Made by a program: the position numbers and the translations under genes. Under the pieces are notes generated by a model. The model saw only the letters and a list, made by a program, of their open reading frames with translations. It was not told where the DNA came from and made no database searches. A stretch of DNA of 64,000 nt from Moniliella sp. 'wahieum'. Lineage: Eukaryota. The stretch covers positions 248,001 to 312,000 of the forward strand of contig RSEE01000067.1 of the NCBI GenBank assembly GCA_003971905.1, given 5' to 3'. This document shows positions 1 to 64,000 of the stretch, piece after piece (the stretch's first letter is position 1; every line of letters begins with the position of its first letter).

Positions 1-286
1 TCACTGTATCGGGCGCGCGGGGCAGGGCGGCAACTACGCGCGCAGCCCCCTCGAACGACGATACGTCCCCTACCACCAGTAGTGGCGGCGGGCCCGTAGC
101 GACGGAGCGGACGTGTTCCCATGCTGCCTCGAGTTGCGCGGGCCGGCGGGCGACGAGGACGACCTGGGCGCCAGCCTGGGCCAGCTGCTCGGCCGTGGCG
201 AGGCCGAGGCCCTGCGATGCGCCAGTGACAAGCACCAGTTGCGCGGCGGGGGTCCAGCGGCGGCGGCGCCACAGACAGCAAGGCAT
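1..286 (-). CDS. TSC10: Short-chain dehydrogenase/reductase, most like 3-ketodihydrosphingosine reductase (5' part; runs off window)
   Basis: Manual translation of the minus strand from ATG at 286: MPCCLWRRRRWTPAAQLVLVTGASQGLGLATAEQLAQAGAQVVLVARRPAQLEAA. The Rossmann TGxxxGLG motif supports SDR; the TSC10 assignment rests on recalled similarity. Confidence 0.65.
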   Translation of the reverse strand, partial: MPCCLWRRRRWTPAAQLVLVTGASQGLGLATAEQLAQAGAQVVLVARRPAQLEAAWEHVRSVATGPPPLLVVGDVSSFEGAARVVAALPRAPDTV

Positions 287-532
287 CAGCGAGTCGTCGG
301 GACGAGGCGGAGCGCGGGCAGCAGCAGCGGGGAGAAGGCTTGTCTGTGCCCGGACGCGTATATGCGGAGCACGGCACGCGCAGGCCCGCCTGGGCAAGCG
401 CCTGTAGTCTCCTACTCGCTGCCTTCATGCATTACCTATGGGTACCAAGGGCTTAACCTGCCCCTCCTCCCACCCGCCCTAGGGTTGCGTGCGGCGCGCG
501 CCCCTGCGTTCGATCGCCTTGCTCTCGTGTGT

Positions 533-633
533 GCCATTACCATTGCCATTGCCATTGCCATTGCCATTGCCATTGCCATTGCCATTGCCATTGCCATTGC
601 CATTGCCATTGCCATTGCCATTGCCATTGCCAT
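533..633. repeat. (GCCATT)n hexanucleotide microsatellite, about 16 copies, immediately 3' of the GCN5 stop
   Basis: Directly visible tandem array. Confidence 0.97.
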
Positions 634-637
634 GGCG

Positions 638-2536
638 CTACTCACCCATCCCCGCCGCCTGCTTCCACGCGGGCAGGTTGTCGCGCAGAAACTTCTCCAG
701 CTTGTCGCCGACTTGGCGTACGGCGACGCAGGCGGGTTGTAGAAGCGGCAGTTGTCAAAGATCAGCTGCGTGTCGGCAAGGAACTGATCCAGCGTGGCGT
801 ACTTGTTGTTCTCCAGGTTGGTCTCCAGCGTGGCCAGATCCATCGGGTTCTTGATCACCTGGTAGTAGTCCGGCACATCTTCCGCCGACACTGGGTTCTG
901 GAACGGCCATGCCGACGCATGGTTGCCCAGCTCGGACAGCAGTTGCCGCATGACGCTATGGTGCGGTCCGCGTTTGGGCCGCCGCGCCAGCTCGTCCATC
1001 GCAGGCGTCCACCCTGCCTCTCTTAGCCCAGGCACATCTTCAGGTCGCACCCGCATCCCGCCTCTAGCCGCTCGCCATTGTCAGGGTGGCGGAACACGTC
1101 GAGGCCCGGATGCACAATGTGCGAGCGCGAAAATTGGGTCATCTTGTACCGCACCAACGCTTCCTGCCGCTGCAGCAGCTTGCGCACCTCCAAATACTCC
1201 ACCCGCGGGACCATTGTGCATTGCATCAACGTGCCCCCCTCGTAATCTTTGATGTACCCTGTCCAAACGGAGCGGGGGAGGGAGATGTCTTTGGTGAAGC
1301 CTTGCTTTTTAAAGTAACCAATCGCATAGTTGTCCGCATACGTCAGGAAATGGTCCACAGGACTCGTCTTGCGCACATAGGACTTGAGATGGTTCATTAG
1401 ATGCGACCCATATCCCTTCACTTGCTCCGTCCCTGTGATTGCACAAAACACAATCTCGGCAAACCGGCGCTGGGGGAACGGCTTGTAGGTAATGCCCCCC
1501 ACCACTTGTAGACCACGCTTGACAATCGCCAAACCCACATGCGTGCGGTCAAAGACGAGACGAGTAATGTACTCTCTCGGCATCTTGGGCAGCTGCCGCT
1601 GGAAAATATTTTTGAGCCCGGTGAGCAGGATGCCCGACTCGGGCGTCCCGTCGTTCCGCACGATCCGGAACTGAATCAACCCGGCACGCTCCTCGGTCTC
1701 CGCTGGCTTCTCTTGAATTGGAGGCAGCCTTTCCAGCATTGTCTCCCAGTCGGAATCGCCGCTTGAGGCGGTTGTGTCGGCGCCCTCGGATGCGGCGCGC
1801 GGTGGCGGCGGGGGCATGAGCTGTTGCTCCCGATTGGTCTCGCTGGGAACCGGGTCGACTGAGGCCCCCTGCGCCATTTGTTCGGCCTTGTATGTGTCCA
1901 GGGGCGGAGGAGGTGGATCCTCCTGCTTTGGCAGCGGGGGTGACGCAGAGTCACTAGAACCCGGGGTGGGAAGGGCGTGTGCGCCCATGGAATGATGTTT
2001 TTGTCCTTCGTGCGGATGGGGGGGCTCGATCTTGCGCCGCTTGATCCGTTTCTCCTCGTCCCCCACACCAGGAGAGACCTTGCTATGCGATCGAACGTGG
2101 CCTTGCACTTTCTCCCGGGCGGACGGAGTTGTTTGAGCAACGTCCGCACCTCTCTTCGCACCATCGTCTCTTCCTCGTCCCGTCCGGGCGCACTCAAGTC
2201 CAACCCCAAGTCCAACCCCCGCCCCACATCCCCCAGCAACTCGTCCGCCCGAACCGCCACACGAGCTCTTCGCGCCCACTCGTCCGACGATAACCGCGGC
2301 TGGTCCCCATGCGCAATCGCACTGTGCGAACAGGCACAGGTCGGGTTCTTTGCCACGCCATCGCGCGCCGCAACGACGGTAACGCCCTCGGGCGCGCGCA
2401 GACCAGGACAGGCACACTTGGCACACGGCGCATAGCGCGCCAAAACCACCTCGGCTTCGGTGCGGGAGAGGGAACGGAGCGACTTGGCGCCCACGGGGTA
2501 GGCGAACGTCCGGCCTGGCGAACTGGACCGGCTCAT
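638..2536 (-). CDS. GCN5: Histone acetyltransferase GCN5 (N-terminal Cys/His module + HAT domain + bromodomain), frameshifted
   Basis: HAT motifs [67 protein letters not shown] (ORF 1023..2597). Bromodomain [28 protein letters not shown] (ORF 436..1056). Stop TAG at 638-640 after a frame correction; start inferred at MSRSSSPG (2536). Confidence 0.95.
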
Positions 2537-3358
2537 TGGATACGCAGATTGGTTGCGACGCGTTTGCCCGCGGTGGCGGCGTGGGATGAAGGGGCAATCA
2601 TGCATCGCCTCTGAACCGTCACCCTTCCCTGCAGGGTCGCCCCCAGCGCTGCTCCCGTGCCAGCGTGGCTGAGCTAAGCAGCCTGCCTCGGGAAACTTTG
2701 AAGCCGGAGCGGGGAAGAGCGAAGGGAGAGGCGGAAGCACATTGTTCCGCTCGGAGGTCGTCCGGCGTACCACGGGGTAAAATGTCGTGCCCGCTCGCTG
2801 GGCAGAAGGGGTGGCGTGCGCACCTCAGGCCGTACACAGGCCTCGATTGATCTCCTTCTTATGGGGAGGGGTCTCCGGTGGGACATTGATCAATCGTTGA
2901 TGCATCATATATCAACGTCCACCGAACTATCACCCCCCGCACCCCCACTGCCCTAGGACTATTAGATAGTACTAGAGAGATGCGAAGCTCGCAACCCCTT
3001 CCAGCTCCGTTCGCACAACACTCTATCTATATGTGGGGTCCTACATGGATCCCGTCCCGATTTTTACACAGTTCCATGGCGCCACCGCTTTCGCTCCCCC
3101 CCCCCTCGCGCGCTCTCGGGCGGTGCACCTCTCTTGTCTCGTTAATAGGATGATGGCACACATAACGCACATGCACATGCACACGGTGAAACTGATAACC
3201 ATTCCTATAGCCGGTAAACCCCGTCTCTCTCCCATCAAAAGGCCCCACAGCGGCTATACTATTACTGTTACTCCGAAAGTGGAATTCCCCACAAAGTTGC
3301 TATATATAGAGAGCACCGCATCTCCCATCCACATCCCTCCCATCAGCTGCAACCAACC

Positions 3359-4525
3359 ATGGCTACCGCCGTTGCTACCCCTGTCCCTGCCTCGCTCGCC
3401 TCTGGCACTGCTGCCGACAGTACCGCTTCCCCTGCGCTGCCGGCTGTCCTCCCTAAGTTCACCCCTCCGCCGGAGACGAGTGCGGAGTTGGACTGGGCTG
3501 ATCTCGCTACGATTGACCTATCCAAGACGGGCACGCCCGAGGGCAAGGCAGCCCAAGCGGCGCGTCTGCTTGAATCGTTACGCACGGCGGGTTTCTTTAC
3601 GTCACGGGCTACGACCTGTCTGAAGAGGAGATCGCGGAACAGTTTGCCATTGGCCAAGCGTTCCATAAGCTTCCAGTGGAAGAAAAGTTGGCTTTTAAGC
3701 CCGACCTCGACCATGGACGGTTCAATGGCTACCGTCCGGCCGGGCGGACGTTGATTGACCCCGAGTCGGGGCTACGCGACCAAGTGGATTTCTACAACAT
3801 TCCTAAACCTTCCTTCCCACAAGTCCACCCGCCTGTCATTGCACAGCGGATTGACACTGTGCTGGCGTTTCAACGCAAGCTGCACAACGCAGTGCTCGAC
3901 CCGCTCTTGCGTCTTCTCTCGCTCGCACTCGAGTTGCCGGAAATTACTTGTCCGACTTGCATCGGTACGACGATAAGACGGAGGACCATCTGCGCTACAT
4001 GCTCTACTCGCCGTACAAGAAAGAGGAGTACGAGGTACTCAAGGACAAGTGGCATGTCGGTGGCCATACAGACTTGGGTACCTTTACACTTCTCTATCGT
4101 CAGCCCGTTGCTGGTCTTCAAATCCGGGACCACAAGACCAACGAATGGAAATACGCCCGCCCGCACCCGGCTTCGTTTACGGTCAACTCGGCGGATGCGC
4201 TTAGCTTCCTCACGGGTGGGTATGTCAAAAGCACGATTCACCGTGTCGTTTTGCCACCGCGCGACCAAAGCCAATTTGAACGGCACGGTCTCCTCTACTT
4301 TTCTCGCCCCGCAACGATCTTGTCCTTTCCACCATCCAGGAAAGCCCGATCTTGAAAGGTCGCAAGAATACGTTTGAACAGGACGGCGTCACGCCCCCTA
4401 CCGTTGAGACTTGGACGTACGCCAAGCAGACTTGGCAGCATCGTCACCGTGGCACAGACGAGGAGCAACGCGCTCGCTGGACCGAGACTGTCCTCCCGGG
4501 TCACAAAGAGCAGCTGTACAAGTAA
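3359..4525 (+). CDS. 2-oxoglutarate/Fe(II)-dependent dioxygenase (IPNS/clavaminate synthase-like fungal family), frameshifted
   Basis: ELDWADLATIDLS..GFF N-terminal domain; GHTDLG (HxD), QPVAGLQI, STIHRV (distal His), RHGLLYF, spread over ORFs 3359, 3676 and 3948. Stop TAA at 4523-4525. Confidence 0.9.
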
Positions 4526-4948
4526 CCGTGTGCGGTAGGAGGAGAGGAAGTTGGACGTTTTGGTCACTCCCATGCTCTCGTGTCTGTACGCCCTGTCTTC
4601 GACGAAGAAATATATAGGTATCAATGATGATAAGCCGCTCAGCTGCTCTAAGTAGTAGCATCATACTCTTGAACGTCTGCACCTGGGTATATAGGCTTCA
4701 TCAGGTTGATAACAAACACTGGTCATATATGGGCGAGAGCTTCTCCAATTTGCTGTTGTACACGTCTCTCCCCTTTTCCACAAGAGGGCGACGGCCCAGA
4801 CAAAAGGCGCTGACCGCGCTTGATTGGCCATACAACGAAGACTCCCGCCAGTACGTGCCTATACTACGGGCGATGAATAAGCCTGGCCCACGTGCCGCAA
4901 CTAATAGAAGCAGGCACTGCAGTTCGAAATGGGCTCTTGGCGGGCTTT

Positions 4949-4954
4949 AAAAAA
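4949..4954 (-). terminator. RNA polymerase III oligo-T terminator of tRNA-Asp
   Basis: T6 run on the minus strand 4 nt downstream of the tRNA 3' end. Confidence 0.8.
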
Positions 4955-4958
4955 GAAT

Positions 4959-5044
4959 CTCTCCGACCGGGAATCGAACCCGGGTCTCGTCCGAACGCCC
5001 AAGAACATGACAGGGACGTGTCATAGCCACTAAACTATCGGAGA
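4959..5044 (-). tRNA. tRNA-Asp(GTC) with a 14-nt intron (4994-5007)
   Basis: Minus strand folds as acceptor TCTCCGA/TCGGAGA + G discriminator, anticodon stem CGTCC/GGACG with CT-GTC-A loop and intron after position 37, T-arm CCGGG-TTCGATT-CCCGG. Length 72+14 nt. Confidence 0.95.
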
Positions 5045-6846
5045 AGCTGTGACACATGATGGAGCCCTTGATGACATATCTTGTTGCGACATAATGGTTT
5101 GCTCCACCCTAGAAACCCGACGCTGACTTTTGGTCTCCGCTTGAGGAAGAGTATGTGACACTACGGTCACGGTGAACCTTCTCAGTTTCTAGGCTCCCTA
5201 TCGGACCCGCTCGCTCCTGCTCATGACCGGCGTGTACATGATCGGTCAGGCCGGTCAGACGACCAACGCCCTGTGGTGTAATGTGTTGCGCATGTTGATG
5301 AAGACGGGGACGTGTTCTTGCAGTGGGAGAGATTTTTCGCAAGGCCACAGTAGCCAGTAGCCACACATTATAGAAGGACATGAACCGCGCTGCGCAAGAC
5401 TGAGTCAGTGCTGCCGAAACATGGCTGCATGGCTGCATGGGAGCAGGGCAGCATCGCCCCGTCATCGCAATCGCACGAGATTGATATATTGACAGCACCA
5501 GGAGGCGTGCTATTATATAGGAACCGTTATTGAAGGTGTTTGAACTATAGTGTGGCACTGGGGTGGCCCGCAGCGGTGTGGTTAATCCGGTTAATATATA
5601 TCCGTACTGTGGCTTTTTAAGGCACAGGGCATGCAGTACTCATCGATCATCACTGGTAACACAGTGAGTGCCCCGTCCTGCCATCCGTCGTCCCACATCT
5701 ATCTGTGTGTGGGTCGTTCCAGAGTGCCGCCACACCGATTCACACTCCATCTAGAGTATACCTCTCAATGCCTGACCTTTTTCCCGAATGCAACTGGGCC
5801 CATCTCACTGATGCTCCCTTCCCTCCCTCTCCATGCTAGCATCTGGCCCAACACGTGCCGGCGCATCAGCACCGCAAAAGAGCGCAAGCAAAAGGACTCA
5901 GCCACAACTCTGCCTCACAGGTATATGACCCTCAGCGACGGACGGAGCTGCGGGGGGAGAGGATGTGTGATGTACGCGTGAGTAACCAGTGGCTCGTAGT
6001 TTCGCAGGGGGCGAGTTTTGTCTTGTACGGACACCCTTTCAGCCATCCGAGTATCTTTCCCCAACGGGACTGCAAGGTCAAAACTTCAACTCAGTCTGAG
6101 TACTCAGTGAGTACTCACGATTGCGTGAAGCTTGAAGCTTGATTACGATTATGCCAGGATGAAACAAACTGCAACATGTAACACGTCATGCATCAGGCAT
6201 TAGGCATGCGTCGCCCCGAGTGGCGAGTGGCCGAGACATCACACACCCCATGTCACATGATATTGACGCCATGGACAGGTGCCTTGCGATGTGCCCTGCA
6301 TCCCAGAGCGTTGCCACTGCCTTGCCATTGTCCGACGTCCATCGGTGCGCATGGGTGATGGGCCGGTGATGCCCGTCGTGACGCGTGGCGTGCCTCGTCG
6401 GGTGCCGAGGAGGCGAAGGCCCGCAGGAAGCGGCAGCGTGCGAGTGGCAAGGCGTGGCCCCCAAGGGGGCAGCCGGCAGCCACGCGCAGCTGCTGCGGAG
6501 AGTGAGAGCGTGCGAACCACCGGTGGCAGTCTGTGGCAGTCTGTCTCACTGGCACGCTTCAACGTTCAACCCCCGGGATCTCCTATTGCATGTTGCATCT
6601 CAGAACTGCAGCCATCGTTTCATCCTATCTCCCGAACTCTGTTCCCCCCGCCTGCGATCGAGGCGGGAAAGGCCGAGATCTCAGAACCCAGGTTGGGCCT
6701 CAGCAGCCCTACTATTAGCTATTCGGCCTGCCGCTGCCATTCCGTTTTCATCTGTTGCAGCACGCACGCACCCTCATTGCTGCCACCCACCACCACGACC
6801 GCAACGCTATACCGTCGCCCCACCATTCTTCCGCCATTCCCCCGCC

Positions 6847-9591
6847 ATGCCACCCCTAGCCGCACGCCGCGCCAGCTGGCCATCCACGTCACCTCCCCCG
6901 ACCTTTACATCCATCCGCCCCCGCCGCGTGCTCGCCAGCCTGGCCACGACAAGGCCCTCAGGGCCTCGTCGAGCTCCTCTGCCCCTCGGAACGCACCATC
7001 TCTGGTGTGTGTGTGAGTCTGCGCGCCTCCAGACCCTCGCGTTTCCCGATCCGAATGACCCCCAAAAGATCGGTATGAGGACAGATCGTGATGAACAAGA
7101 CTGTCGAGATCCTGGATGTGTCCCGCTCCTCCCGTTCAACCCGCCGGGCGCCCTCGCTGCATCCGACGTACTGCCCCCATCCAAGTCCTGTCCAGTCTCA
7201 CTGGCGCACCCTCCCTTCCCCTGACGTGCCCCGCCCCTCCTCCGACGAGTTTGACATCCTCTCCCGCCCTGACGCGCAGCAAGCCGATGAGATGGAACTC
7301 TCTGCCGCCACAACCTGCCAACTCTGGTGTGGGTGCGCTGGACGTGAGCCATGCTGCGTCCGTCAACGTCAAACAGGAAGGACTCCATCTTACGTCTGGA
7401 GTACATGGTACCTGGCACTCTATCTTCTGTTGACAGGCGAAGGTAGGACCTGGACGACTGACTGACGACCGACTTGGGGGTGTCCTCATCCTTTTCCAGA
7501 TTTGAGTTTGCCTTCATATTCCCTCCACTAGCCCGGCGTTTGAGCGGACGAAGCATGCGCGTCTCCGCTACGTCCTTACCCGCTACCGCCCTAGGTGCTG
7601 GATGCGGTGGGAAAAGCGATATTTCGACCCACCAGCGTATTTGTGATTGTGCAGGTGCAGCCCGATGGTGGGCCTACGTCGCTGGATCTACAGTACCATG
7701 ATGTTCATCGAGCCCTTGGTCCCATCGCCATTGCCCTTATCTCGGCCTCCCTGACGGTGGGTGGGATAGCGTCGGTGCAGGTTACCCACCCAGACCTCCT
7801 CCTGGCCTTTCAGTGCACGTCATCCGTGTTTTTTCTACAACAAACGATGGAACTCTACAGCGCACACGCAAGGCGTGGTGCAAGCTCCCAACCGAAAAAC
7901 TACGGCTGTGGGAAAAGGGTGCATGCCATACCGCTCAACTCAGGCGGCTCGTCTGATGACAATACCATCTGGTTTGCCCGCACCACCCCCGATGGTGACC
8001 CCATCGCAGCGCTCCTGGTCGCGGCGCAGGAGAAGGAGGACCGAACATGTGCCCGTTTGGCACTGCTTTGGCAGGCACATTTGCTCACCACAGCCCGGCC
8101 GGCCCACCGCAGATGCCAAGCGATCTCGATTCACCCGGGTATACGCTCAAGAACATCATTCGTCTTCCTGACCATCGCGTCATCCGTCCCAGCACGGTGC
8201 GTGGGTCCAAGACGGACATTCGGATCAGCCACGAAATCGGTGTTGAGATCTTCTTTTCTCGCCTTTCAGTCCTTGACGATCGAGCCAACAGCGAAAGCTT
8301 TGGTTTGCCCAAAGTTCAGGTCTTTTGCATGCGTCGGGCAATTGCTATCCCTTCCTGCGCGTGTACACACGATACCATTCATCTGCCCCCGTACTCACTC
8401 GAGTCGCCCATGCCTTCCCACCCTCCTTCACCTCCTGCCACCGCTCACCGCGCTTACCCCACTTCCCCGGCACTTGACGTACTAGCTGGCCACCGGCCCA
8501 CCCCCCGTGCAGAGACCGATCCATCCACCCCAACCGCGGTTTCCCCGCTTGCCTCGACCCACCGTCCTTCCTCTCATTCAGTTTCTCACTCCCGCCCTTC
8601 CCGTCCTTCCTCCCACTCGGTTCCCCACTCCCGCAACCCGTCCCCCGAACACGAAGGACAGGAAGGACATGAAGGACAGGAAGGACATGAAGGACAGGAA
8701 GGACAGGAAGGACAGGAAGGACACAATCTCCGAGCCAGTCTGGCTGCCGCATTCAAATCGGGTCGCCGTTCCCGGCGCTCTTCTCCGCATCGTGCCGAGC
8801 CCCCCGCCCCAGCCGTACGGCCTTACACCCGTTCATTTCCGCTCACTTGGACCGCCCCGCCCTCAGCCCCATTGGTACCACAACCGGCACACCGCCTCTG
8901 CGTGGCCGTCCTCCCCTTACCAAGACAAGTTCGAGCCAGAGCATGTACCCGTTCCACCGCCGCACGCGGTCGGGCAGCGCCACCCCCCTGTCATCGACTA
9001 CGTCTACCAAACCACGTCCAGCCCTGCTCACACGGCATTCGTATCATACCACCCCACGTGCCGTACTGGGCCTGCTGACGCCCAACAGACAAGATCCGCT
9101 CTCCGCGGCCCCTACCAAGGTTAAGTCCAAATATCCCAGCCCCGATGCAGAGGCCGACACGGACGCTGAGGCTGGCACCAAAGGACATGCGGATCGAGAT
9201 GGAGATGGAGATGGAGATGGAGATCGAGATGGGAACGGAGAGGGAGAGGAAGAGAGAGGAAGAGGTGCCAACGCCATCTTGGTCCCACCCGCCATTCTTT
9301 ACCGGTCCAACACTTACTTCGCGCCTGCGGTGCAACTGTGGTCGCGAAACGAGCGCCTTGGCCGATGCGGAACAACGGTTACTCCAAGGTGTTCCCACTG
9401 CTCCGGGGGTATGGGTCGATCGGCCTTCGTTGGATGCACAACCTCCGGCTTGGTTCCCCCCGGATCAGGACACTGTATCGCTGCCCATTCTGTTCCGCCC
9501 CGTGGGCGAGCGCGAACGTGAACGCCAACTATGGAAAGCGAAAGCTGCTCAACTCTCTGTTTTGCCGGACCCGCCGTCGGGCGAGGCTTGA
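6847..9591 (+). CDS. Alpha-arrestin-like protein with low-complexity C-terminal region, frameshifted
   Basis: Segments QLAIHVTSPDLYIHP, FEFAFIFPP, ALGPIAIALISASLTVGG, IRPSTVRGSKTDIRISHEIGVEIFF, a PY motif (LPPY) and C-terminal CNCG. Pattern recalled from arrestin-domain proteins of smut fungi; boundaries approximate. Confidence 0.65.
8653..8724 (+). repeat. 9-bp tandem repeat GAAGGACA(G/T), about 8 copies, coding (EGQ/EGH)n
   Basis: Directly visible inside the arrestin-like ORF. Confidence 0.95.
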
Positions 9592-11662
9592 AGCTTGAAG
9601 CTTGAAGCTTGGTGCTGATAAAAGACGTGAAGCCTCGTGTGGTTAGGCTTAACCTTAGTGGCTTAACAGCTTAATCGCCTGCTTTCCCCCCGTTCACTTG
9701 AACAGTCACTTTTCACTTTCACCACAGCTTGACCAATCTCCACGACCTATATTGCTTACCCTATTTCCCTACTTGCCTTACGGGTTTACGGTTCATCCAC
9801 CTTTTTTCTCGCCTTCTACTCCTTGCCGGCTTCTACCTCCCTCCCATCAACCTTCCCCCTATCTACCCCCCCCCCCCCCGCTGTCCCACGCTTTGTCCTT
9901 ATTGTATATTACCCTCATCCGCTTCCCTCCGCCCTCCCTTTGTCCTTTTCCACAATTATGTCTCTTCTCCCTCCTATGTCCCCCTTCCCTCGTCGCGTCT
10001 TCAAGTTACTTCAGCACGCCTCTCACCATCCCATTCCCGTCTCCCGTTTCCAATCCGCGTGTCCCTTGTGTGCCCGTTGTGCTTAGCGCCCTTGCAGAAA
10101 TGATAATACTGAAGATGATGGCGATCGCAGGATGATGGCTCCGAGTATATGCGTATGTACCGGTACAGACTCGGGGGGGGGGAGGTTATGGGAAGGACAG
10201 CTGGGACGGGAAAGGGTTCGAGCAGAGCCGCGTTCATGACGGAGGGGCATGCAAGCTACATGGACCGGTGCACTTTATCTACTTCACAGGAAGTGGTCGT
10301 CGCAATACGCCCTCATACGATGGGGACCGACGCAACGTTGGGTTCGCAATAGCGGGTGAACCTCTGATTGGGGTATTAGCGGTGGCGGTTGCATTCCCCC
10401 CCCACAATAGCTCCTCTCCATTTGCCATTGTATCAGGCTTGGTAGTAGTGCGGTCCTTCGTGCACAACAGAGGCTGCGGCCACGCGTCTCTCAGTGTTGT
10501 TACTAGCTACTGCTTCTGGTGTGGTCCCGTTGGCTCGCCTGGGCCCTTCTTTGGTAGATCAATGTGCTCGCAAGTTCTGTCTTCAATCTCTCTTTTCTCC
10601 TGTTCTCTCTCGCCTCACTTGGTCCTACTTTCCTCGGCCCACACTGATCAACGGGCAACGCACATCGACAGCATAAATCCCCCTTTTCGTCACGGCCACG
10701 CTGGGTTGAGGATGCTGGCGCGTTCGTTCCCACCTACTAAGCCTGTGACGCGACCGCCATCTGGGCCATGCGCTCTTTACGCCGCACCTCGTACTTCTCA
10801 CCCGCTTGGTGATAATGGCCTTGGGTCGCTGGTCGGCTACCAACTAAGGCCTTGATCACCCCTTCCATCACATAGCACCCGACAAAGTCGACCATCTTGA
10901 GCGCCACGAGGTACATTTGGAACTGAGTGGGGATATATGGGCACAAGTTATTTATCACCTCTCGTTCATCACCGGAAGTCATTATTATTCACCCAACCAG
11001 CGCCACGACGGCCGATTATGTCAGCACGCAGCGTGCTGGGTATTATTCGTGCGTCCCCACTCGGGATGGGTGGCGCGGCGGAGCGGGTCGGGGAGCGATC
11101 TGAGCGATCTGAGATCTGAGCGATCTCAGGCCTCAGGATGGAAGGACGTCGAGACGGCTCTTCTGCCTCCTTTCCACGCCATCCCCCATTCAACGCCAAC
11201 GGCGGTTCCTGTTCTCAATTCGTCCACCGCTACCGCAGCATGAATGGCCTCAAGCGATGCCAGCCATCCAAAACGAAGTGTGCATTTCAATCAACTGGAT
11301 TTTGGCGCGGGCAAGGGTAAGGGTAAGCGCTGGCTGTTTCCCCGTAATTGGCATTGGCCATTGGCCATCGGCCACAGCCCCCACCCAAGCGCGACGGCCC
11401 CAGCGGTGGATAGGCCAGACTGCTCACCCCCACAGCACACGCACAGGGCCACATCAGTAGCAACTAAATCAAAAACGAACGAAAGAATCAAGATCAATGC
11501 AGAGCAATCGAGCAAGCAGTGTCCCGTCTGGTCACTGGAACCACATGTGCAATGCCCCTTCCCCTCAATAGCTGCCCCCGGCCATCGTCAACAACACGCA
11601 TGGCTTGGTGCTTGCATTGGCATCTTATTGCCAACGACAGGGACATGGGCCTTGGTGCCATT

Positions 11663-12880
11663 CTACTGCACCCAGAACGCAAGCGAAATGACGAGGTAGA
11701 GCGCCACAAGCATTGCGCCTTCGATCCAGTTCGACTTGCCGTCCTGGATGAGCGTGTAGGTCAACAGCACCCCCGTAGCCAGAACCACCGTCTCGAACCC
11801 GCGGAAGTACAGGGTCAACGGCTGTCCCACCGCCCACCCAACCAACACCAACGACGGGATCAAGCCAATGGCAATTTGGATACTGCTGCCGACCGCAACG
11901 CCGAGCGCAATCTCCATCTTGTTCTTGATGGCCATCCAGATGGATGACGTGTTCGGCTGCGTTGCCCACAATGGGAAGGAGGATAGTGGAGATGAAGGCA
12001 GTGGGAATGTGGTACTCGTTCGCCACCTCGTCAATCGCTCCCACCAAGTAATCCGCATTGAACGACGTGACGACAGTCACCACCAACAGCGCCAGCAGTG
12101 CCGCCTGCGTATTCATCTTCTCCTCGTCCTCGTCCCGTCCATGTCAAACTCGGCTTCGGTCAACGCCTCCGAGTCCCACAGGAAGGAATGCGTCTTGAGT
12201 TGGAACAGCAGGTACAGACCATACACCGCGACTAGGATCACAGCCGCGCCACGGCTGATAAACAACAGCCCCGCTTCGTCTTGGGCCGAATCGCCATTGT
12301 GCCCCGAAAGACGGTAGGCAGCCGGGATGACAAGTGTGATGGTGCCCAAGAGAAGAATGGAGCCACTGGCTTGGGCCGCAGTGGCCTGGAACGTATTTTC
12401 CTTACGGACAATGCCGCCGGCGCAAAACGACATGCCCAGCACGAGTAGCAAGTTGCTCAACACACTGCCAATCAACGACGTTTGCACAATCCGAAGCTGG
12501 CCCTGGAGCAAGGCGACAATACCAACAATCAACTCGACGGCATTGCCAAACGTGGCGTTGAGCAGGCCGCCCAGCGTGTCGCCCAATTGCATGCTCACTT
12601 GCTCCGTCGCATCGCCCAGCAGCTTGGCCAGCGGCACAATCGCAAGAAAGTTGAGCGAGAAGCGAGCCAGCGCACTCCACTCGAGCTTCTCGGCCAACAG
12701 ACCCAGCGGGACAAAGACAAGGAGCGTGTTGAGGTACGAGTTGAACAGGAACCAGTGGGCGGACTGGGCGAGCGTGGGCACAGGGCCGGTGCCGGCGCTG
12801 GAGCGGTGGGCAGAGGGGGGGTTGGCAGCGCCGTTGGAGGCGCCGGTGGGCGTGCCCAGGAGGGGGGCGCGTTCGGACAT
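11663..12880 (-). CDS. VCX1: Vacuolar Ca2+/H+ exchanger (CAX family), frameshifted
   Basis: Alpha-1 repeat GGLLNATFGNAVELIV, LIGSVLSNLLLVLG, YLLFQLKTH; alpha-2 repeat LLPIVGNAAEH, GSSIQIA, DGKSNWIEG. Confidence 0.95.
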
Positions 12881-14092
12881 GGGTGCGGGAGGGGGAGGGG
12901 GGGAGAGTAGAGGAGAGGAGAGGAAAGGCGAGAAGGGGATGGAGGGTGGAGGCACAAACGCGCCCGAGCAAGGGCGCCCCCGATGGATCAACCAACCACG
13001 GACGCTGGGAAGGGCGGGCGCTGAGCTAAGCGTGGGGCGGGCTACGGGGGCAGTGTGTGGGTGCTGCGTCGTGCGAGTGAATGGACAGGGAGGGCCGAAG
13101 ATGCATTGTGCATGGCTGGCTGCCGGTGGACGAGGACACACTCGCCATGCGATACCCCGGCCCAGGCAGCGCGCCGCAACTGCCCCGGCCACCGTACATG
13201 GGCGCTGGCAGCCGCGCACGAGCCCACCGCCCAGCGGCCGTGCCAAGCGTACTGGTGCTGCGCGGCGGCAGCGCGCCAGCCTCCGCCACAGCTGCATGCG
13301 ACTCTGTAAGCTGTACGCCTGCCCCGTGCACAGCCCCTGGCAGGGGCAGCACGCACCAGCACACTCTGCCACCCACGCACAAGCCGTCTGCGGTGCTGCC
13401 TGGGGCTATCCCACGCTTGCGTCATGCGTCATGCGTCCTGATGTATGCGTGCATGCAGGCCGATGCAGCGCGGCTGGGAGCGAGCATCGGCAGGCCGCGA
13501 ACGATCGATGATCCCGTGGATCGTCCCCTCGCTCGGGTGGACACCCACAGAGGAGTTAGATCGAGGCGCAATCGAGCAATCTCAGATCTCACACGCATCA
13601 CACGCATCACACCTGGAGCACATGCACGTGCACGTGCACGTGCACGGACCCTGCCTGGCTGCCCGATTCCGTGGCCCTTCGCTGCGCCCCCACCAGCCTC
13701 GTGACGACGCCCCTTCCCCGGTGCCCTCTGTGTCGACAGCAAATCAGCACCCGCATTTCATTCAGCCTGGTTGAGGTTTTCCAACCGCCGGTACCCCGTC
13801 CACGGTGCGGTCCGTCGCCAAGGATCACCGCCATGTAGATCTTGTTGCTCTCTGGAGTAAAATCCCCCCATCCATCGTTCTATGCAGTGGGCTGTTCTGT
13901 GGGCGAGAGGTGTAGGATTATACCACTACCACTACCACCACTCCCCTCGCCAAGTTCTACCGCCAGCGGTTCTGTCTCTTCCATTCTATGTGCAACGCGA
14001 CGGCTGCATGTGGGCCTACTGGGTTCAAGCTGACAGACTGAGGCCGGAATAGGCAGGAGTACGATTGGGGTATAGGTTGGTAGAGGCGGTGC

Positions 14093-16087
14093 TTAGGGCC
14101 GCGATCGCTTTTTGCCCTTCTTGGTAGCGGCACCTTGGCGTGCCTCCTCCACCTCGTCCGAGGAGAGGATCTGGCCCTGGGTCCATGCATGGACAAACCA
14201 GGCCTCGGCTCGAGCTCGTGCGTCGGGACCCGCGTGCCAGAACTGCCATTCCAGAATTTTGTCTTGCATCTTGGGAATCAGTGGGCCGGGCGGAAAGCCC
14301 ACCAGGTTGGCCAAGTCGCCTCCATTGAGCAACGACCGTTCCTCCACTTTCTCAGCATGCCCAACGTTTCCACCCAGCCCCACCACCGAGCCAAATCGGC
14401 AGGAAGCAGGCCCACGTCGGCACCTGCCACCAACGCAAATACAAAACCCAGCCTCGGGACGGATAGCAAGGGCCGAGCGGGAAAAGAACGGACGTCGAAG
14501 AAGAAAGTAGAGTTTGGTCTGCTTGGTGCGCAAATCCTCCTCCTTCCCCACGCCCTGTTCCCATGCTTGGAACTGGACCAGGGCGTGGAACGCCAGGTGC
14601 AGCGCCTCGACCGGTCTTTTGTCGCTTTTACTCCGACCGTAACCGTCCACCAACACCACCTCCCCCGCTGGAAGCAGGTGCCGTTTCGGGACTTGGCCTG
14701 CCTTGACGGGCAAGGGTGGGACCAGGCACGCAACCCGTCCAGAGGAAAGACTGCCAGCGCATACGCCATTCGCCGTCGTTGTTCCGGGTCCGATAGGATC
14801 CCCGTGGGAATCCCCGGGTTCAACGTCGGATCAAGCCAGAACGATTCCAGCTGCTTGCCCTTCTCCACCACCCATTCGTCCGTGTGGCAAGGCACGGCGG
14901 CCTGTGGCGGGCCGTGGTCGTCGCTCCCATAGAGCTGCGACGGCGCCTCGGGCTCCGGCGGCGGACGAAAGACAACGGGAAACAGGTGCAGATCATACAA
15001 TGTGCTAAGCGCCAAACTCGGATGCTCACTGCGTAGCATTTTGTCTGTCTCCATTCCCAGACGTTCGCGACTGATCTTGTGAGCCAGCTGGTGGCGCAGC
15101 GCTCCGCCTTCGCGCACCGCCGAGCACAGCTCATCGTCCAACGCAAACCCAAACCGACAGGCAAAACGAACACTGCGCAGGATACGAAGTGGGTCCTCAT
15201 CCAACGTCACGCTCGGAGCAAGGGGGGTCCGGATCAGCCCTTGCTCCAGATCCACCAGCCCACGTTTCGTCAGGTCCTCCACCGCACGCGTATGCACATT
15301 GAAAAATAACGCGTTGATGGTCAAGTCGCGCAGGTAGGCATCTTGCTCGGCACTGGGATTGGCGCCCCCACGCAGCTGGACAAAGTCTAACGATTGACCA
15401 AGTACCTTGGCCGTGGCTGTCTCGAGGTTCTTGCCCTGCGCCGGATTGGCTTCAATCTTAGTGATCAGTCCCATCGATACGCCATCCCGCCCACCACCCA
15501 AGCTGGCCAGGTACCGCTCGAGGTAATACGCAAATTGGTACCCCTCAACGTTGACACGCACACGTCCATATCGTCCGACGCTAACTTTAGCACCTTGTCC
15601 CGCACCCACCCTCCCGCTATCCGCACCTCGCACACCGCCACCCAGCCTCCTCTAGCGCAGGCGCACGGCCCAGCTCAGCCGGCAGCGCTGGACGCTCCGC
15701 ACGGATCCACTCGCATGCCGCATCGAGCAGCGTGCAGATACGCTCTTCGGTCGGTGTCAGGATAAGCGCTGTGGCGGGTGGCGCGGTGGTCATTGGGCGG
15801 TGGCGAGGGAGCAGGGGTAGGGCAGGGGAAGGGGCAGGGGAAGGGCAGGGGCACACGGCGGCAGCCAGGACGGGGACGGGGACAGGGCTGGACCTGGTGG
15901 GGATGTGGGACACGAAACGAGGTGCGCCAAGTCGTTCCCGACGGGGTGGGGGGACGGGGCGAAGCGCAGAAGCCAACAGGCGGTGGGAGCCGGGCAGCGG
16001 GAATGGGAATGGGAGTGGGAGTGGGAGCGGGGGCGGGTGGGACAGCCACAGAGGGGACATGGGGAGGCTGAGCGGCTGAAGAGACAT
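14093..16087 (-). CDS. CCA1: Class II tRNA nucleotidyltransferase (CCA1 family); candidate CC-adding enzyme; frameshifted
   Basis: VRIAGGWVRDKVL...DDMDV (motif A with DxD), NLETAT, DFVQLR, RDLTINALFFN, EDPLRILRSVRFA, KISRERLGME, C-terminal PLLNGGDL..PPGP..LEWQ. In-frame ATGs at 16087, 16060 and 15793. Confidence 0.92.
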
Positions 16088-16670
16088 GAATAATCGCGTC
16101 TTCTGCAATCCCTTTTTGCTCGCTGCTGCGCTTGCACCGAACCCCCCCACTGCGTCTATCGCGGTCCTCACTAGTCACTCGCGTCCAGCAGACGTCGGGT
16201 CGGTCGGCCCTCGCGAGTGCACTGCGAAGCATGTCTACTCTCGTGGCACGCACCGCGCTTGCCATGGCCGCCACCTTGATCTGCCGTCTTGCCGTCTCTG
16301 AGGGTAGGAGGGCAACATCCGAATACAGCAGCAGCCAGGACGCCCTGGGCTCTCTGGCATCTTCCTGCTCTCTTGCGTTATGCTGCACACCTACTGAACC
16401 TATTCCCGTCACCGCATTTCTTGGCCTTCTCGCCCACCCGCGCGCGCCGTTAGCGAACCCGTCCTTGGAAAAGGTCGTCAAGCATGACGTTCCCCTGGCT
16501 GAAGCAGGTAGCGCCGTTGTGGTCCGGCCCCCGCAATCACAAATGCATGAGCGCATGAAAGCAGGAGGCGAGAACTATGGACAGGCAGACCTGGGCGATA
16601 CTAGCAAGGATGGGGGCAGAGCGATCAGATTTAAAGCAGAGGAGGAGGGGAGGGAGGGGGCTACTGCTGG

Positions 16671-17043
16671 TTACTGCACCAGGCTGGTCAGCTTCTGCTC
16701 CACCTCGGACTTGCTGAGCCCAGCAAGCTCGACGTGCTTCTCGACGCCGCGCTCTGGGGACAGGAGGATGGAGGAGGGGTCAGTAAGGGCGAGGACGGGG
16801 GCGCATGCGCATGTGCACGCGGGCGCCGAGACGGGGACGGAGACGCACCGAAGCGGGCAAAGGCGCGGGCGGGGGTGCCCTGGGCCTCGCGGACAAGAAG
16901 CGGAAGGGAGGGTTGGCAGCCTTGATCTGCGCATAGTTCGCCTGCACAAACTCACGCAGCCCGGCAGACGAAGGGCCGGACTGGCAGAAGTGCACGCGCA
17001 GCTCCTTGAGCGCCGAGGGCAGCGCACGCGTGAAGGCCGACAT
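16671..17043 (-). CDS. NDUFA2: NADH:ubiquinone oxidoreductase subunit B8/NDUFA2 (intron 16754-16848)
   Basis: ALKELRVHFCQSGPSSAGLREFVQANYAQIKAANP, then a GTGCGT...CAG intron, then ERGVEKHVELAGLSKSEVEQKL. Confidence 0.92.
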
Positions 17044-17126
17044 GGGAGGGTCGATGGAGGAGGCCGGGGGGGCAGAAGGCGCAGGCCAGACCGGCCAGGC
17101 CAGACGGGCGGCGAGCTGCATTAGAA

Positions 17127-20100
17127 ATGGCGCGGGCAGCCTGCTTCCGCCCCGTTCCGCCCGCCCCGCGCTCCCGGCCTGGTGCGCCACAGCCACGCCG
17201 CTGCCCGGCCACCACCACCACCTGCCGCGATGCTCGCCATGCCCGACGGCTGGGCGCAGCCACCTTCTCGGGCACGTGGGCGTCCATCAAGGTGCGTCTC
17301 TCCCCTGCCCCCCCGCCTCCCCTCCCCGCGCCTGCCTGACCCCGCCCCTCGCCCCCGCGCCCAGCTCGTCCTCGCCGCCCCCGACCAGCGCTCCCTCGCC
17401 CACGGCCTCCCCCGCACTGCCCACGCCCGCATCGCCGCCCTGTTTGCCTCCCTCGAGGGAGAGCAGATGCGCGGCCCGTGCATGTCCTTCGTACTCAAAC
17501 ACGACGTCCTCCCCACCCTCGCTGCCGCCGCAGCTACCGACACCCCCGCTGGCGTCCGCCATGCCGTCCTCCAGGGCCTGGCACGCCTCGTCCTCGTCGC
17601 CCCCACTGCTACCCTCACTGACCCCGCCGTCGCAAGGCCTCTTAAGCACATTCTTCTCTCCCTTGTGCCTACTTCACCAGGCGCGGATCCTGCTGCTGCT
17701 GCTACCACGGCTGCTCCATCCCAGGCCCGCGGCACTGGCACTGACGCCGCCGCCGACGCCGACGACACCGACAGTCTCGATTCGATCTTTTCCGAGTCCA
17801 ACCCGTGCCATGGGTGGTTAGGGAAGACCCGTCTGTTGATGCTGGGGTGGCTGTCTACCCTGGAGGAGCAGATGCGGGCGATGAGCCGTCTGCGTCGGGA
17901 GCAGCCTCCTCCCCTTCAGTCGAGAGCTTGGTCCACTTCCTTTCGGCATTGATCCGACGTACTAGAGAAAATAGCGATTTGATCGCCTCTCTCTCTCTCA
18001 TTCTGGTAAACTGAATCGCTACCTCCCTTACGACGCACTTGTGCCCCTCATTTCTCTCCCCGACCCCTTGGGCAGTGACATACGCACTGCCCTCTTGGCG
18101 TGCGTCGAGATGGCCATGCAACGCCCGCCCCTCTCCGGCGGCGAACCCGATCTGGTCCTCCAAACCCTCACTCTTGCACAGCAGGTAACTCATTCCGATC
18201 TATCCCCCATGCTGGGTGCAGCCCTCGGGGCCGCATACGGCCTTCTGCCGCGCGCAATCAGGCTGCCCATTGGTGTCCCACAAGATGATGGGGGGTGCCA
18301 CTGGGCATGCAGATCACCCTCGTCGTCCGTCCTAGATGTACCTACCGCCACTGAGGAGCCCGTCGTCTCCTCCCTTGCTCACTTTCTGGGGCTGGTTGAG
18401 TTTAGTTCGGGGATTCTCACCGCCTTCTTGGATCCTGGCACCTCTGCCTCGCACCATCTCTCCACCGAGGACGTTAACGCTGCCCAGTCCGAGAGGCAGC
18501 ACCTCGGCCTCGATTCCGCATGGAATCTCACCACTGATCTTCGCTCTGGCTTTCTCGATCAGATCCTCTACCCTGCCATGCTTGAATGCAGCGACACTGA
18601 TGGTACCGCCACCGCTGTCTTCTTCTACCTCACCCAACTCCTTGAAGTACTGCCCGACTCCTCCCCTTGTGCGCCGTTTTGTTAGGCCATCTTTGGACGA
18701 TGGAGAGGAACCACAGCCTCCTTCGGGACCACGGGCACGATTGCGGTACAGTCTCACCGACCTCATCCTTGCCCACCTGCGCCCTTCCACCCTTCGCGAC
18801 ACCCATGCCCAGGCGCTCCGGCTTCTCGACGTTCTGCTTCACGCTCATGGCAGGTTCGCCACACGCCTCCTAATGAAAGTGACTCCCCTTGCTCGCGCCA
18901 ACTCTACCTTCCCTACCCCACCTTCAACTGGCAAACCCCCATCCTCGCCCATTCGCCAACGATCGAGCCACCACCGCTCTCCTTCCACACGCAATGGCCA
19001 CGCGCACGCCCGCCGCACCTCGAGTCTGTCCACCGATGATCCCACTCACCACCGTGGCGCTGCTCCACACCGTGGCCTCCGACCTCGGTGACAGAAAACG
19101 ACGATGGGCTACAGCGACACTGGCTCACCTTACGTCTGCTCAGTGCCGTTGTTGATTGCCTCTTCCCGCCCGCTCGGTCCTCTGGGCCTAGGCCGCGGTC
19201 TCCAGGGGCTCACATCTGCCCAGGAAAAAGGGTTTGCTTTCCCACCCACCCAACGGGCTGCCTTGGCGCGTATCGCTTCCGACTCACTGTTCCAATGGAC
19301 CCGCTCTCTTCGCTCCTTCGACCGACACAAGCTCCACCCTGCCGACCCTGTTGGCCGATTGCTCATGGCCTCCTTGGCACACTGGTTTGCCAATGACCCT
19401 CAGGTCAACCTCGCCCTCTCGGGCGTGCTCGCGTCCCTCGCGGCGTCCCCGTGCGAAACTTGGATGGCTGGCTACGGTTCCCTGCGGAGGACAAGCCGCG
19501 AAACGAGGGCAGCAAGGACAAGAAGGAACCCAGTCCCAAAATGAAGGACGGAAAAGATCACAAAGATCACAAAGATCACAAAGATCACAAAGATCACAAA
19601 GATCACAAAGATCAAGGTAAGGCAGGAGAGAAAGTAGAGGAACTCCCCATTGTCCTTCTACTGCTCCGCGGTCTCGTGGCTCAAGTCCTCTCTCTCCGCC
19701 ACCAGGTCGGAGGGGAGCTGGACGCACTCCTCTCGGAACGCATGGGCAGCTTTGTATTTCTCGAACAACTGCTCGATGCGCTAGAGGAACCAGAGGACGT
19801 GCGTACGCTCGGGAAAAAAGTGGCTGTGCCCAACCAGATGGGGGAACTGGTCCCGGGGAACCAAGTGCGGCGCGCATGGGACGCTGGAGAGGTAACGGGA
19901 ACCGTGGAATTGGGGTGGAAAGCACAGCACGTGCGTTGCACCCACAACCTCCTGTGTCCCATGCTGCTCATCCACGCGAAGGCTTAGCCAAATTATTTGG
20001 TGGACGCGGCGAGGTCGAAACGAGGGTGGAAGAACGTCAACGTCAACGTCCAGTAGCACCTGGACGACCTTTTGCTGACCATTACCTTCGTACCGAACCG

Positions 20101-20310
20101 GTTCAGGTCTTGGTCACCCCCCTTGTCTTGCCCGCTCGCTGGCGAAGGACTAAGGTCCTCCGCTTTGCCCTCGACGGACAATCGCCCACCCAAGACCCGG
20201 TCCCGACCTCCCTCTCCTTCGTCCTGGACAATATCGTCTTGCTCCGCGAGATGGCGCGCGAACTCGCCGCCCTCCTCCAGGCACGATGGGCGCTCGGCGT
20301 AGATGCATGA
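17127..20310 (+). CDS. FHIP/FAM160 (retinoic acid-induced 16-like) subunit of the FTS-Hook-FHIP complex, frameshifted
   Basis: GPCMSFVLKHDVL..LTDPAVARPL, FLDQILYPAMLECSDTDGT, YSLTDLIL, WFANDPQVNLALSGVLASLA, C-terminal LDNIVLLREMARELAALLQAR. Start codon uncertain. Confidence 0.85.
19552..19613 (+). repeat. 9-bp tandem repeat AAAGATCAC, about 7 copies, coding (KDH)n in FHIP
   Basis: Directly visible. Confidence 0.95.
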
Positions 20311-21986
20311 TACGTCATACGTGTTTGGATACCCTGCAACCTTCCCGAGCTAGATGCGCGTCTCGTCCAATGTAGGTGTACATGTAGGTGTAGGTGTTGT
20401 GGCAGTAAGGCAAGTCAGTCGGCGCGGAAAGATGGAGACAGCTAGCTTACAGCATTCCTACGTCGGACAGATCGCTTGGGTCTCCCCATCTCACCCTATC
20501 TCACCCTAAATGGACAAGGGGTATAGTATTCACTCACACACTTTAGGTCCACCTGCCAGTCCATGACACATGACCCCGGTGACCTCCTTCCCGGTGCCTA
20601 CATTATTAAGATGGGATGGACACAAAGCCTCCCTGTCGGAGTCCGTTTTGCGCGCTACATCCCTATTGCTTCTTCGGGTCAACGTTCAACAGACGCGGTC
20701 CTTGGCCTACTACTTACTGCGAGGCCCTGTTCTCAGGCTTGTCCTGTTCGATAGAGTAGGCTGACTATGGGAACAGGGGTCACCAAGTACCGAGCAACGA
20801 GCAACGAGCAACGAGCAGCATAAAGCGTAACGCTCCCCACGTCGGCTCGGCCATGGTATTGGTAGCAATGGCGGTCAAGCTTGAAGTTACTAAGCCTGTG
20901 GAGCACGACGTCCCCGGGCTCACTGACCCTTGCGTCCTTCCGTGGATTACCCAACGAGGTACGAGCCAAGAACCAAGAGCCTGGCCTAAGGCCTAACCAG
21001 CTACCCCACACCGCAGTACCGCAACGTACCGCCAACGGCCAGGCCCGCCACAAAGCCCAGCAGATGCGCACGCGCATCCCGACCCCCGACCCTGCTCTGG
21101 CCTCGACCTCGACCTCGACCACGTCGGTACGCTGCGAGGGCCCACCCAAGCCCCGCTGCCCACGCGAGCAGCGCCGTCTGCCCACCCCACCCGGCCAACG
21201 AGCCTTTGGACGTAAGCGTAACCAGACGAACAAGCGAGGCTGAGGATAAGTCCGCAGCCAACAGTCCCACCCACCCAGCTAGACCCGCACTGGCTCCCAC
21301 CGATACCGATCCCCGTTCCCGCTCCCCCCCCCCCCGACCCCTCGCACCCGAGACCAACGACCGACCCTAACACGTACGTCCCCACCAGCACCGCTCCATC
21401 CTCCCGCATCACCCACAGCCCAAGCGCCACCAACGCCACCACGTTCTCCACCAAATGCGCTGTCGACGTGCAGAAAGCCACGCGCTACGCGTGCCCATAG
21501 CTCAGAGAGGTGAGAGAGGTGAGGTCGGGGAGGTCGGGGAGATACGTGGGATCGGAGTGAAAAGGTGGGGCAGGTGGGGCAGGCGGGGGCGGTTGGGGAC
21601 GTGCGGACGGCGCGACCTTGTCCCTACACCCATCCTACCAGGTTCAGCACAACCAGCAGCACCGTAGCCTGCGGCGCAGTCAGCTGGGAGGGCATGGGGG
21701 AAACCAAACCTCCCGCGACCAGTCGGGGCGACGCCAAGTGGCTGCTAGTGGTAGGACCAACGTGGGGTTTGGACTGATCGCACTCTGTTTCAAGTTTCGG
21801 CTGGGTTGAAATTTCACGTTTACCAGTTACCTCCATGTTTGCTGCCAGTAGAACCGGGGGGAAACCTGGTTGCTCCGCCGTCGCCAACCGCGCCGCAGGC
21901 GCTTGAGCTGGCCAGGTGGACGAGGACGTTGGTCGGTGGCCATCAACATCGAGGTGGACAAAGGACCAGGAAGAACAGTGATTAAT

Positions 21987-22134
21987 GATGAGTGATGAGT
22001 GATGAGTGATGAGTGATGAGTGATGATGATGAGTGATGAGTGATGAGTGATGAGTGATGAGTGATGAGTGATGAGTGATGAGTGATGAGTGATGAGTGTG
22101 ATGAGTGATGAGTGATGAGTGATGAGTGATGAGT
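21987..22134. repeat. (GATGAGT)n heptamer microsatellite, about 20 copies with two interruptions
   Basis: Directly visible intergenic array. Confidence 0.97.
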
Positions 22135-24403
22135 GGTGGCCGGTGGAGGCCACATTCGGTTCTAGCGAAAAGGTAGGAACGGAGAAATGATCAATCATCG
22201 ATCATCGAATCAACGTTCAACTGAACACCTACACGTTTACCCCCCCGCAATCAACTAATCAACAATCATTAAATCGACGTTGACCTCAACCACGGTTTTG
22301 CCGCTGCAGCAAAACGCCATCGAAACAGGAACCTGCGCTTATTAGCGCCAATGGCTTAGCACTTCTCCCCGCCCCATCGCTTTCTCCTGTGCCGGTTGCC
22401 GATATTGGCTGCTTGCCTTGAGATATCGAGAAGCCTTATTAGCGCCAAGTGACTGAACTCTTCTCCCTCTCTGCACCCGTTCTCACCAGGCGCGCGGTAC
22501 TCCGTTGGGTGTTATTGGGTTCTTGGGCTAATTCTTTTTTCCTTCCCCGCATTGCATCACTCAATACTCAACAAGACTTCCGGCGAGAGGATGGGTGCGA
22601 ACATCAACATGGCAATACAGTCAGCCCGACCCTGGGGGACTCTGGGGGGATATACGGAATCAGCTACAGAGATAGCAGCCTTTTGAGGCAAAAGGCGAAA
22701 AGACCAAACGCGAGAACCACGAATCTTCAAACACGTCTGTAGGGAAGGAGACAGGAGGCAGAGAAGCGAGATGGAACAGGCAGGAGGTTCACATTCAATA
22801 GCGTAAAGGGGGGTCCTGTCCTACCCAACTATTGAAGCGAGCACTACTGATCTCATTAAAGGGGTTTCCGTAACGCATGTGAATGGGAGCCCCAACAGCA
22901 CTACAAGTCAGCCACTACTCTCTCACAGTGGATACCTTCAGTTGCCTGGTAACGCCGGTAACCATCTCGGAGAACGACACATTTTCAATCGCGCCTTTTT
23001 CTTGGACAGGGGCTATATCGTTTTACATGATGTTTTGGTATAATGGCAGCTGACAGAAAAGGACGAATGGGGGTTCTCGCAGAGCAGTGGAGCTAGTCAA
23101 GCTAGTCAATGGGTCATACATCTCATCTCCATCATGCATCATCGATGCATCATCCCGATTAAATTTGCCGAAGAGAGGCACTTTCGAAGATGAACTTCAT
23201 CGAAGCTTCATCATTCTGATAAAGCCTTCGCGGACCGTGCATCACTTGCATCATGCATCACGACTAGGTACTAGCACTAGCTTTGCATCTCGCTGCTTTC
23301 CATCGCTGACCGGGGCGGGGGCGTCCGGCACACGAGGGCGCACCTGAGCGCCTGAGCGCCTGAGCGCCTGAGCACACTTGCTCAGACTTGCCCCTCAGGA
23401 AAAAATCTTTGACACCTCGGAACCTAATCGATAATTCTTTTATTTTAATCACATCAGAGGAGATACGCGGGTTGCAAGCGAGCCACACTGCACTAGCCCA
23501 GTGTGCCACAATCGCTATCTGTGCCGCGGGTACTATTTGGCCGTTTACTGCGCCCCCGGGCTGGGGTGCAGCTGGCGAGGTAAGCGCCGGTACGCGCCAA
23601 TACAGGCACAGTGGCGCCTATCGCTTTGGCTTTGGGGTATGTTGCGCCGCGAAGGCTTCTGATTAATAACTGGTTGGGTAAGACAGACGGATTGATTGAT
23701 TGCCCTGACACGCACGAGGCCCTGGAGGACAAAATGTGATCTATCAATATCAATGTCGTGGAGATCTAAGTCTCTAAGAGCGCTGTATGAGCGCGGCTGG
23801 GCTCGATGATGCATGATACATGATGCATGATGCATGATGCATGATGGACGAGATCAGTGCTGCTCATCGAATCGACTCATCGCTCAGGCTGAGCGTGAAT
23901 ATCGGTCCTCAATATTCAATCTCCTCAGTAGAAACATCCATGAATCTCCCTGACGCACGCATCGTGCCATCATGGATCCATTGTCCAGCATTATCGATTA
24001 ATCGATTACGATTATCCCCGCCGGCTAGCTGCCCGGCTGTCAAAGGATTAAGGATGGCCGGAAAAGAGACTCCGTGTAGATTGCGGATGCGCGAGACACA
24101 GTCCAACAGCGGCGGCAGACCTACTGCCTTTGTCACACAGTGTCAGGTACACGAGTGTGGCGAACACCACTATCGTGGCTGCCAACGAGACTCCAGCCCC
24201 TAGCACAGGTAAGGCCACGCCTTCAGGAACATGCATCCTATCTTTTCAGGCATCAGGCCTTCGGTCGCGTCTGCCCGATAATCGATAATCCTTCAAAACA
24301 GCTCGCCTAAGCTTTGGGCAACCGCTTTGCATCTCTCCCTTCCCCTCTCTCCCTCGTCCTCCTCTCCGTTCCATCGTCTCTGGTACGCCCAACCACCACC
24401 GCG

Positions 24404-26035
24404 ATGGCAACAATGGAACACGACAGCAAGTCCATTGCGTCTGCCTCATCCAAGCAGGCCGATGCTGGCTATGCTCCACCAGAGACTTCGTTCAAGCCAA
24501 TTGTCGAAGTCAACGACCTAGCCAATGCTGATGTCGACACAATGGCACGTGTCTGGACACGGAGAGATTGGACGCTACGCCACGAGGAGTGCAAGAAGGT
24601 GCTTCGCAAGATCGACTGGTACCTTCTGCCCATGATGTGTACTGTGTACTGCCTCACCTTTGTGGACAAGACCACCATCAATTACGCCCATCTGTTGGGC
24701 TTCCAGAACACGCTTCACTTCGACTCTTCCCAATACTCGTGGCTGGGCAGCACATTTTACCTCGCCTATTTGGCCGCGCTTCCTGTGCACTCGATCATCT
24801 TCCACAAAGTTCAGCTGGGCCGCTACCTTGCAGTATGCGTCTTCTTTTGGGGCGTCACCCTGACGCTCCATGCCGCTGCTTTCAACTGGGCTGGCCTCAT
24901 GGTATGCCGTGTCTTTCTTGGCATCTTTGAGTCCGCCATCACACCCGGGTTTATCCTCATAACTGGGCGCTTCTGGAGTGCAGACCAAATCAACACCCGT
25001 ACCGCTCTGTGGTTCTCCTTTGTACGTGCCTTCCTTTCCACCATGCCTGACCCTTGCATGCATTGGACCCAATACTTACCCTGCAAGCATCGTCACTACT
25101 TTTCAGAACGGTTGGGCTCAAATCCTGGGTGGACTCATCTCCTATGGTCTGCAGCGGCAGCACAATACCGCCATCCCCCGCTGGCGAGAAATGTTTATCA
25201 TTCTTGGACTGGTCACTACCCTCTTCTCGGTTATCACTCTCATTTTTATGCCGTCCGAGCCGGGCAAGCTAATGGTGCTTACCGAGCGGGAAAAGTTGAT
25301 TGCCGTTGACATGGTCGCCAAAAATAAGACGGGCATTGTGTCACACAAGTTTGAGTGGTACCAAGTGCGGGAGGCGCTGATTGACCCACGTGTCTGGACC
25401 TTGTTCCTTTGCATCATCTGCATGGACGTGGCCAATGGCGCACTTACCAACTTTGGAACAACAGTCATCTCCTCCCTTGGCTTTGATGCCGAACAGACAT
25501 CTCTCTTGGGTCTAGCCCAGGGGGGTCCGAAGTGGTTGCATGTCTCTCATCGTCCTTGGCGCTCTCTACGTGCCCACGTCCGCCATGGGATCCTTCACGC
25601 TGCTCATCTCAATTATCGGATCGGGCGTACTGGCATCGCACGCTAAACGTGGCCAAGGTGACACTGTACATGTTTGTCCCTTGGTTTGCACCTGCCTCCA
25701 TGGTACTGTACGGAACCTTGGCCCGTAGCTTCTCGGGCGAGACCAAGCGGATCGTGGCCAACGCTATCTTCCAAGTCGGTTACTCGACAGGTAACATTAT
25801 TGGTGCCCAAATCTACCGTGCTAAGGATGCTCCCGAATACACTCCTGCCAAAGTCGCCATGGTCTCCCTCTTGGCCATCAGCTGGGTCATGTACGGCATC
25901 TTTTTCCTCACTCACGTCTACCTCAATCGCCAACGTGACCGTGAATTTGGTGACCAGCCCGAACACCACTTCGTTGACGATCTTAGCAACCAAACCGACT
26001 GGGAAAAGCGGCGCTTCTTCCGTTACCCACTTTAG
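24404..26035 (+). CDS. MFS transporter, allantoate permease (DAL5/ACS) family; intron 25022-25106
   Basis: KKVLRKIDWYLLP, DKTTINYA, QYSWLGSTFYLAY, RVFLGIFESAITPGF, WFSF|NG across a GTACGT...CAG intron, NKTGI..FEWYQVREALIDP, GETKR, GNIIGAQIY, TDWEKRRFFRYPL. Confidence 0.93.
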
Positions 26036-26580
26036 TCGGGTAGAAGCAATTCTGGGTTCCTTCCCCCCTACCTGTCCCCCTTTCCTTGTGTATCATACCC
26101 CTCAAGCCCCACGAATGATTTTGTACCCCCCCCCTCGGCTCGCTGTTTGTATTACGCGTTACGTCAAATCCAAACTGCAAAGTGTATTTACGTCAAATCC
26201 AAACTGCAAGGACAGGCAGGATTGTGGTTAACTGAGGTAGAAGTATATGGATCGCCGCCGCCTTCAAGCACTTTCAACCGAGGTGGGACACCCTGCGCCC
26301 ACATGTTGGCTGGACAATGTGACCGATTGTACCTGTGGACGCAGAAGGGACCTCTTGCAGGTGCGGGCGTCAACAAGATAAGCGGAAAGACAGACGTGAA
26401 GATCTACTGGCTGTACTCGTCGTCACGCTGTATATGAGAGTCCCAGGGCGTTTCTTGAACATGGCTTTGATGCGGTGGGAGAGCCGGGCGGGTCCTGTTC
26501 GTAAATGGCATCTACCACTGGCCTATCCAAATCCTACACATCCGGAATCTACTTGGGCAGTAGGTAAATTGGGTGCTTGA

Positions 26581-28143
26581 TCATTCCAAGCTTACTAGCG
26601 CCGCCCTCCGCGCTTGCGTTTTGCGCCTTGCTCCCACCTCCGGCTCACTCTCTTCGTCCGACTCGCTTTCTCCTGCGCCGACCTCAATAGGGCTGAGGTC
26701 CGACTCGGAGTCCTCCTCATCGTCGTCCTCCGAGTCAACATCCGACCCTTCCTCCTCCCGGTCCGAGAGCTGGAAGAGCTCCTCCTCTTCCTTATTAGCC
26801 TGGGCGCCAAAGGCATCTTCATAGGCAAACTCGTCGTCCTCCTCCCCCTCTTCTTCGTCTTCCTCATCGGAAAGGGGCACCTTCTGATCTTCGGGTAGGG
26901 AATGGCTTCAAGCCCCTGCCGTACGCGGGCTTCGTTTTTGGCATCCCACTGCGCACGCCGCTTCCGCCTGACATTCTCCTCTTGTTCCTCGCGCCGTTGT
27001 GCCCGTGCCGCCTGGCCCTCGGCACGCAGTTGCTTTTGCTTGGCCTGCTCTTGCGGGCTGAGGCGGATACGGTCATGCCACAGCCCTGGCCCCCATTCAA
27101 GCCTTCTTCCACCTTGATCAACCTCAGTTCCAAGCGCGGCCCCACCTCGGTGAGACGAAGCACGCGTGTGTGCGCCCTTGGCCTTGTGCGCACGCCGGTT
27201 CCCCCGCCCAGCGTACGAGTCAAACAATTCAACCGTCTTGCCCCCTTCCACATCCGACTCCCCATCCGTATCCGTCTCGTAGGAACTCTCATTGTCCGCC
27301 TTGCCCAGCACGTAGTCTGCCAAATCGTGCACTTGGCCCAGATCGGGCAGAGCGCTGATCCCTTTCTTTTGACCTTCCACCACCTTGCGCAGACGCTTGC
27401 TCACTCCCGTGGGACGAACGGTAATGACAAAGTGCCGCCAGTCAAGCGTGCGCGTGGTCGGGTTAAAGTGCACCAGCACCACACGCCGAGCTGCACCGAG
27501 CCGCATCTGCGCCGGATTGACCGCCGGGAAGAGACGTTGGAGCGTAGTCGCAATCAGACTCAACGCGCGCAAATCGTCACGCGCCTTGGTGTCGCCAGGA
27601 GCAGGCGCAGGCTGCTTGAACCCGCTGAGAACGAGCAGCGGGGGGGTCATGTACTCTGGTGCGGTAGGGTGAGAAGAATGTTTGGTGCGCGCGCCACGTC
27701 GCGCCGAAGCGCGTACTTGTTGATTCGGAACGTGAGCGTCGGGCCACGCGGGAGAGCACCAATGCGCAGGTTGAGACGCGCCATGTCCGTCATGCCGCCG
27801 ACGGCGGTGGTGCGGCGTTGGCGTCCCTTGGCCGGCTGGGCCAACATGAGCAGATGCGTCACGCCGAAAATCGACGCGGCCGACACAAAGTCCTTGAGCG
27901 TGTTGCCCCGGTTTTGCCGCAACTTCTCGGCCGTGTAGGGCGCCAGCACGCCACGGAGATCCAACAGCAGTTGCCGGCCAGCCGGCGTGAGCGCACCCGA
28001 GTGCAGCACAAAGCTCCGCGGCACCCCGTCCTTGGGGCCTAGGTTGCCCTCCTCCGGACGGGGAGCTGCACTTTCCTCGTGCGGCGCGGCTGGGACGGGT
28101 CGGAGTTGCTGGTCTTGCTCCGCTTGGCTTGGGGCTTGGCCAT
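26581..28143 (-). CDS. SSF1: Brix-domain ribosome biogenesis protein SSF1/Peter Pan, frameshifted
   Basis: VPRSFV, DLRGVLAPYTAEKL, NTLKDFVSAASIFGVTHL, PRGPTLTFRINKY, RRVVLVHFN..LDWRHFVI..GVSKRLRK, LTEVGPRLELRLIKVEEG; acidic C-terminal tail. Confidence 0.93.
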
Positions 28144-28526
28144 CGTGCCAGACGCGACGGGGAGGAAGGAGATGGTGGTGGGCACGGGGCGGGCTTGCCT
28201 AATTTTTTTCGCCGGGGGCCCAGCGGCGGATGGGATAAATTGCCAGTCGGTGCAAACACGTGCGATCGGTGCAAAGCCGCTGCCTTCTATCAAATCACCG
28301 CTCGCTGTGGTCTGGCTGATGACGTGGCGGCGAGGGCAGTATGACGTAGGCGCCCGTTCCAGCGGACGCCCCGCCAGCGGCTGACATAAGCGGACACTGC
28401 CGCTGCGCTGCCGCGGCTGAGCCTCGCCCGGCCCCCGCCCTTCCGGCCCGTCTGCTCCTGATCGCACGGCCGCCGAGCCACCACCCCCCCCCCCCACCAC
28501 CACCGCCGCTGATTCTTCTGCCCGCC

Positions 28527-29442
28527 ATGGTTCGTACACGCTCCCCGCCCCCTCCTGCCCCGCCGCGTGCGCGCTGACGCCTCTGCCCCAGCCGCGCCCC
28601 GCTGCAACCACTCCGCACATGATCTGGGCCGGCGGCCACGTGGTGACGCTTCTGTCCGGCCTGTGGGCGCTCAAGTCGCTCCTCCTCATCTGGAAGTGGC
28701 AGACCCCGACCACGTCCTACTCCCTCGCCTACATCGGTGCCCTGGTGAGCTATGCGATTGTCGTGTACAAGTCCACGGGCACCCCTCGCTCTCCAAGTCG
28801 TACCTCCAACGCGTCGCGATGGATGAGAATGTCCAGTACATGCTCTTGTCGCTCTACTGGCTCTGCACTGCCCCGATCACGTTGACCCTGCTGCCCTATG
28901 TTGTCTTTTCGCTCTTCCATGTGCTCACCTTTATTCGCACTACCCTCATCCCGCTCGCCTTCCCCGCCCCCGCGGGGACGACGACGCTGCCCAAGCAGCT
29001 CGGCACCAAAATCCAAACCTGGGTCAAGACGAATTACGACCCTGCGATGCGCCTGGTAGCCTATGCCGAACTCGTGATTGCTCTGCGTGTCTTGCTCGGC
29101 GCGATTACCCTGCGCAACTCGATCGCGACCCCGATTCTCTACATCCACTTCCTCCGCTTGCGCTTCTACCTCTCCTCCTTCTCCCGCTTCGCCATCCTCC
29201 CGTCTCGGACGAACTCGACAAGGCTACCGCCGACCCACGTTGCCCGCCCGTCGTGCGCAAGACCTTCGTCTCGGCACGCCAGCTCGTCGCACGCTACGCG
29301 TCCAGCGTCGGTCCTGGCCCTACTCAGGGTCCCGCCGCACCTGCCACCCCGGCTCCGCCGCTACTGCTACCCCTGCCACCCCGCCGGCCCACGGCCAACG
29401 CCACCGCTACTGCCACCGCCCCTACCCCCCTCTACCTCTTAG
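28527..29442 (+). CDS. POM33: POM33/TMEM33 nuclear pore/ER membrane protein (intron 28530-28591), frameshifted
   Basis: ATG, GTTCGT...GCTGAC...CAG intron, then PRPAATTPHMIWAGGH in frame; ALVSYAIVVYKS, DENVQY, LLPYVVFSLFHVLTFIR, WVKTNYDPAMRLVAYAE, HFLRLRF. Stop position approximate. Confidence 0.88.
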
Positions 29443-30779
29443 TTTGTTGACCCTTCATGTTCGCATGGCATTGCATCCTGTCCACCCGTATGCATTTTTC
29501 TTCTTGGAGCGTGGGGTGTGGGATGAATCATGCATGGAACATGGACCATGTGCCATGTGCCATGGAACCGGTCCCCCTGCATAGCTGCTACTGGGAGGCG
29601 CTCCGGCAGCCTTGGCTTGAGCCGGGTTCGCATTCATGTAGTACGTATCTGATGCAGAGAGACAGATGCCATGGTAGGCGTCACATATAGGCCGTTCCAA
29701 AATGTAGAGGAACCATTAAACCATTACTTAGGCCGTGTGTTTTAGACGATGAAGCTTGGGTTTGAAGGTTCTTGGATGAAGCTTGAAGCTGTGGGGTGAA
29801 TCCGGTGAACGTGCTGAGTGTGTGGTATATAGTAGTAAACGGCACTTGTACGGCCGAAGGGAGGAGATCGTCGGTCGGGGCGTAGGCACGCGTGGTCAGG
29901 CCGCTTACTATATACCCATTGGAGTTGGACATTCAGTTGAACGTTGAACAATGTTGCCTGTTCCCTCTGGAGCTAATACTAGGGGTTCGACATGTTGACA
30001 GAAGAAGGACGATGCAGCTAACGGGAGCTACCTACGGGGGGGAGGGCACTCTCGAACGCTCCCTGTGACTGGGGACACTACTCTTGGCGAGAATCTCGCA
30101 GATCATATCGACCCACTCGCTGTACTTGCTGAAGCACGCACACAAAAGCACTCAGGGACACAACCACGTTGTTTGATGTGCCATTTCTGCAAACAACGTG
30201 AGTAGTGAACTGTTAAGTATTGAGGCCTTGAGGTTAACAGGGACGTAAGGGCTCCGCAGAAGAGATTGCTCTGTTAAGAGTTCGTCTTGCCCTCGACCAA
30301 AGCAATTGCATAGTACTCTCCCAACAAACCAAAGTCGGTAGATTAACCGTGCTTACCCTGTGTCCGATTGTGCACCCCCGTCGTCGAGCGACCCACCAGC
30401 ACAAGGCGCTAATAAAGAAAATCCCTTGGTTGGTCTTGACGCGAGGTTACGTTCGCCACTGACGGAATACAGATACCACACGTTGAATTGAGCCCTGTGT
30501 ATCGCGGAGGGGGTTAGTATATTACCGGGTATATCCAGTACCCGCGGTATTCGGGAACCAGAGTCACAGGTGAGGCTTCCATCTTCTCTCTCACATGGGC
30601 TCAATATAGTAACTACCGTTACTACTGATAGTTTCCTGTTCCAATGCCATGCACCGATCCCCATGCGGATCTTATGCTCGACTGCGGGGGCTCTCGCAAA
30701 AGGAGACACAAGTTCAGATTGACGGATATTCGATGATTTCGCTCATCTTGATCGTTCCCCTACAACCTCTATTCTGCTC

Positions 30780-31860
30780 GCTTTGTGAAGCTTGAAGCTT
30801 TTTGAATCTGGACTATATCGGTACTACTTTTTACCCAACAAACGCACGTCGTTGATGTACATGTGACCATTATATCATTGGCCAGCCTGACTAGGCCGGA
30901 AGCTCTGATCCTGACCGGTCACCGGGCATGCTCAGGCTCAGCCTTCCATCTGAGCCCTCCGCCTGAGCGCTCATTATGAGCTCATTACCCAGCAAGCACA
31001 CAGAGTTGTGAGCACAGCTGAGTACGTGCTCTGACCTGCTCTGACTTTCACTCCCCCGTCACTTTCACGGTCCCACGGACCATCGTATATATCTTTCTAA
31101 ACCGGCAACCTCCCCATGCCTCAGGCTTCAGGCCTTCAATCTCAGGATCTCAGTTCTCAAAACGTTTTGAAGCTGTTGAGGCTTTGAAGCTTGAAGCTGA
31201 AGCTGCAGGTCCAATGTCCTTTTCAACTCTCAGATCTCAGATCCCAACCTCTCAACTCCTAACCTCAACTTGAACTCCGTTGCTGGGCCACGATCCACAT
31301 TTGCCACTGCAGCCTGCTTCGCGAATCGCTTTTCCAGTGGCACAGCCACGCTTCAAGCTTCCAGTTTCCACAACTTCCAGCTTCCAGCTTTAAGTTGCTG
31401 TTGCATTAGCGGTTCCGCGTTCCGCGTTACGTAGTACGTGGTACGTTATACCACACAGCGTCACCGACTTGTGCACATCTCAGAACTCAGAACCACCTAC
31501 TTGTACTAGTGACTAGTGTCTATTGATTGGTGAGACAGTTACTAGTTACTGACTAGTGACCTAGTGACTAGTGACTAGTGATCCTAGTGACCAGCGAAGT
31601 AATAGTAACTAGTGGTTGATTAAGATTGGAGAGCGTGCTCGCTCTCTAGTCACTACGAAGTCACGAAGTCACCAGTGCTAGTCACTAGTCACACCTAGTT
31701 CCCTAGTCACCTACTCACCGGCCTCAGGCTTTAGACTGAAATAAATGGGCACAGTTTCTTTAGTTCTGCCGTCTAAGTGAGCTCAACAAGCGCTCAACGC
31801 GCGTTTACCGCTGAGTTCAACGTTCAACGTTCAACGTTCAACGTTAACTACGTTAACTCC
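30780..31860. repeat. Mosaic block of short palindrome-based tandem repeats (GAAGCTT, CAGATCT, GACTAGT, CAACGTT, CTGAG/CTCAG)
   Basis: For example gaagcttgaagctt 30787, ctcagatctcagatc ~31228, gactagtgactagtg 31504-31590, (ttcaacg)x4 31816-31846. No ORF of 60 aa or more. Confidence 0.85.
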
Positions 31861-32380
31861 TGACTAGACTGGACTGCGTGCACTTAGGTACTGAATCGCC
31901 GTGGCGTAACGGGGGAGAGGAAAGTGAGGAAATGGAATATAGCATGCAGCCGATGCCAGCGCAAGCATTACCAATCATGCCATGTGCCAGCTGACGCGCT
32001 GATGCAATAAGCCAATAAGCACAAGAAAAGAGCCCAGCTCAAGTACAACTTAACCAATCCATGAAACAAGCGAAACGTACGCAAAAAACAAAGTAAACAG
32101 TAACTCGAACGCAGCACAAGTGAGGAGATGGGGATAGGGATGGGGATGGGATAGAGGTGGAGGTGGAGGTAAAGATAGAGGTGGGAGTGGAAATGAAAGC
32201 AGAGATGGTGGGGAAGGTGAAGATGGAGGTGGAGGGGAAACGAGCAGGAAGATCATACAGAACAGGCCGGACGCACTTTAGAGTGCTCAGCCTGGCACAG
32301 CCTGGGGGGATAGGGGGAGGGGAAAACTGGACCGACCATTACGCGGATCAGGAATCAGGGTACTCAAACGATACATCAAG

Positions 32381-34120
32381 TTACAGCGGACGCCGGGTCC
32401 GACGTGCATGGGATTTACGTCGTTGTCCTGCGGTCGAAGGCGAAGATGAAGGCGAACCCGAGGCCGAGTACGTGTCGGCCAAAGTGCCACATGCGGGCGG
32501 GGGAAGGGTAGCCAGGTACGCGTCAACGGATTGGCCGGCTGGCTTGGCAGGCACCGCGCCGGCTTGGACTTGGTCCAGGAACGAGTAGAGCGTTTGAGAC
32601 GCGTTGGGCAAGGCAAGTACCGGCGTGGTAGCGTTCATCATTTTAAAGTTCCAAAAGAACGAGCCGGCACTAGCGCCATAGGCCGAAGCTTGCGTCGAAT
32701 AGTACTGCGCCGGCCAGCTGGGATCGGTCACACCCGAGATGAGCGACCATTCGGTCTTGGCCATCGGCACGGGGAAACCATCAAAGTCGGTCACTTTCTT
32801 GCACACTCGTCGGTTGATCGTCGTGCTGTTGTCTACCGAGGGGAACCAGCCAGGGTAGGGGTTGTCGTTGATCACCAACATCGACGCGTTCTTCCCCGTC
32901 GCAAAGGGCTTCCAGTACGACGCTGGGTCCGAGGCAAACCCGTGGTGGAAAAACATACTGTACCCGGCTTTTTGCAACGTCGCATACGACCGCTCGTAAA
33001 ATGCTTCGGTTACGTTGAGGTTGTTGCCCTGCTGGGCAAAGGCAGCACCATTGGGCTCGTTGACGGGCGAGATGGCGCTGACGACGGATTTGTACGGGTT
33101 GTACGACAGCCAGTCCACTACCGCTTGCACCGTCGCATCACATCGGTTTTGGTTCTCTGGGGTCCACCAAGCAGGCGTGGTGGTGTTGAGTCCGGTTGGA
33201 TTGATCGCCCGACTGGACAGAGGGAAAAGGGTCAGAATGTGGGGCGTTTGGAAAGACGCAGAAAGAAGGGAGTAGGGTGAGGGGATCGGACGTACCTGAG
33301 AGCCGGGCATGGCATGCAGATCCAGCATCGCGTACATCTGCCGCTTCCACAGCCACCGAGCAAACGGGTGAGGTGCTCAAGCTGGGTCGAGTTGACGTAC
33401 GGCTCGCCGTCGACGACGGGGATGAAGGACCAAAAGGGAATGGGCACACGAACATTGTTGATGCCATGCTGGTACAATGTCTCAATCTCCTCCTCCGAAA
33501 CCCACTGGTCGTAGCGCTCCGTCAACACCTCGCCCGCCTGCGCACCAACGGTCTGGGTAAAGTGCCATTCATCATAATCGTTGGGGGCGTACTTGGTAAA
33601 CCAGTCCTCGTCTATCCACCGTCGAGAACCAGCCAGCCACCTAGACTGACACCGAGGGCAGACTTGCTGCTGTCGGCCCAGTCCCAAAAGGGAAGAGGGG
33701 TGATGTTGCGCGGATCGTGCCGCTGCTGTCGAGCGGTGGGGAGCCCTTGTGGGACGGGGAGGGGGAGGGAGAGCATTGCTGGGGGTGGGACTTGTGGTGG
33801 GTGAGCCCGACGCCCAGCCCGACCGCGAGCGCCACAACAGCGGCGACGGCGATGGCGGCAGCGACAAGCGCCCACTGTTTCGGTGGGATGCGGCGGGGGT
33901 CTGGGTTTTTCGTGCGAGGCGGCAAGGGCGGCGGGGGAGGCATAGAGGCTGCTGCGGTCATGGTAGCCTGCTGCGTCGGGGACGAGCTGCTGCTGGCTGG
34001 AGGCGGGGAGGTAGACGGTGGAGTTGGAGGCGGTCCAGTCGTGGGACTCGGTGGGGTCGAGAGGGCCCCGCTTGGCGGCGGCTTTGGGGGGGGGTAGGAA
34101 GAATCGGCGGTGAAGGAGCG
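32381..34120 (-). CDS. Glycoside hydrolase family 5 exo-beta-1,3-glucanase-like protein with N-terminal membrane anchor (intron 33213-33295)
   Basis: TM segment WALVAAAIAVAAVVALAVGLGVGL, GVSLGGWLVL, VRVPIPFW, LDLHAMPGSQ|SGDQS, VNEP (acid/base Glu), KTEWS (nucleophile Glu), GSFFWNFK. Start obscured by the poly-G tract. Confidence 0.88.
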
Positions 34121-34121
34121 T

Positions 34122-34157
<36 letters not shown>
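34122..34157. repeat. Poly-G homopolymer, 36 nt
   Basis: Directly visible. Confidence 0.95.
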
Positions 34158-34159
<2 letters not shown>

Positions 34160-35859
34160 AAAGAGAGTGGAGGACGGAGGGAGGGGGATGTGGTGGTGTG
34201 GTGGTGTGGTGTGTGGTGGTGGTGGCAACGAGACGGGGGCAGGCAGAGAAGCAGGTGCGAGGAGAGGGAGAGAGTGTGAGGGGCGAGCGAGGAGAAGGAG
34301 AGGGCGAGAATCACAGACGGGTGCGTGCAGGCGCTGGGCACGGGGCCAGTGTGAGCATGCTGCATTCTTGCCCTGCGCGGAGGCGATGATCGATACCCAG
34401 TACCGAGCAGGCAGCAGGCAGGAGGCTGCACACAGACGGATCGGTGCGGTGGATGATCGATGATGCCGGGGGCAGGACGCGCAAGCGAGGGCGGCACAGC
34501 ACGGCACGCTTCGGCACCGCCAGCATTCCTTACTCCATGCAGCGCCGGAGCAGCAGTGCACTAAGGCCTCGGCACCCTAACCCTCTCGAGGCGCCGATGC
34601 AGATCATAACTCACGCGTCACGCATCACCCGCCACGCCGATCACATGGCACATGCATCCCATGCAGCGCAGACGCAGTGCTGGCTGTGCTGCCCACCAGC
34701 GCTCGCCAAGCCGCCGATGCTGCGAGCAGCAGCGCATTCGGTGCTCAGCCTGAGCATCGACTCAGCAGCCCCGGCACCACACCAGTGTCGCGGGAGAAGC
34801 GAGCCTCTGCACCCTGCCGCCTCGCCCCGACGCCCACGCCCCCAGCACCCACGCGCAGTGCTAGTGCTAGTCGTCCTGGGTGTGCCGATCATCAATCGAA
34901 TCAAGCTTCAAGCACTGGCACGCCCGCGCCCACCGTGCCACCACGCCACACACGCCCCTGCGCTGCCCCGCTGCCCCCCGACCGCCGGGCGGCATTTGCC
35001 GGTCAGAAGGCATGTGCTCGCGCCGTATGTACTCGATCTGCGCTGGCCAATCGATTAATCCCTCATCGGTGCAACCCCCGCAGGCACCCCAGATCTGCAT
35101 CATGGCATCATGCACCATGCATTCGGTACTGCGGACCAAGCGATAGGCGACCATCGAAATGCGCGCCTCGCTTCGGGGAATAAAACGGGGCTCGTTTGGC
35201 TGGGTGTTGGAGGGTTAGGGTTAGGGGCAGGCGAGCAGGCGAGCCCAAGATGGATGCAGTGGGAATGCAGTCAGGCCTCAGCGCCTCAGCCAAGGCAGCC
35301 CGGGAAACGCAACAGGGCAGTGAAGAGTGTCGATGGAACAACTCAGTTTTCTCGAGACGCGACTGTCGACCGTTGGCTCTGTCCCACCCCCATTTCAAGC
35401 TTCAAGCTTCATCGATCATCTCAGATCCAGATCTCATCCGCCCCGCCAATAGCAAAGCCTGAACATAATCTGCACATCCCAGGGTCGTGCGGCCAAGGCA
35501 GAGAGAGGCAGACAGATCTGTCGCCCGCCCGCCGTTATAAGAGTATATGTATATGACGGAGGGAGAAACGAGGAATATATGAATGGGCCGATGAACGACG
35601 ATTGGACGGATTCATGCCATGATGGATGCATTTTCGTCTCTCTTAGTTGTGGTTTGGCTTGACCTACTTTGACCTCAACCACCGATGGGCCGCGCGGGAG
35701 GCAACCGCCGAACACACTGTGACATGTGACTCTACCCACCGAATCGCTCTCTACCTAGCTAGTAGCATCCCCCACAGGAGCCCCCCCCCCCCATAATGGC
35801 AGATCGCACTGTACATCGTTTGGGGTAACAACCATACCAACACTGGCAGGGGACAATCG

Positions 35860-38800
35860 TGCTTGGAGTGAAAGTCTACAGAATCAAGGTGGATGCCTAC
35901 CGCCGCGCGCGTCCATGCGCATCTCGGGCCACCCACCACGCCGGATCATGGTCACACAGTACTTCCACCTCTTGCCCTGGGTGGAGCACAAACCTTCTTC
36001 CACCCTTCTGGCCTTCCTCCTCCCTCCCCACCGCGCCCGACAATCGGATCGACCCAACCACCGTACTAGCAGGCAAAGAAGGAGGTTGCCATTCCACCTT
36101 GGACGGCCGCTCTCTCCTCTCTACCGCAGGCGGCACGTACCGCGCGCAAACGTAGGCCATAAACGGCGTCGTGGCCGTATAGCCACCGTTCCAGTAGGGC
36201 TCCAAGGTAGGCAGCAAATCTGCCACCAACGGTGGCGCTTCCAATGGGAGCGAGGCGCTGAGCTCCCGACCCCACTCTAATGACGGCGCAACCGTCGCCG
36301 CCACAGGGTGGTCAGCGGTAGAGGTGGTAGTGGCCATAGAAAGGTTCCGCGCATGCTCTGACCGACTTCGATCCGATAACTCCATCTGGTCCAACAAGCC
36401 TTCCAAGGTCGGGTTGGGATGCGAGACGGTGGGCACGTACCGCGGTTGACTTAACGGCGAGGGACCGGCATCGAACTGTAGTTGGTTGTGGCGGAAAGTC
36501 TGCATGGCGCGCGCCATGGCCGCCCGTGCCTCTCGCGCATCCCGCCCAGGGAGCGGCACAGGTGCCGCCGGTGCCGGCGCTGGCTCCTCATCCGAATTGT
36601 ACGACGACTCGTCCCATTCGTCCTCGAGCGCATCCTCCTCGTTGCCCGTATCGGCTCGAATTACTTTTTCTGTCGCCGCGTTGAGTTGCGCAAGCAAGTC
36701 CATGCCCCCACCGACAGGGGGCGGAGATGGGTCCCGCTCCTCGCGGGCTGTGGGCAGTGGCGTGGCGGGTACCCCTGCCAACGGGTCAAGCGAGCCTAGC
36801 GGCGACGGGGTGCGGGAGGACGAGGCGAAACGCCTCGAGAGAGCAGTATTCTTCTCCACTGCCCGTTCGATCGTCGGACAAACGAGCAAGCGCACTCCCC
36901 GCGCATCGGTCCGTAGCCCCGCTCCCGTACCCGTACCAGCAGCTGAAGCCACAGTCTGGTCAGTGCGGGTATGGGTCAACTTGGGGCGGACAAAGCGCGC
37001 TCGGAGACCAGACGGCGTGCCCAACGGGCCCAGCATTTTTGTAGGCGGCGAGTGCGCCCATTGGCGCCCCAGCGCACCGGTCGCAGCTGCCAAGCAGGGG
37101 AGAGGGACGTGTTCATGGACGCGTTGGAGAGTGAGGCAGCGGAGGAGCCCACGGCGCGCAAGGCCGACAGAGCAGGGGACTGGGCATGGATTTGCAACTC
37201 AGTATCCCTTGCGGCGACCACACTAGCTGACGAAGTAAGTAGTGTAGCACCCACCGTGGCAAGCACGACGAGGAGAAGGACGATCCCCAAGGACATGAGG
37301 ACGCCGCAATCGCAATCACTACACCACGACGAAGGTGTGCAAGTTGGCAAAGGAAACATGCAGATTCTGCCGAGCGAGATTAAGAACCGTTCCAGGGTCA
37401 CCCAATGGCCCTGTCGGGTCGAGAAGGGCATCCAACGATCCCCATCAAACAGTACTGCGCCACTTGGACCCCAGTTGTTCAGTACCACTTGCCCCATCAG
37501 GGAGAGGACACGGTTGTCCTGCATAATGTCTGTTTTGGGTCCGGGAGTAAGGGTAGGAAGGATGGCAAGTTGAGTCACTCGACCGCCGAGGATGGTGTCG
37601 TTCCCGAGGTTGATAAACTGACCTCCGTCCCACTTGAGGACATACGGTTGGCCATCCGATTGGTTTGCTGGCCATTGCCCGCCCGGGAGCGCTTCATAAG
37701 AGAAAGAGCGTTCCCCCAGGCCAGGAGTACGAGTCGGAGGAAGCACTGGAATCCGACTCGTCCCATGCCAAGGCGAGGGACTGGTTGAAGATGCTCACCC
37801 CGGCAACAAAGACTGAGTTGAGGGCCAAATCGTTGACAACTACCCCGTGGCCGGCCCGGGAATTTGGTGGGGCCCAGGTCCGACCGTACCAAGTCCCTTC
37901 CAGGTCCCATTGTACAGACTCCACATGGCCAACGCGGCCTCCTCCTCGTCAACCGTCAGCGCGCCGGCAACGATCAGTACCTCAGCATCCGCCTGCAAGG
38001 GGAGGATCAGGTCAGTACTCCCATCCTCCTTCAACCACCCGCAACCCATTCAGAGAAACACGTACGTCTGCAAAGTCCACATCGAGTACTTGGCCCGTAA
38101 ACCCGGATCCGAGCTGCATCCAACGCCCTGAGGGACCCCCGCCTGTAAAGTCCCACAGGCAGATAGAGACACAAGGGAGCGAGCCTGCCGTATCAAAATC
38201 TCCCACCACAACCATCACTTCGGCTCCAGGCTTGGGCAGCAGTTTGCGTACGACAACTGGGGGGTGGACAAGGTGCCCTGAGCCGCCGTCGGAGCCGTGG
38301 CTGTTTGGTACCCATTCGGGCGATCGACCAAGCGGAGCAGCATTCTCCAACCATGCACCGTGGTACAAGTCAAAGATCAGCAGGCCGCCTCTAGCACCAA
38401 CAAACAGGGTCTGGTTACCACCGTCAGAGCATGAACGTCAGAGATGAGGTAGGGCTGAGTCGTGTTCCAGTCGGGCGTTTCCAAGGAAGAAGAACCAGAG
38501 TCTGAACTGGATGAACTATCCGAGTCAGAACCCGTGTCATCATCCGCGGGCTGGATAGGCCCGCACCAACATCAAACGGAAGTGGAGGAAAGGGGAGAAG
38601 ACTGTGCGAGGTGGGATCGTAGAGCCCCAAGTTGGATACGTTGCCAGCCGAGGTAAAGTTCCCTCCGATAATGAGCAGCGCAGGTTCAGACCCTTGTACC
38701 ACCGTCGGGTGCAACCCTGACATCCACCCACCATGGGTAACGGGAGGGGGAGCATCCTTCTCCGAATCGTCCGTCACTTTCGTTCCCGACTCTGGCTCCG

Positions 38801-41800
38801 ACCATGACCCCGATCCCGACCCACTTGACGAGGAAGAGTTGCGCGCCGAAAGGGGGTCCAATACGCTCCCGCACGCACAATGGCCACCTGGTCGTTGGAA
38901 CTGGAGGGAAACAAGGCCGATAGGTTCAGTTGAACATCACCCGAGGGAATCCAGGGGCGCGAGGCGTACATGCGGGATCGGCATGCTGGGAAAACTGAGA
39001 GGACTTGGGTGGCAATGTGGGGGGCGCATCTCTTCTCGCGGGTGGCTGGGCCCGGACCGGTTGGGCATACATCATCTCGGCGGGGACAAAGGAGAAGTTG
39101 AGCGAGGCGAGAGTGACCCCTACCGCATTGGGATCTGACGAAATATAGCTCGACGCCTGCAGCAGCGCGCTGCTCGGGGCCAGCATGCCAGCGAGCGTCC
39201 GAGCCGGACCGGCGAGCATGGCAAAGGGGAAACGTTCCAATGCCCCTCCCGCACCAGAGGGCATGTCAAATCCATGCGCGGCCGACATGTTGGCGGTCAA
39301 GAGAGTGTTCGCGAGCAGCCATCCCCCTTGAGCATACAGGCTCCCGTTCTTGCCTATGGGGAGGAAGATGCTGCCTCCGGTAACGTTCCAGAGAACGACG
39401 CCGCCCCAAGCGGCCACGGCTAGGTTGCTCTCGTCCATCACCTCATCCCCGGCACCCCAGCCCATGCCAGCCAAGTTGGGCATGCTCAACGAGCCCAAGA
39501 ACCCTACGATGGGGGTGCCCCCCTTGGGGCCATTGGGGGCCTGGAACATGGTCACTCCCCGGATCGTGCCCCCCAGCCCGAGCGGAGGCTCGGTGGCATT
39601 CCCTCCATTGGCAGAAGCATTGAACCCAACAGGGTTCGTGGACGGAATAGCGACCCAGCTGTCGCTCGAGGCATTGTAGGCGGCTACGCGCGGCAGCTCT
39701 ATACTCCCATCACTAGTGGCAGCAAAGTTGCCACCCAGGTAGACTAGGGTACCCTGCCCCGTCGTCGCAGCCACCGCACCAAGTGAGGGATTGGACAGGC
39801 CCAGCCCATTGGGAGAGAGAAGCGAGCCTGTATCTTGAGCGCCCTCGTTCAGCGGCGCAGAAACGTTGCCCCCAGGTGCGCCCACGGACCACACGGCCAA
39901 GTTGGCAAACGCATCCCCCCGCGCAACGGAGGTCAAATTGGCGGAAGCAAGGTCAACGGCGGTTTGGTTGGTAACGTCCGCCTGCGCGAGGAGAGCGGCA
40001 AAGCCAGTAAACTCCCCCGAAACGAGCACCCGGTTGCGCACCCCTTGCTCGGCGGATGGAGGCCAGAGCCATCACAGAGTAGGAGACACCATTGGACACA
40101 GCTGCTTCTCCACACCCGAGGAAGACAAGGCGGCGCCTACGCGGTCGGCTGTGGAGCCCAACTGCGCCGGAAGGGCGGCAGAGGTGTTGCCAGTTGTCGG
40201 CCAGGTTGCCACAGGACCGACTAGAGAGGTGTCCCAAGGGTCATACTCGAGAATGCCTGCCGACGTGGCCGATGCGGCCGGAGCGCCAGTCGAATTGGCT
40301 AACGTCAAAACCAGCCGGTCCGCAAGGAGAGCAAATTGATCTGTGGTCAGGTTGGCACCTGCAGGGGCGCTGGCGGTAGTTGCAAGCAGAGCGAGAGAGT
40401 AAAGATCGGACCGGATGACGCGTTGGAACTCGTTCGTGGGCCCAAGGCGCCTGTCCACACTGCCACCGTCGTCAGCGAGGTGACGTTCTGGTCGACTACG
40501 GCCCAATGGGTACTGGCGGGCACATGGGCAGGCGTGTAGTCCGGGATGGAGACAGACACGTTCACCGATGTCCGGCTTGAACATCCGCCTGCCTCCGACG
40601 TCTGGGAGCAAGGAGGGACTCGAAGGTACGCCGTGTAGTTCCCGCAGCCAGCACAGAAGGGTAGTATTCTGCTCGGACTTCGCTGGGGCCCGAGGCAGAG
40701 TACTGGGCCAACGAGGTATTAGCCCACGTCGAGGTATAGTACGCATAGGTCTCGGTCGTGTTGCTGGACGAACCTGCGACCGTTTGGAGCGTCTCTGCCG
40801 AGTACGTGGTGGTCGTCCACGCAGAGTCGTCCGGTCCAAAGAGCGCAAGGTAGGGAGAGGTACCAGCAGTACCAGGTTCAGGCGACGCGCATTGCGCGCC
40901 CTGGTTGAGGGTCGTGTTGGCACTTACTACGGCTCCTGGGAGGACTTGGACTTGGATCGCATGTAGACTTGGTGCGCCGCCTGTCCATCCAGTCAAGACA
41001 ACCGTCAAGCCCGCCATGGTCGACGTCGTTTCCACCCCATATTGACTCGTAGAATTGAGCAGGGTGAAATCCGTGTAGGGAGCTGCCGGGTAGCGGGGCA
41101 AAGGACACGTAGAGGAACAGTTGGCGCCATTGCCCGTTGCCGGGTCGACGTACGCCCAGGACAAGGAGGGAGGTGCGGATGCAGATCCCGTGGTCCCGTC
41201 CGTGCCCAAAGCGGTGGCGGGAGTGACATGAAACGTGGTGGTGCCGGAAGAGTTGACATACGAATTGCTCAATCGCAAGCCGCGAACCTCGGCCGCGCCG
41301 CCAAAGCTGATTGTTATGCTCCCCTCACCCGAGCCAGGGGAAAACGAAAAAGAGTTCTGAGGCCCATCGGCCCCGCAGGACACCGAAGCGCTGAGGAGGC
41401 GCCCATACCTCCGCCAGCGGCGGTACTGAGAAATCACTTCCACCACCCCATGCAAGTGGGGCGAGGAGGCCCGTAAGCGGTCGGAGCCTAAAGGGGTAGG
41501 GAAGATCCAGTTCGAGGCAGAGGCAGAGGCAGGCTGAAGTGTGAGTGTGCTGGCGCTCGAGGGCGGCGGCACGGCAGTAGTAGAAGACCACAGGACAGAA
41601 AAGTTTCCAAGGAACATGACGTTGCTGGCATTGGCGATGCCGGCAGACAGGGATTGGACGGGGGCATTCAGGCCGCGAAAGGAAGGCGGGGACCAGACGC
41701 CTTTGGATACGTCCCACAAGGCCACATTTCCGGCATAGTCACCGCCATCATGCACGGAGGGCCGGGGCAGGGAAGTCGCCAGCGACGACCACCGAGGCGC

Positions 41801-42462
41801 GGGAGGAGGAACAGTGGAGCGCATTGACCGTGCCGTTGATGCCATCAGCCAGAGCAGACCAGCTACCAGTCTGAGGCATCCAGCGGGCGATGCTGCGGGC
41901 AGTGACGTTGCCAATGGCAGTAAAGTTGCCAGCAACAAAGACGATTTGTCCATCGGCTGCATTGCCCACAGGGGTGGCTGCGTCCAAAAAGGGAGGGGCG
42001 GCACTAGTACTGCTGCTAGTGCCGGGATAGGGGAGCAGGGGTTGGGGGTCAGAACGAGCGGCACCAGCACCGGGTGAGGCGGTGACACCCGAGGGAAGAC
42101 GCATTGAGCAGATGGCGTGGATCGACCCGCCTGGTCGGTGGCACCGGCCGGGAAGAGAAGGCCGAGGTCGGAGCGAGCAAAGAGGGTGCTGCGTAAGGGA
42201 TCGAGGCGGGCGTGGCCGAGGGCGCGGGAGGTGGCACTGGTACGGGAAATGTCCATGCCAGAGAAGGAGCCGAGGGCCGCGACCTGTCCTAGGCTGGGGA
42301 TGTCAAGCTGGGGGAGGATGGTGGAGTTGGCATTGGCGGGGGTGGGACTAACGGAGGGGCTGGCGCGCGCAGCGGTAGCGAGAAGGAGGAGGCAGAGGGC
42401 GGTGGCTGCAGCAGCAGCGTCCGCAGCAGCATCCTCAGCAGCCGCGCGAGCGCCGCTGCCAT
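35860..42462 (-). CDS. RAX2: RAX2-like cortical polarity protein (signal peptide, kelch-like ectodomain, TM, C-terminal SH3-like domain), heavily frameshifted
   Basis: LPQLDIPSLGQVAALGSFSGM, FVAGNFTAIG..IARW, GINGTVNALHC, NVALWD..W.PP.F.GLNAPV, GLRLSN, VVGDFDTAGSLPCVSICLWD..LGSG, a TM region, then YVCARYVP...LHPGQEVEVLCDHDPAWWVARD. Both ends approximate. Confidence 0.82.
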
Positions 42463-42879
42463 GTATGGCGCGTGGGAGCGATGGTGGCGGTGTGAAGGGG
42501 GGGGGGAGGCTGCGTCGCCGTCGAGTGGATGGGCGTGGCGGCGATGGCCGTCCGCGACGCGAGCGCAACCAGGCCGCTGGGCTCACGTGAACGTTCAGCT
42601 GAACGGATGGACACGTGTCACGTGACCCATGCCCGTTTCAATTTCAACCCCTGTCCGGGGTAACCGACCGAACCTATGGCGATTCCAGCACTGCAGCCAC
42701 GGTGTGGAGCATCCATCGAGTCCCGCCCCATCCATGCCCATACAATGCGTACAGCACGGATCCAGGCGGCGGTCTGCACCAATAATGGCCTCTACCGTTT
42801 GCACTCGCTCTTGAGATATATGAGAGGATATCGGCCCATAGTGCGGATCGCCCGGGGGTTTATGCCAGAGGTACACTTA

Positions 42880-43655
42880 ATAGGAGACAGTAGGTCGACT
42901 CACGGTAGTTTCGGGCTAGAGCTAGTTGGAGAATCCGGGAGCGAGCTAGGGACGAAGGCAGGCCTTGGTGGGGTGGCGGCACGCTTGGTAAGGCTGCGTC
43001 TGCATCGGCTTGGGCTGTAAGAATGTGTCTGAAGCCTCCGGGACTTAGGGGAGGAGGCAGCAGCGGACATACACTGCCATAACTAAAGACTGGACGGAGA
43101 CGGAAATCGACGCGGCTGCAGGAAGGCCCGCGCGACGGTCGGATGGAGTGCTGGAGGACGAGATGGGAAGAGGGCGCCGGAGCTAAAAAGAAAGGAGCCT
43201 GCCTTGTACGGATTAATTGGCTGGGAAATCGGGCAAGAGTCGGACAGGATAGGCGGGAAGGACGAGAGGGTGGACGAGACGAGAACCGCGGAAGGTGGAG
43301 GAAAGGATCCCACCACGAGGGGTACGGGCTAGATCAAAAGGGAAAACAGATACAAGAGGGGGTAGACAGGAAGACCGTCAAAGAGAAGTTGGTTGCCGCA
43401 GGCGCAACGAGAAAAGAAAAGGAATAAGCGGAGACAGAGGCGACAGTCGTCGCAAAGATACTGGAAGCTATAGGTGGCCTTGTTTCAGCCATCGACTTGA
43501 AATTGGAGGGGGGGGCGCTACTGTCGCACGTACGCATGGCTACTCGGGCCATCGTACATGTGATTCAACCAACCATCGTCAAACTTGTGGTCAGTGGGTT
43601 TGGGAGCGCGCTATATTGGATTGTGCAGGGCACAGGCGAGCCTTAGCTTGGATGT
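42880..43655. repeat. Dispersed repeat family, longest copy (A); unclassified, possibly an LTR or non-autonomous TE relic
   Basis: 43276-43650 aligns by eye with 56202-56555 (e.g. agatcaaaagggaaa, gccgcaggcgc, agtcgtcgcaa, ggtggcctt). The reverse complement of 42890-43080 aligns with 47540-47750. Confidence 0.8.
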
Positions 43656-43974
43656 GACCAACTTGGATCTGACGCGGCTCATAACAGATATACTAGTAAA
43701 AGCTGGACTCTGAGGCACTTCAATAGTTTGCATGTCAACTGCACAGGCACTATAGGAGAGAGATCCCCGGGTAGCTGTTACACACAGCTAGGCGCTCACA
43801 GCCACATTGCGTTTCCGTCAGACTCTTTGATTTTCTCCAGCACTAGTAGAGCTCATATACTGTGAGCCTGCTTCCACATCTTCGCAGTGAGTATATTATA
43901 TGATGCTCGAGCATAACTTTGCCCCGCTGTTGAGGGTTACTACGCGTTATAGGTGCCCGCGCCGATTCGATCCG

Positions 43975-44680
43975 ATCTAACTAAGGCCCGATGCTTTGAC
44001 CAGTCGTAACAGAGCTCTCTCCCAAAAGTCCAGCCAAGCTCCACAGTAAAAAAAGTGGCCGACCCATATATGCGGTGATATACGAGCGGCCATCGACCTA
44101 TACTCTTTTGGCGACGACAGCCGCCCCCTCTGCTTCTTACCTGTTCTTACCCTCTCGTGTTACGAATCCACATGTCCCTTTTTGTTTCTCGTCATCGAAA
44201 CTGCTCCTCAGTGCCTTTTCTTCTGTCTGCTCCCCTGTTCTCTCTCAGTACTATTCAATATAGTACGTGTTTTCCTTTTAATCCCTGCTTGTAAGCAGTG
44301 ACAGTGATTGGTAGTTTCATCAATCTCTTCACTTTTTGTCTTCTCCAATAATCCTTTGGCGTCTCAATTATAGTATATTCGTCAATTCATATATCCGGTA
44401 CAGACCCCTTCTCCTCTTATTTATAATACTTGCCTCCTTTGCTCTACACTGTATCACACCGCCTCTCAACAGCTTTCCACGTCTAAGCTCCAGAATGCCA
44501 CAACCACTCCTTTTTACGGCTTTCCTAAATCCAATCTGTGTAGCTCTCAGCCCAAGTCTTCAGTCTCAGCTCCGGTCCCACGGTCCCCGCACTAAAAGTC
44601 ATGTGTGAGATAGATTAGCATTGCCCGAGCCCGCTGTCTTTTTCTCCCTGTTCCCGTGTGCGAACTGCTTCAGACACAGG
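43975..44680. repeat. Dispersed repeat family, diverged inverted copy (B)
   Basis: Blocks ctaaggc, ctcccaaa, ggcca..gcgacgac, cagcccaag and cttcagacac resemble the reverse complement of copy A, mostly in the expected order. Confidence 0.55.
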
Positions 44681-45845
44681 TCACTATTGTCCAAGCAAGT
44701 GCATACTCAGCAGAGTTGCCACGCATGCCGCTGCCTCTTCCATATGCCGATAGGCCTCTCCGAACCCTGCTCGGATCCACAACAAGCCCAAGCATGAAAC
44801 TGCTGTGAGTCTCTTGTTCGGACGTCAAAAAGGCGTCGTACCCCTAAAACCCTCGTGGGAGGGCACATCCGTGACAGCTGTGTGTGTCTTGTGGCTTTAG
44901 GTTCAACAAAAATGTTGTGGTAATAAGACTGAGTCTTTGATCTCGGAGGCCCTATACCACACGCATGTGGGGGGGGGGGACACTGTACACATTGAGAATA
45001 CATTGGGCAACCCCCGACTCTGCTGATAACCAAATGTGTCTAAGTATACTTATACTGAACATGAGCATACGTCGAGTTGATCGTCCCCCATTACTCCACG
45101 AATCTAATATCCACACCTGCACACCTGGATCTAAACGAAGCACTTTGAAGAGCTTAACTCCTCTCTAGTCCAGAGTACTGTACCCTGTGTCTTCCCTTTT
45201 GAGTCGATGTTGTCCCTATCTTTCTCACCCAGCTGTAACTGTGTGAAGCAACCCTGGACACAGATGTCTGTACCCTTATACGCCCCTCAGGGAAGAGCTG
45301 CTTATAAAAATCCTTCCCAGGCACCTCTGGTCAGTCGTTCGGGTCAGCTTACTGAACCTTACAAACCGGCGCACAACATTATAATCCATCGCAACACGTC
45401 TAGTACCCTTATATCATCAATACGGTGGAGGAGAGAGATCCAGCAAGTTTTGGTCTCTGTGGGGCTCCGCCCCCCATCCTGTAATACAACATTGTGATGG
45501 AGCTGCACCGACCTAAATATACCAACTTCTCTCGCTTTATTCATGCTCGTTTTCTTTTCTCATTTATCTTTTCGTCCTCACAGATGTGCCCGATGCCCTC
45601 AATCTTGACTCGATACCGTTCTTGACCCGTTCCTCACCTTCTTCTCACCTTCGGCTTATTTTGGCTCTGTTCAATCTCTCACCGGACCCCTCTTTTCTAT
45701 GCTCTGCTTGATCTCAACATACCATCACTTTCCTCTCTTTGAATCCATATCATTGACGGAGAGCTTAAGGCAGTGGGACAGGGGGAACGCTACGTCTAAA
45801 CCGAACCGTTCATCTTGTGGGGGTTACTTGGAAGCGCCACCAAGG

Positions 45846-46500
45846 TCAAGGAACCAGGGGGATCGCCAGGATGTCAGGACCCTCCGGTGGTCGCCATCCG
45901 GTCCCGTACCCTAGGAAGCGCGTGTGGACACGGATGAACGTGGTAGACATCCGAGCGAGAAACCATTTCCATTGAGACTCAGTAGCCAAATTCTGCCCAT
46001 ACGCAAATATCTTGCCCGCTGTCTTGGCGCCGTAGTATCCTCGCGTCGTCAAAACCAGGGGGAAAAACGGCTCTTGAGTGCATCCCTGGCACTGGGCGTT
46101 CTTGTCGCATTCTGCTTGTTCAAGCAGCCGAAGCAGTTCCTTCTCCCGGCGTTCCAAAGGCGACGCAGTGCTCTCGTGCTCCACTTCCTCTTTTATACTA
46201 TACAGTCCTATTGGTATAGTAGTTTTAGCGGCTTGTCTCCATTTTCCCCATCCCTATATCCTTGTCAAACAAAGTGAATATACTCGGTCATTATTGATCT
46301 GAGATAGATACGACGCATGTGGCTATAAGCCGCTGTGTTCACGACTCTGTGAACATACCTTTTATGAGCCTGGACCGAAAATTTCGGACAGTTACGACGC
46401 GCTAGGAGGCCCTTAGCCCACTAGACCCGTATGAGTAACCTCCTTCCTTCTGAGGTATATATATACATAGCCACCGTCCGCCCATAAAAATGTATTCAAT
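45846..46500 (-). mobile_element. Decayed non-LTR retrotransposon C-terminus with restriction-like endonuclease (CRE/R2-like)
   Basis: AECDKNAQC..EPFFPLVLTTRGYYGAKT resembles the EK..KY...F.PLV.T..G end of REL elements; upstream GRWL...P..GLR remnant. Recalled similarity only. Confidence 0.4.
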
Positions 46501-47539
46501 CCATGCTTCCAGTTCCTCCACCACACGTTGCCTAACCTGCTAAAACCTGATTTGAACCTGTCGCTTCACCGACCCATACTTTCTCTGTTCCCCCAGACTT
46601 TGGGTACTTATTATTATTTGGGTACAGATTCTGCCCCAACCTCTTTTGCTCCTGCGCGCACTGGGAAAGTAGGTCTTTTGAAAGTAAAAACCCACATGAT
46701 CCCGACTGGCGTGGTTTCTTTATGCGTGGCATATGGCTTCTCTCCCTTCTCGGACGGGTTTCAAGATTGATTATGGCTGGTTTGCTGTTTCCAGGGTATC
46801 CTATGGCCTTTTCAAATACGAATCGGTCGATAAGCAGAGGGATTCGCCAAGACATTATCGCAAGTCTATTACGGGAGGCTGTGATAGAGTGAATCCAAGC
46901 GTCGGATGTGTGAAGACGCGCACACGCCGCACTTTATTTTCAGACATGAGTATGTGTGTAGAACTCCCGAATATCCGTCAGGGCCACTACGGCAGTAGGT
47001 CCAGGTCTCCCCGATCGCGGATTGTTCATCTCGATTCGACCATCTGGAGAAGGATGTGACCCACATATGAGAGGATGATATATACGAACGCCGAGATCTC
47101 TCTCTCACGGTCACTAGTAGTAGCCGCGAACAAGCAAGAAAATATCATGAGTCGAACTTTCCGAACTGCATGGGATTGTGCCCCTTAAACACCGGGTGAG
47201 CCCCCTATTGTGGGGCTCTCCCATCTTCTGGGGGCCTGATAAAAGATCACGGGTTGTCTACTTCTTGATTAACAGGAGATGGCTATGGTGTGGCAATAAG
47301 AACGAGGATCATATTCATCGAGTGGAAAGGGAGCGAGGTATATATGCCTCGGAGAAGAAGAGAACACGCGAGCTAAATCACATGGAGAGAAAGGGAGCAC
47401 AATCCAAAGGGCAGACAACCCACAGTTCGCGCGTGGCCTCCCACAACAAGCGCCAAATCTCGAAACCCAGCTCAGTTGAGCCGCGAGTGATCCCGCCTCC
47501 ACCAGCCCCACAGTCTCAGTCCAACAGCTCCATCAGTCA

Positions 47540-47780
47540 GGCAGTGTAGGTCCTCCGCTGCCTCCTCCCCTTCCCTGAACCCGAAGGCTTGAGACACGCT
47601 ACTACTGCTCAAGCCTATGCTATGCAGCCTTGCCATACCTGCAACCACCTCTGCTATACGCCGAGAGGACTCTCTATTAGTTGTCTCTATAGATAGATCC
47701 GTTCGGACCCACCAATCAGCCCAACTAAGCGTAACTACCGTCGGTCGACCTTAGGATCTCCAAGGGATTGTACCCCTAAA
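47540..47780. repeat. Dispersed repeat family, inverted fragment (C)
   Basis: ggcagtgta.gtcc...gctgcctcctcccct...ggctt.agacac...aagcc.atgc...gcagcctt and aactaccgt..gtcgacct match the reverse complement of 42890-43080. Confidence 0.8.
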
Positions 47781-47879
47781 CCTATTCCCCTCTGGGGTGA
47801 CACATTCAGGGAGACCGTATCCGTATCAAAAAAGCTATACTCCTATATAGCGCCCGAACTGTAACCCGGGCATAAATAA

Positions 47880-50800
47880 CAGACGAGGAGGATGCACGGG
47901 ACATCGAAGGCACTGCAGTCAATCTCTTTGGCACACAGAGGGCACAGATGACGAGGACGACGACCGCACAAACGACTCTGAGACTGAACAGTGATTTGGC
48001 GGCTACACATTCCAAAGACCTCTCAATGGCAAGCCCCCAGTCCATATATTGACCCATCGCAATGCAAAAAAGTACCCTCGAAGACGATTACACTGCATTC
48101 GATGGTGCTAGAATGAGTAGTAGTATAAAATGTAATTAACCCAGGGAGAGCCAGCATAGGAGGATCAGATTCGTCAGATACGTCGCCCATGGGCACGTCA
48201 ATGACGTTTCTGACGTTCAAGGGGGTGACGTCGGCGACATATCTGACGTTCAAGGGGATGACATCGATGACATATCTGACGTTCAGGGTGGTGACATCGA
48301 GGACATACCTGACGTTCAGGGTGGTGACATCGACGACGTCACTGACCTGCAGCGCGCTGACAGAATTGCCTCACCCGCGGCAAATTACTCGTCTGACATT
48401 TTTGAAGGTATTTTATATCATAAACATAAATGATGTCTTTTCGCGATCCGCTGTGAATAGTAATGAACAGATCCGATGTCACCTCGGGGTACTTGAACCC
48501 CTTCAACGGGCCTTGACGACCACTGCACGTTACTCTACCATCGGAGGGTCTGAAGAGTTGCGGCCTTCACACACAGAAGGCCACTCAAACTACTAAGAGG
48601 GCCCCTTCTCTCTCGCCTCCACACACCCTCCCTCCGTTTGGCCAGGATAAGCATGATAGATGCCGGATATAAGTTGTTCGTGGCACCGATTGATCACCAA
48701 AAGAGTTATACCCCTAAACCACACAGGGGAAGGTCCCACCTCGGGGGACTCCCCATGATGCATGACACCACCTGAATATACTACCACTGCGTGGCCACTA
48801 TCGGCCCCTCCAGACCAAAGCCACCTAGTATTCTGTTGCTATGAATAAAGTATGTGACTTCCCTGTGGGTGTGAAATGAGAAACTCTATTGCGGGTTATA
48901 TGGTCAAGTACTATAGGGGCGAAAACAGCAAAAGTGAGGCTGCCAAACGGCTCGAGGGAATTAATAAATGTCCTACCGCTTCAACGGGTGTTGGTTCCGG
49001 ACATGTCAATAAAAGGACAATGTATTGCATTCGTATGTATGAAGTGTATGAAGTAACGCAACCTGTGACTAGGCAGCATGATACTGATAATGAGCTTAAT
49101 GTCAGCCCTGGAATCGCTGGATCTCGGATCCTACCAAGCTCCTGGAAGTTGGAAATGGAATGAGGAAATGTGAGCCGGAGTCATTGAACCGACAATTGGA
49201 GCAAGAGAAATCAAACGTGGTTGAGATCCTGAAAAGCACTAGATATTAAGTCAACGCAGCCACACCCCTTACTAAGGGTAAGCTAGTCGTGCCGAATGTT
49301 GCATTTGTAACCCGTGTCGCCATACCAGTCTTCCCCATTTGATAACGTTGGCCACGCTCGTCTTGCACACACAGCCTAGCATACATAGGGAAAAACAATG
49401 ACTGTTTAATGCGCAGCGAAGGGCGGGAAAAACTGGTGCACAACCTTTCTTTCCCCGTAAATGGGTGCCACATGGGAGGGCGAGAACGTCAATACAGGTT
49501 TCGAAATTCTAATGAAATACGAATGCAATCCGACAAGGGAACATTACTGGATGCATTGAAGAATATACAAACAAAGATAGGACAGAATGGGCAGTTTCAG
49601 GTCCTCCAAGTCGGCCGATGGAGAGATGTGGAGGGGCTGAATATACCTGTTCTGACTTTCCATGACGAACGCAAGCTCGGAAACACATCCATCGGAACAC
49701 TTGCTTTAAGCTAGTAGATCTTGATCTAAAAGGCATATCTGAATCTAGATCGGTTTGGAGGTATCATGGCGTCATCTGTCTCCTGTACTGAGTCACCCCA
49801 AATATCGTCAACCATTTGCCTAACGCTAGCTTCATTGATGTTTCCTGTTTTTCCATGTGATTGTGTTATAACCTCACAATAGATTAGATTGAGTTGCCTT
49901 GGATGCTGTTGTGGTCTCCTTTCTCATCAATTGTGAACGGTTGGGACTGGTCATACACATTTGGTTGGTTGCGTCACATATTATAGTCAATAGTCATATC
50001 AATGGTAGGACTGATCATAATTCCAGCGCTCTCTTACTGGAATGCACAGGCCATTGAACGAGAGACGATACAAATAATTGGCGACATCCCATGTGCAATG
50101 GCCTTGAGTGCTGTAACAATACCGTTCCCCAAGCCAGTCCGATTCGACAAAGATGTAGGGATGAGTAAGAAACTGCAAAAAATTGTACCCAAACAATTAG
50201 TCCATACCAGACCGCAAACGTCGCACCATACATTTTGTCAGGCGTTCATGCAATGATACGTTGCCCCGACCTGTCAGATTGGCCAACATAATTCCACTGT
50301 AATCGACACTCTGCGAGTACACTCGCTAGCCCACGGTAACCTTATTTCCAGAAACATCTGGTGGAGCAATTGAAAGGCATCTATTCCACAACATCTATCA
50401 ATACGTTCTTCAGAGTGTCCCCGGGAAAGAAGGAAACACTATTTCTCAACGGATAGGTCATTTCAAACAGAGGATGTTGTCATTGTGTAGACGGGAGGCA
50501 ATATACCTCGAAGAACGAATAATGACACGGCCATGTTGGTCAGAAGTCTGTGGAACTCTTCCTCCCCATCATCACGCCTGTCATCGCCATTGATGTCTAA
50601 ATGAAAGGTTCTATAATGTCACCGTGACATCACTGTGAGGACCTGGATGTCTGCTGTCAAGTATGCTTTTCCGTTAGCATACACAATGACCCACTGATGA
50701 CAAACAATACGAAACTTGATGACCAAATGGTAGCGACAAGAGTGTGGTGTTTGGCGTCCTTCTATGACTCTATGAGATGTTAACGCACTGAGGACCCCGA

Positions 50801-51430
50801 GTGTTTTGTTGGTGACTCTTGATCCCTCCAGAATGGCTTCAGATGCACAACTGAATTCGACATGTTTGGTGGCGTGCCCTTTTAATAGGGGACACTCTGG
50901 CTACCCAGTTACTGTGATGAAATTCATATGAAAGCAGACCTACTGCACTTCAGTTTGCTTCTTCAGAAGAGTTTATAATTAGGAAAACGCATACCAGTTT
51001 GCAAGGGGCTTCGAAATGGGGATAGCGCTGCGCGCCCACGTGTAGAGGAAGCACGTGTCCAACTTAATAACAGAAGGGCCCGTTACTGCATAACTGGACT
51101 GCAGAAACAAATGGGTGTGCTGAGCATAGGGTAACTGTCTGCACTCGACATACTCGAAGACCTCGAATGACCCTCACAAAGACATCATGACACTCTGTGC
51201 TGCTTTACAGCCAACAAAATCATTAGCTTATGCATAAGTACTGCTACATGTTGGTCGTTTTAAGTGTTCCACGTAGATTAATCCCGAAGAATATATGTCT
51301 GAAGTTCGTTCCAGCTACCGGTCCCATAGCTTCTTTTATGTTTGGATTCATGTTTGTTCGGAACAGATAACGTTCCAGGCTGTTTGTACACGTAATGGCC
51401 ATGGTCAGTGAGGCAGCCACGCCTTGTGTC
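47880..51430 (+). mobile_element. Highly degenerate CACTA/EnSpm (Transposase_21/Tnp2-like) transposase pseudogene
   Basis: Colinear remnants across frames and stops: acidic N-terminus, GVICL (49768), DHNSS...EC...TRDDTNN (~50013), DLSDWP..VIDTLRVHSLAHG (~50270-50335, cf. LPYWDP..VIDPMH....G), IP........L...LW (~50500-50550), AVKYAF (~50653), IPPEWLQ....WW (~50822-50872). Confidence 0.55.
48203..48351 (+). repeat. 33-bp minisatellite, about 4.5 copies, coding acidic 11-mers (DISDVQGGDID-like)
   Basis: Unit gac(g/a)t.(t/c)ctgacgttca(a/g)gg.g.tgac(g/a)tcg.. repeated with period 33. Confidence 0.9.
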
Positions 51431-51984
51431 ATGGCTCATGCGTAAGAACCAGGCTATAACACCCGTGTCATGTTGTAACCAAAGTAGCTCCTCGGCTTAA
51501 TCCAGGGAGGGGGATTCAACTGCGAGAATGCCTGAGCTTTTGGTTTCACCGGGGCTACCTCAACAAGCTCCAGTCATATTCGTTTGGTATATGTATTCGC
51601 CGGGATAATCGAAAGTCTCGCATGTTGAAGGAAAGGACTGCAGGGATGAATTGTGTCACGCGCGGGGTTCGTGATCTCCTTCCTTCGAGCGTCGGCATTG
51701 CGAGTCAAGTCAAGTCTGTTCTCCTTCGAGTTCGGCTCCTTCCGTGCTTCTTCGAGGGTGCGTGTCAAAGGCATCTTAGTTGGGAGCGGGCAACGGAGGG
51801 AGGGGATAAATACGATATTGGCCCGCCGACCAATGCTCGCCTTTTTTGTAACGTGAGAAAAATTGCGGACTCCGTTGGCCCGCCTACCAGCGTTCGCCCG
51901 TCATAGTCCAGTATCACTTGCAGGAGGTGAAGAAAGGCCAGTGGACCGACGTCAGGAGAAATCAAGAACCAAGGCTTATAGGCA

Positions 51985-52300
51985 GGGAAAAGGGAAGCAT
52001 CAGCGCAGTAGAGGAATAATGGGGGACACAGAAGAGAACAGTGCGGTGATTGCTACAAAGGCAAACGCCAATAAAAAGGCAAAAGGCAATAAGGTAAAGA
52101 GACATGGGCAACTATCCTCACAATAACTGAGGGGCTAACAATTCGGTAGCACCACCATGACGGCCACCAATTTCCGCTTGGACATGGGGCGGCTATCGTT
52201 ACCAATGACAGGTGGCCACTCGAGCCATCGAGCGGTTGAGGCTGATAGGGGAGCTCTGCTGGGTTTGAGTAGAGCAGACGGGCCTCTCTCAGCTTAGATC
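51985..52300. repeat. Dispersed repeat family, strongly diverged direct copy (D)
   Basis: ggggcggctat, tggccactcgagccatcg and gagctctgct...cagcttagat resemble 43510-43655 in the same order. Confidence 0.5.
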
Positions 52301-53308
52301 ATATCAGATCAGATCCTTCCGCGGTACCAGAGGGTAGGTTCTCTGTCACTGGCGGGCCCCGCTCCTCAATTCTCACTCCAACAAGGTGGAGACGGCATTG
52401 TGGGCATTTTCGTTGGTCAGAACCCCCCATGTCAGTATATATGCCATGCATTTGGCCGTGGTCACAGGTTGGGTGGCAGCAGCGGAAGCAGGTCGGCGTT
52501 TTGGAGCAGAATTTGGTGTGCACGTTTCCTCCTTGGCCCTAACTCGTTCTTTCCGAGCGGTTCTTTATCGTACTGGCCATATTGCCGCTGTCTTGGGCAG
52601 TGTAATAGTATCGTAGGGAAAAATCTGCTAAACACTGCAGTGGACTCCGGGCTGTCGTTGGCTATAGAGCATGCTCGCCGCCTTCACATCAATTCGCCTC
52701 TTGTGACTAGTCGCTCTGAGTATACCTAAGGTGCACTTAATGGGCTAATGGATGATCTACAACAGTGATGTGGTAGCTTATACGTGCAGATAGCTCATCA
52801 GGAACATCGAGGTCCACCAGCATCCGCGCTTAGGTTCGCTCGTCTCGGTAAACGAAGATGGTTTCAGCTTGGGGTATATCACGGGCGTTTGATAGGTACC
52901 GAGAGTCAACCACATGCATTTGTCCCTGGGGCTAACCTCGGCCTGCTGAAGTATAACGCTGCTACTTTTGGCGAATGGACAACTAAGCCCGTCTAACCGG
53001 TCACAAAGGTATGTTTTAACAATTAACTGCGTACCAAACACGGCAGCCTTCCAGTTGACCCTCAAGCTCCACCGTCTCAGTAGTACGCGACGCGCTACTA
53101 TCCCTTGCGACGAGACGGTCTAAACTTCGGCGAGGATGAAGCCAACTATACCTACGTAGAGGAGTGCTCATTTTTATTCATATGAAAATGTCGAGACGTC
53201 GAGACGTTTTGCTTCAACACAAGTGCCCATGACCTCCTAAGATGCTGCCTAGATTGGGTTACTTGAAACAGGAATATGCTTTGAGCCGAGTCAAGTTCGG
53301 CTACTTGT

Positions 53309-55613
53309 TCATGCTAGCCAAGCGGGCAGCCAGAGCGGCATTCTGAGCAGCAAGTCGGAGCGGAGGCGTTGGGAGATGACAGCGTACTGCTCCAGTGCCG
53401 TCGGGTTCTGGAGCGTGGCAGGATTGACGATGCTCGTTGGCTGGCCATTGATGATCTTCTTGATGGGCACTTCAACCTTTTTGCCGTTGAGCGTCTTGCA
53501 CCCCGCCTGGCGTAACGCGCTCGACAAATTTGGGGACGTGACGCGGACTGCGGTGGGTGCGGATGAGTTTCTTGACTTGGTTGGCCAACTCGGACCATTT
53601 GGCCTCGTCCCCTCGGGTATAACCTCAGGGTCGACATCCAAGAACAAGACCACACCTCGTCGTCCTTAGCGGGCGTGAGGAGCCCCACTGCCAACGAATC
53701 TTTGATCGCCGACAAGAGGTTGGTCTCAGGAGTGGCGGGCAATGTCGTGCCCGCGTCAAGGACATCGTACAGGTCCGACGAGCCGAAACGGATTCCGCCC
53801 GGGTTCAGCACCCCGTCCGATCGTCCACGCATGACCAGCCCCCCATGCGGCGTCAGCTGCACATAGTCGCCATGGTGCCAAGAGCCTGGCGTTTGGGCAT
53901 AATACGAGTCAAAGTACTTGCGCCACGGCTGACTCCACAGTCCCAGTGGTTGCACAGGGAACGGAGTGCGGCAAACCAAGTCCCCCTCTGTGTCGATGGG
54001 AACTGATTTGCCCCATCCATCCGCCACATCCACGTCCATCCCCAGCCCACGGCACTGCACTTCCCCCGCATATACTGGGACAGCCGTGCAGTGTGAGCCA
54101 AACAGCGAACAGATGTCCGAGCCTCCCGTAATGGAACCAATTACGACAGGACCGATCGCATCGTGAATGAACGGATAGAGATCGGCGCGGAGTGGGCTAC
54201 CAGTCGACAACACCTGGGTCACCTTTAGTCCTGGGAGTGCCTCCCGGGGACGGTACCCACTGCTGGCCAATGCCGACAAGTACGCTGCAGACGTGCCAAA
54301 AATGGTGACTCCCAGCCGGTCCGACAGCTCCCATAGCACCCGCGGAGGGCTCAACGGCGCTCCGTCGTACAGGACCAACGTGGCTCCTGAGAACAAGGCC
54401 CCGACGCTCCAGTTCCACATCATCCACCCGACCGAGGAATAATAGTGGAAAACGTCTTGTTCGCTTAGATCGCCGTGGACCATATGCTCCTTAATCATTT
54501 GAAGCAACATCCCACCAGCACGGTGCACGATCGCCTTGGGCACGCCCGTCGTGCCACTCGAGAAGAGAATCCAGAGCGGGGCGTTAAAGTCAAGTTGGGC
54601 AAACTCAATCTTCTCATCTGATTCTGCCGGAGAGGAGGCCAAGAACGCATCCCAGCCCATGTATTGAATTCCATCGCGTCCGTTGCGAGCGGCAACGGCC
54701 TCGTTGAGAGAGGGACCCACATCCAGGTCCTGAATCAGGACGACTGTTTCCAGCTTGTCGGAGGGCGAGGAGGCAAGGTCGGATGGTGTGGTGTCAAGCC
54801 AGTCATCCGACGTGGGCTTAGCAATAGGCTTGGGCGGCGGAAGGGCGCTAAGGCGGGTCACCACATCGTCCAGCTTGCTGAGATGGTCGTGCATCTTGCC
54901 TCCATACGCCGTTGCGTTGACGGTAAACAGGACGCGCGGGCGCACGGTTGCAAGCCGGTCGAGCACTGCATCGGGCGCGAGATCGCCGGCGGCAGACACC
55001 CAAATAGCACCCACGGCCGATGCAGCGAGGAAGGCAATGAGATTTTCACCGATGTTGGACGCGTAGCTTGCTACACGGTCGCCCGGTTGAACACCCAGGT
55101 TGCGCAGGGCCTTGGTCGCAGATGCGACAGCCTGCCACAGCTCTGCGCGAGTGTAGCGCCGGTCGCCAGTCGGGCCGGGGCGTCCCTCGCTGGCGGAAAT
55201 GAGAGCGACCTTGTCCCGTTCGGCTCGTCCGGGCACACAGAACCGCAGCATATTCTCAGCAAAGTTGAGCTTGCTCCCGTGGAACCAGAGGGGTGGGGGC
55301 CAGATGGCGGGGGTGTCCGAGTCGGTAGGCTGCCCACCGGGTTGGACGAGACCGCGGCCAGGGCCAGCACTGGCGGTGAGCCACTCGCGGGAGGAAACGA
55401 CCCGAGGTGGCGCCAGATTGCTTCCCAAAAGAGGGCGGGATGGGCGACGGACCATGCCCAAAGTTCGTCGTACGAGGCGAGGCTGAGATGGTGGGTGGCA
55501 TTGACGTACGCCAGCAAGCGGCCGACGCCGGTGTCAGCAAGGGGCTTGGGGTGGAGGAGGTAAGCGCCCTGCTCGGCGCGAGCAGGCCCAGTCGCAAGCG
55601 GAGGCGCGGCCAT
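53309..55613 (-). CDS. Acetoacetyl-CoA synthetase (acetoacetate-CoA ligase), frameshifted
   Basis: SYDELWAWSV, WFHGSKLNFAENML, PLWILFSSGTTGVPKAIVHRAGG, GWMMWNW, STGSPL, SITGGSDICSLF, WHHGDY, GRSDGVLNPGGIRFGS, TLNGKKVEVPIKKII. Confidence 0.95.
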
Positions 55614-56201
55614 GGAGAAAGAGCGGGTGGTGGTGGTGGTGGTGGTGGTGGTGGTGGGGTGGCTTTGGCCCCGGGCTTCCTGGACTTGGGCTTGGTGCGG
55701 ATGGCATGTGGCGCGTGACGCGCGACGCGTGACGGCTGACCGGCTGCGCTGTTCCCGGCTGCCGACGAGAAGGTTGGGAGATTACATTTCAAAGCACAGC
55801 CACACGGGACCGGATGCGCCCGGAGAGGGAATTGCACCGGTCGCTGGCTGATAAGATTGACGTGATCTACCAGCGAAGGCCGATTGAATCGATCCGAGAG
55901 AGCTTCAGCAGAAGAACACCTACGATACTCTGGCCAAGAAACCATCTCCCAACAAAGTCATGAGGAGGCCAAGGGGGCATACTCTCATGCATCGTGAGTT
56001 CTCCTGCCAAGTGTCGCCCATCGTCGTAATTCGCATCTTCTGGTATTCTCATTCTGCCTCGTGATCAAAACAGTCAGACCTTCATCCTCCTCTGTGTTTT
56101 TTGTGTCGTCGGGTCGAAGCTCCCTGACAACGGTCTAGTGCGATTGGAGTTCTAGGGCTGTGCCTACGTGGAGTTTTCGGCTGGACAGATACGACTGAAT
56201 G

Positions 56202-56555
56202 GAGACGAGAATGGAAGGTGGCGGAAACTATCCCCATCAAGCACAGGGGTACAGGCAAGATCAAAAGGGAAACGGATCCAAGAGGGGGCGAAGAAAGGAA
56301 GACACGTCAAAAACGGGGGGGTCGCCGCAGGCGCGACCGAGAAAGGAAAAGGAAACGGGGAAAGAGGAGGCGATAGTCGTCGCAACGACTCTGGGAGCTC
56401 GGTGGCCTTATTTAGGCCAGCCGACTTGGACTTGAGCGGGGGCGGCTATTGTCGCGGGGGTACCTAATTTAGCCAACGATGAATCATCACACTTGGTCGC
56501 TTGCGGAGCACGCTCTACTGTGGGCATGTGCGGAGCAGGCGGACCTTATTAGTTT
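56202..56555. repeat. Dispersed repeat family, direct copy (E)
   Basis: Clear colinear similarity to 43276-43650. Confidence 0.85.
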
Positions 56556-58989
56556 GGGTCCGCCGCAGTCCGTACTAAAGTACTAAACATTTACCAGGCG
56601 GAGAAAGAGGATTGGTGTGTGGTTGATAAGAGGGGGGGGGGGGCGCCACGCCTCCCCTTCAAATGGTTTTCAATCCTTATTAGTTACTCTCATTACTAAA
56701 AGTAGTTACTATATAACTTTTGCTCTCACAGACCCTCAGATCTCACTCCTGGAGCATATGGAGTGAGTCACTAGTTCTGTGGCGTTTTGCCCTCCCGGTT
56801 ATTTCCTCGCAATTGATAGGGTCTATTACTATAGTGACGACCCTGGGGAGAGAGTCATGTAATATTTCGCTCGTTGAACTTCAATGCTATATAGCATCCG
56901 ACCTGAGGCCGGTCTAATCCGATCGAAAATCATTCCGTCAGCCCTTCTTCCCATCGGACTCATCCTGTTATAGTTGACTCTCCTGCTTTAATTCTTATCG
57001 CAGCAGCTGGCGTGTTGTCTCCTAGACTCGGTCATCATTGCGCGCCATCGATCTCCTGCGCGTGCACGCCCAATCTGTCAGGCTGTCGTACGCGTCGCTA
57101 CAATCGGGGACAACGCGTCATTTAATCATTAAATCCGGGGGGGCACCCAGCGCGACATATTGATAAGATGCACGTGCATGTGGCGGCTGAAAGCCGCGTA
57201 TCGTATTTTCCCAGACTGGGCAGGAACACATTAACACCAAGTCACTGACATTGCTCCAGAGTGGCACTGGCCATCGGCAGCCGGCCAGTTACTGGTTACG
57301 CGTCGCCCGCCGCACGGGCAGGTCCGGGTGGGGGCATCAGATTGACCTCCGCCACCACCACCATCATCAGCCCTCCCACCGCACTTTCCCACCACGGCTG
57401 CCATGAGCACCTCCGCTCCCCCCTCATCCTCCTTTCTTTCGTTCGTGTGCAGCTGTGCCGGTGGACGCCGCAAATTATCATCCCCACCGCCGCCGGCGTC
57501 CGACAGTGGCCATCGCTTCCAGGCGCGCCGCCAGCCCCCATCCCCACCCAGCATCCGCCTCTGCCTTCGCTCCCCTTTGCCCAGCCTTGCCCAGCATCAC
57601 GAAGGACGAAGAGCTTGTTCAGAGCATCTTGAACCCCCTCCACACGTATGTCATCTCCATGCCCTCCCGCCTCTCCTCCCGCGCCAGTCGTCTCACCTTC
57701 CTCGCAGCCCGCTTATCCCTTTGCCCACCCTGTCCCCGGCCGTTGTCCGTGCAGGCGCCGTCTCTTTGAGCAGCACCAGCATTGTCGCTGCCCATCCTCC
57801 CACTCTTGTTGCGCATTATACCCGCATCCGCCTTGCCGCGTCTCCCGTTGCATCTCGCCTTCCTTCCCTTCCCTCCTCCCCATCCAACACTTCCTCCATT
57901 TTGTCTTCTTCGCCCCTCCAGCATCCCCCCAAGCATCCCCCGAGCATCCCATCAGTCAACCCACTTCCAGCGACGATGCATTTCCCTTCCTGCCCCTCCT
58001 GCCCCAGGAATCGGTACGCGCGCTGGTCCCAGTTCGCCCCTTGACACTATCTATTCGTGGCCCTCTTCCATCGCTCGCTCCCTGGACACCCCTTTAACTG
58101 TCTCCATCCATCCTGAGCCCTCGCGCTCGCACCTACGTAGTGAGTCCCTACCCAGTATTTTCTCCATAAGCGTGTTGCGCTGCTGCCCTCGCTCCTGAGA
58201 AGGTTGTACCACTATATGAGCCTGGGGAGTCTGGGGATCCCAATGGGCCCACCCCGCCACGCTCACGCCGTTGAACGTTGACCTGCCGACGCCTGCTGCT
58301 GCTGGCCAAAGAGGAGTCCCGGATCCCAATGTTGTGTAGTACGTTCCTCTGCCAGTGGCCCATTTCGCCCGCCAAAAAAATATATCGTCTCCAAAAGAAC
58401 GACAGGAGCGAAGGAGAGCAGGAGCGTCATTTCCATTGTCTTCCATTGTCAGCTATTTTGGGCTCGTGTCACCTGCCTTCACTCATTTGGGCCTCGGTGG
58501 CTTTCTGTGCTGTTAGCGAGGACACAAACTTCAGTTTGCGTTCCCCCGCCAAAGAGAAATGAGAATAACGCGGAGTGAATCTTCACGTTAATCACCCGCT
58601 TGGGGTCATGTTGGTCATGTGCGGGCCAAGTTGGGTACGATAGGGCGTGGCCCTGATCTCCTTACGATTCCCCTAGTTCCGTAAATGGGGTAGTTGGTGC
58701 TATTAACAAGCAACACATTAGTGGTCGGCTGTGACCGTATGAACGTCGATCACTTCGGAATCGGGAGAGTTCGCTCTTGAGCGACGTTGTCGTCGCCGGT
58801 TTTGCCCCCGCTGGAGTTTTCTCCCCGCTGATTAGGGTCTTCCTCCGCTGTAAGGTCGAATTCAAGGCCTTCCTCCGCTGACCGGTTTGCCCCCGTTTCT
58901 TCCTTTCTCCACCGAAATGCGTGGTGGCCGGTAGTCCATCACGACCTGCCGTAAGTTGTCTAGGCTCGAACGTTCTTCGCGCTGGCGAA

Positions 58990-59844
58990 TGCTCATGTCA
59001 CGCAAGCCGAGTAGGATCCCAGTGCGTGCCTGCTTCCGTAAGTGGGATGTCCGCTCGTGTCAGGCTTGCACTGATCTCATCCATGTAATAGGTAGTCTCG
59101 ACCCGATCGGTTCCTTGGTCGGCCGAAAAATAGCGAATGAGTAGAGGTCCTCTGTATGCGGTAGGCGTATATCCATACCGCTGACGCAGTATGTTCATCA
59201 TGTCCTGGGTGCATGATATTTGGTGGATGGTTCGGATCGTCCGGAAGAGGTTTGATGGCATGGCGTCCCGAAGAAGATTGTGCAAGCGTCGGTCGAGGTC
59301 CTCGGTGAAGTATCGGGAGCTGCGACCATTCTGGACGATGTCGCTTGCGTGGGGATGGACGTCCGTATAGCGAAGAGAAATTCGTCTTCCCAAGCGCTGT
59401 AAGCGGAGGGGTCTCTGCTTAGATCAGGCCACTTGATATTCTTGGTGGGAGATTCGCGTAGTGGTGTGTAAAGGTCGTACTCGGGTCGCGAGGGTGCGCC
59501 GGTAGGGACACCCCTGAGCGCGTTGGGCTGAGTTTCCATTTGGTGGATGGTTTTCACCACAAAATGGTTGCCCTTCTAATCCAACTTCCCGTGATAAGCA
59601 TACGTTCGTCCTTCCATCCAAGCCACTCGTCTCTGTCGTGTATAGCGCTGTTGATCTTCTTCTTAACGACATCGATGTCGCCCGTCTTCTTGTACCAAAG
59701 ATGCGCTTCGATGCAGATCATCATGAGTTCCTCGTTGTCGGTGCTAATCGGTGGTGGTTCGCGATCTGGTGGTGTCCAGTAATCGCGATTGTTCACCATT
59801 GTGGTGTCGCTGACCGAGAGATCGGTGTTAATGTTGGCATCCAT
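58990..59844 (-). mobile_element. Retroelement gag-like ORF relic, frameshifted
   Basis: WPDLSRDPSAYSAWEDEFLFAI...LHNLLRDAMPSNL...MMNILRQRYG resembles the capsid N-terminal pattern P.L....Y..W...F and L...YG. No pol seen. Confidence 0.4.
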
Positions 59845-60053
59845 GGTTGTGGTGTAGTTTTGGCCAGCTCAGGGATGGGCAGATGAGGATGTAAGATGTG
59901 AGCACTGAACGTCGTATTGGACGAAGGAGCTTCCGCCACTGAATCGTCCAGAAGACTGATGCGAGCTCGGAAGGAATGAAATTTGAAATATGACTCACGT
60001 GATTACGCCTCTCCCAGGCCTCCCCCGCCACCGGCGCTACCGAAGCTGACCCA

Positions 60054-60830
60054 GTGACGCCGCCGCCACCACCACACATCAACAACCTCGGTCTCTCAAC
60101 AGAGATGAATGAGTTCACTCAGGACAAGTTTGAGGGCATGCCCGTGCGTCAATGCCTCGATGCTCTCACCACCCTTTGCACGCTCAAGTTGGAGCCTGGT
60201 GAGACAGTGGACCACCTGCTTTTGCGGGCCGATTCGACGCGCCACAAATTGGCGCTGTTGGGCCAGCCGTTCCCGGATATGCAATACTTTAATGTCCTAC
60301 TCACGGCGATCAAGGATTCCTATCCCATGGCATACCTTATTCAAATGGCCAAGGTCGCTGAAGCCAAAGATGTTTCTGAGCTGGACGTAGACGCTTTGCA
60401 TTCCTTTATTCTCGGTCTGGCCGATGTCCCGACGACGTCCCTCCGGGGCAGCGTTGCCCCCGCAAGCAAGGCAACGAACAACAAGCGCACCCCCCATGGC
60501 AAAGGACGAAAGGGGAGCAAGAAGGCTGGCAAAGAAAGCGGCTGCTTCGTGTGCGGCCTCCCTGGACATTATGCCCGCAACTGTAGCAAGCGCCACTCAC
60601 CGTCGCCACAACAATGAGGATGACCAGGCTCCCGCGCTATTACGCAGGAGCACGCGGACCACCCAGCCCCCGGTGCGCTGGGAGCCTGCCATGCCCACTC
60701 TTACTCCCAGTGGCACTGAACATGCCATGACTACAGTACCGGACCAGGTGGAGGACACCCCACTTCGGCCTCTGAGACTGTGACCTCCCCGGACAAGGCT
60801 ATTTGGCTGGAGGTCATGAAGAGGCCACTG
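60054..60830 (+). mobile_element. Ty1/Copia-like gag with CCHC zinc knuckle joined to a pre-RT linker (internally deleted relic)
   Basis: LKLEPGETVDHLL..LALLGQP...LLTAIKDSY, CFVCGLPGHYARNC, then LRRSTRTTQPPVRW and SPDKAIWLEVMK. Confidence 0.7.
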
Positions 60831-61396
60831 GAATAGGGGCAACCCACTTATATATGCGCCAAAAGCCGTTGCTCGCCACCATGCATTTGCAGCGTCGCCG
60901 AGGTTGTCGGCCAGCCCAATACTCCCTACGACCAAGGAGAACATTAGGTGCGTACATGCAGCACATTCAAAGGGGCAGGTCCGTCTGGCCGTGGGGCCCC
61001 ATCGTTTTGCCCCGTAAGCAATAACCAAAAGGGAGGAGGCCCCACATCACACTGCGTTGCAATGGTGGTATTATGCACTTCTGTAGAACACTCACTTAGT
61101 GCCGAGGTGCAAGCGTTTGGATCTGGGCGTTGTGGAGGCTCGAAGGGGCGAAGGGATTAGGGTGCAACGCGGCGGTAATGGCGAAGACAGTGGGGATGTT
61201 TTGAACGTCTGCGATGCGATTGACGACCAGAGCGCGCAATTAACGCGCAACTGTGCCAGAATACGTTGCCGGGAATTAAAGTGGCGACAATCGAACGCTG
61301 CGGACCAAACAGTCAATTCCGCATAACCGGTGGCATCAAACGCATGTCGATCTCTTTTCCTCTTCTGCCATCGAGAGGCAGTCAAGTGGCCGAGCG

Positions 61397-62057
61397 ATGC
61401 ACGTGGTTCAGGCAAGGCCGAGTCCAGCCCAGGGCGCCCAACTGCTCACCATCTGGCGTGCGGCCGTAGATGCGACGCATACGTTCTCTCTTCTGAGGAT
61501 CGGATCCAGCTGGACCAAGAGCTGCAACGGGCCTTTCCTCTAGTGGCCCCACCCTTGCCATTCTCGCGCCTGACGATCCCATTCTCCTCCCCGCCGATGA
61601 AGAGCTTGTGTGGAGTCTGCAGCCACTGGACGAGGCGGAGGAGGACAAGGATGAAGATGGGAATGAGAACGTTTCCGATTCGACGCAGGAGCCCGTCCCA
61701 CCATTATCCGGACACGACACACCCACGCGCCCCACCCAAAGTAAGGGCGTGGTGGCAGGCTTTATGCTGTTGTCTGTGTCGGATGCGGCGGGGAGTATGG
61801 ATGCGCTGTTTGTCCATTCCGCCTTTCATTCACGAGGGGTGGGAAAGGCGTTGGTCCAGCACGCTGCAACCTGGGCGCGGTCCCAAGGCTTTGCGTGCCT
61901 TAGGACTGAGGTCAATGAAGCCAACACGGGTGCGACGAGTTTTTATCTCCGTCTTGGCTTCCGTTGTACTGGTCGATCTGCCCTTGATGAGCAAGGCAGG
62001 CCCTACCCTCTCCTCCACATGGCGTTAGATTTACCAACCAGTCTACTGGGTTCTTAA
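61397..62057 (+). CDS. GNAT acetyltransferase, bacterial YjaB-like, frameshifted
   Basis: MHVVQARP..QGAQLLTIWRAAVDATHTF.SSEDRIQLDQE...GFMLL....MDALFVH..HSRGVGKALV...TEVNEANTGATSFYLRLGF..TGRSALDEQGRPYPLLHM. Confidence 0.85.
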
Positions 62058-62678
62058 TTGGCATGCATTGGCCGAGGCGATGATGATGATGGTGGTGTTG
62101 TATAGCGACTATAGCTACCTTTGTTCGACCTCACACATCAGTACGAGGCGAACGCGCCGACGGCGCTGATGGCAGATGCGTTGGACAACTGCCAGCACCT
62201 ACCCCGGGGCACATTTCCGAGGGGTCTGGAGTGACTAGTGGCTGACTATAGTAGTGGCCTGGTGTGCCGCTTGTGTTTGCATCATCTGTTTGATCCCGTT
62301 GGCGATCGAGGCCGTCGACAACATTACAGTGTGTGTGCTTGAGAGGATGATTGTGACAGCTGCCGTTCCGCTGCCTTTGCTCTCGATCGTGCCCTCCATC
62401 GAGCCGTGTCTTGCTTTTTTTGAGCATTGGGCCGCCATCCACCCGTCTGTCCGATGCTTTTTGTTACGCTTGCGCGTTAGCCTGCGTTAGCCCGAGGTCA
62501 ACAGCTGTCGTCTGGTGGCTGCAAGACAGCTATAAGGTCATCGATCATTGGTGTTCGCGGCCCGTATTCACTGCTTGTGGTCTGGCGAGGGCAGATGCTT
62601 GCTGTTGTTGGGTTTCCAAGCAGGCGTGCCGTCCGTTTCCTTCATCCCTCCATCTTGCTTCCCCGCCGCGGTTACACT

Positions 62679-64000
62679 ATGGTCACCACCCGTCGCAGCA
62701 AACGTGCCATTTCCACTCCTGTGGACGACGACGAGGAGAAGGCGCTCGACCCTCAGACTGCCGCGGATGGCGACGTGGACCCGGATGAGAAGGGCCGGCG
62801 CGCGTACAAACGTGCCCGCCCCAATGCGTACGGCCCAAGCGCCGACGACGAGTCGGGTGCCCCCACCCAATTTCGGGCAAATGATGAACCCCGGCTTGCC
62901 GCCCGGTATGACTCCGAGGGATCACCTTGCCATCGTCTTGTCCAAGCAGCAGCGCATCCACGCGCAGGGCAATGTAATCATTGGATGCGCAATCACGATC
63001 TGCGCTTGAAGGACAACCATGCACTGTCGCTGGCTTCGGACCAAGCCAAAAAGAATGGTGGACTCTTTTGGTGCTCTACGTGCTCAGTCCGCAAGACTTT
63101 GCTGCTCACGACGTGAGTCCTCGCTTGGTGGACTTTATCCTGCGCAACCTTGCCCTGATCAAAACCGACTTGGACACTCTGCACGTCCCCCTCGTCGTGC
63201 GCACCCACTCCCGCAGGACCCAGATCGCACACGATGTGGTGCAGTGGGCGCATGAATGGGGTGTGACCCATCTGTTTGGCAACATTGAGTACGAGGTGGA
63301 TGAACTGTGGCGGGATGCCGCCGTGGTCCAGGAAGCGAGTGGCCAAGGAGACCTTCACATCACCTTGGTGGAGGATACGTATGTTGTGCCGCCTGGTAAA
63401 CTGCTTACCAAGGCTGGCCGTCCCTATGCTGTTTTTACCCCCTGGAGCCGAAGCTGGGCCGCGTACATTGCGGCCCACCCAGAGGAGACCTTGGTCGAAT
63501 ACCCTGCCCCGGAGGGGAACAACAAGACGATTCAAGATGACGCGACGCTCAAGACGCTGTTCCAACCGGTGCCAGAGTCGGTCGCCGGGTTTGAATGCGC
63601 CGACAGGGACACTATGCGGGATCTTTGGCCTGCCGGGGAAGAGACGGCGGAGACGGTACTGAAGCACTTCTCTTTGGCAAGGCAGGTCTCCCCTTTCTTC
63701 AAGGCCCGGCGACAGCTGACGACACGCCGCTCCTGTCGTCTGCGACCAAGACGGACAAGGGAGCAACGAGCCGGTTTGCCCATTACCACATTGGGCGCAA
63801 CCAGCTTGCGGAAAACGGAACCTCGCACCTATCGCCCTACTTGTCGGCGGGCGTGATCAGTGCGCGGGCGTGCTTGCGGCAGAGCCAGGCGCAGACGGGG
63901 GGCAGGCTGGTGCTCGACCGCATCTCGGGGCCAGGGCAGTGGAACATCGAGCTGGGGTTTCGCGACTTTTACGGGCATGTGCTAGCGGCGTGGCCGCGGG
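62679..64000 (+). CDS. PHR1: Class I CPD DNA photolyase (5' part; runs off window), frameshifted
   Basis: HWMRNHDLRLKDNHAL, SPQDFAAHDVSPRLVDFILRNL, NIEYEVDELWRD, VVPPG..TKAGRPYAVFTPW, WPAGEE, LSPYL..GVIS, ELGFRDFY. Confidence 0.93.

What the first reader, a model, noticed from the sequence alone, without database searches (positions are those of the whole stretch)
15310..15390. tRNA nucleotidyltransferase lacking the flexible loop: candidate CC-adding half of a split CC/A system
Seen: in one clean frame with no intron, the protein reads DFVQLR-GGANPS-AEQDAYLRDLTINA. Established: CCA-adding enzymes have a much longer segment here (yeast Cca1 recalled as DFVNLR-SEKYTELSRIPKVCFGT-PEEDALRRDATLNA). 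This loop is needed for A76 addition, and its deletion marks bacterial CC-adding enzymes. S. pombe uses separate CC- and A-adding enzymes. Here about 11 residues including the E-x-Y and SRxP elements are missing, while DxD and EDxxR remain intact. Inference: this gene adds only CC, a second A-adding paralog should exist elsewhere in the genome, and the deletion would parallel the bacterial route.
Basis: partly seen in the sequence, partly recalled or inferred. Interest (0 to 1): 0.8.

Follow-up and report, generated by a model that had tools for sequence, protein, structure and literature searches.

The report
Fungal tRNA nucleotidyltransferase missing A-adding loop
A smut-related fungus carries a gene for the enzyme that builds the CCA end of tRNAs, and it really lacks the small loop needed to add the final A, so it probably adds only CC and needs a partner enzyme that could not be looked for here.

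Summary
On the minus strand at 15387..15310 the gene reads DFVQLRGGANPSAEQDAYLRDLTINA. The spacer between D..LR and xRD.T.N is 12 residues. It is 21-25 in 243 of 256 homologues, and none with a sound gene model is shorter than 21. A short-read contig from a different sample covers 15301-15451 with no indel.

The missing parts are the acidic residue of the B/A motif, the fungal loop consensus Yxxx(x)SRxP and FGT. RRD has become LRD. Motifs A, C, D (EDPLR) and E are kept. Papers give these losses as hallmarks of CC-adding enzymes, including Acanthamoeba Ntr3, a eukaryotic enzyme with a deleted loop that was assayed as CC-adding.

The gene (14093..15793, minus strand) belongs to an unsampled, fast-evolving Ustilaginomycotina lineage. 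Its only close relative, P0001, also has a degenerate loop.

As assembled, the gene changes frame five times. GCN5 and other genes in the window do the same, so these are assembly indels and not decay.

The predicted second enzyme could not be sought because no genome is held. Verdict: a probable CC-adding enzyme of independent origin, and a new member of a known kind.

The parts
14093..15793 (-). Whole coding region of the class II (e-type) tRNA nucleotidyltransferase gene, from ATG at 15793..15791 to the stop at 14095..14093. No intron is needed. As assembled it changes frame five times.
   Evidence: tblastn of 8 homologues; alignment to P0001; frameshift-aware alignment, 557 aligned codons plus 5 frame breaks, 0 stops; Pfam PF01743 and PF12627
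15597..15614 (-). Motif A, part 1: GGWVRD
   Evidence: Pfam PolyA_pol profile positions 2-25 on ORF 15465-15674
15564..15572 (-). Motif A, part 2: the metal-binding DxD (DMD)
15364..15390 (-). Strand LDFVQL followed by R-G-G. The basic residue of the B/A motif is kept and the acidic one is lost (homologues have R-x-E).
   Evidence: definition of the B/A motif from PMC7014341 and PMC7947759
15334..15369 (-). Shortened flexible-loop segment GGANPSAEQDAY. It lacks Y, SRxP and FGT, a net loss of 11 residues. In the model it is a 9-residue coil between a strand and the motif B helix.
   Evidence: a contig of run X1 covers it without a gap
15310..15333 (-). Motif B, LRDLTINA: the first Arg of RRD is replaced by Leu
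15223..15282 (-). Motif C region, VEDLTKRGLVDLEQGLIRTP
15163..15198 (-). Motif D, EDPLRILRSVRF (the EDxxR nucleotide template), intact
15037..15072 (-). Motif E, SRERLGMETDKM, intact
15630..15631 (-). Frame change 1 (two bases left over, so one base is probably missing nearby)
15544..15545 (-). Frame change 2, beside a run of four G
14711..14712 (-). Frame change 3, between two CCC runs
14437..14437 (-). Frame change 4 (one base left over), in a TTT run
14348..14349 (-). Frame change 5, in an AAA run

Best explanation
This is a working gene for an ancestral-eukaryotic-type (e-type) class II tRNA nucleotidyltransferase of an unsampled Ustilaginomycotina fungus. It has lost the elements that let such enzymes switch from CTP to ATP and position tRNA-CC for the last step. 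[quoted passage not shown] The metal-binding site, the EDxxR template and the rest of the core are kept.

The enzyme is therefore expected to add C74 and C75 to tRNAs and stop. A76 would be added by a second enzyme encoded elsewhere, either an A-adding enzyme or a full CCA-adding one.

Shown here: the deletion, the motif states, the placement in the tree, and the lack of loop conservation in the only close relative.

Inferred: CC-only activity and the existence of the partner.

The five frame changes are assembly errors, not decay.
For: 1. Loop length. The spacer is 12 aa against 21-25 aa in 243 of 256 homologues, and it is the shortest of all. A short-read contig from another sample shows the same sequence with no indel.

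2. Where the window departs from conserved positions. 64 columns are at least 90% conserved in 43 canonical-loop homologues. The window departs at 13 of them, and 8 of those 13 lie between the B/A motif and motif B. Four of the other 5 are mild exchanges (S>G, Y>F, F>L, D>E) and the fifth is a gap at a Lys column near the end of the piece.

3. The literature:
- B/A plus loop are required for A addition. Fungal e-type loops carry Yxxx(x)SRxP. S. pombe and S. rosetta CC-adding enzymes lack these positions and regain A addition when loop and B/A are restored (PMC7014341).
- A. castellanii Ntr3 is e-type, lacks B/A, has the loop deleted and motif B deviating, and was assayed as CC-adding. QRD in place of RRD is listed as typical of CC-adding enzymes (PMC7947759).

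4. The screen recovers known cases. It also picks out the S. japonicus enzyme (P0285). That genus's CC-adding group is known. The PDB chain named cca1 reads LRHHDY..NKLVFGTP, and the chain named cca2 keeps RAESY..SRIP.

5. The only close relative. P0001 is about 50% identical and forms a clade with 100 support. It also lacks R-x-E, Y and SR, but has a 62-aa spacer. The loop is therefore free to vary in this lineage while the core is kept.

6. The gene is alive:
- There are 0 stops in the frame-corrected reading.
- All 3 substitutions listed by place in X1 are synonymous.
- The AF2 model of the 279-aa in-frame piece has mean pLDDT 88.9 and matches CCA-adding enzyme structures.
- GCN5 in the same window has 3 similar frame breaks while its frame-corrected reading stays closely matched to P0121 (BLASTP 90% over the C-terminal part). 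Other genes are also split between overlapping frames.

7. CCA must be added after transcription. The one tRNA gene in the window has no encoded CCA.
Against: - No activity was measured, and no second nucleotidyltransferase gene was seen. The genome is not held, and the window has only this one.
- The gene sits where the ordinary orthologue of Ustilaginomycotina would sit. Each named species of that group appears only once among the listed hits, and I made no search for second copies. A duplication is therefore not indicated by anything seen.
- The long branch is not specific to this gene. GCN5 of the same lineage is also on a long stem. Fast evolution alone might have reshaped the loop.
- Loop sequences are known to differ between groups and carry no universal signature (PMC7014341).
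- The frame breaks were not resolved by reads, because X1 does not cover them.
Confidence: 0.6

Rival explanations
1. It is the organism's only tRNA nucleotidyltransferase and still makes complete CCA. The loop was shortened in a fast-evolving lineage and the switch to ATP is achieved in some compensated way.
For: - The WIN+P0001 clade sits inside the Ustilaginomycotina clade like an orthologue.
- Each named species of that subphylum appears once among the listed hits.
- GCN5 shows that the whole lineage evolves fast.
- Loop sequences vary between groups without a common signature (PMC7014341).
Against: - Three separate elements tied to A addition are lost together: the B/A acid, the loop and the first Arg of RRD.
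- In the papers I read, every enzyme described with a lost or degenerate loop or B/A motif is CC-only, and deletions and most point mutations in the loop inhibit A addition (PMC7014341, PMC7947759).
- The loop is not conserved between the window and P0001 (12 against 62 aa). That does not fit a loop still doing a job.
Confidence: 0.25
2. It is a pseudogene, or a decaying redundant copy, beside a full CCA-adding enzyme. The frame changes are real.
For: - Five frame changes in 1.7 kb.
- A. castellanii Ntr3 was discussed by its authors as possibly decaying beside two full enzymes (PMC7947759).
Against: - GCN5 in the same window has 3 frame breaks in 1.9 kb, yet its frame-corrected reading stays closely matched to P0121 across the breaks (BLASTP 90% over the C-terminal part).
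- Pfam profiles of Na_Ca_ex, MFS_1 and Brix run on without a break between overlapping frames, and DIOX_N and 2OG-FeII_Oxy lie in overlapping frames.
- The breaks leave 1 or 2 bases over, and 4 of 5 lie in or beside runs of 3 or more identical bases.
- There is no stop in the corrected reading.
- 51 of 64 highly conserved columns are kept, including all catalytic motifs.
- All 3 substitutions listed by place in another sample are synonymous.
Confidence: 0.08
3. The short loop is an assembly artefact of a noisy assembly.
For: The assembly clearly has single-base indel errors.
Against: - The errors seen leave 1 or 2 bases over. None is a loss of about 33 bases.
- A 151-nt contig of an independent DNA run spans 15301-15451 with one substitution and no gap.
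Confidence: 0.02

Closest known systems
Acanthamoeba castellanii Ntr3 (e-type CC-adding enzyme; PMC7947759, passages read)
   Same: Ancestral eukaryotic type. It lacks the B/A motif, has the flexible loop deleted and motif B deviating. This is the same route as in bacteria.
   Different: It belongs to another supergroup (Amoebozoa), so the origin is independent. Ntr3 has PDxxR in motif D, and the window keeps EDxxR. Ntr3 sits beside two full CCA-adding enzymes and an A-adding enzyme of bacterial origin. The partners here are unknown, and Ntr3 was assayed while this enzyme was not.
Schizosaccharomyces CC-adding enzyme (PDB chain 9ns2 named cca1; S. japonicus P0285)
   Same: Fungal e-type enzyme. 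The B/A acid is lost (RHH, RSH) and SRxP is lost. It is paired in that genus with an A-adding paralogue that keeps RAESY..SRIP (9ns4, named cca2).
   Different: It keeps nearly the full loop length (spacer 21-23), FGTP and RRD. It is not grouped with the window's gene or with any basidiomycete in the tree. That 9ns2 and 9ns4 are the S. pombe proteins is my inference from the names and from the RHH described in PMC7014341.
Bacterial CC-adding enzymes (as described in PMC7014341, PMC7947759 and bioRxiv 10.64898/2026.05.29.728689; passages read)
   Same: Deletion of the flexible loop and of B/A as the cause of CC-only activity. Motif B is often QRD in place of RRD.
   Different: They are bacterial-type sequences, not e-type. 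The partner A-adding enzymes are known.
Canonical Ustilaginomycotina enzymes (Exobasidium P0003, Ceraceosorus P0004 and P0006, Tilletia P0018, Malassezia P0030, Violaceomyces P0259)
   Same: Same subphylum clade (support 99-100). Same domain order. 40-46% identity to the 279-aa piece.
   Different: All of them carry LRKE.Y...[ST]RIP...FGT..EDA.RRD, with a 23-aa spacer.
P0001 (unnamed protein of 678 aa from a Logan contig)
   Same: It is the only close relative: about 50% identical, sister with 100 support, and collinear over the C-terminal domain, which no other protein matched. It also lacks R-x-E, Y and SR.
   Different: Its spacer is 62 aa, with a low-complexity insert, and it keeps IPFGTP and RRD. 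Whether the insert is an unspliced intron could not be checked.

Membership tests
Class II tRNA nucleotidyltransferase / poly(A) polymerase superfamily | Pfam head domain PF01743 and RNA-binding domain PF12627 | tested here: met
   PF01743 E 6.1e-12 and PF12627 E 2.9e-8 on ORF 14278-15651. The first 25 profile positions fall on the neighbouring frame.
Class II tRNA nucleotidyltransferase / poly(A) polymerase superfamily | Motif A: GGxVRD and metal-binding DxD | tested here: met
   GGWVRD at 15614..15597 and DMD at 15572..15564. In this assembly they lie in a different frame from the rest of the gene.
Class II tRNA nucleotidyltransferase / poly(A) polymerase superfamily | Motif D: the EDxxR nucleotide template | tested here: met
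   EDPLRILRSVRF at 15198..15163
Class II tRNA nucleotidyltransferase / poly(A) polymerase superfamily | Fold of the head, neck and body domains | tested here: met
   AF2 model of the 279-aa in-frame piece has pLDDT 88.9. Foldseek's top match is 9kma, the Arabidopsis CCA-adding enzyme, at E 7.9e-14, followed by other CCA-adding enzyme structures. The N-terminal 85 or so residues were not modelled because of the frame breaks.
Ancestral eukaryotic (e-type) enzymes of fungi | Groups with fungal and plant enzymes in trees | tested here: met
   It lies inside the Ustilaginomycotina clade, with support 100 (113 rows) and 99 (30 rows).
Full CCA-adding e-type enzymes | B/A motif (basic and acidic residue, R-x-E) before the loop | tested here: not met
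   The window has R-G-G. Homologues have R-x-[ED] in 234 of 256. A further 19 are Pucciniomycotina sequences with the motif offset by one residue.
Full CCA-adding e-type enzymes | Flexible loop with the fungal consensus Yxxx(x)SRxP | tested here: not met
   No Y and no SRxP. The spacer is 12 aa against 21-25 aa in 243 of 256. The consensus is taken from PMC7014341.
Full CCA-adding e-type enzymes | Motif B: RRD | tested here: not met
   The window has LRD. RRD is present in 254 of 256 homologues; the exceptions are P0095 (LRD) and P0353 (QRD).
CC-adding enzymes | Loss of the B/A motif and deletion or degeneration of the flexible loop, with the catalytic core kept | tested here: met
   The hallmarks are as stated in PMC7014341 and PMC7947759.
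CC-adding enzymes | Adds C74 and C75 but not A76 in vitro | not testable with these tools
CC-adding enzymes | A second enzyme in the same genome supplies A76 | not testable with these tools
   No whole genome is held. There is no second PolyA_pol domain among the 235 ORFs of 110 aa or more in the window, and no second tblastn locus.

The most novel reading that the evidence does not exclude
This fungal lineage has only this one class II nucleotidyltransferase, without the B/A acid and without the loop, and its tRNAs still end in CCA. In that case either A76 is added by this enzyme through a loop-independent switch of specificity, or it is added by an enzyme of another family. Either would be a new solution to an essential step.
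Probability: 0.12. Interest if true: 0.8.

Novelty: new member of a known kind. Interest (0 to 1): 0.45.

Why it matters
In the papers I read, split CC/A systems in eukaryotes are described for Schizosaccharomyces, choanoflagellates and Acanthamoeba. A search of the held library for 'CC-adding' together with 'Basidiomycota' found no paper.

If the prediction holds, this would be a further independent origin. It would be the first in Basidiomycota, and the first fungal case that took the deletion route seen in bacteria and Acanthamoeba rather than the point-mutation route of S. pombe.

It offers a natural test of how far loss of the loop, the B/A acid and the first Arg of RRD predicts CC-only activity in e-type enzymes. 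The related canonical enzymes could supply loops for restoration experiments.

Tried and rejected
Searches that gave nothing:
- Genome-wide search for a paralogue: no genome is held.
- Sequencing runs: one holder only, with share 0.07, and no RNA holder listed. X1 does not cover the frame-break sites. Its third piece (34 nt, 4 differences, with loose ends on both sides) was set aside as unrelated.
- JGI metagenome contigs: 10 loci, none close. The best were 50% over 128 residues and 68% over a short stretch, and they were not used further.
- Search with the C-terminal half of P0001: it found only itself.
- Representative library of 1.84 billion proteins: no further member of the clade. P0001 scored 199 bits and the next hit 172.
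- Earlier findings of this scan: nothing by place, by sequence or by words.

Readings considered and dropped:
- I considered gene-specific acceleration as a sign of paralogy. I dropped it because GCN5 of the same lineage also sits on a long stem, 0.57.
- I rejected the pseudogene reading because GCN5 and other genes carry the same kind of frame break.
- P0241's 17-aa spacer looked like a second short loop. P0385 of the same species has the full loop.

Tools that added little or were not used:
- The fold search confirmed the family and nothing more.
- No complex prediction was run, because there is no partner to test.

Full report
**What is there**

The window has 57.6% G+C and no N. On the minus strand between 15793 and 14093 lies a gene of the tRNA nucleotidyltransferase / poly(A) polymerase family. 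Pfam PF01743 matches at E 6.1e-12 and PF12627 at E 2.9e-8.

L-DFVQLRGGANPSAEQDAYLRDLTINA is read from 15390..15310 in one frame.

**Is the segment really short?**

I aligned the in-frame piece with the 120 listed hits of the first protein search (386 had E up to 0.001). The stretch from LDF to NALF is 29 residues in the window. It is 39-41 residues in 112 of the 120, and the other 8 are all longer.

I then added the 140 new representatives from a search of 1.84 billion cluster representatives. On these 260 homologues I measured the spacer between D..[LQ]R and xRD.[ST].N by regex:
- 256 matched and 4 did not.
- 243 of 256 have 21-25 residues.
- 12 are longer.
- One has 17 (P0241, Rhodofomes). 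A second record of that protein (P0385) has the full loop, so the 17 is a gene-model artefact.
- The window has 12, the shortest of all and 11 below the modal 23.

The window lacks three things:
- the acidic residue of R-x-E;
- the Y, SRxP and FGT of the loop;
- the first Arg of RRD, which is now LRD.

All three features (R-x-[ED], [ST]RxP, RRD) are present in 222 of the 256. A further 19 are Pucciniomycotina sequences in which R-G-x-E is offset by one residue and so missed by my pattern.

Conservation points the same way. 64 alignment columns are at least 90% conserved among 43 canonical-loop homologues. The window departs at 13 of them, and 8 of the 13 lie between the B/A position and motif B. 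Four of the rest are mild exchanges (S>G, Y>F, F>L, D>E) and the last is a gap at a Lys column near the end of the piece.

The other motifs are present: motif A (GGWVRD, DMD), the motif C region, motif D (EDPLRILRSVRF) and motif E (SRERLGMETDKM).

**Is it an artefact?**

One public DNA run held part of the stretch: X1, labelled a wastewater metagenome and kept as Logan contigs, with a share of 0.07. When laid on the window it gave two useful contigs:
- a 151-nt contig on 15301-15451, with one substitution and no gap;
- another on 15163-15313, with three substitutions and no gap.

The short loop therefore exists in a second data set. The three substitutions listed by place are all synonymous: CGT>CGC, AAA>AAG and CAA>CAG. 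The fourth difference was not listed by place.

**The frame changes**

Homologues align to the gene without gaps, but in three frames. A frameshift-aware alignment guided by P0001 needs five frame changes, at 15631, 15545, 14712, 14437 and 14349. Four leave two bases over and one leaves one base over. Four of the five lie in or beside runs of three or more identical bases. The corrected reading has no stop.

This is not special to this gene:
- GCN5 at about 2536..646 on the minus strand needs three such changes (2107, 1064, 705), yet its frame-corrected reading stays closely matched to P0121 across them (BLASTP 90% over the C-terminal part).
- Pfam profiles of Na_Ca_ex, MFS_1 and Brix run on without a break between overlapping ORFs in different frames, and DIOX_N and 2OG-FeII_Oxy lie in overlapping frames.

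I read these as single-base assembly errors, mostly deletions. The link to long-read assembly is from my own knowledge. X1 does not cover the break sites, so this is not proven by reads.

**Whose gene is it?**

The best named relatives of the enzyme are Ustilaginomycotina: Exobasidium, Ceraceosorus, Tilletia, Malassezia and Violaceomyces.

GCN5 points to the same subphylum. Unnamed Logan proteins are 90-91% identical and named Ustilaginomycotina species are 66-77% identical. A tree of 23 rows, using 22 of the 120 hits chosen by me, puts the window with Tilletiaria at support 93.

In trees of the enzyme, the window and P0001 are sisters with support 100 on a long stem (0.87 and 1.03). They lie inside the Ustilaginomycotina clade, with support 100 and 99, in an unresolved fork with the other orders. 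The two trees were:
- FastTree, 113 rows, with the 8 hits under 400 aa left out;
- IQ-TREE quick, 30 rows chosen by me.

The S. japonicus enzyme is not grouped with the window's gene or with any basidiomycete, so any CC-only state here arose independently.

GCN5 of this lineage also sits on a long stem, 0.57. The long branch is therefore a trait of the lineage and is not evidence for a paralogue.

No further member of the clade was found:
- The representative search gave P0001 at 199 bits and the next hit at 172.
- The C-terminal half of P0001 found only itself.
- JGI metagenome contigs held nothing close.

**What the loop state means**

PMC7014341 (passages and sections 2.1 and 3.1 read) states the following:
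- The loop acts as a lever that switches the EDxxR template from CTP to ATP.
- The B/A motif positions the tRNA-CC end.
- Deletions and most point mutations in the loop inhibit A addition.
- Fungal e-type loops carry Yxxx(x)SRxP.
- The S. pombe and S. rosetta CC-adding enzymes keep the loop length but lack these positions. They regain A addition when loop and B/A from a close relative are put in.
- Loop deletion is the hallmark of bacterial CC-adding enzymes.

PMC7947759 (passages read) describes A. castellanii Ntr3. It is an e-type enzyme with no B/A motif, the loop deleted and motif B deviating, and it was assayed as CC-adding. The paper also lists QRD in place of RRD as typical of CC-adding enzymes.

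The window's protein has all three traits. PDB sequences give a direct comparison:
- The chain named cca1 (9ns2) reads LRHHDYTNSNSSNKLVFGTPLEDALRRD.
- The chain named cca2 (9ns4) reads LRAESYDDKSRIPSVTPGTVETDALRRD.
- That these are the S. pombe pair is my inference, from the names and from the RHH mentioned in PMC7014341.

My screen also recovers S. japonicus P0285 and an Amoeba proteus transcript, P0353, which has QRD.

P0001 is the only close relative, at about 50% identity. It has also lost R-x-E, Y and SR, but its spacer is 62 residues where the window's is 12.

Loss of the loop's conserved part therefore probably predates their split, and the segment has since drifted in length while the catalytic core stayed conserved. 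That is what one expects if the loop no longer does its job but the enzyme still does one.

The AF2 model of the 279-residue in-frame piece was built on an alignment of 50 rows, 49 of them chosen by me. It has mean pLDDT 88.9. Residues 58-66 form a short coil between a strand and the motif B helix, with block pLDDT 72. It matches CCA-adding enzyme structures, with 9kma first at E 7.9e-14.

**What remains open**

A76 has to come from somewhere. The one tRNA gene in the window, Arg-CCT at 4958-5045 on the minus strand, is followed by ATTCTTTTTT and not by CCA.

The predicted second enzyme could not be sought. No genome is held, and the window has no second PolyA_pol domain among 235 ORFs of 110 aa or more and no second tblastn locus.

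Nothing I saw shows a duplication. The gene sits where an orthologue would, and each named Ustilaginomycotina species appears once among the listed hits.

My weights are:
- CC-only enzyme with an unseen partner: about 0.6.
- Sole, fully active enzyme with a compensated short loop: about 0.25.
- Decaying copy: about 0.08.
- Artefact: about 0.02.

**Novelty**

The library search for 'CC-adding' with 'Basidiomycota' found no paper. The other searches and passages of bioRxiv 10.64898/2026.05.29.728689 and PMC4538823 mention no basidiomycete case.

Because a eukaryotic e-type CC-adding enzyme with a deleted loop is already known (Ntr3), this is a new member of a known kind, probably of independent origin, and not a new kind.

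Noticed in passing
window 646-2536 (-), breaks at 2107, 1064, 705; also 11628-12143 / 11666-12076 (-), 24311-25643 (+), 26598-28286 (-), 3574-4374 (+), 36979-42637 (-): Single-base frame breaks are common across the genes of the window: GCN5, a Na/Ca exchanger, an MFS transporter, a Brix protein, a 2OG oxygenase and a Rax2-like gene. The assembly therefore has frequent indel errors, and any frame-based reading of this window needs care.
   Followed up: partly
window 15800-16060: The region just upstream of the start codon is full of G-rich short repeats on the plus strand (GGGGAAGGGGCAGGGG; GGGAATGGGAATGGGAGTGGGAGTGGGAGC). Their function is unknown.
   Followed up: no
window 15794-16087 (-): The frame of the start codon stays open upstream, with an in-frame ATG at 16087..16085, 98 codons before the ATG at 15793. 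The extension is rich in Pro and Arg. It could be an organelle-targeting extension, as in other CCA enzymes, or just a translated repeat. P0001 has no such extension.
   Followed up: no
window 4958-5045 (-): A tRNA-Arg(CCT) gene of 88 nt, probably with an intron. It is followed by ATTCTTTTTT and has no encoded CCA.
   Followed up: partly
P0001, residues about 153-214: The closest relative has a low-complexity insert of about 40-50 residues (rich in Q, S and E) in place of the first half of the loop. It may be a real insert or an unspliced intron in an automatic gene call. Its DNA could not be read.
   Followed up: no
P0353 (Amoeba proteus transcript), P0095, P0296, P0308 (unnamed): Other e-type homologues have degenerate loops. 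P0353 lacks R-x-E and SRxP and has QRD. P0095 has LRD and a 37-aa spacer with no recognisable loop consensus (its one [ST]RxP match lies out of register). These are further candidates for CC-adding enzymes in other eukaryotes.
   Followed up: no
P0241 versus P0385 (Rhodofomes roseus): Two records of one protein differ by 8 residues in the loop region. The shorter one lacks FGTP..ED, probably through a wrong splice site in the annotation.
   Followed up: partly
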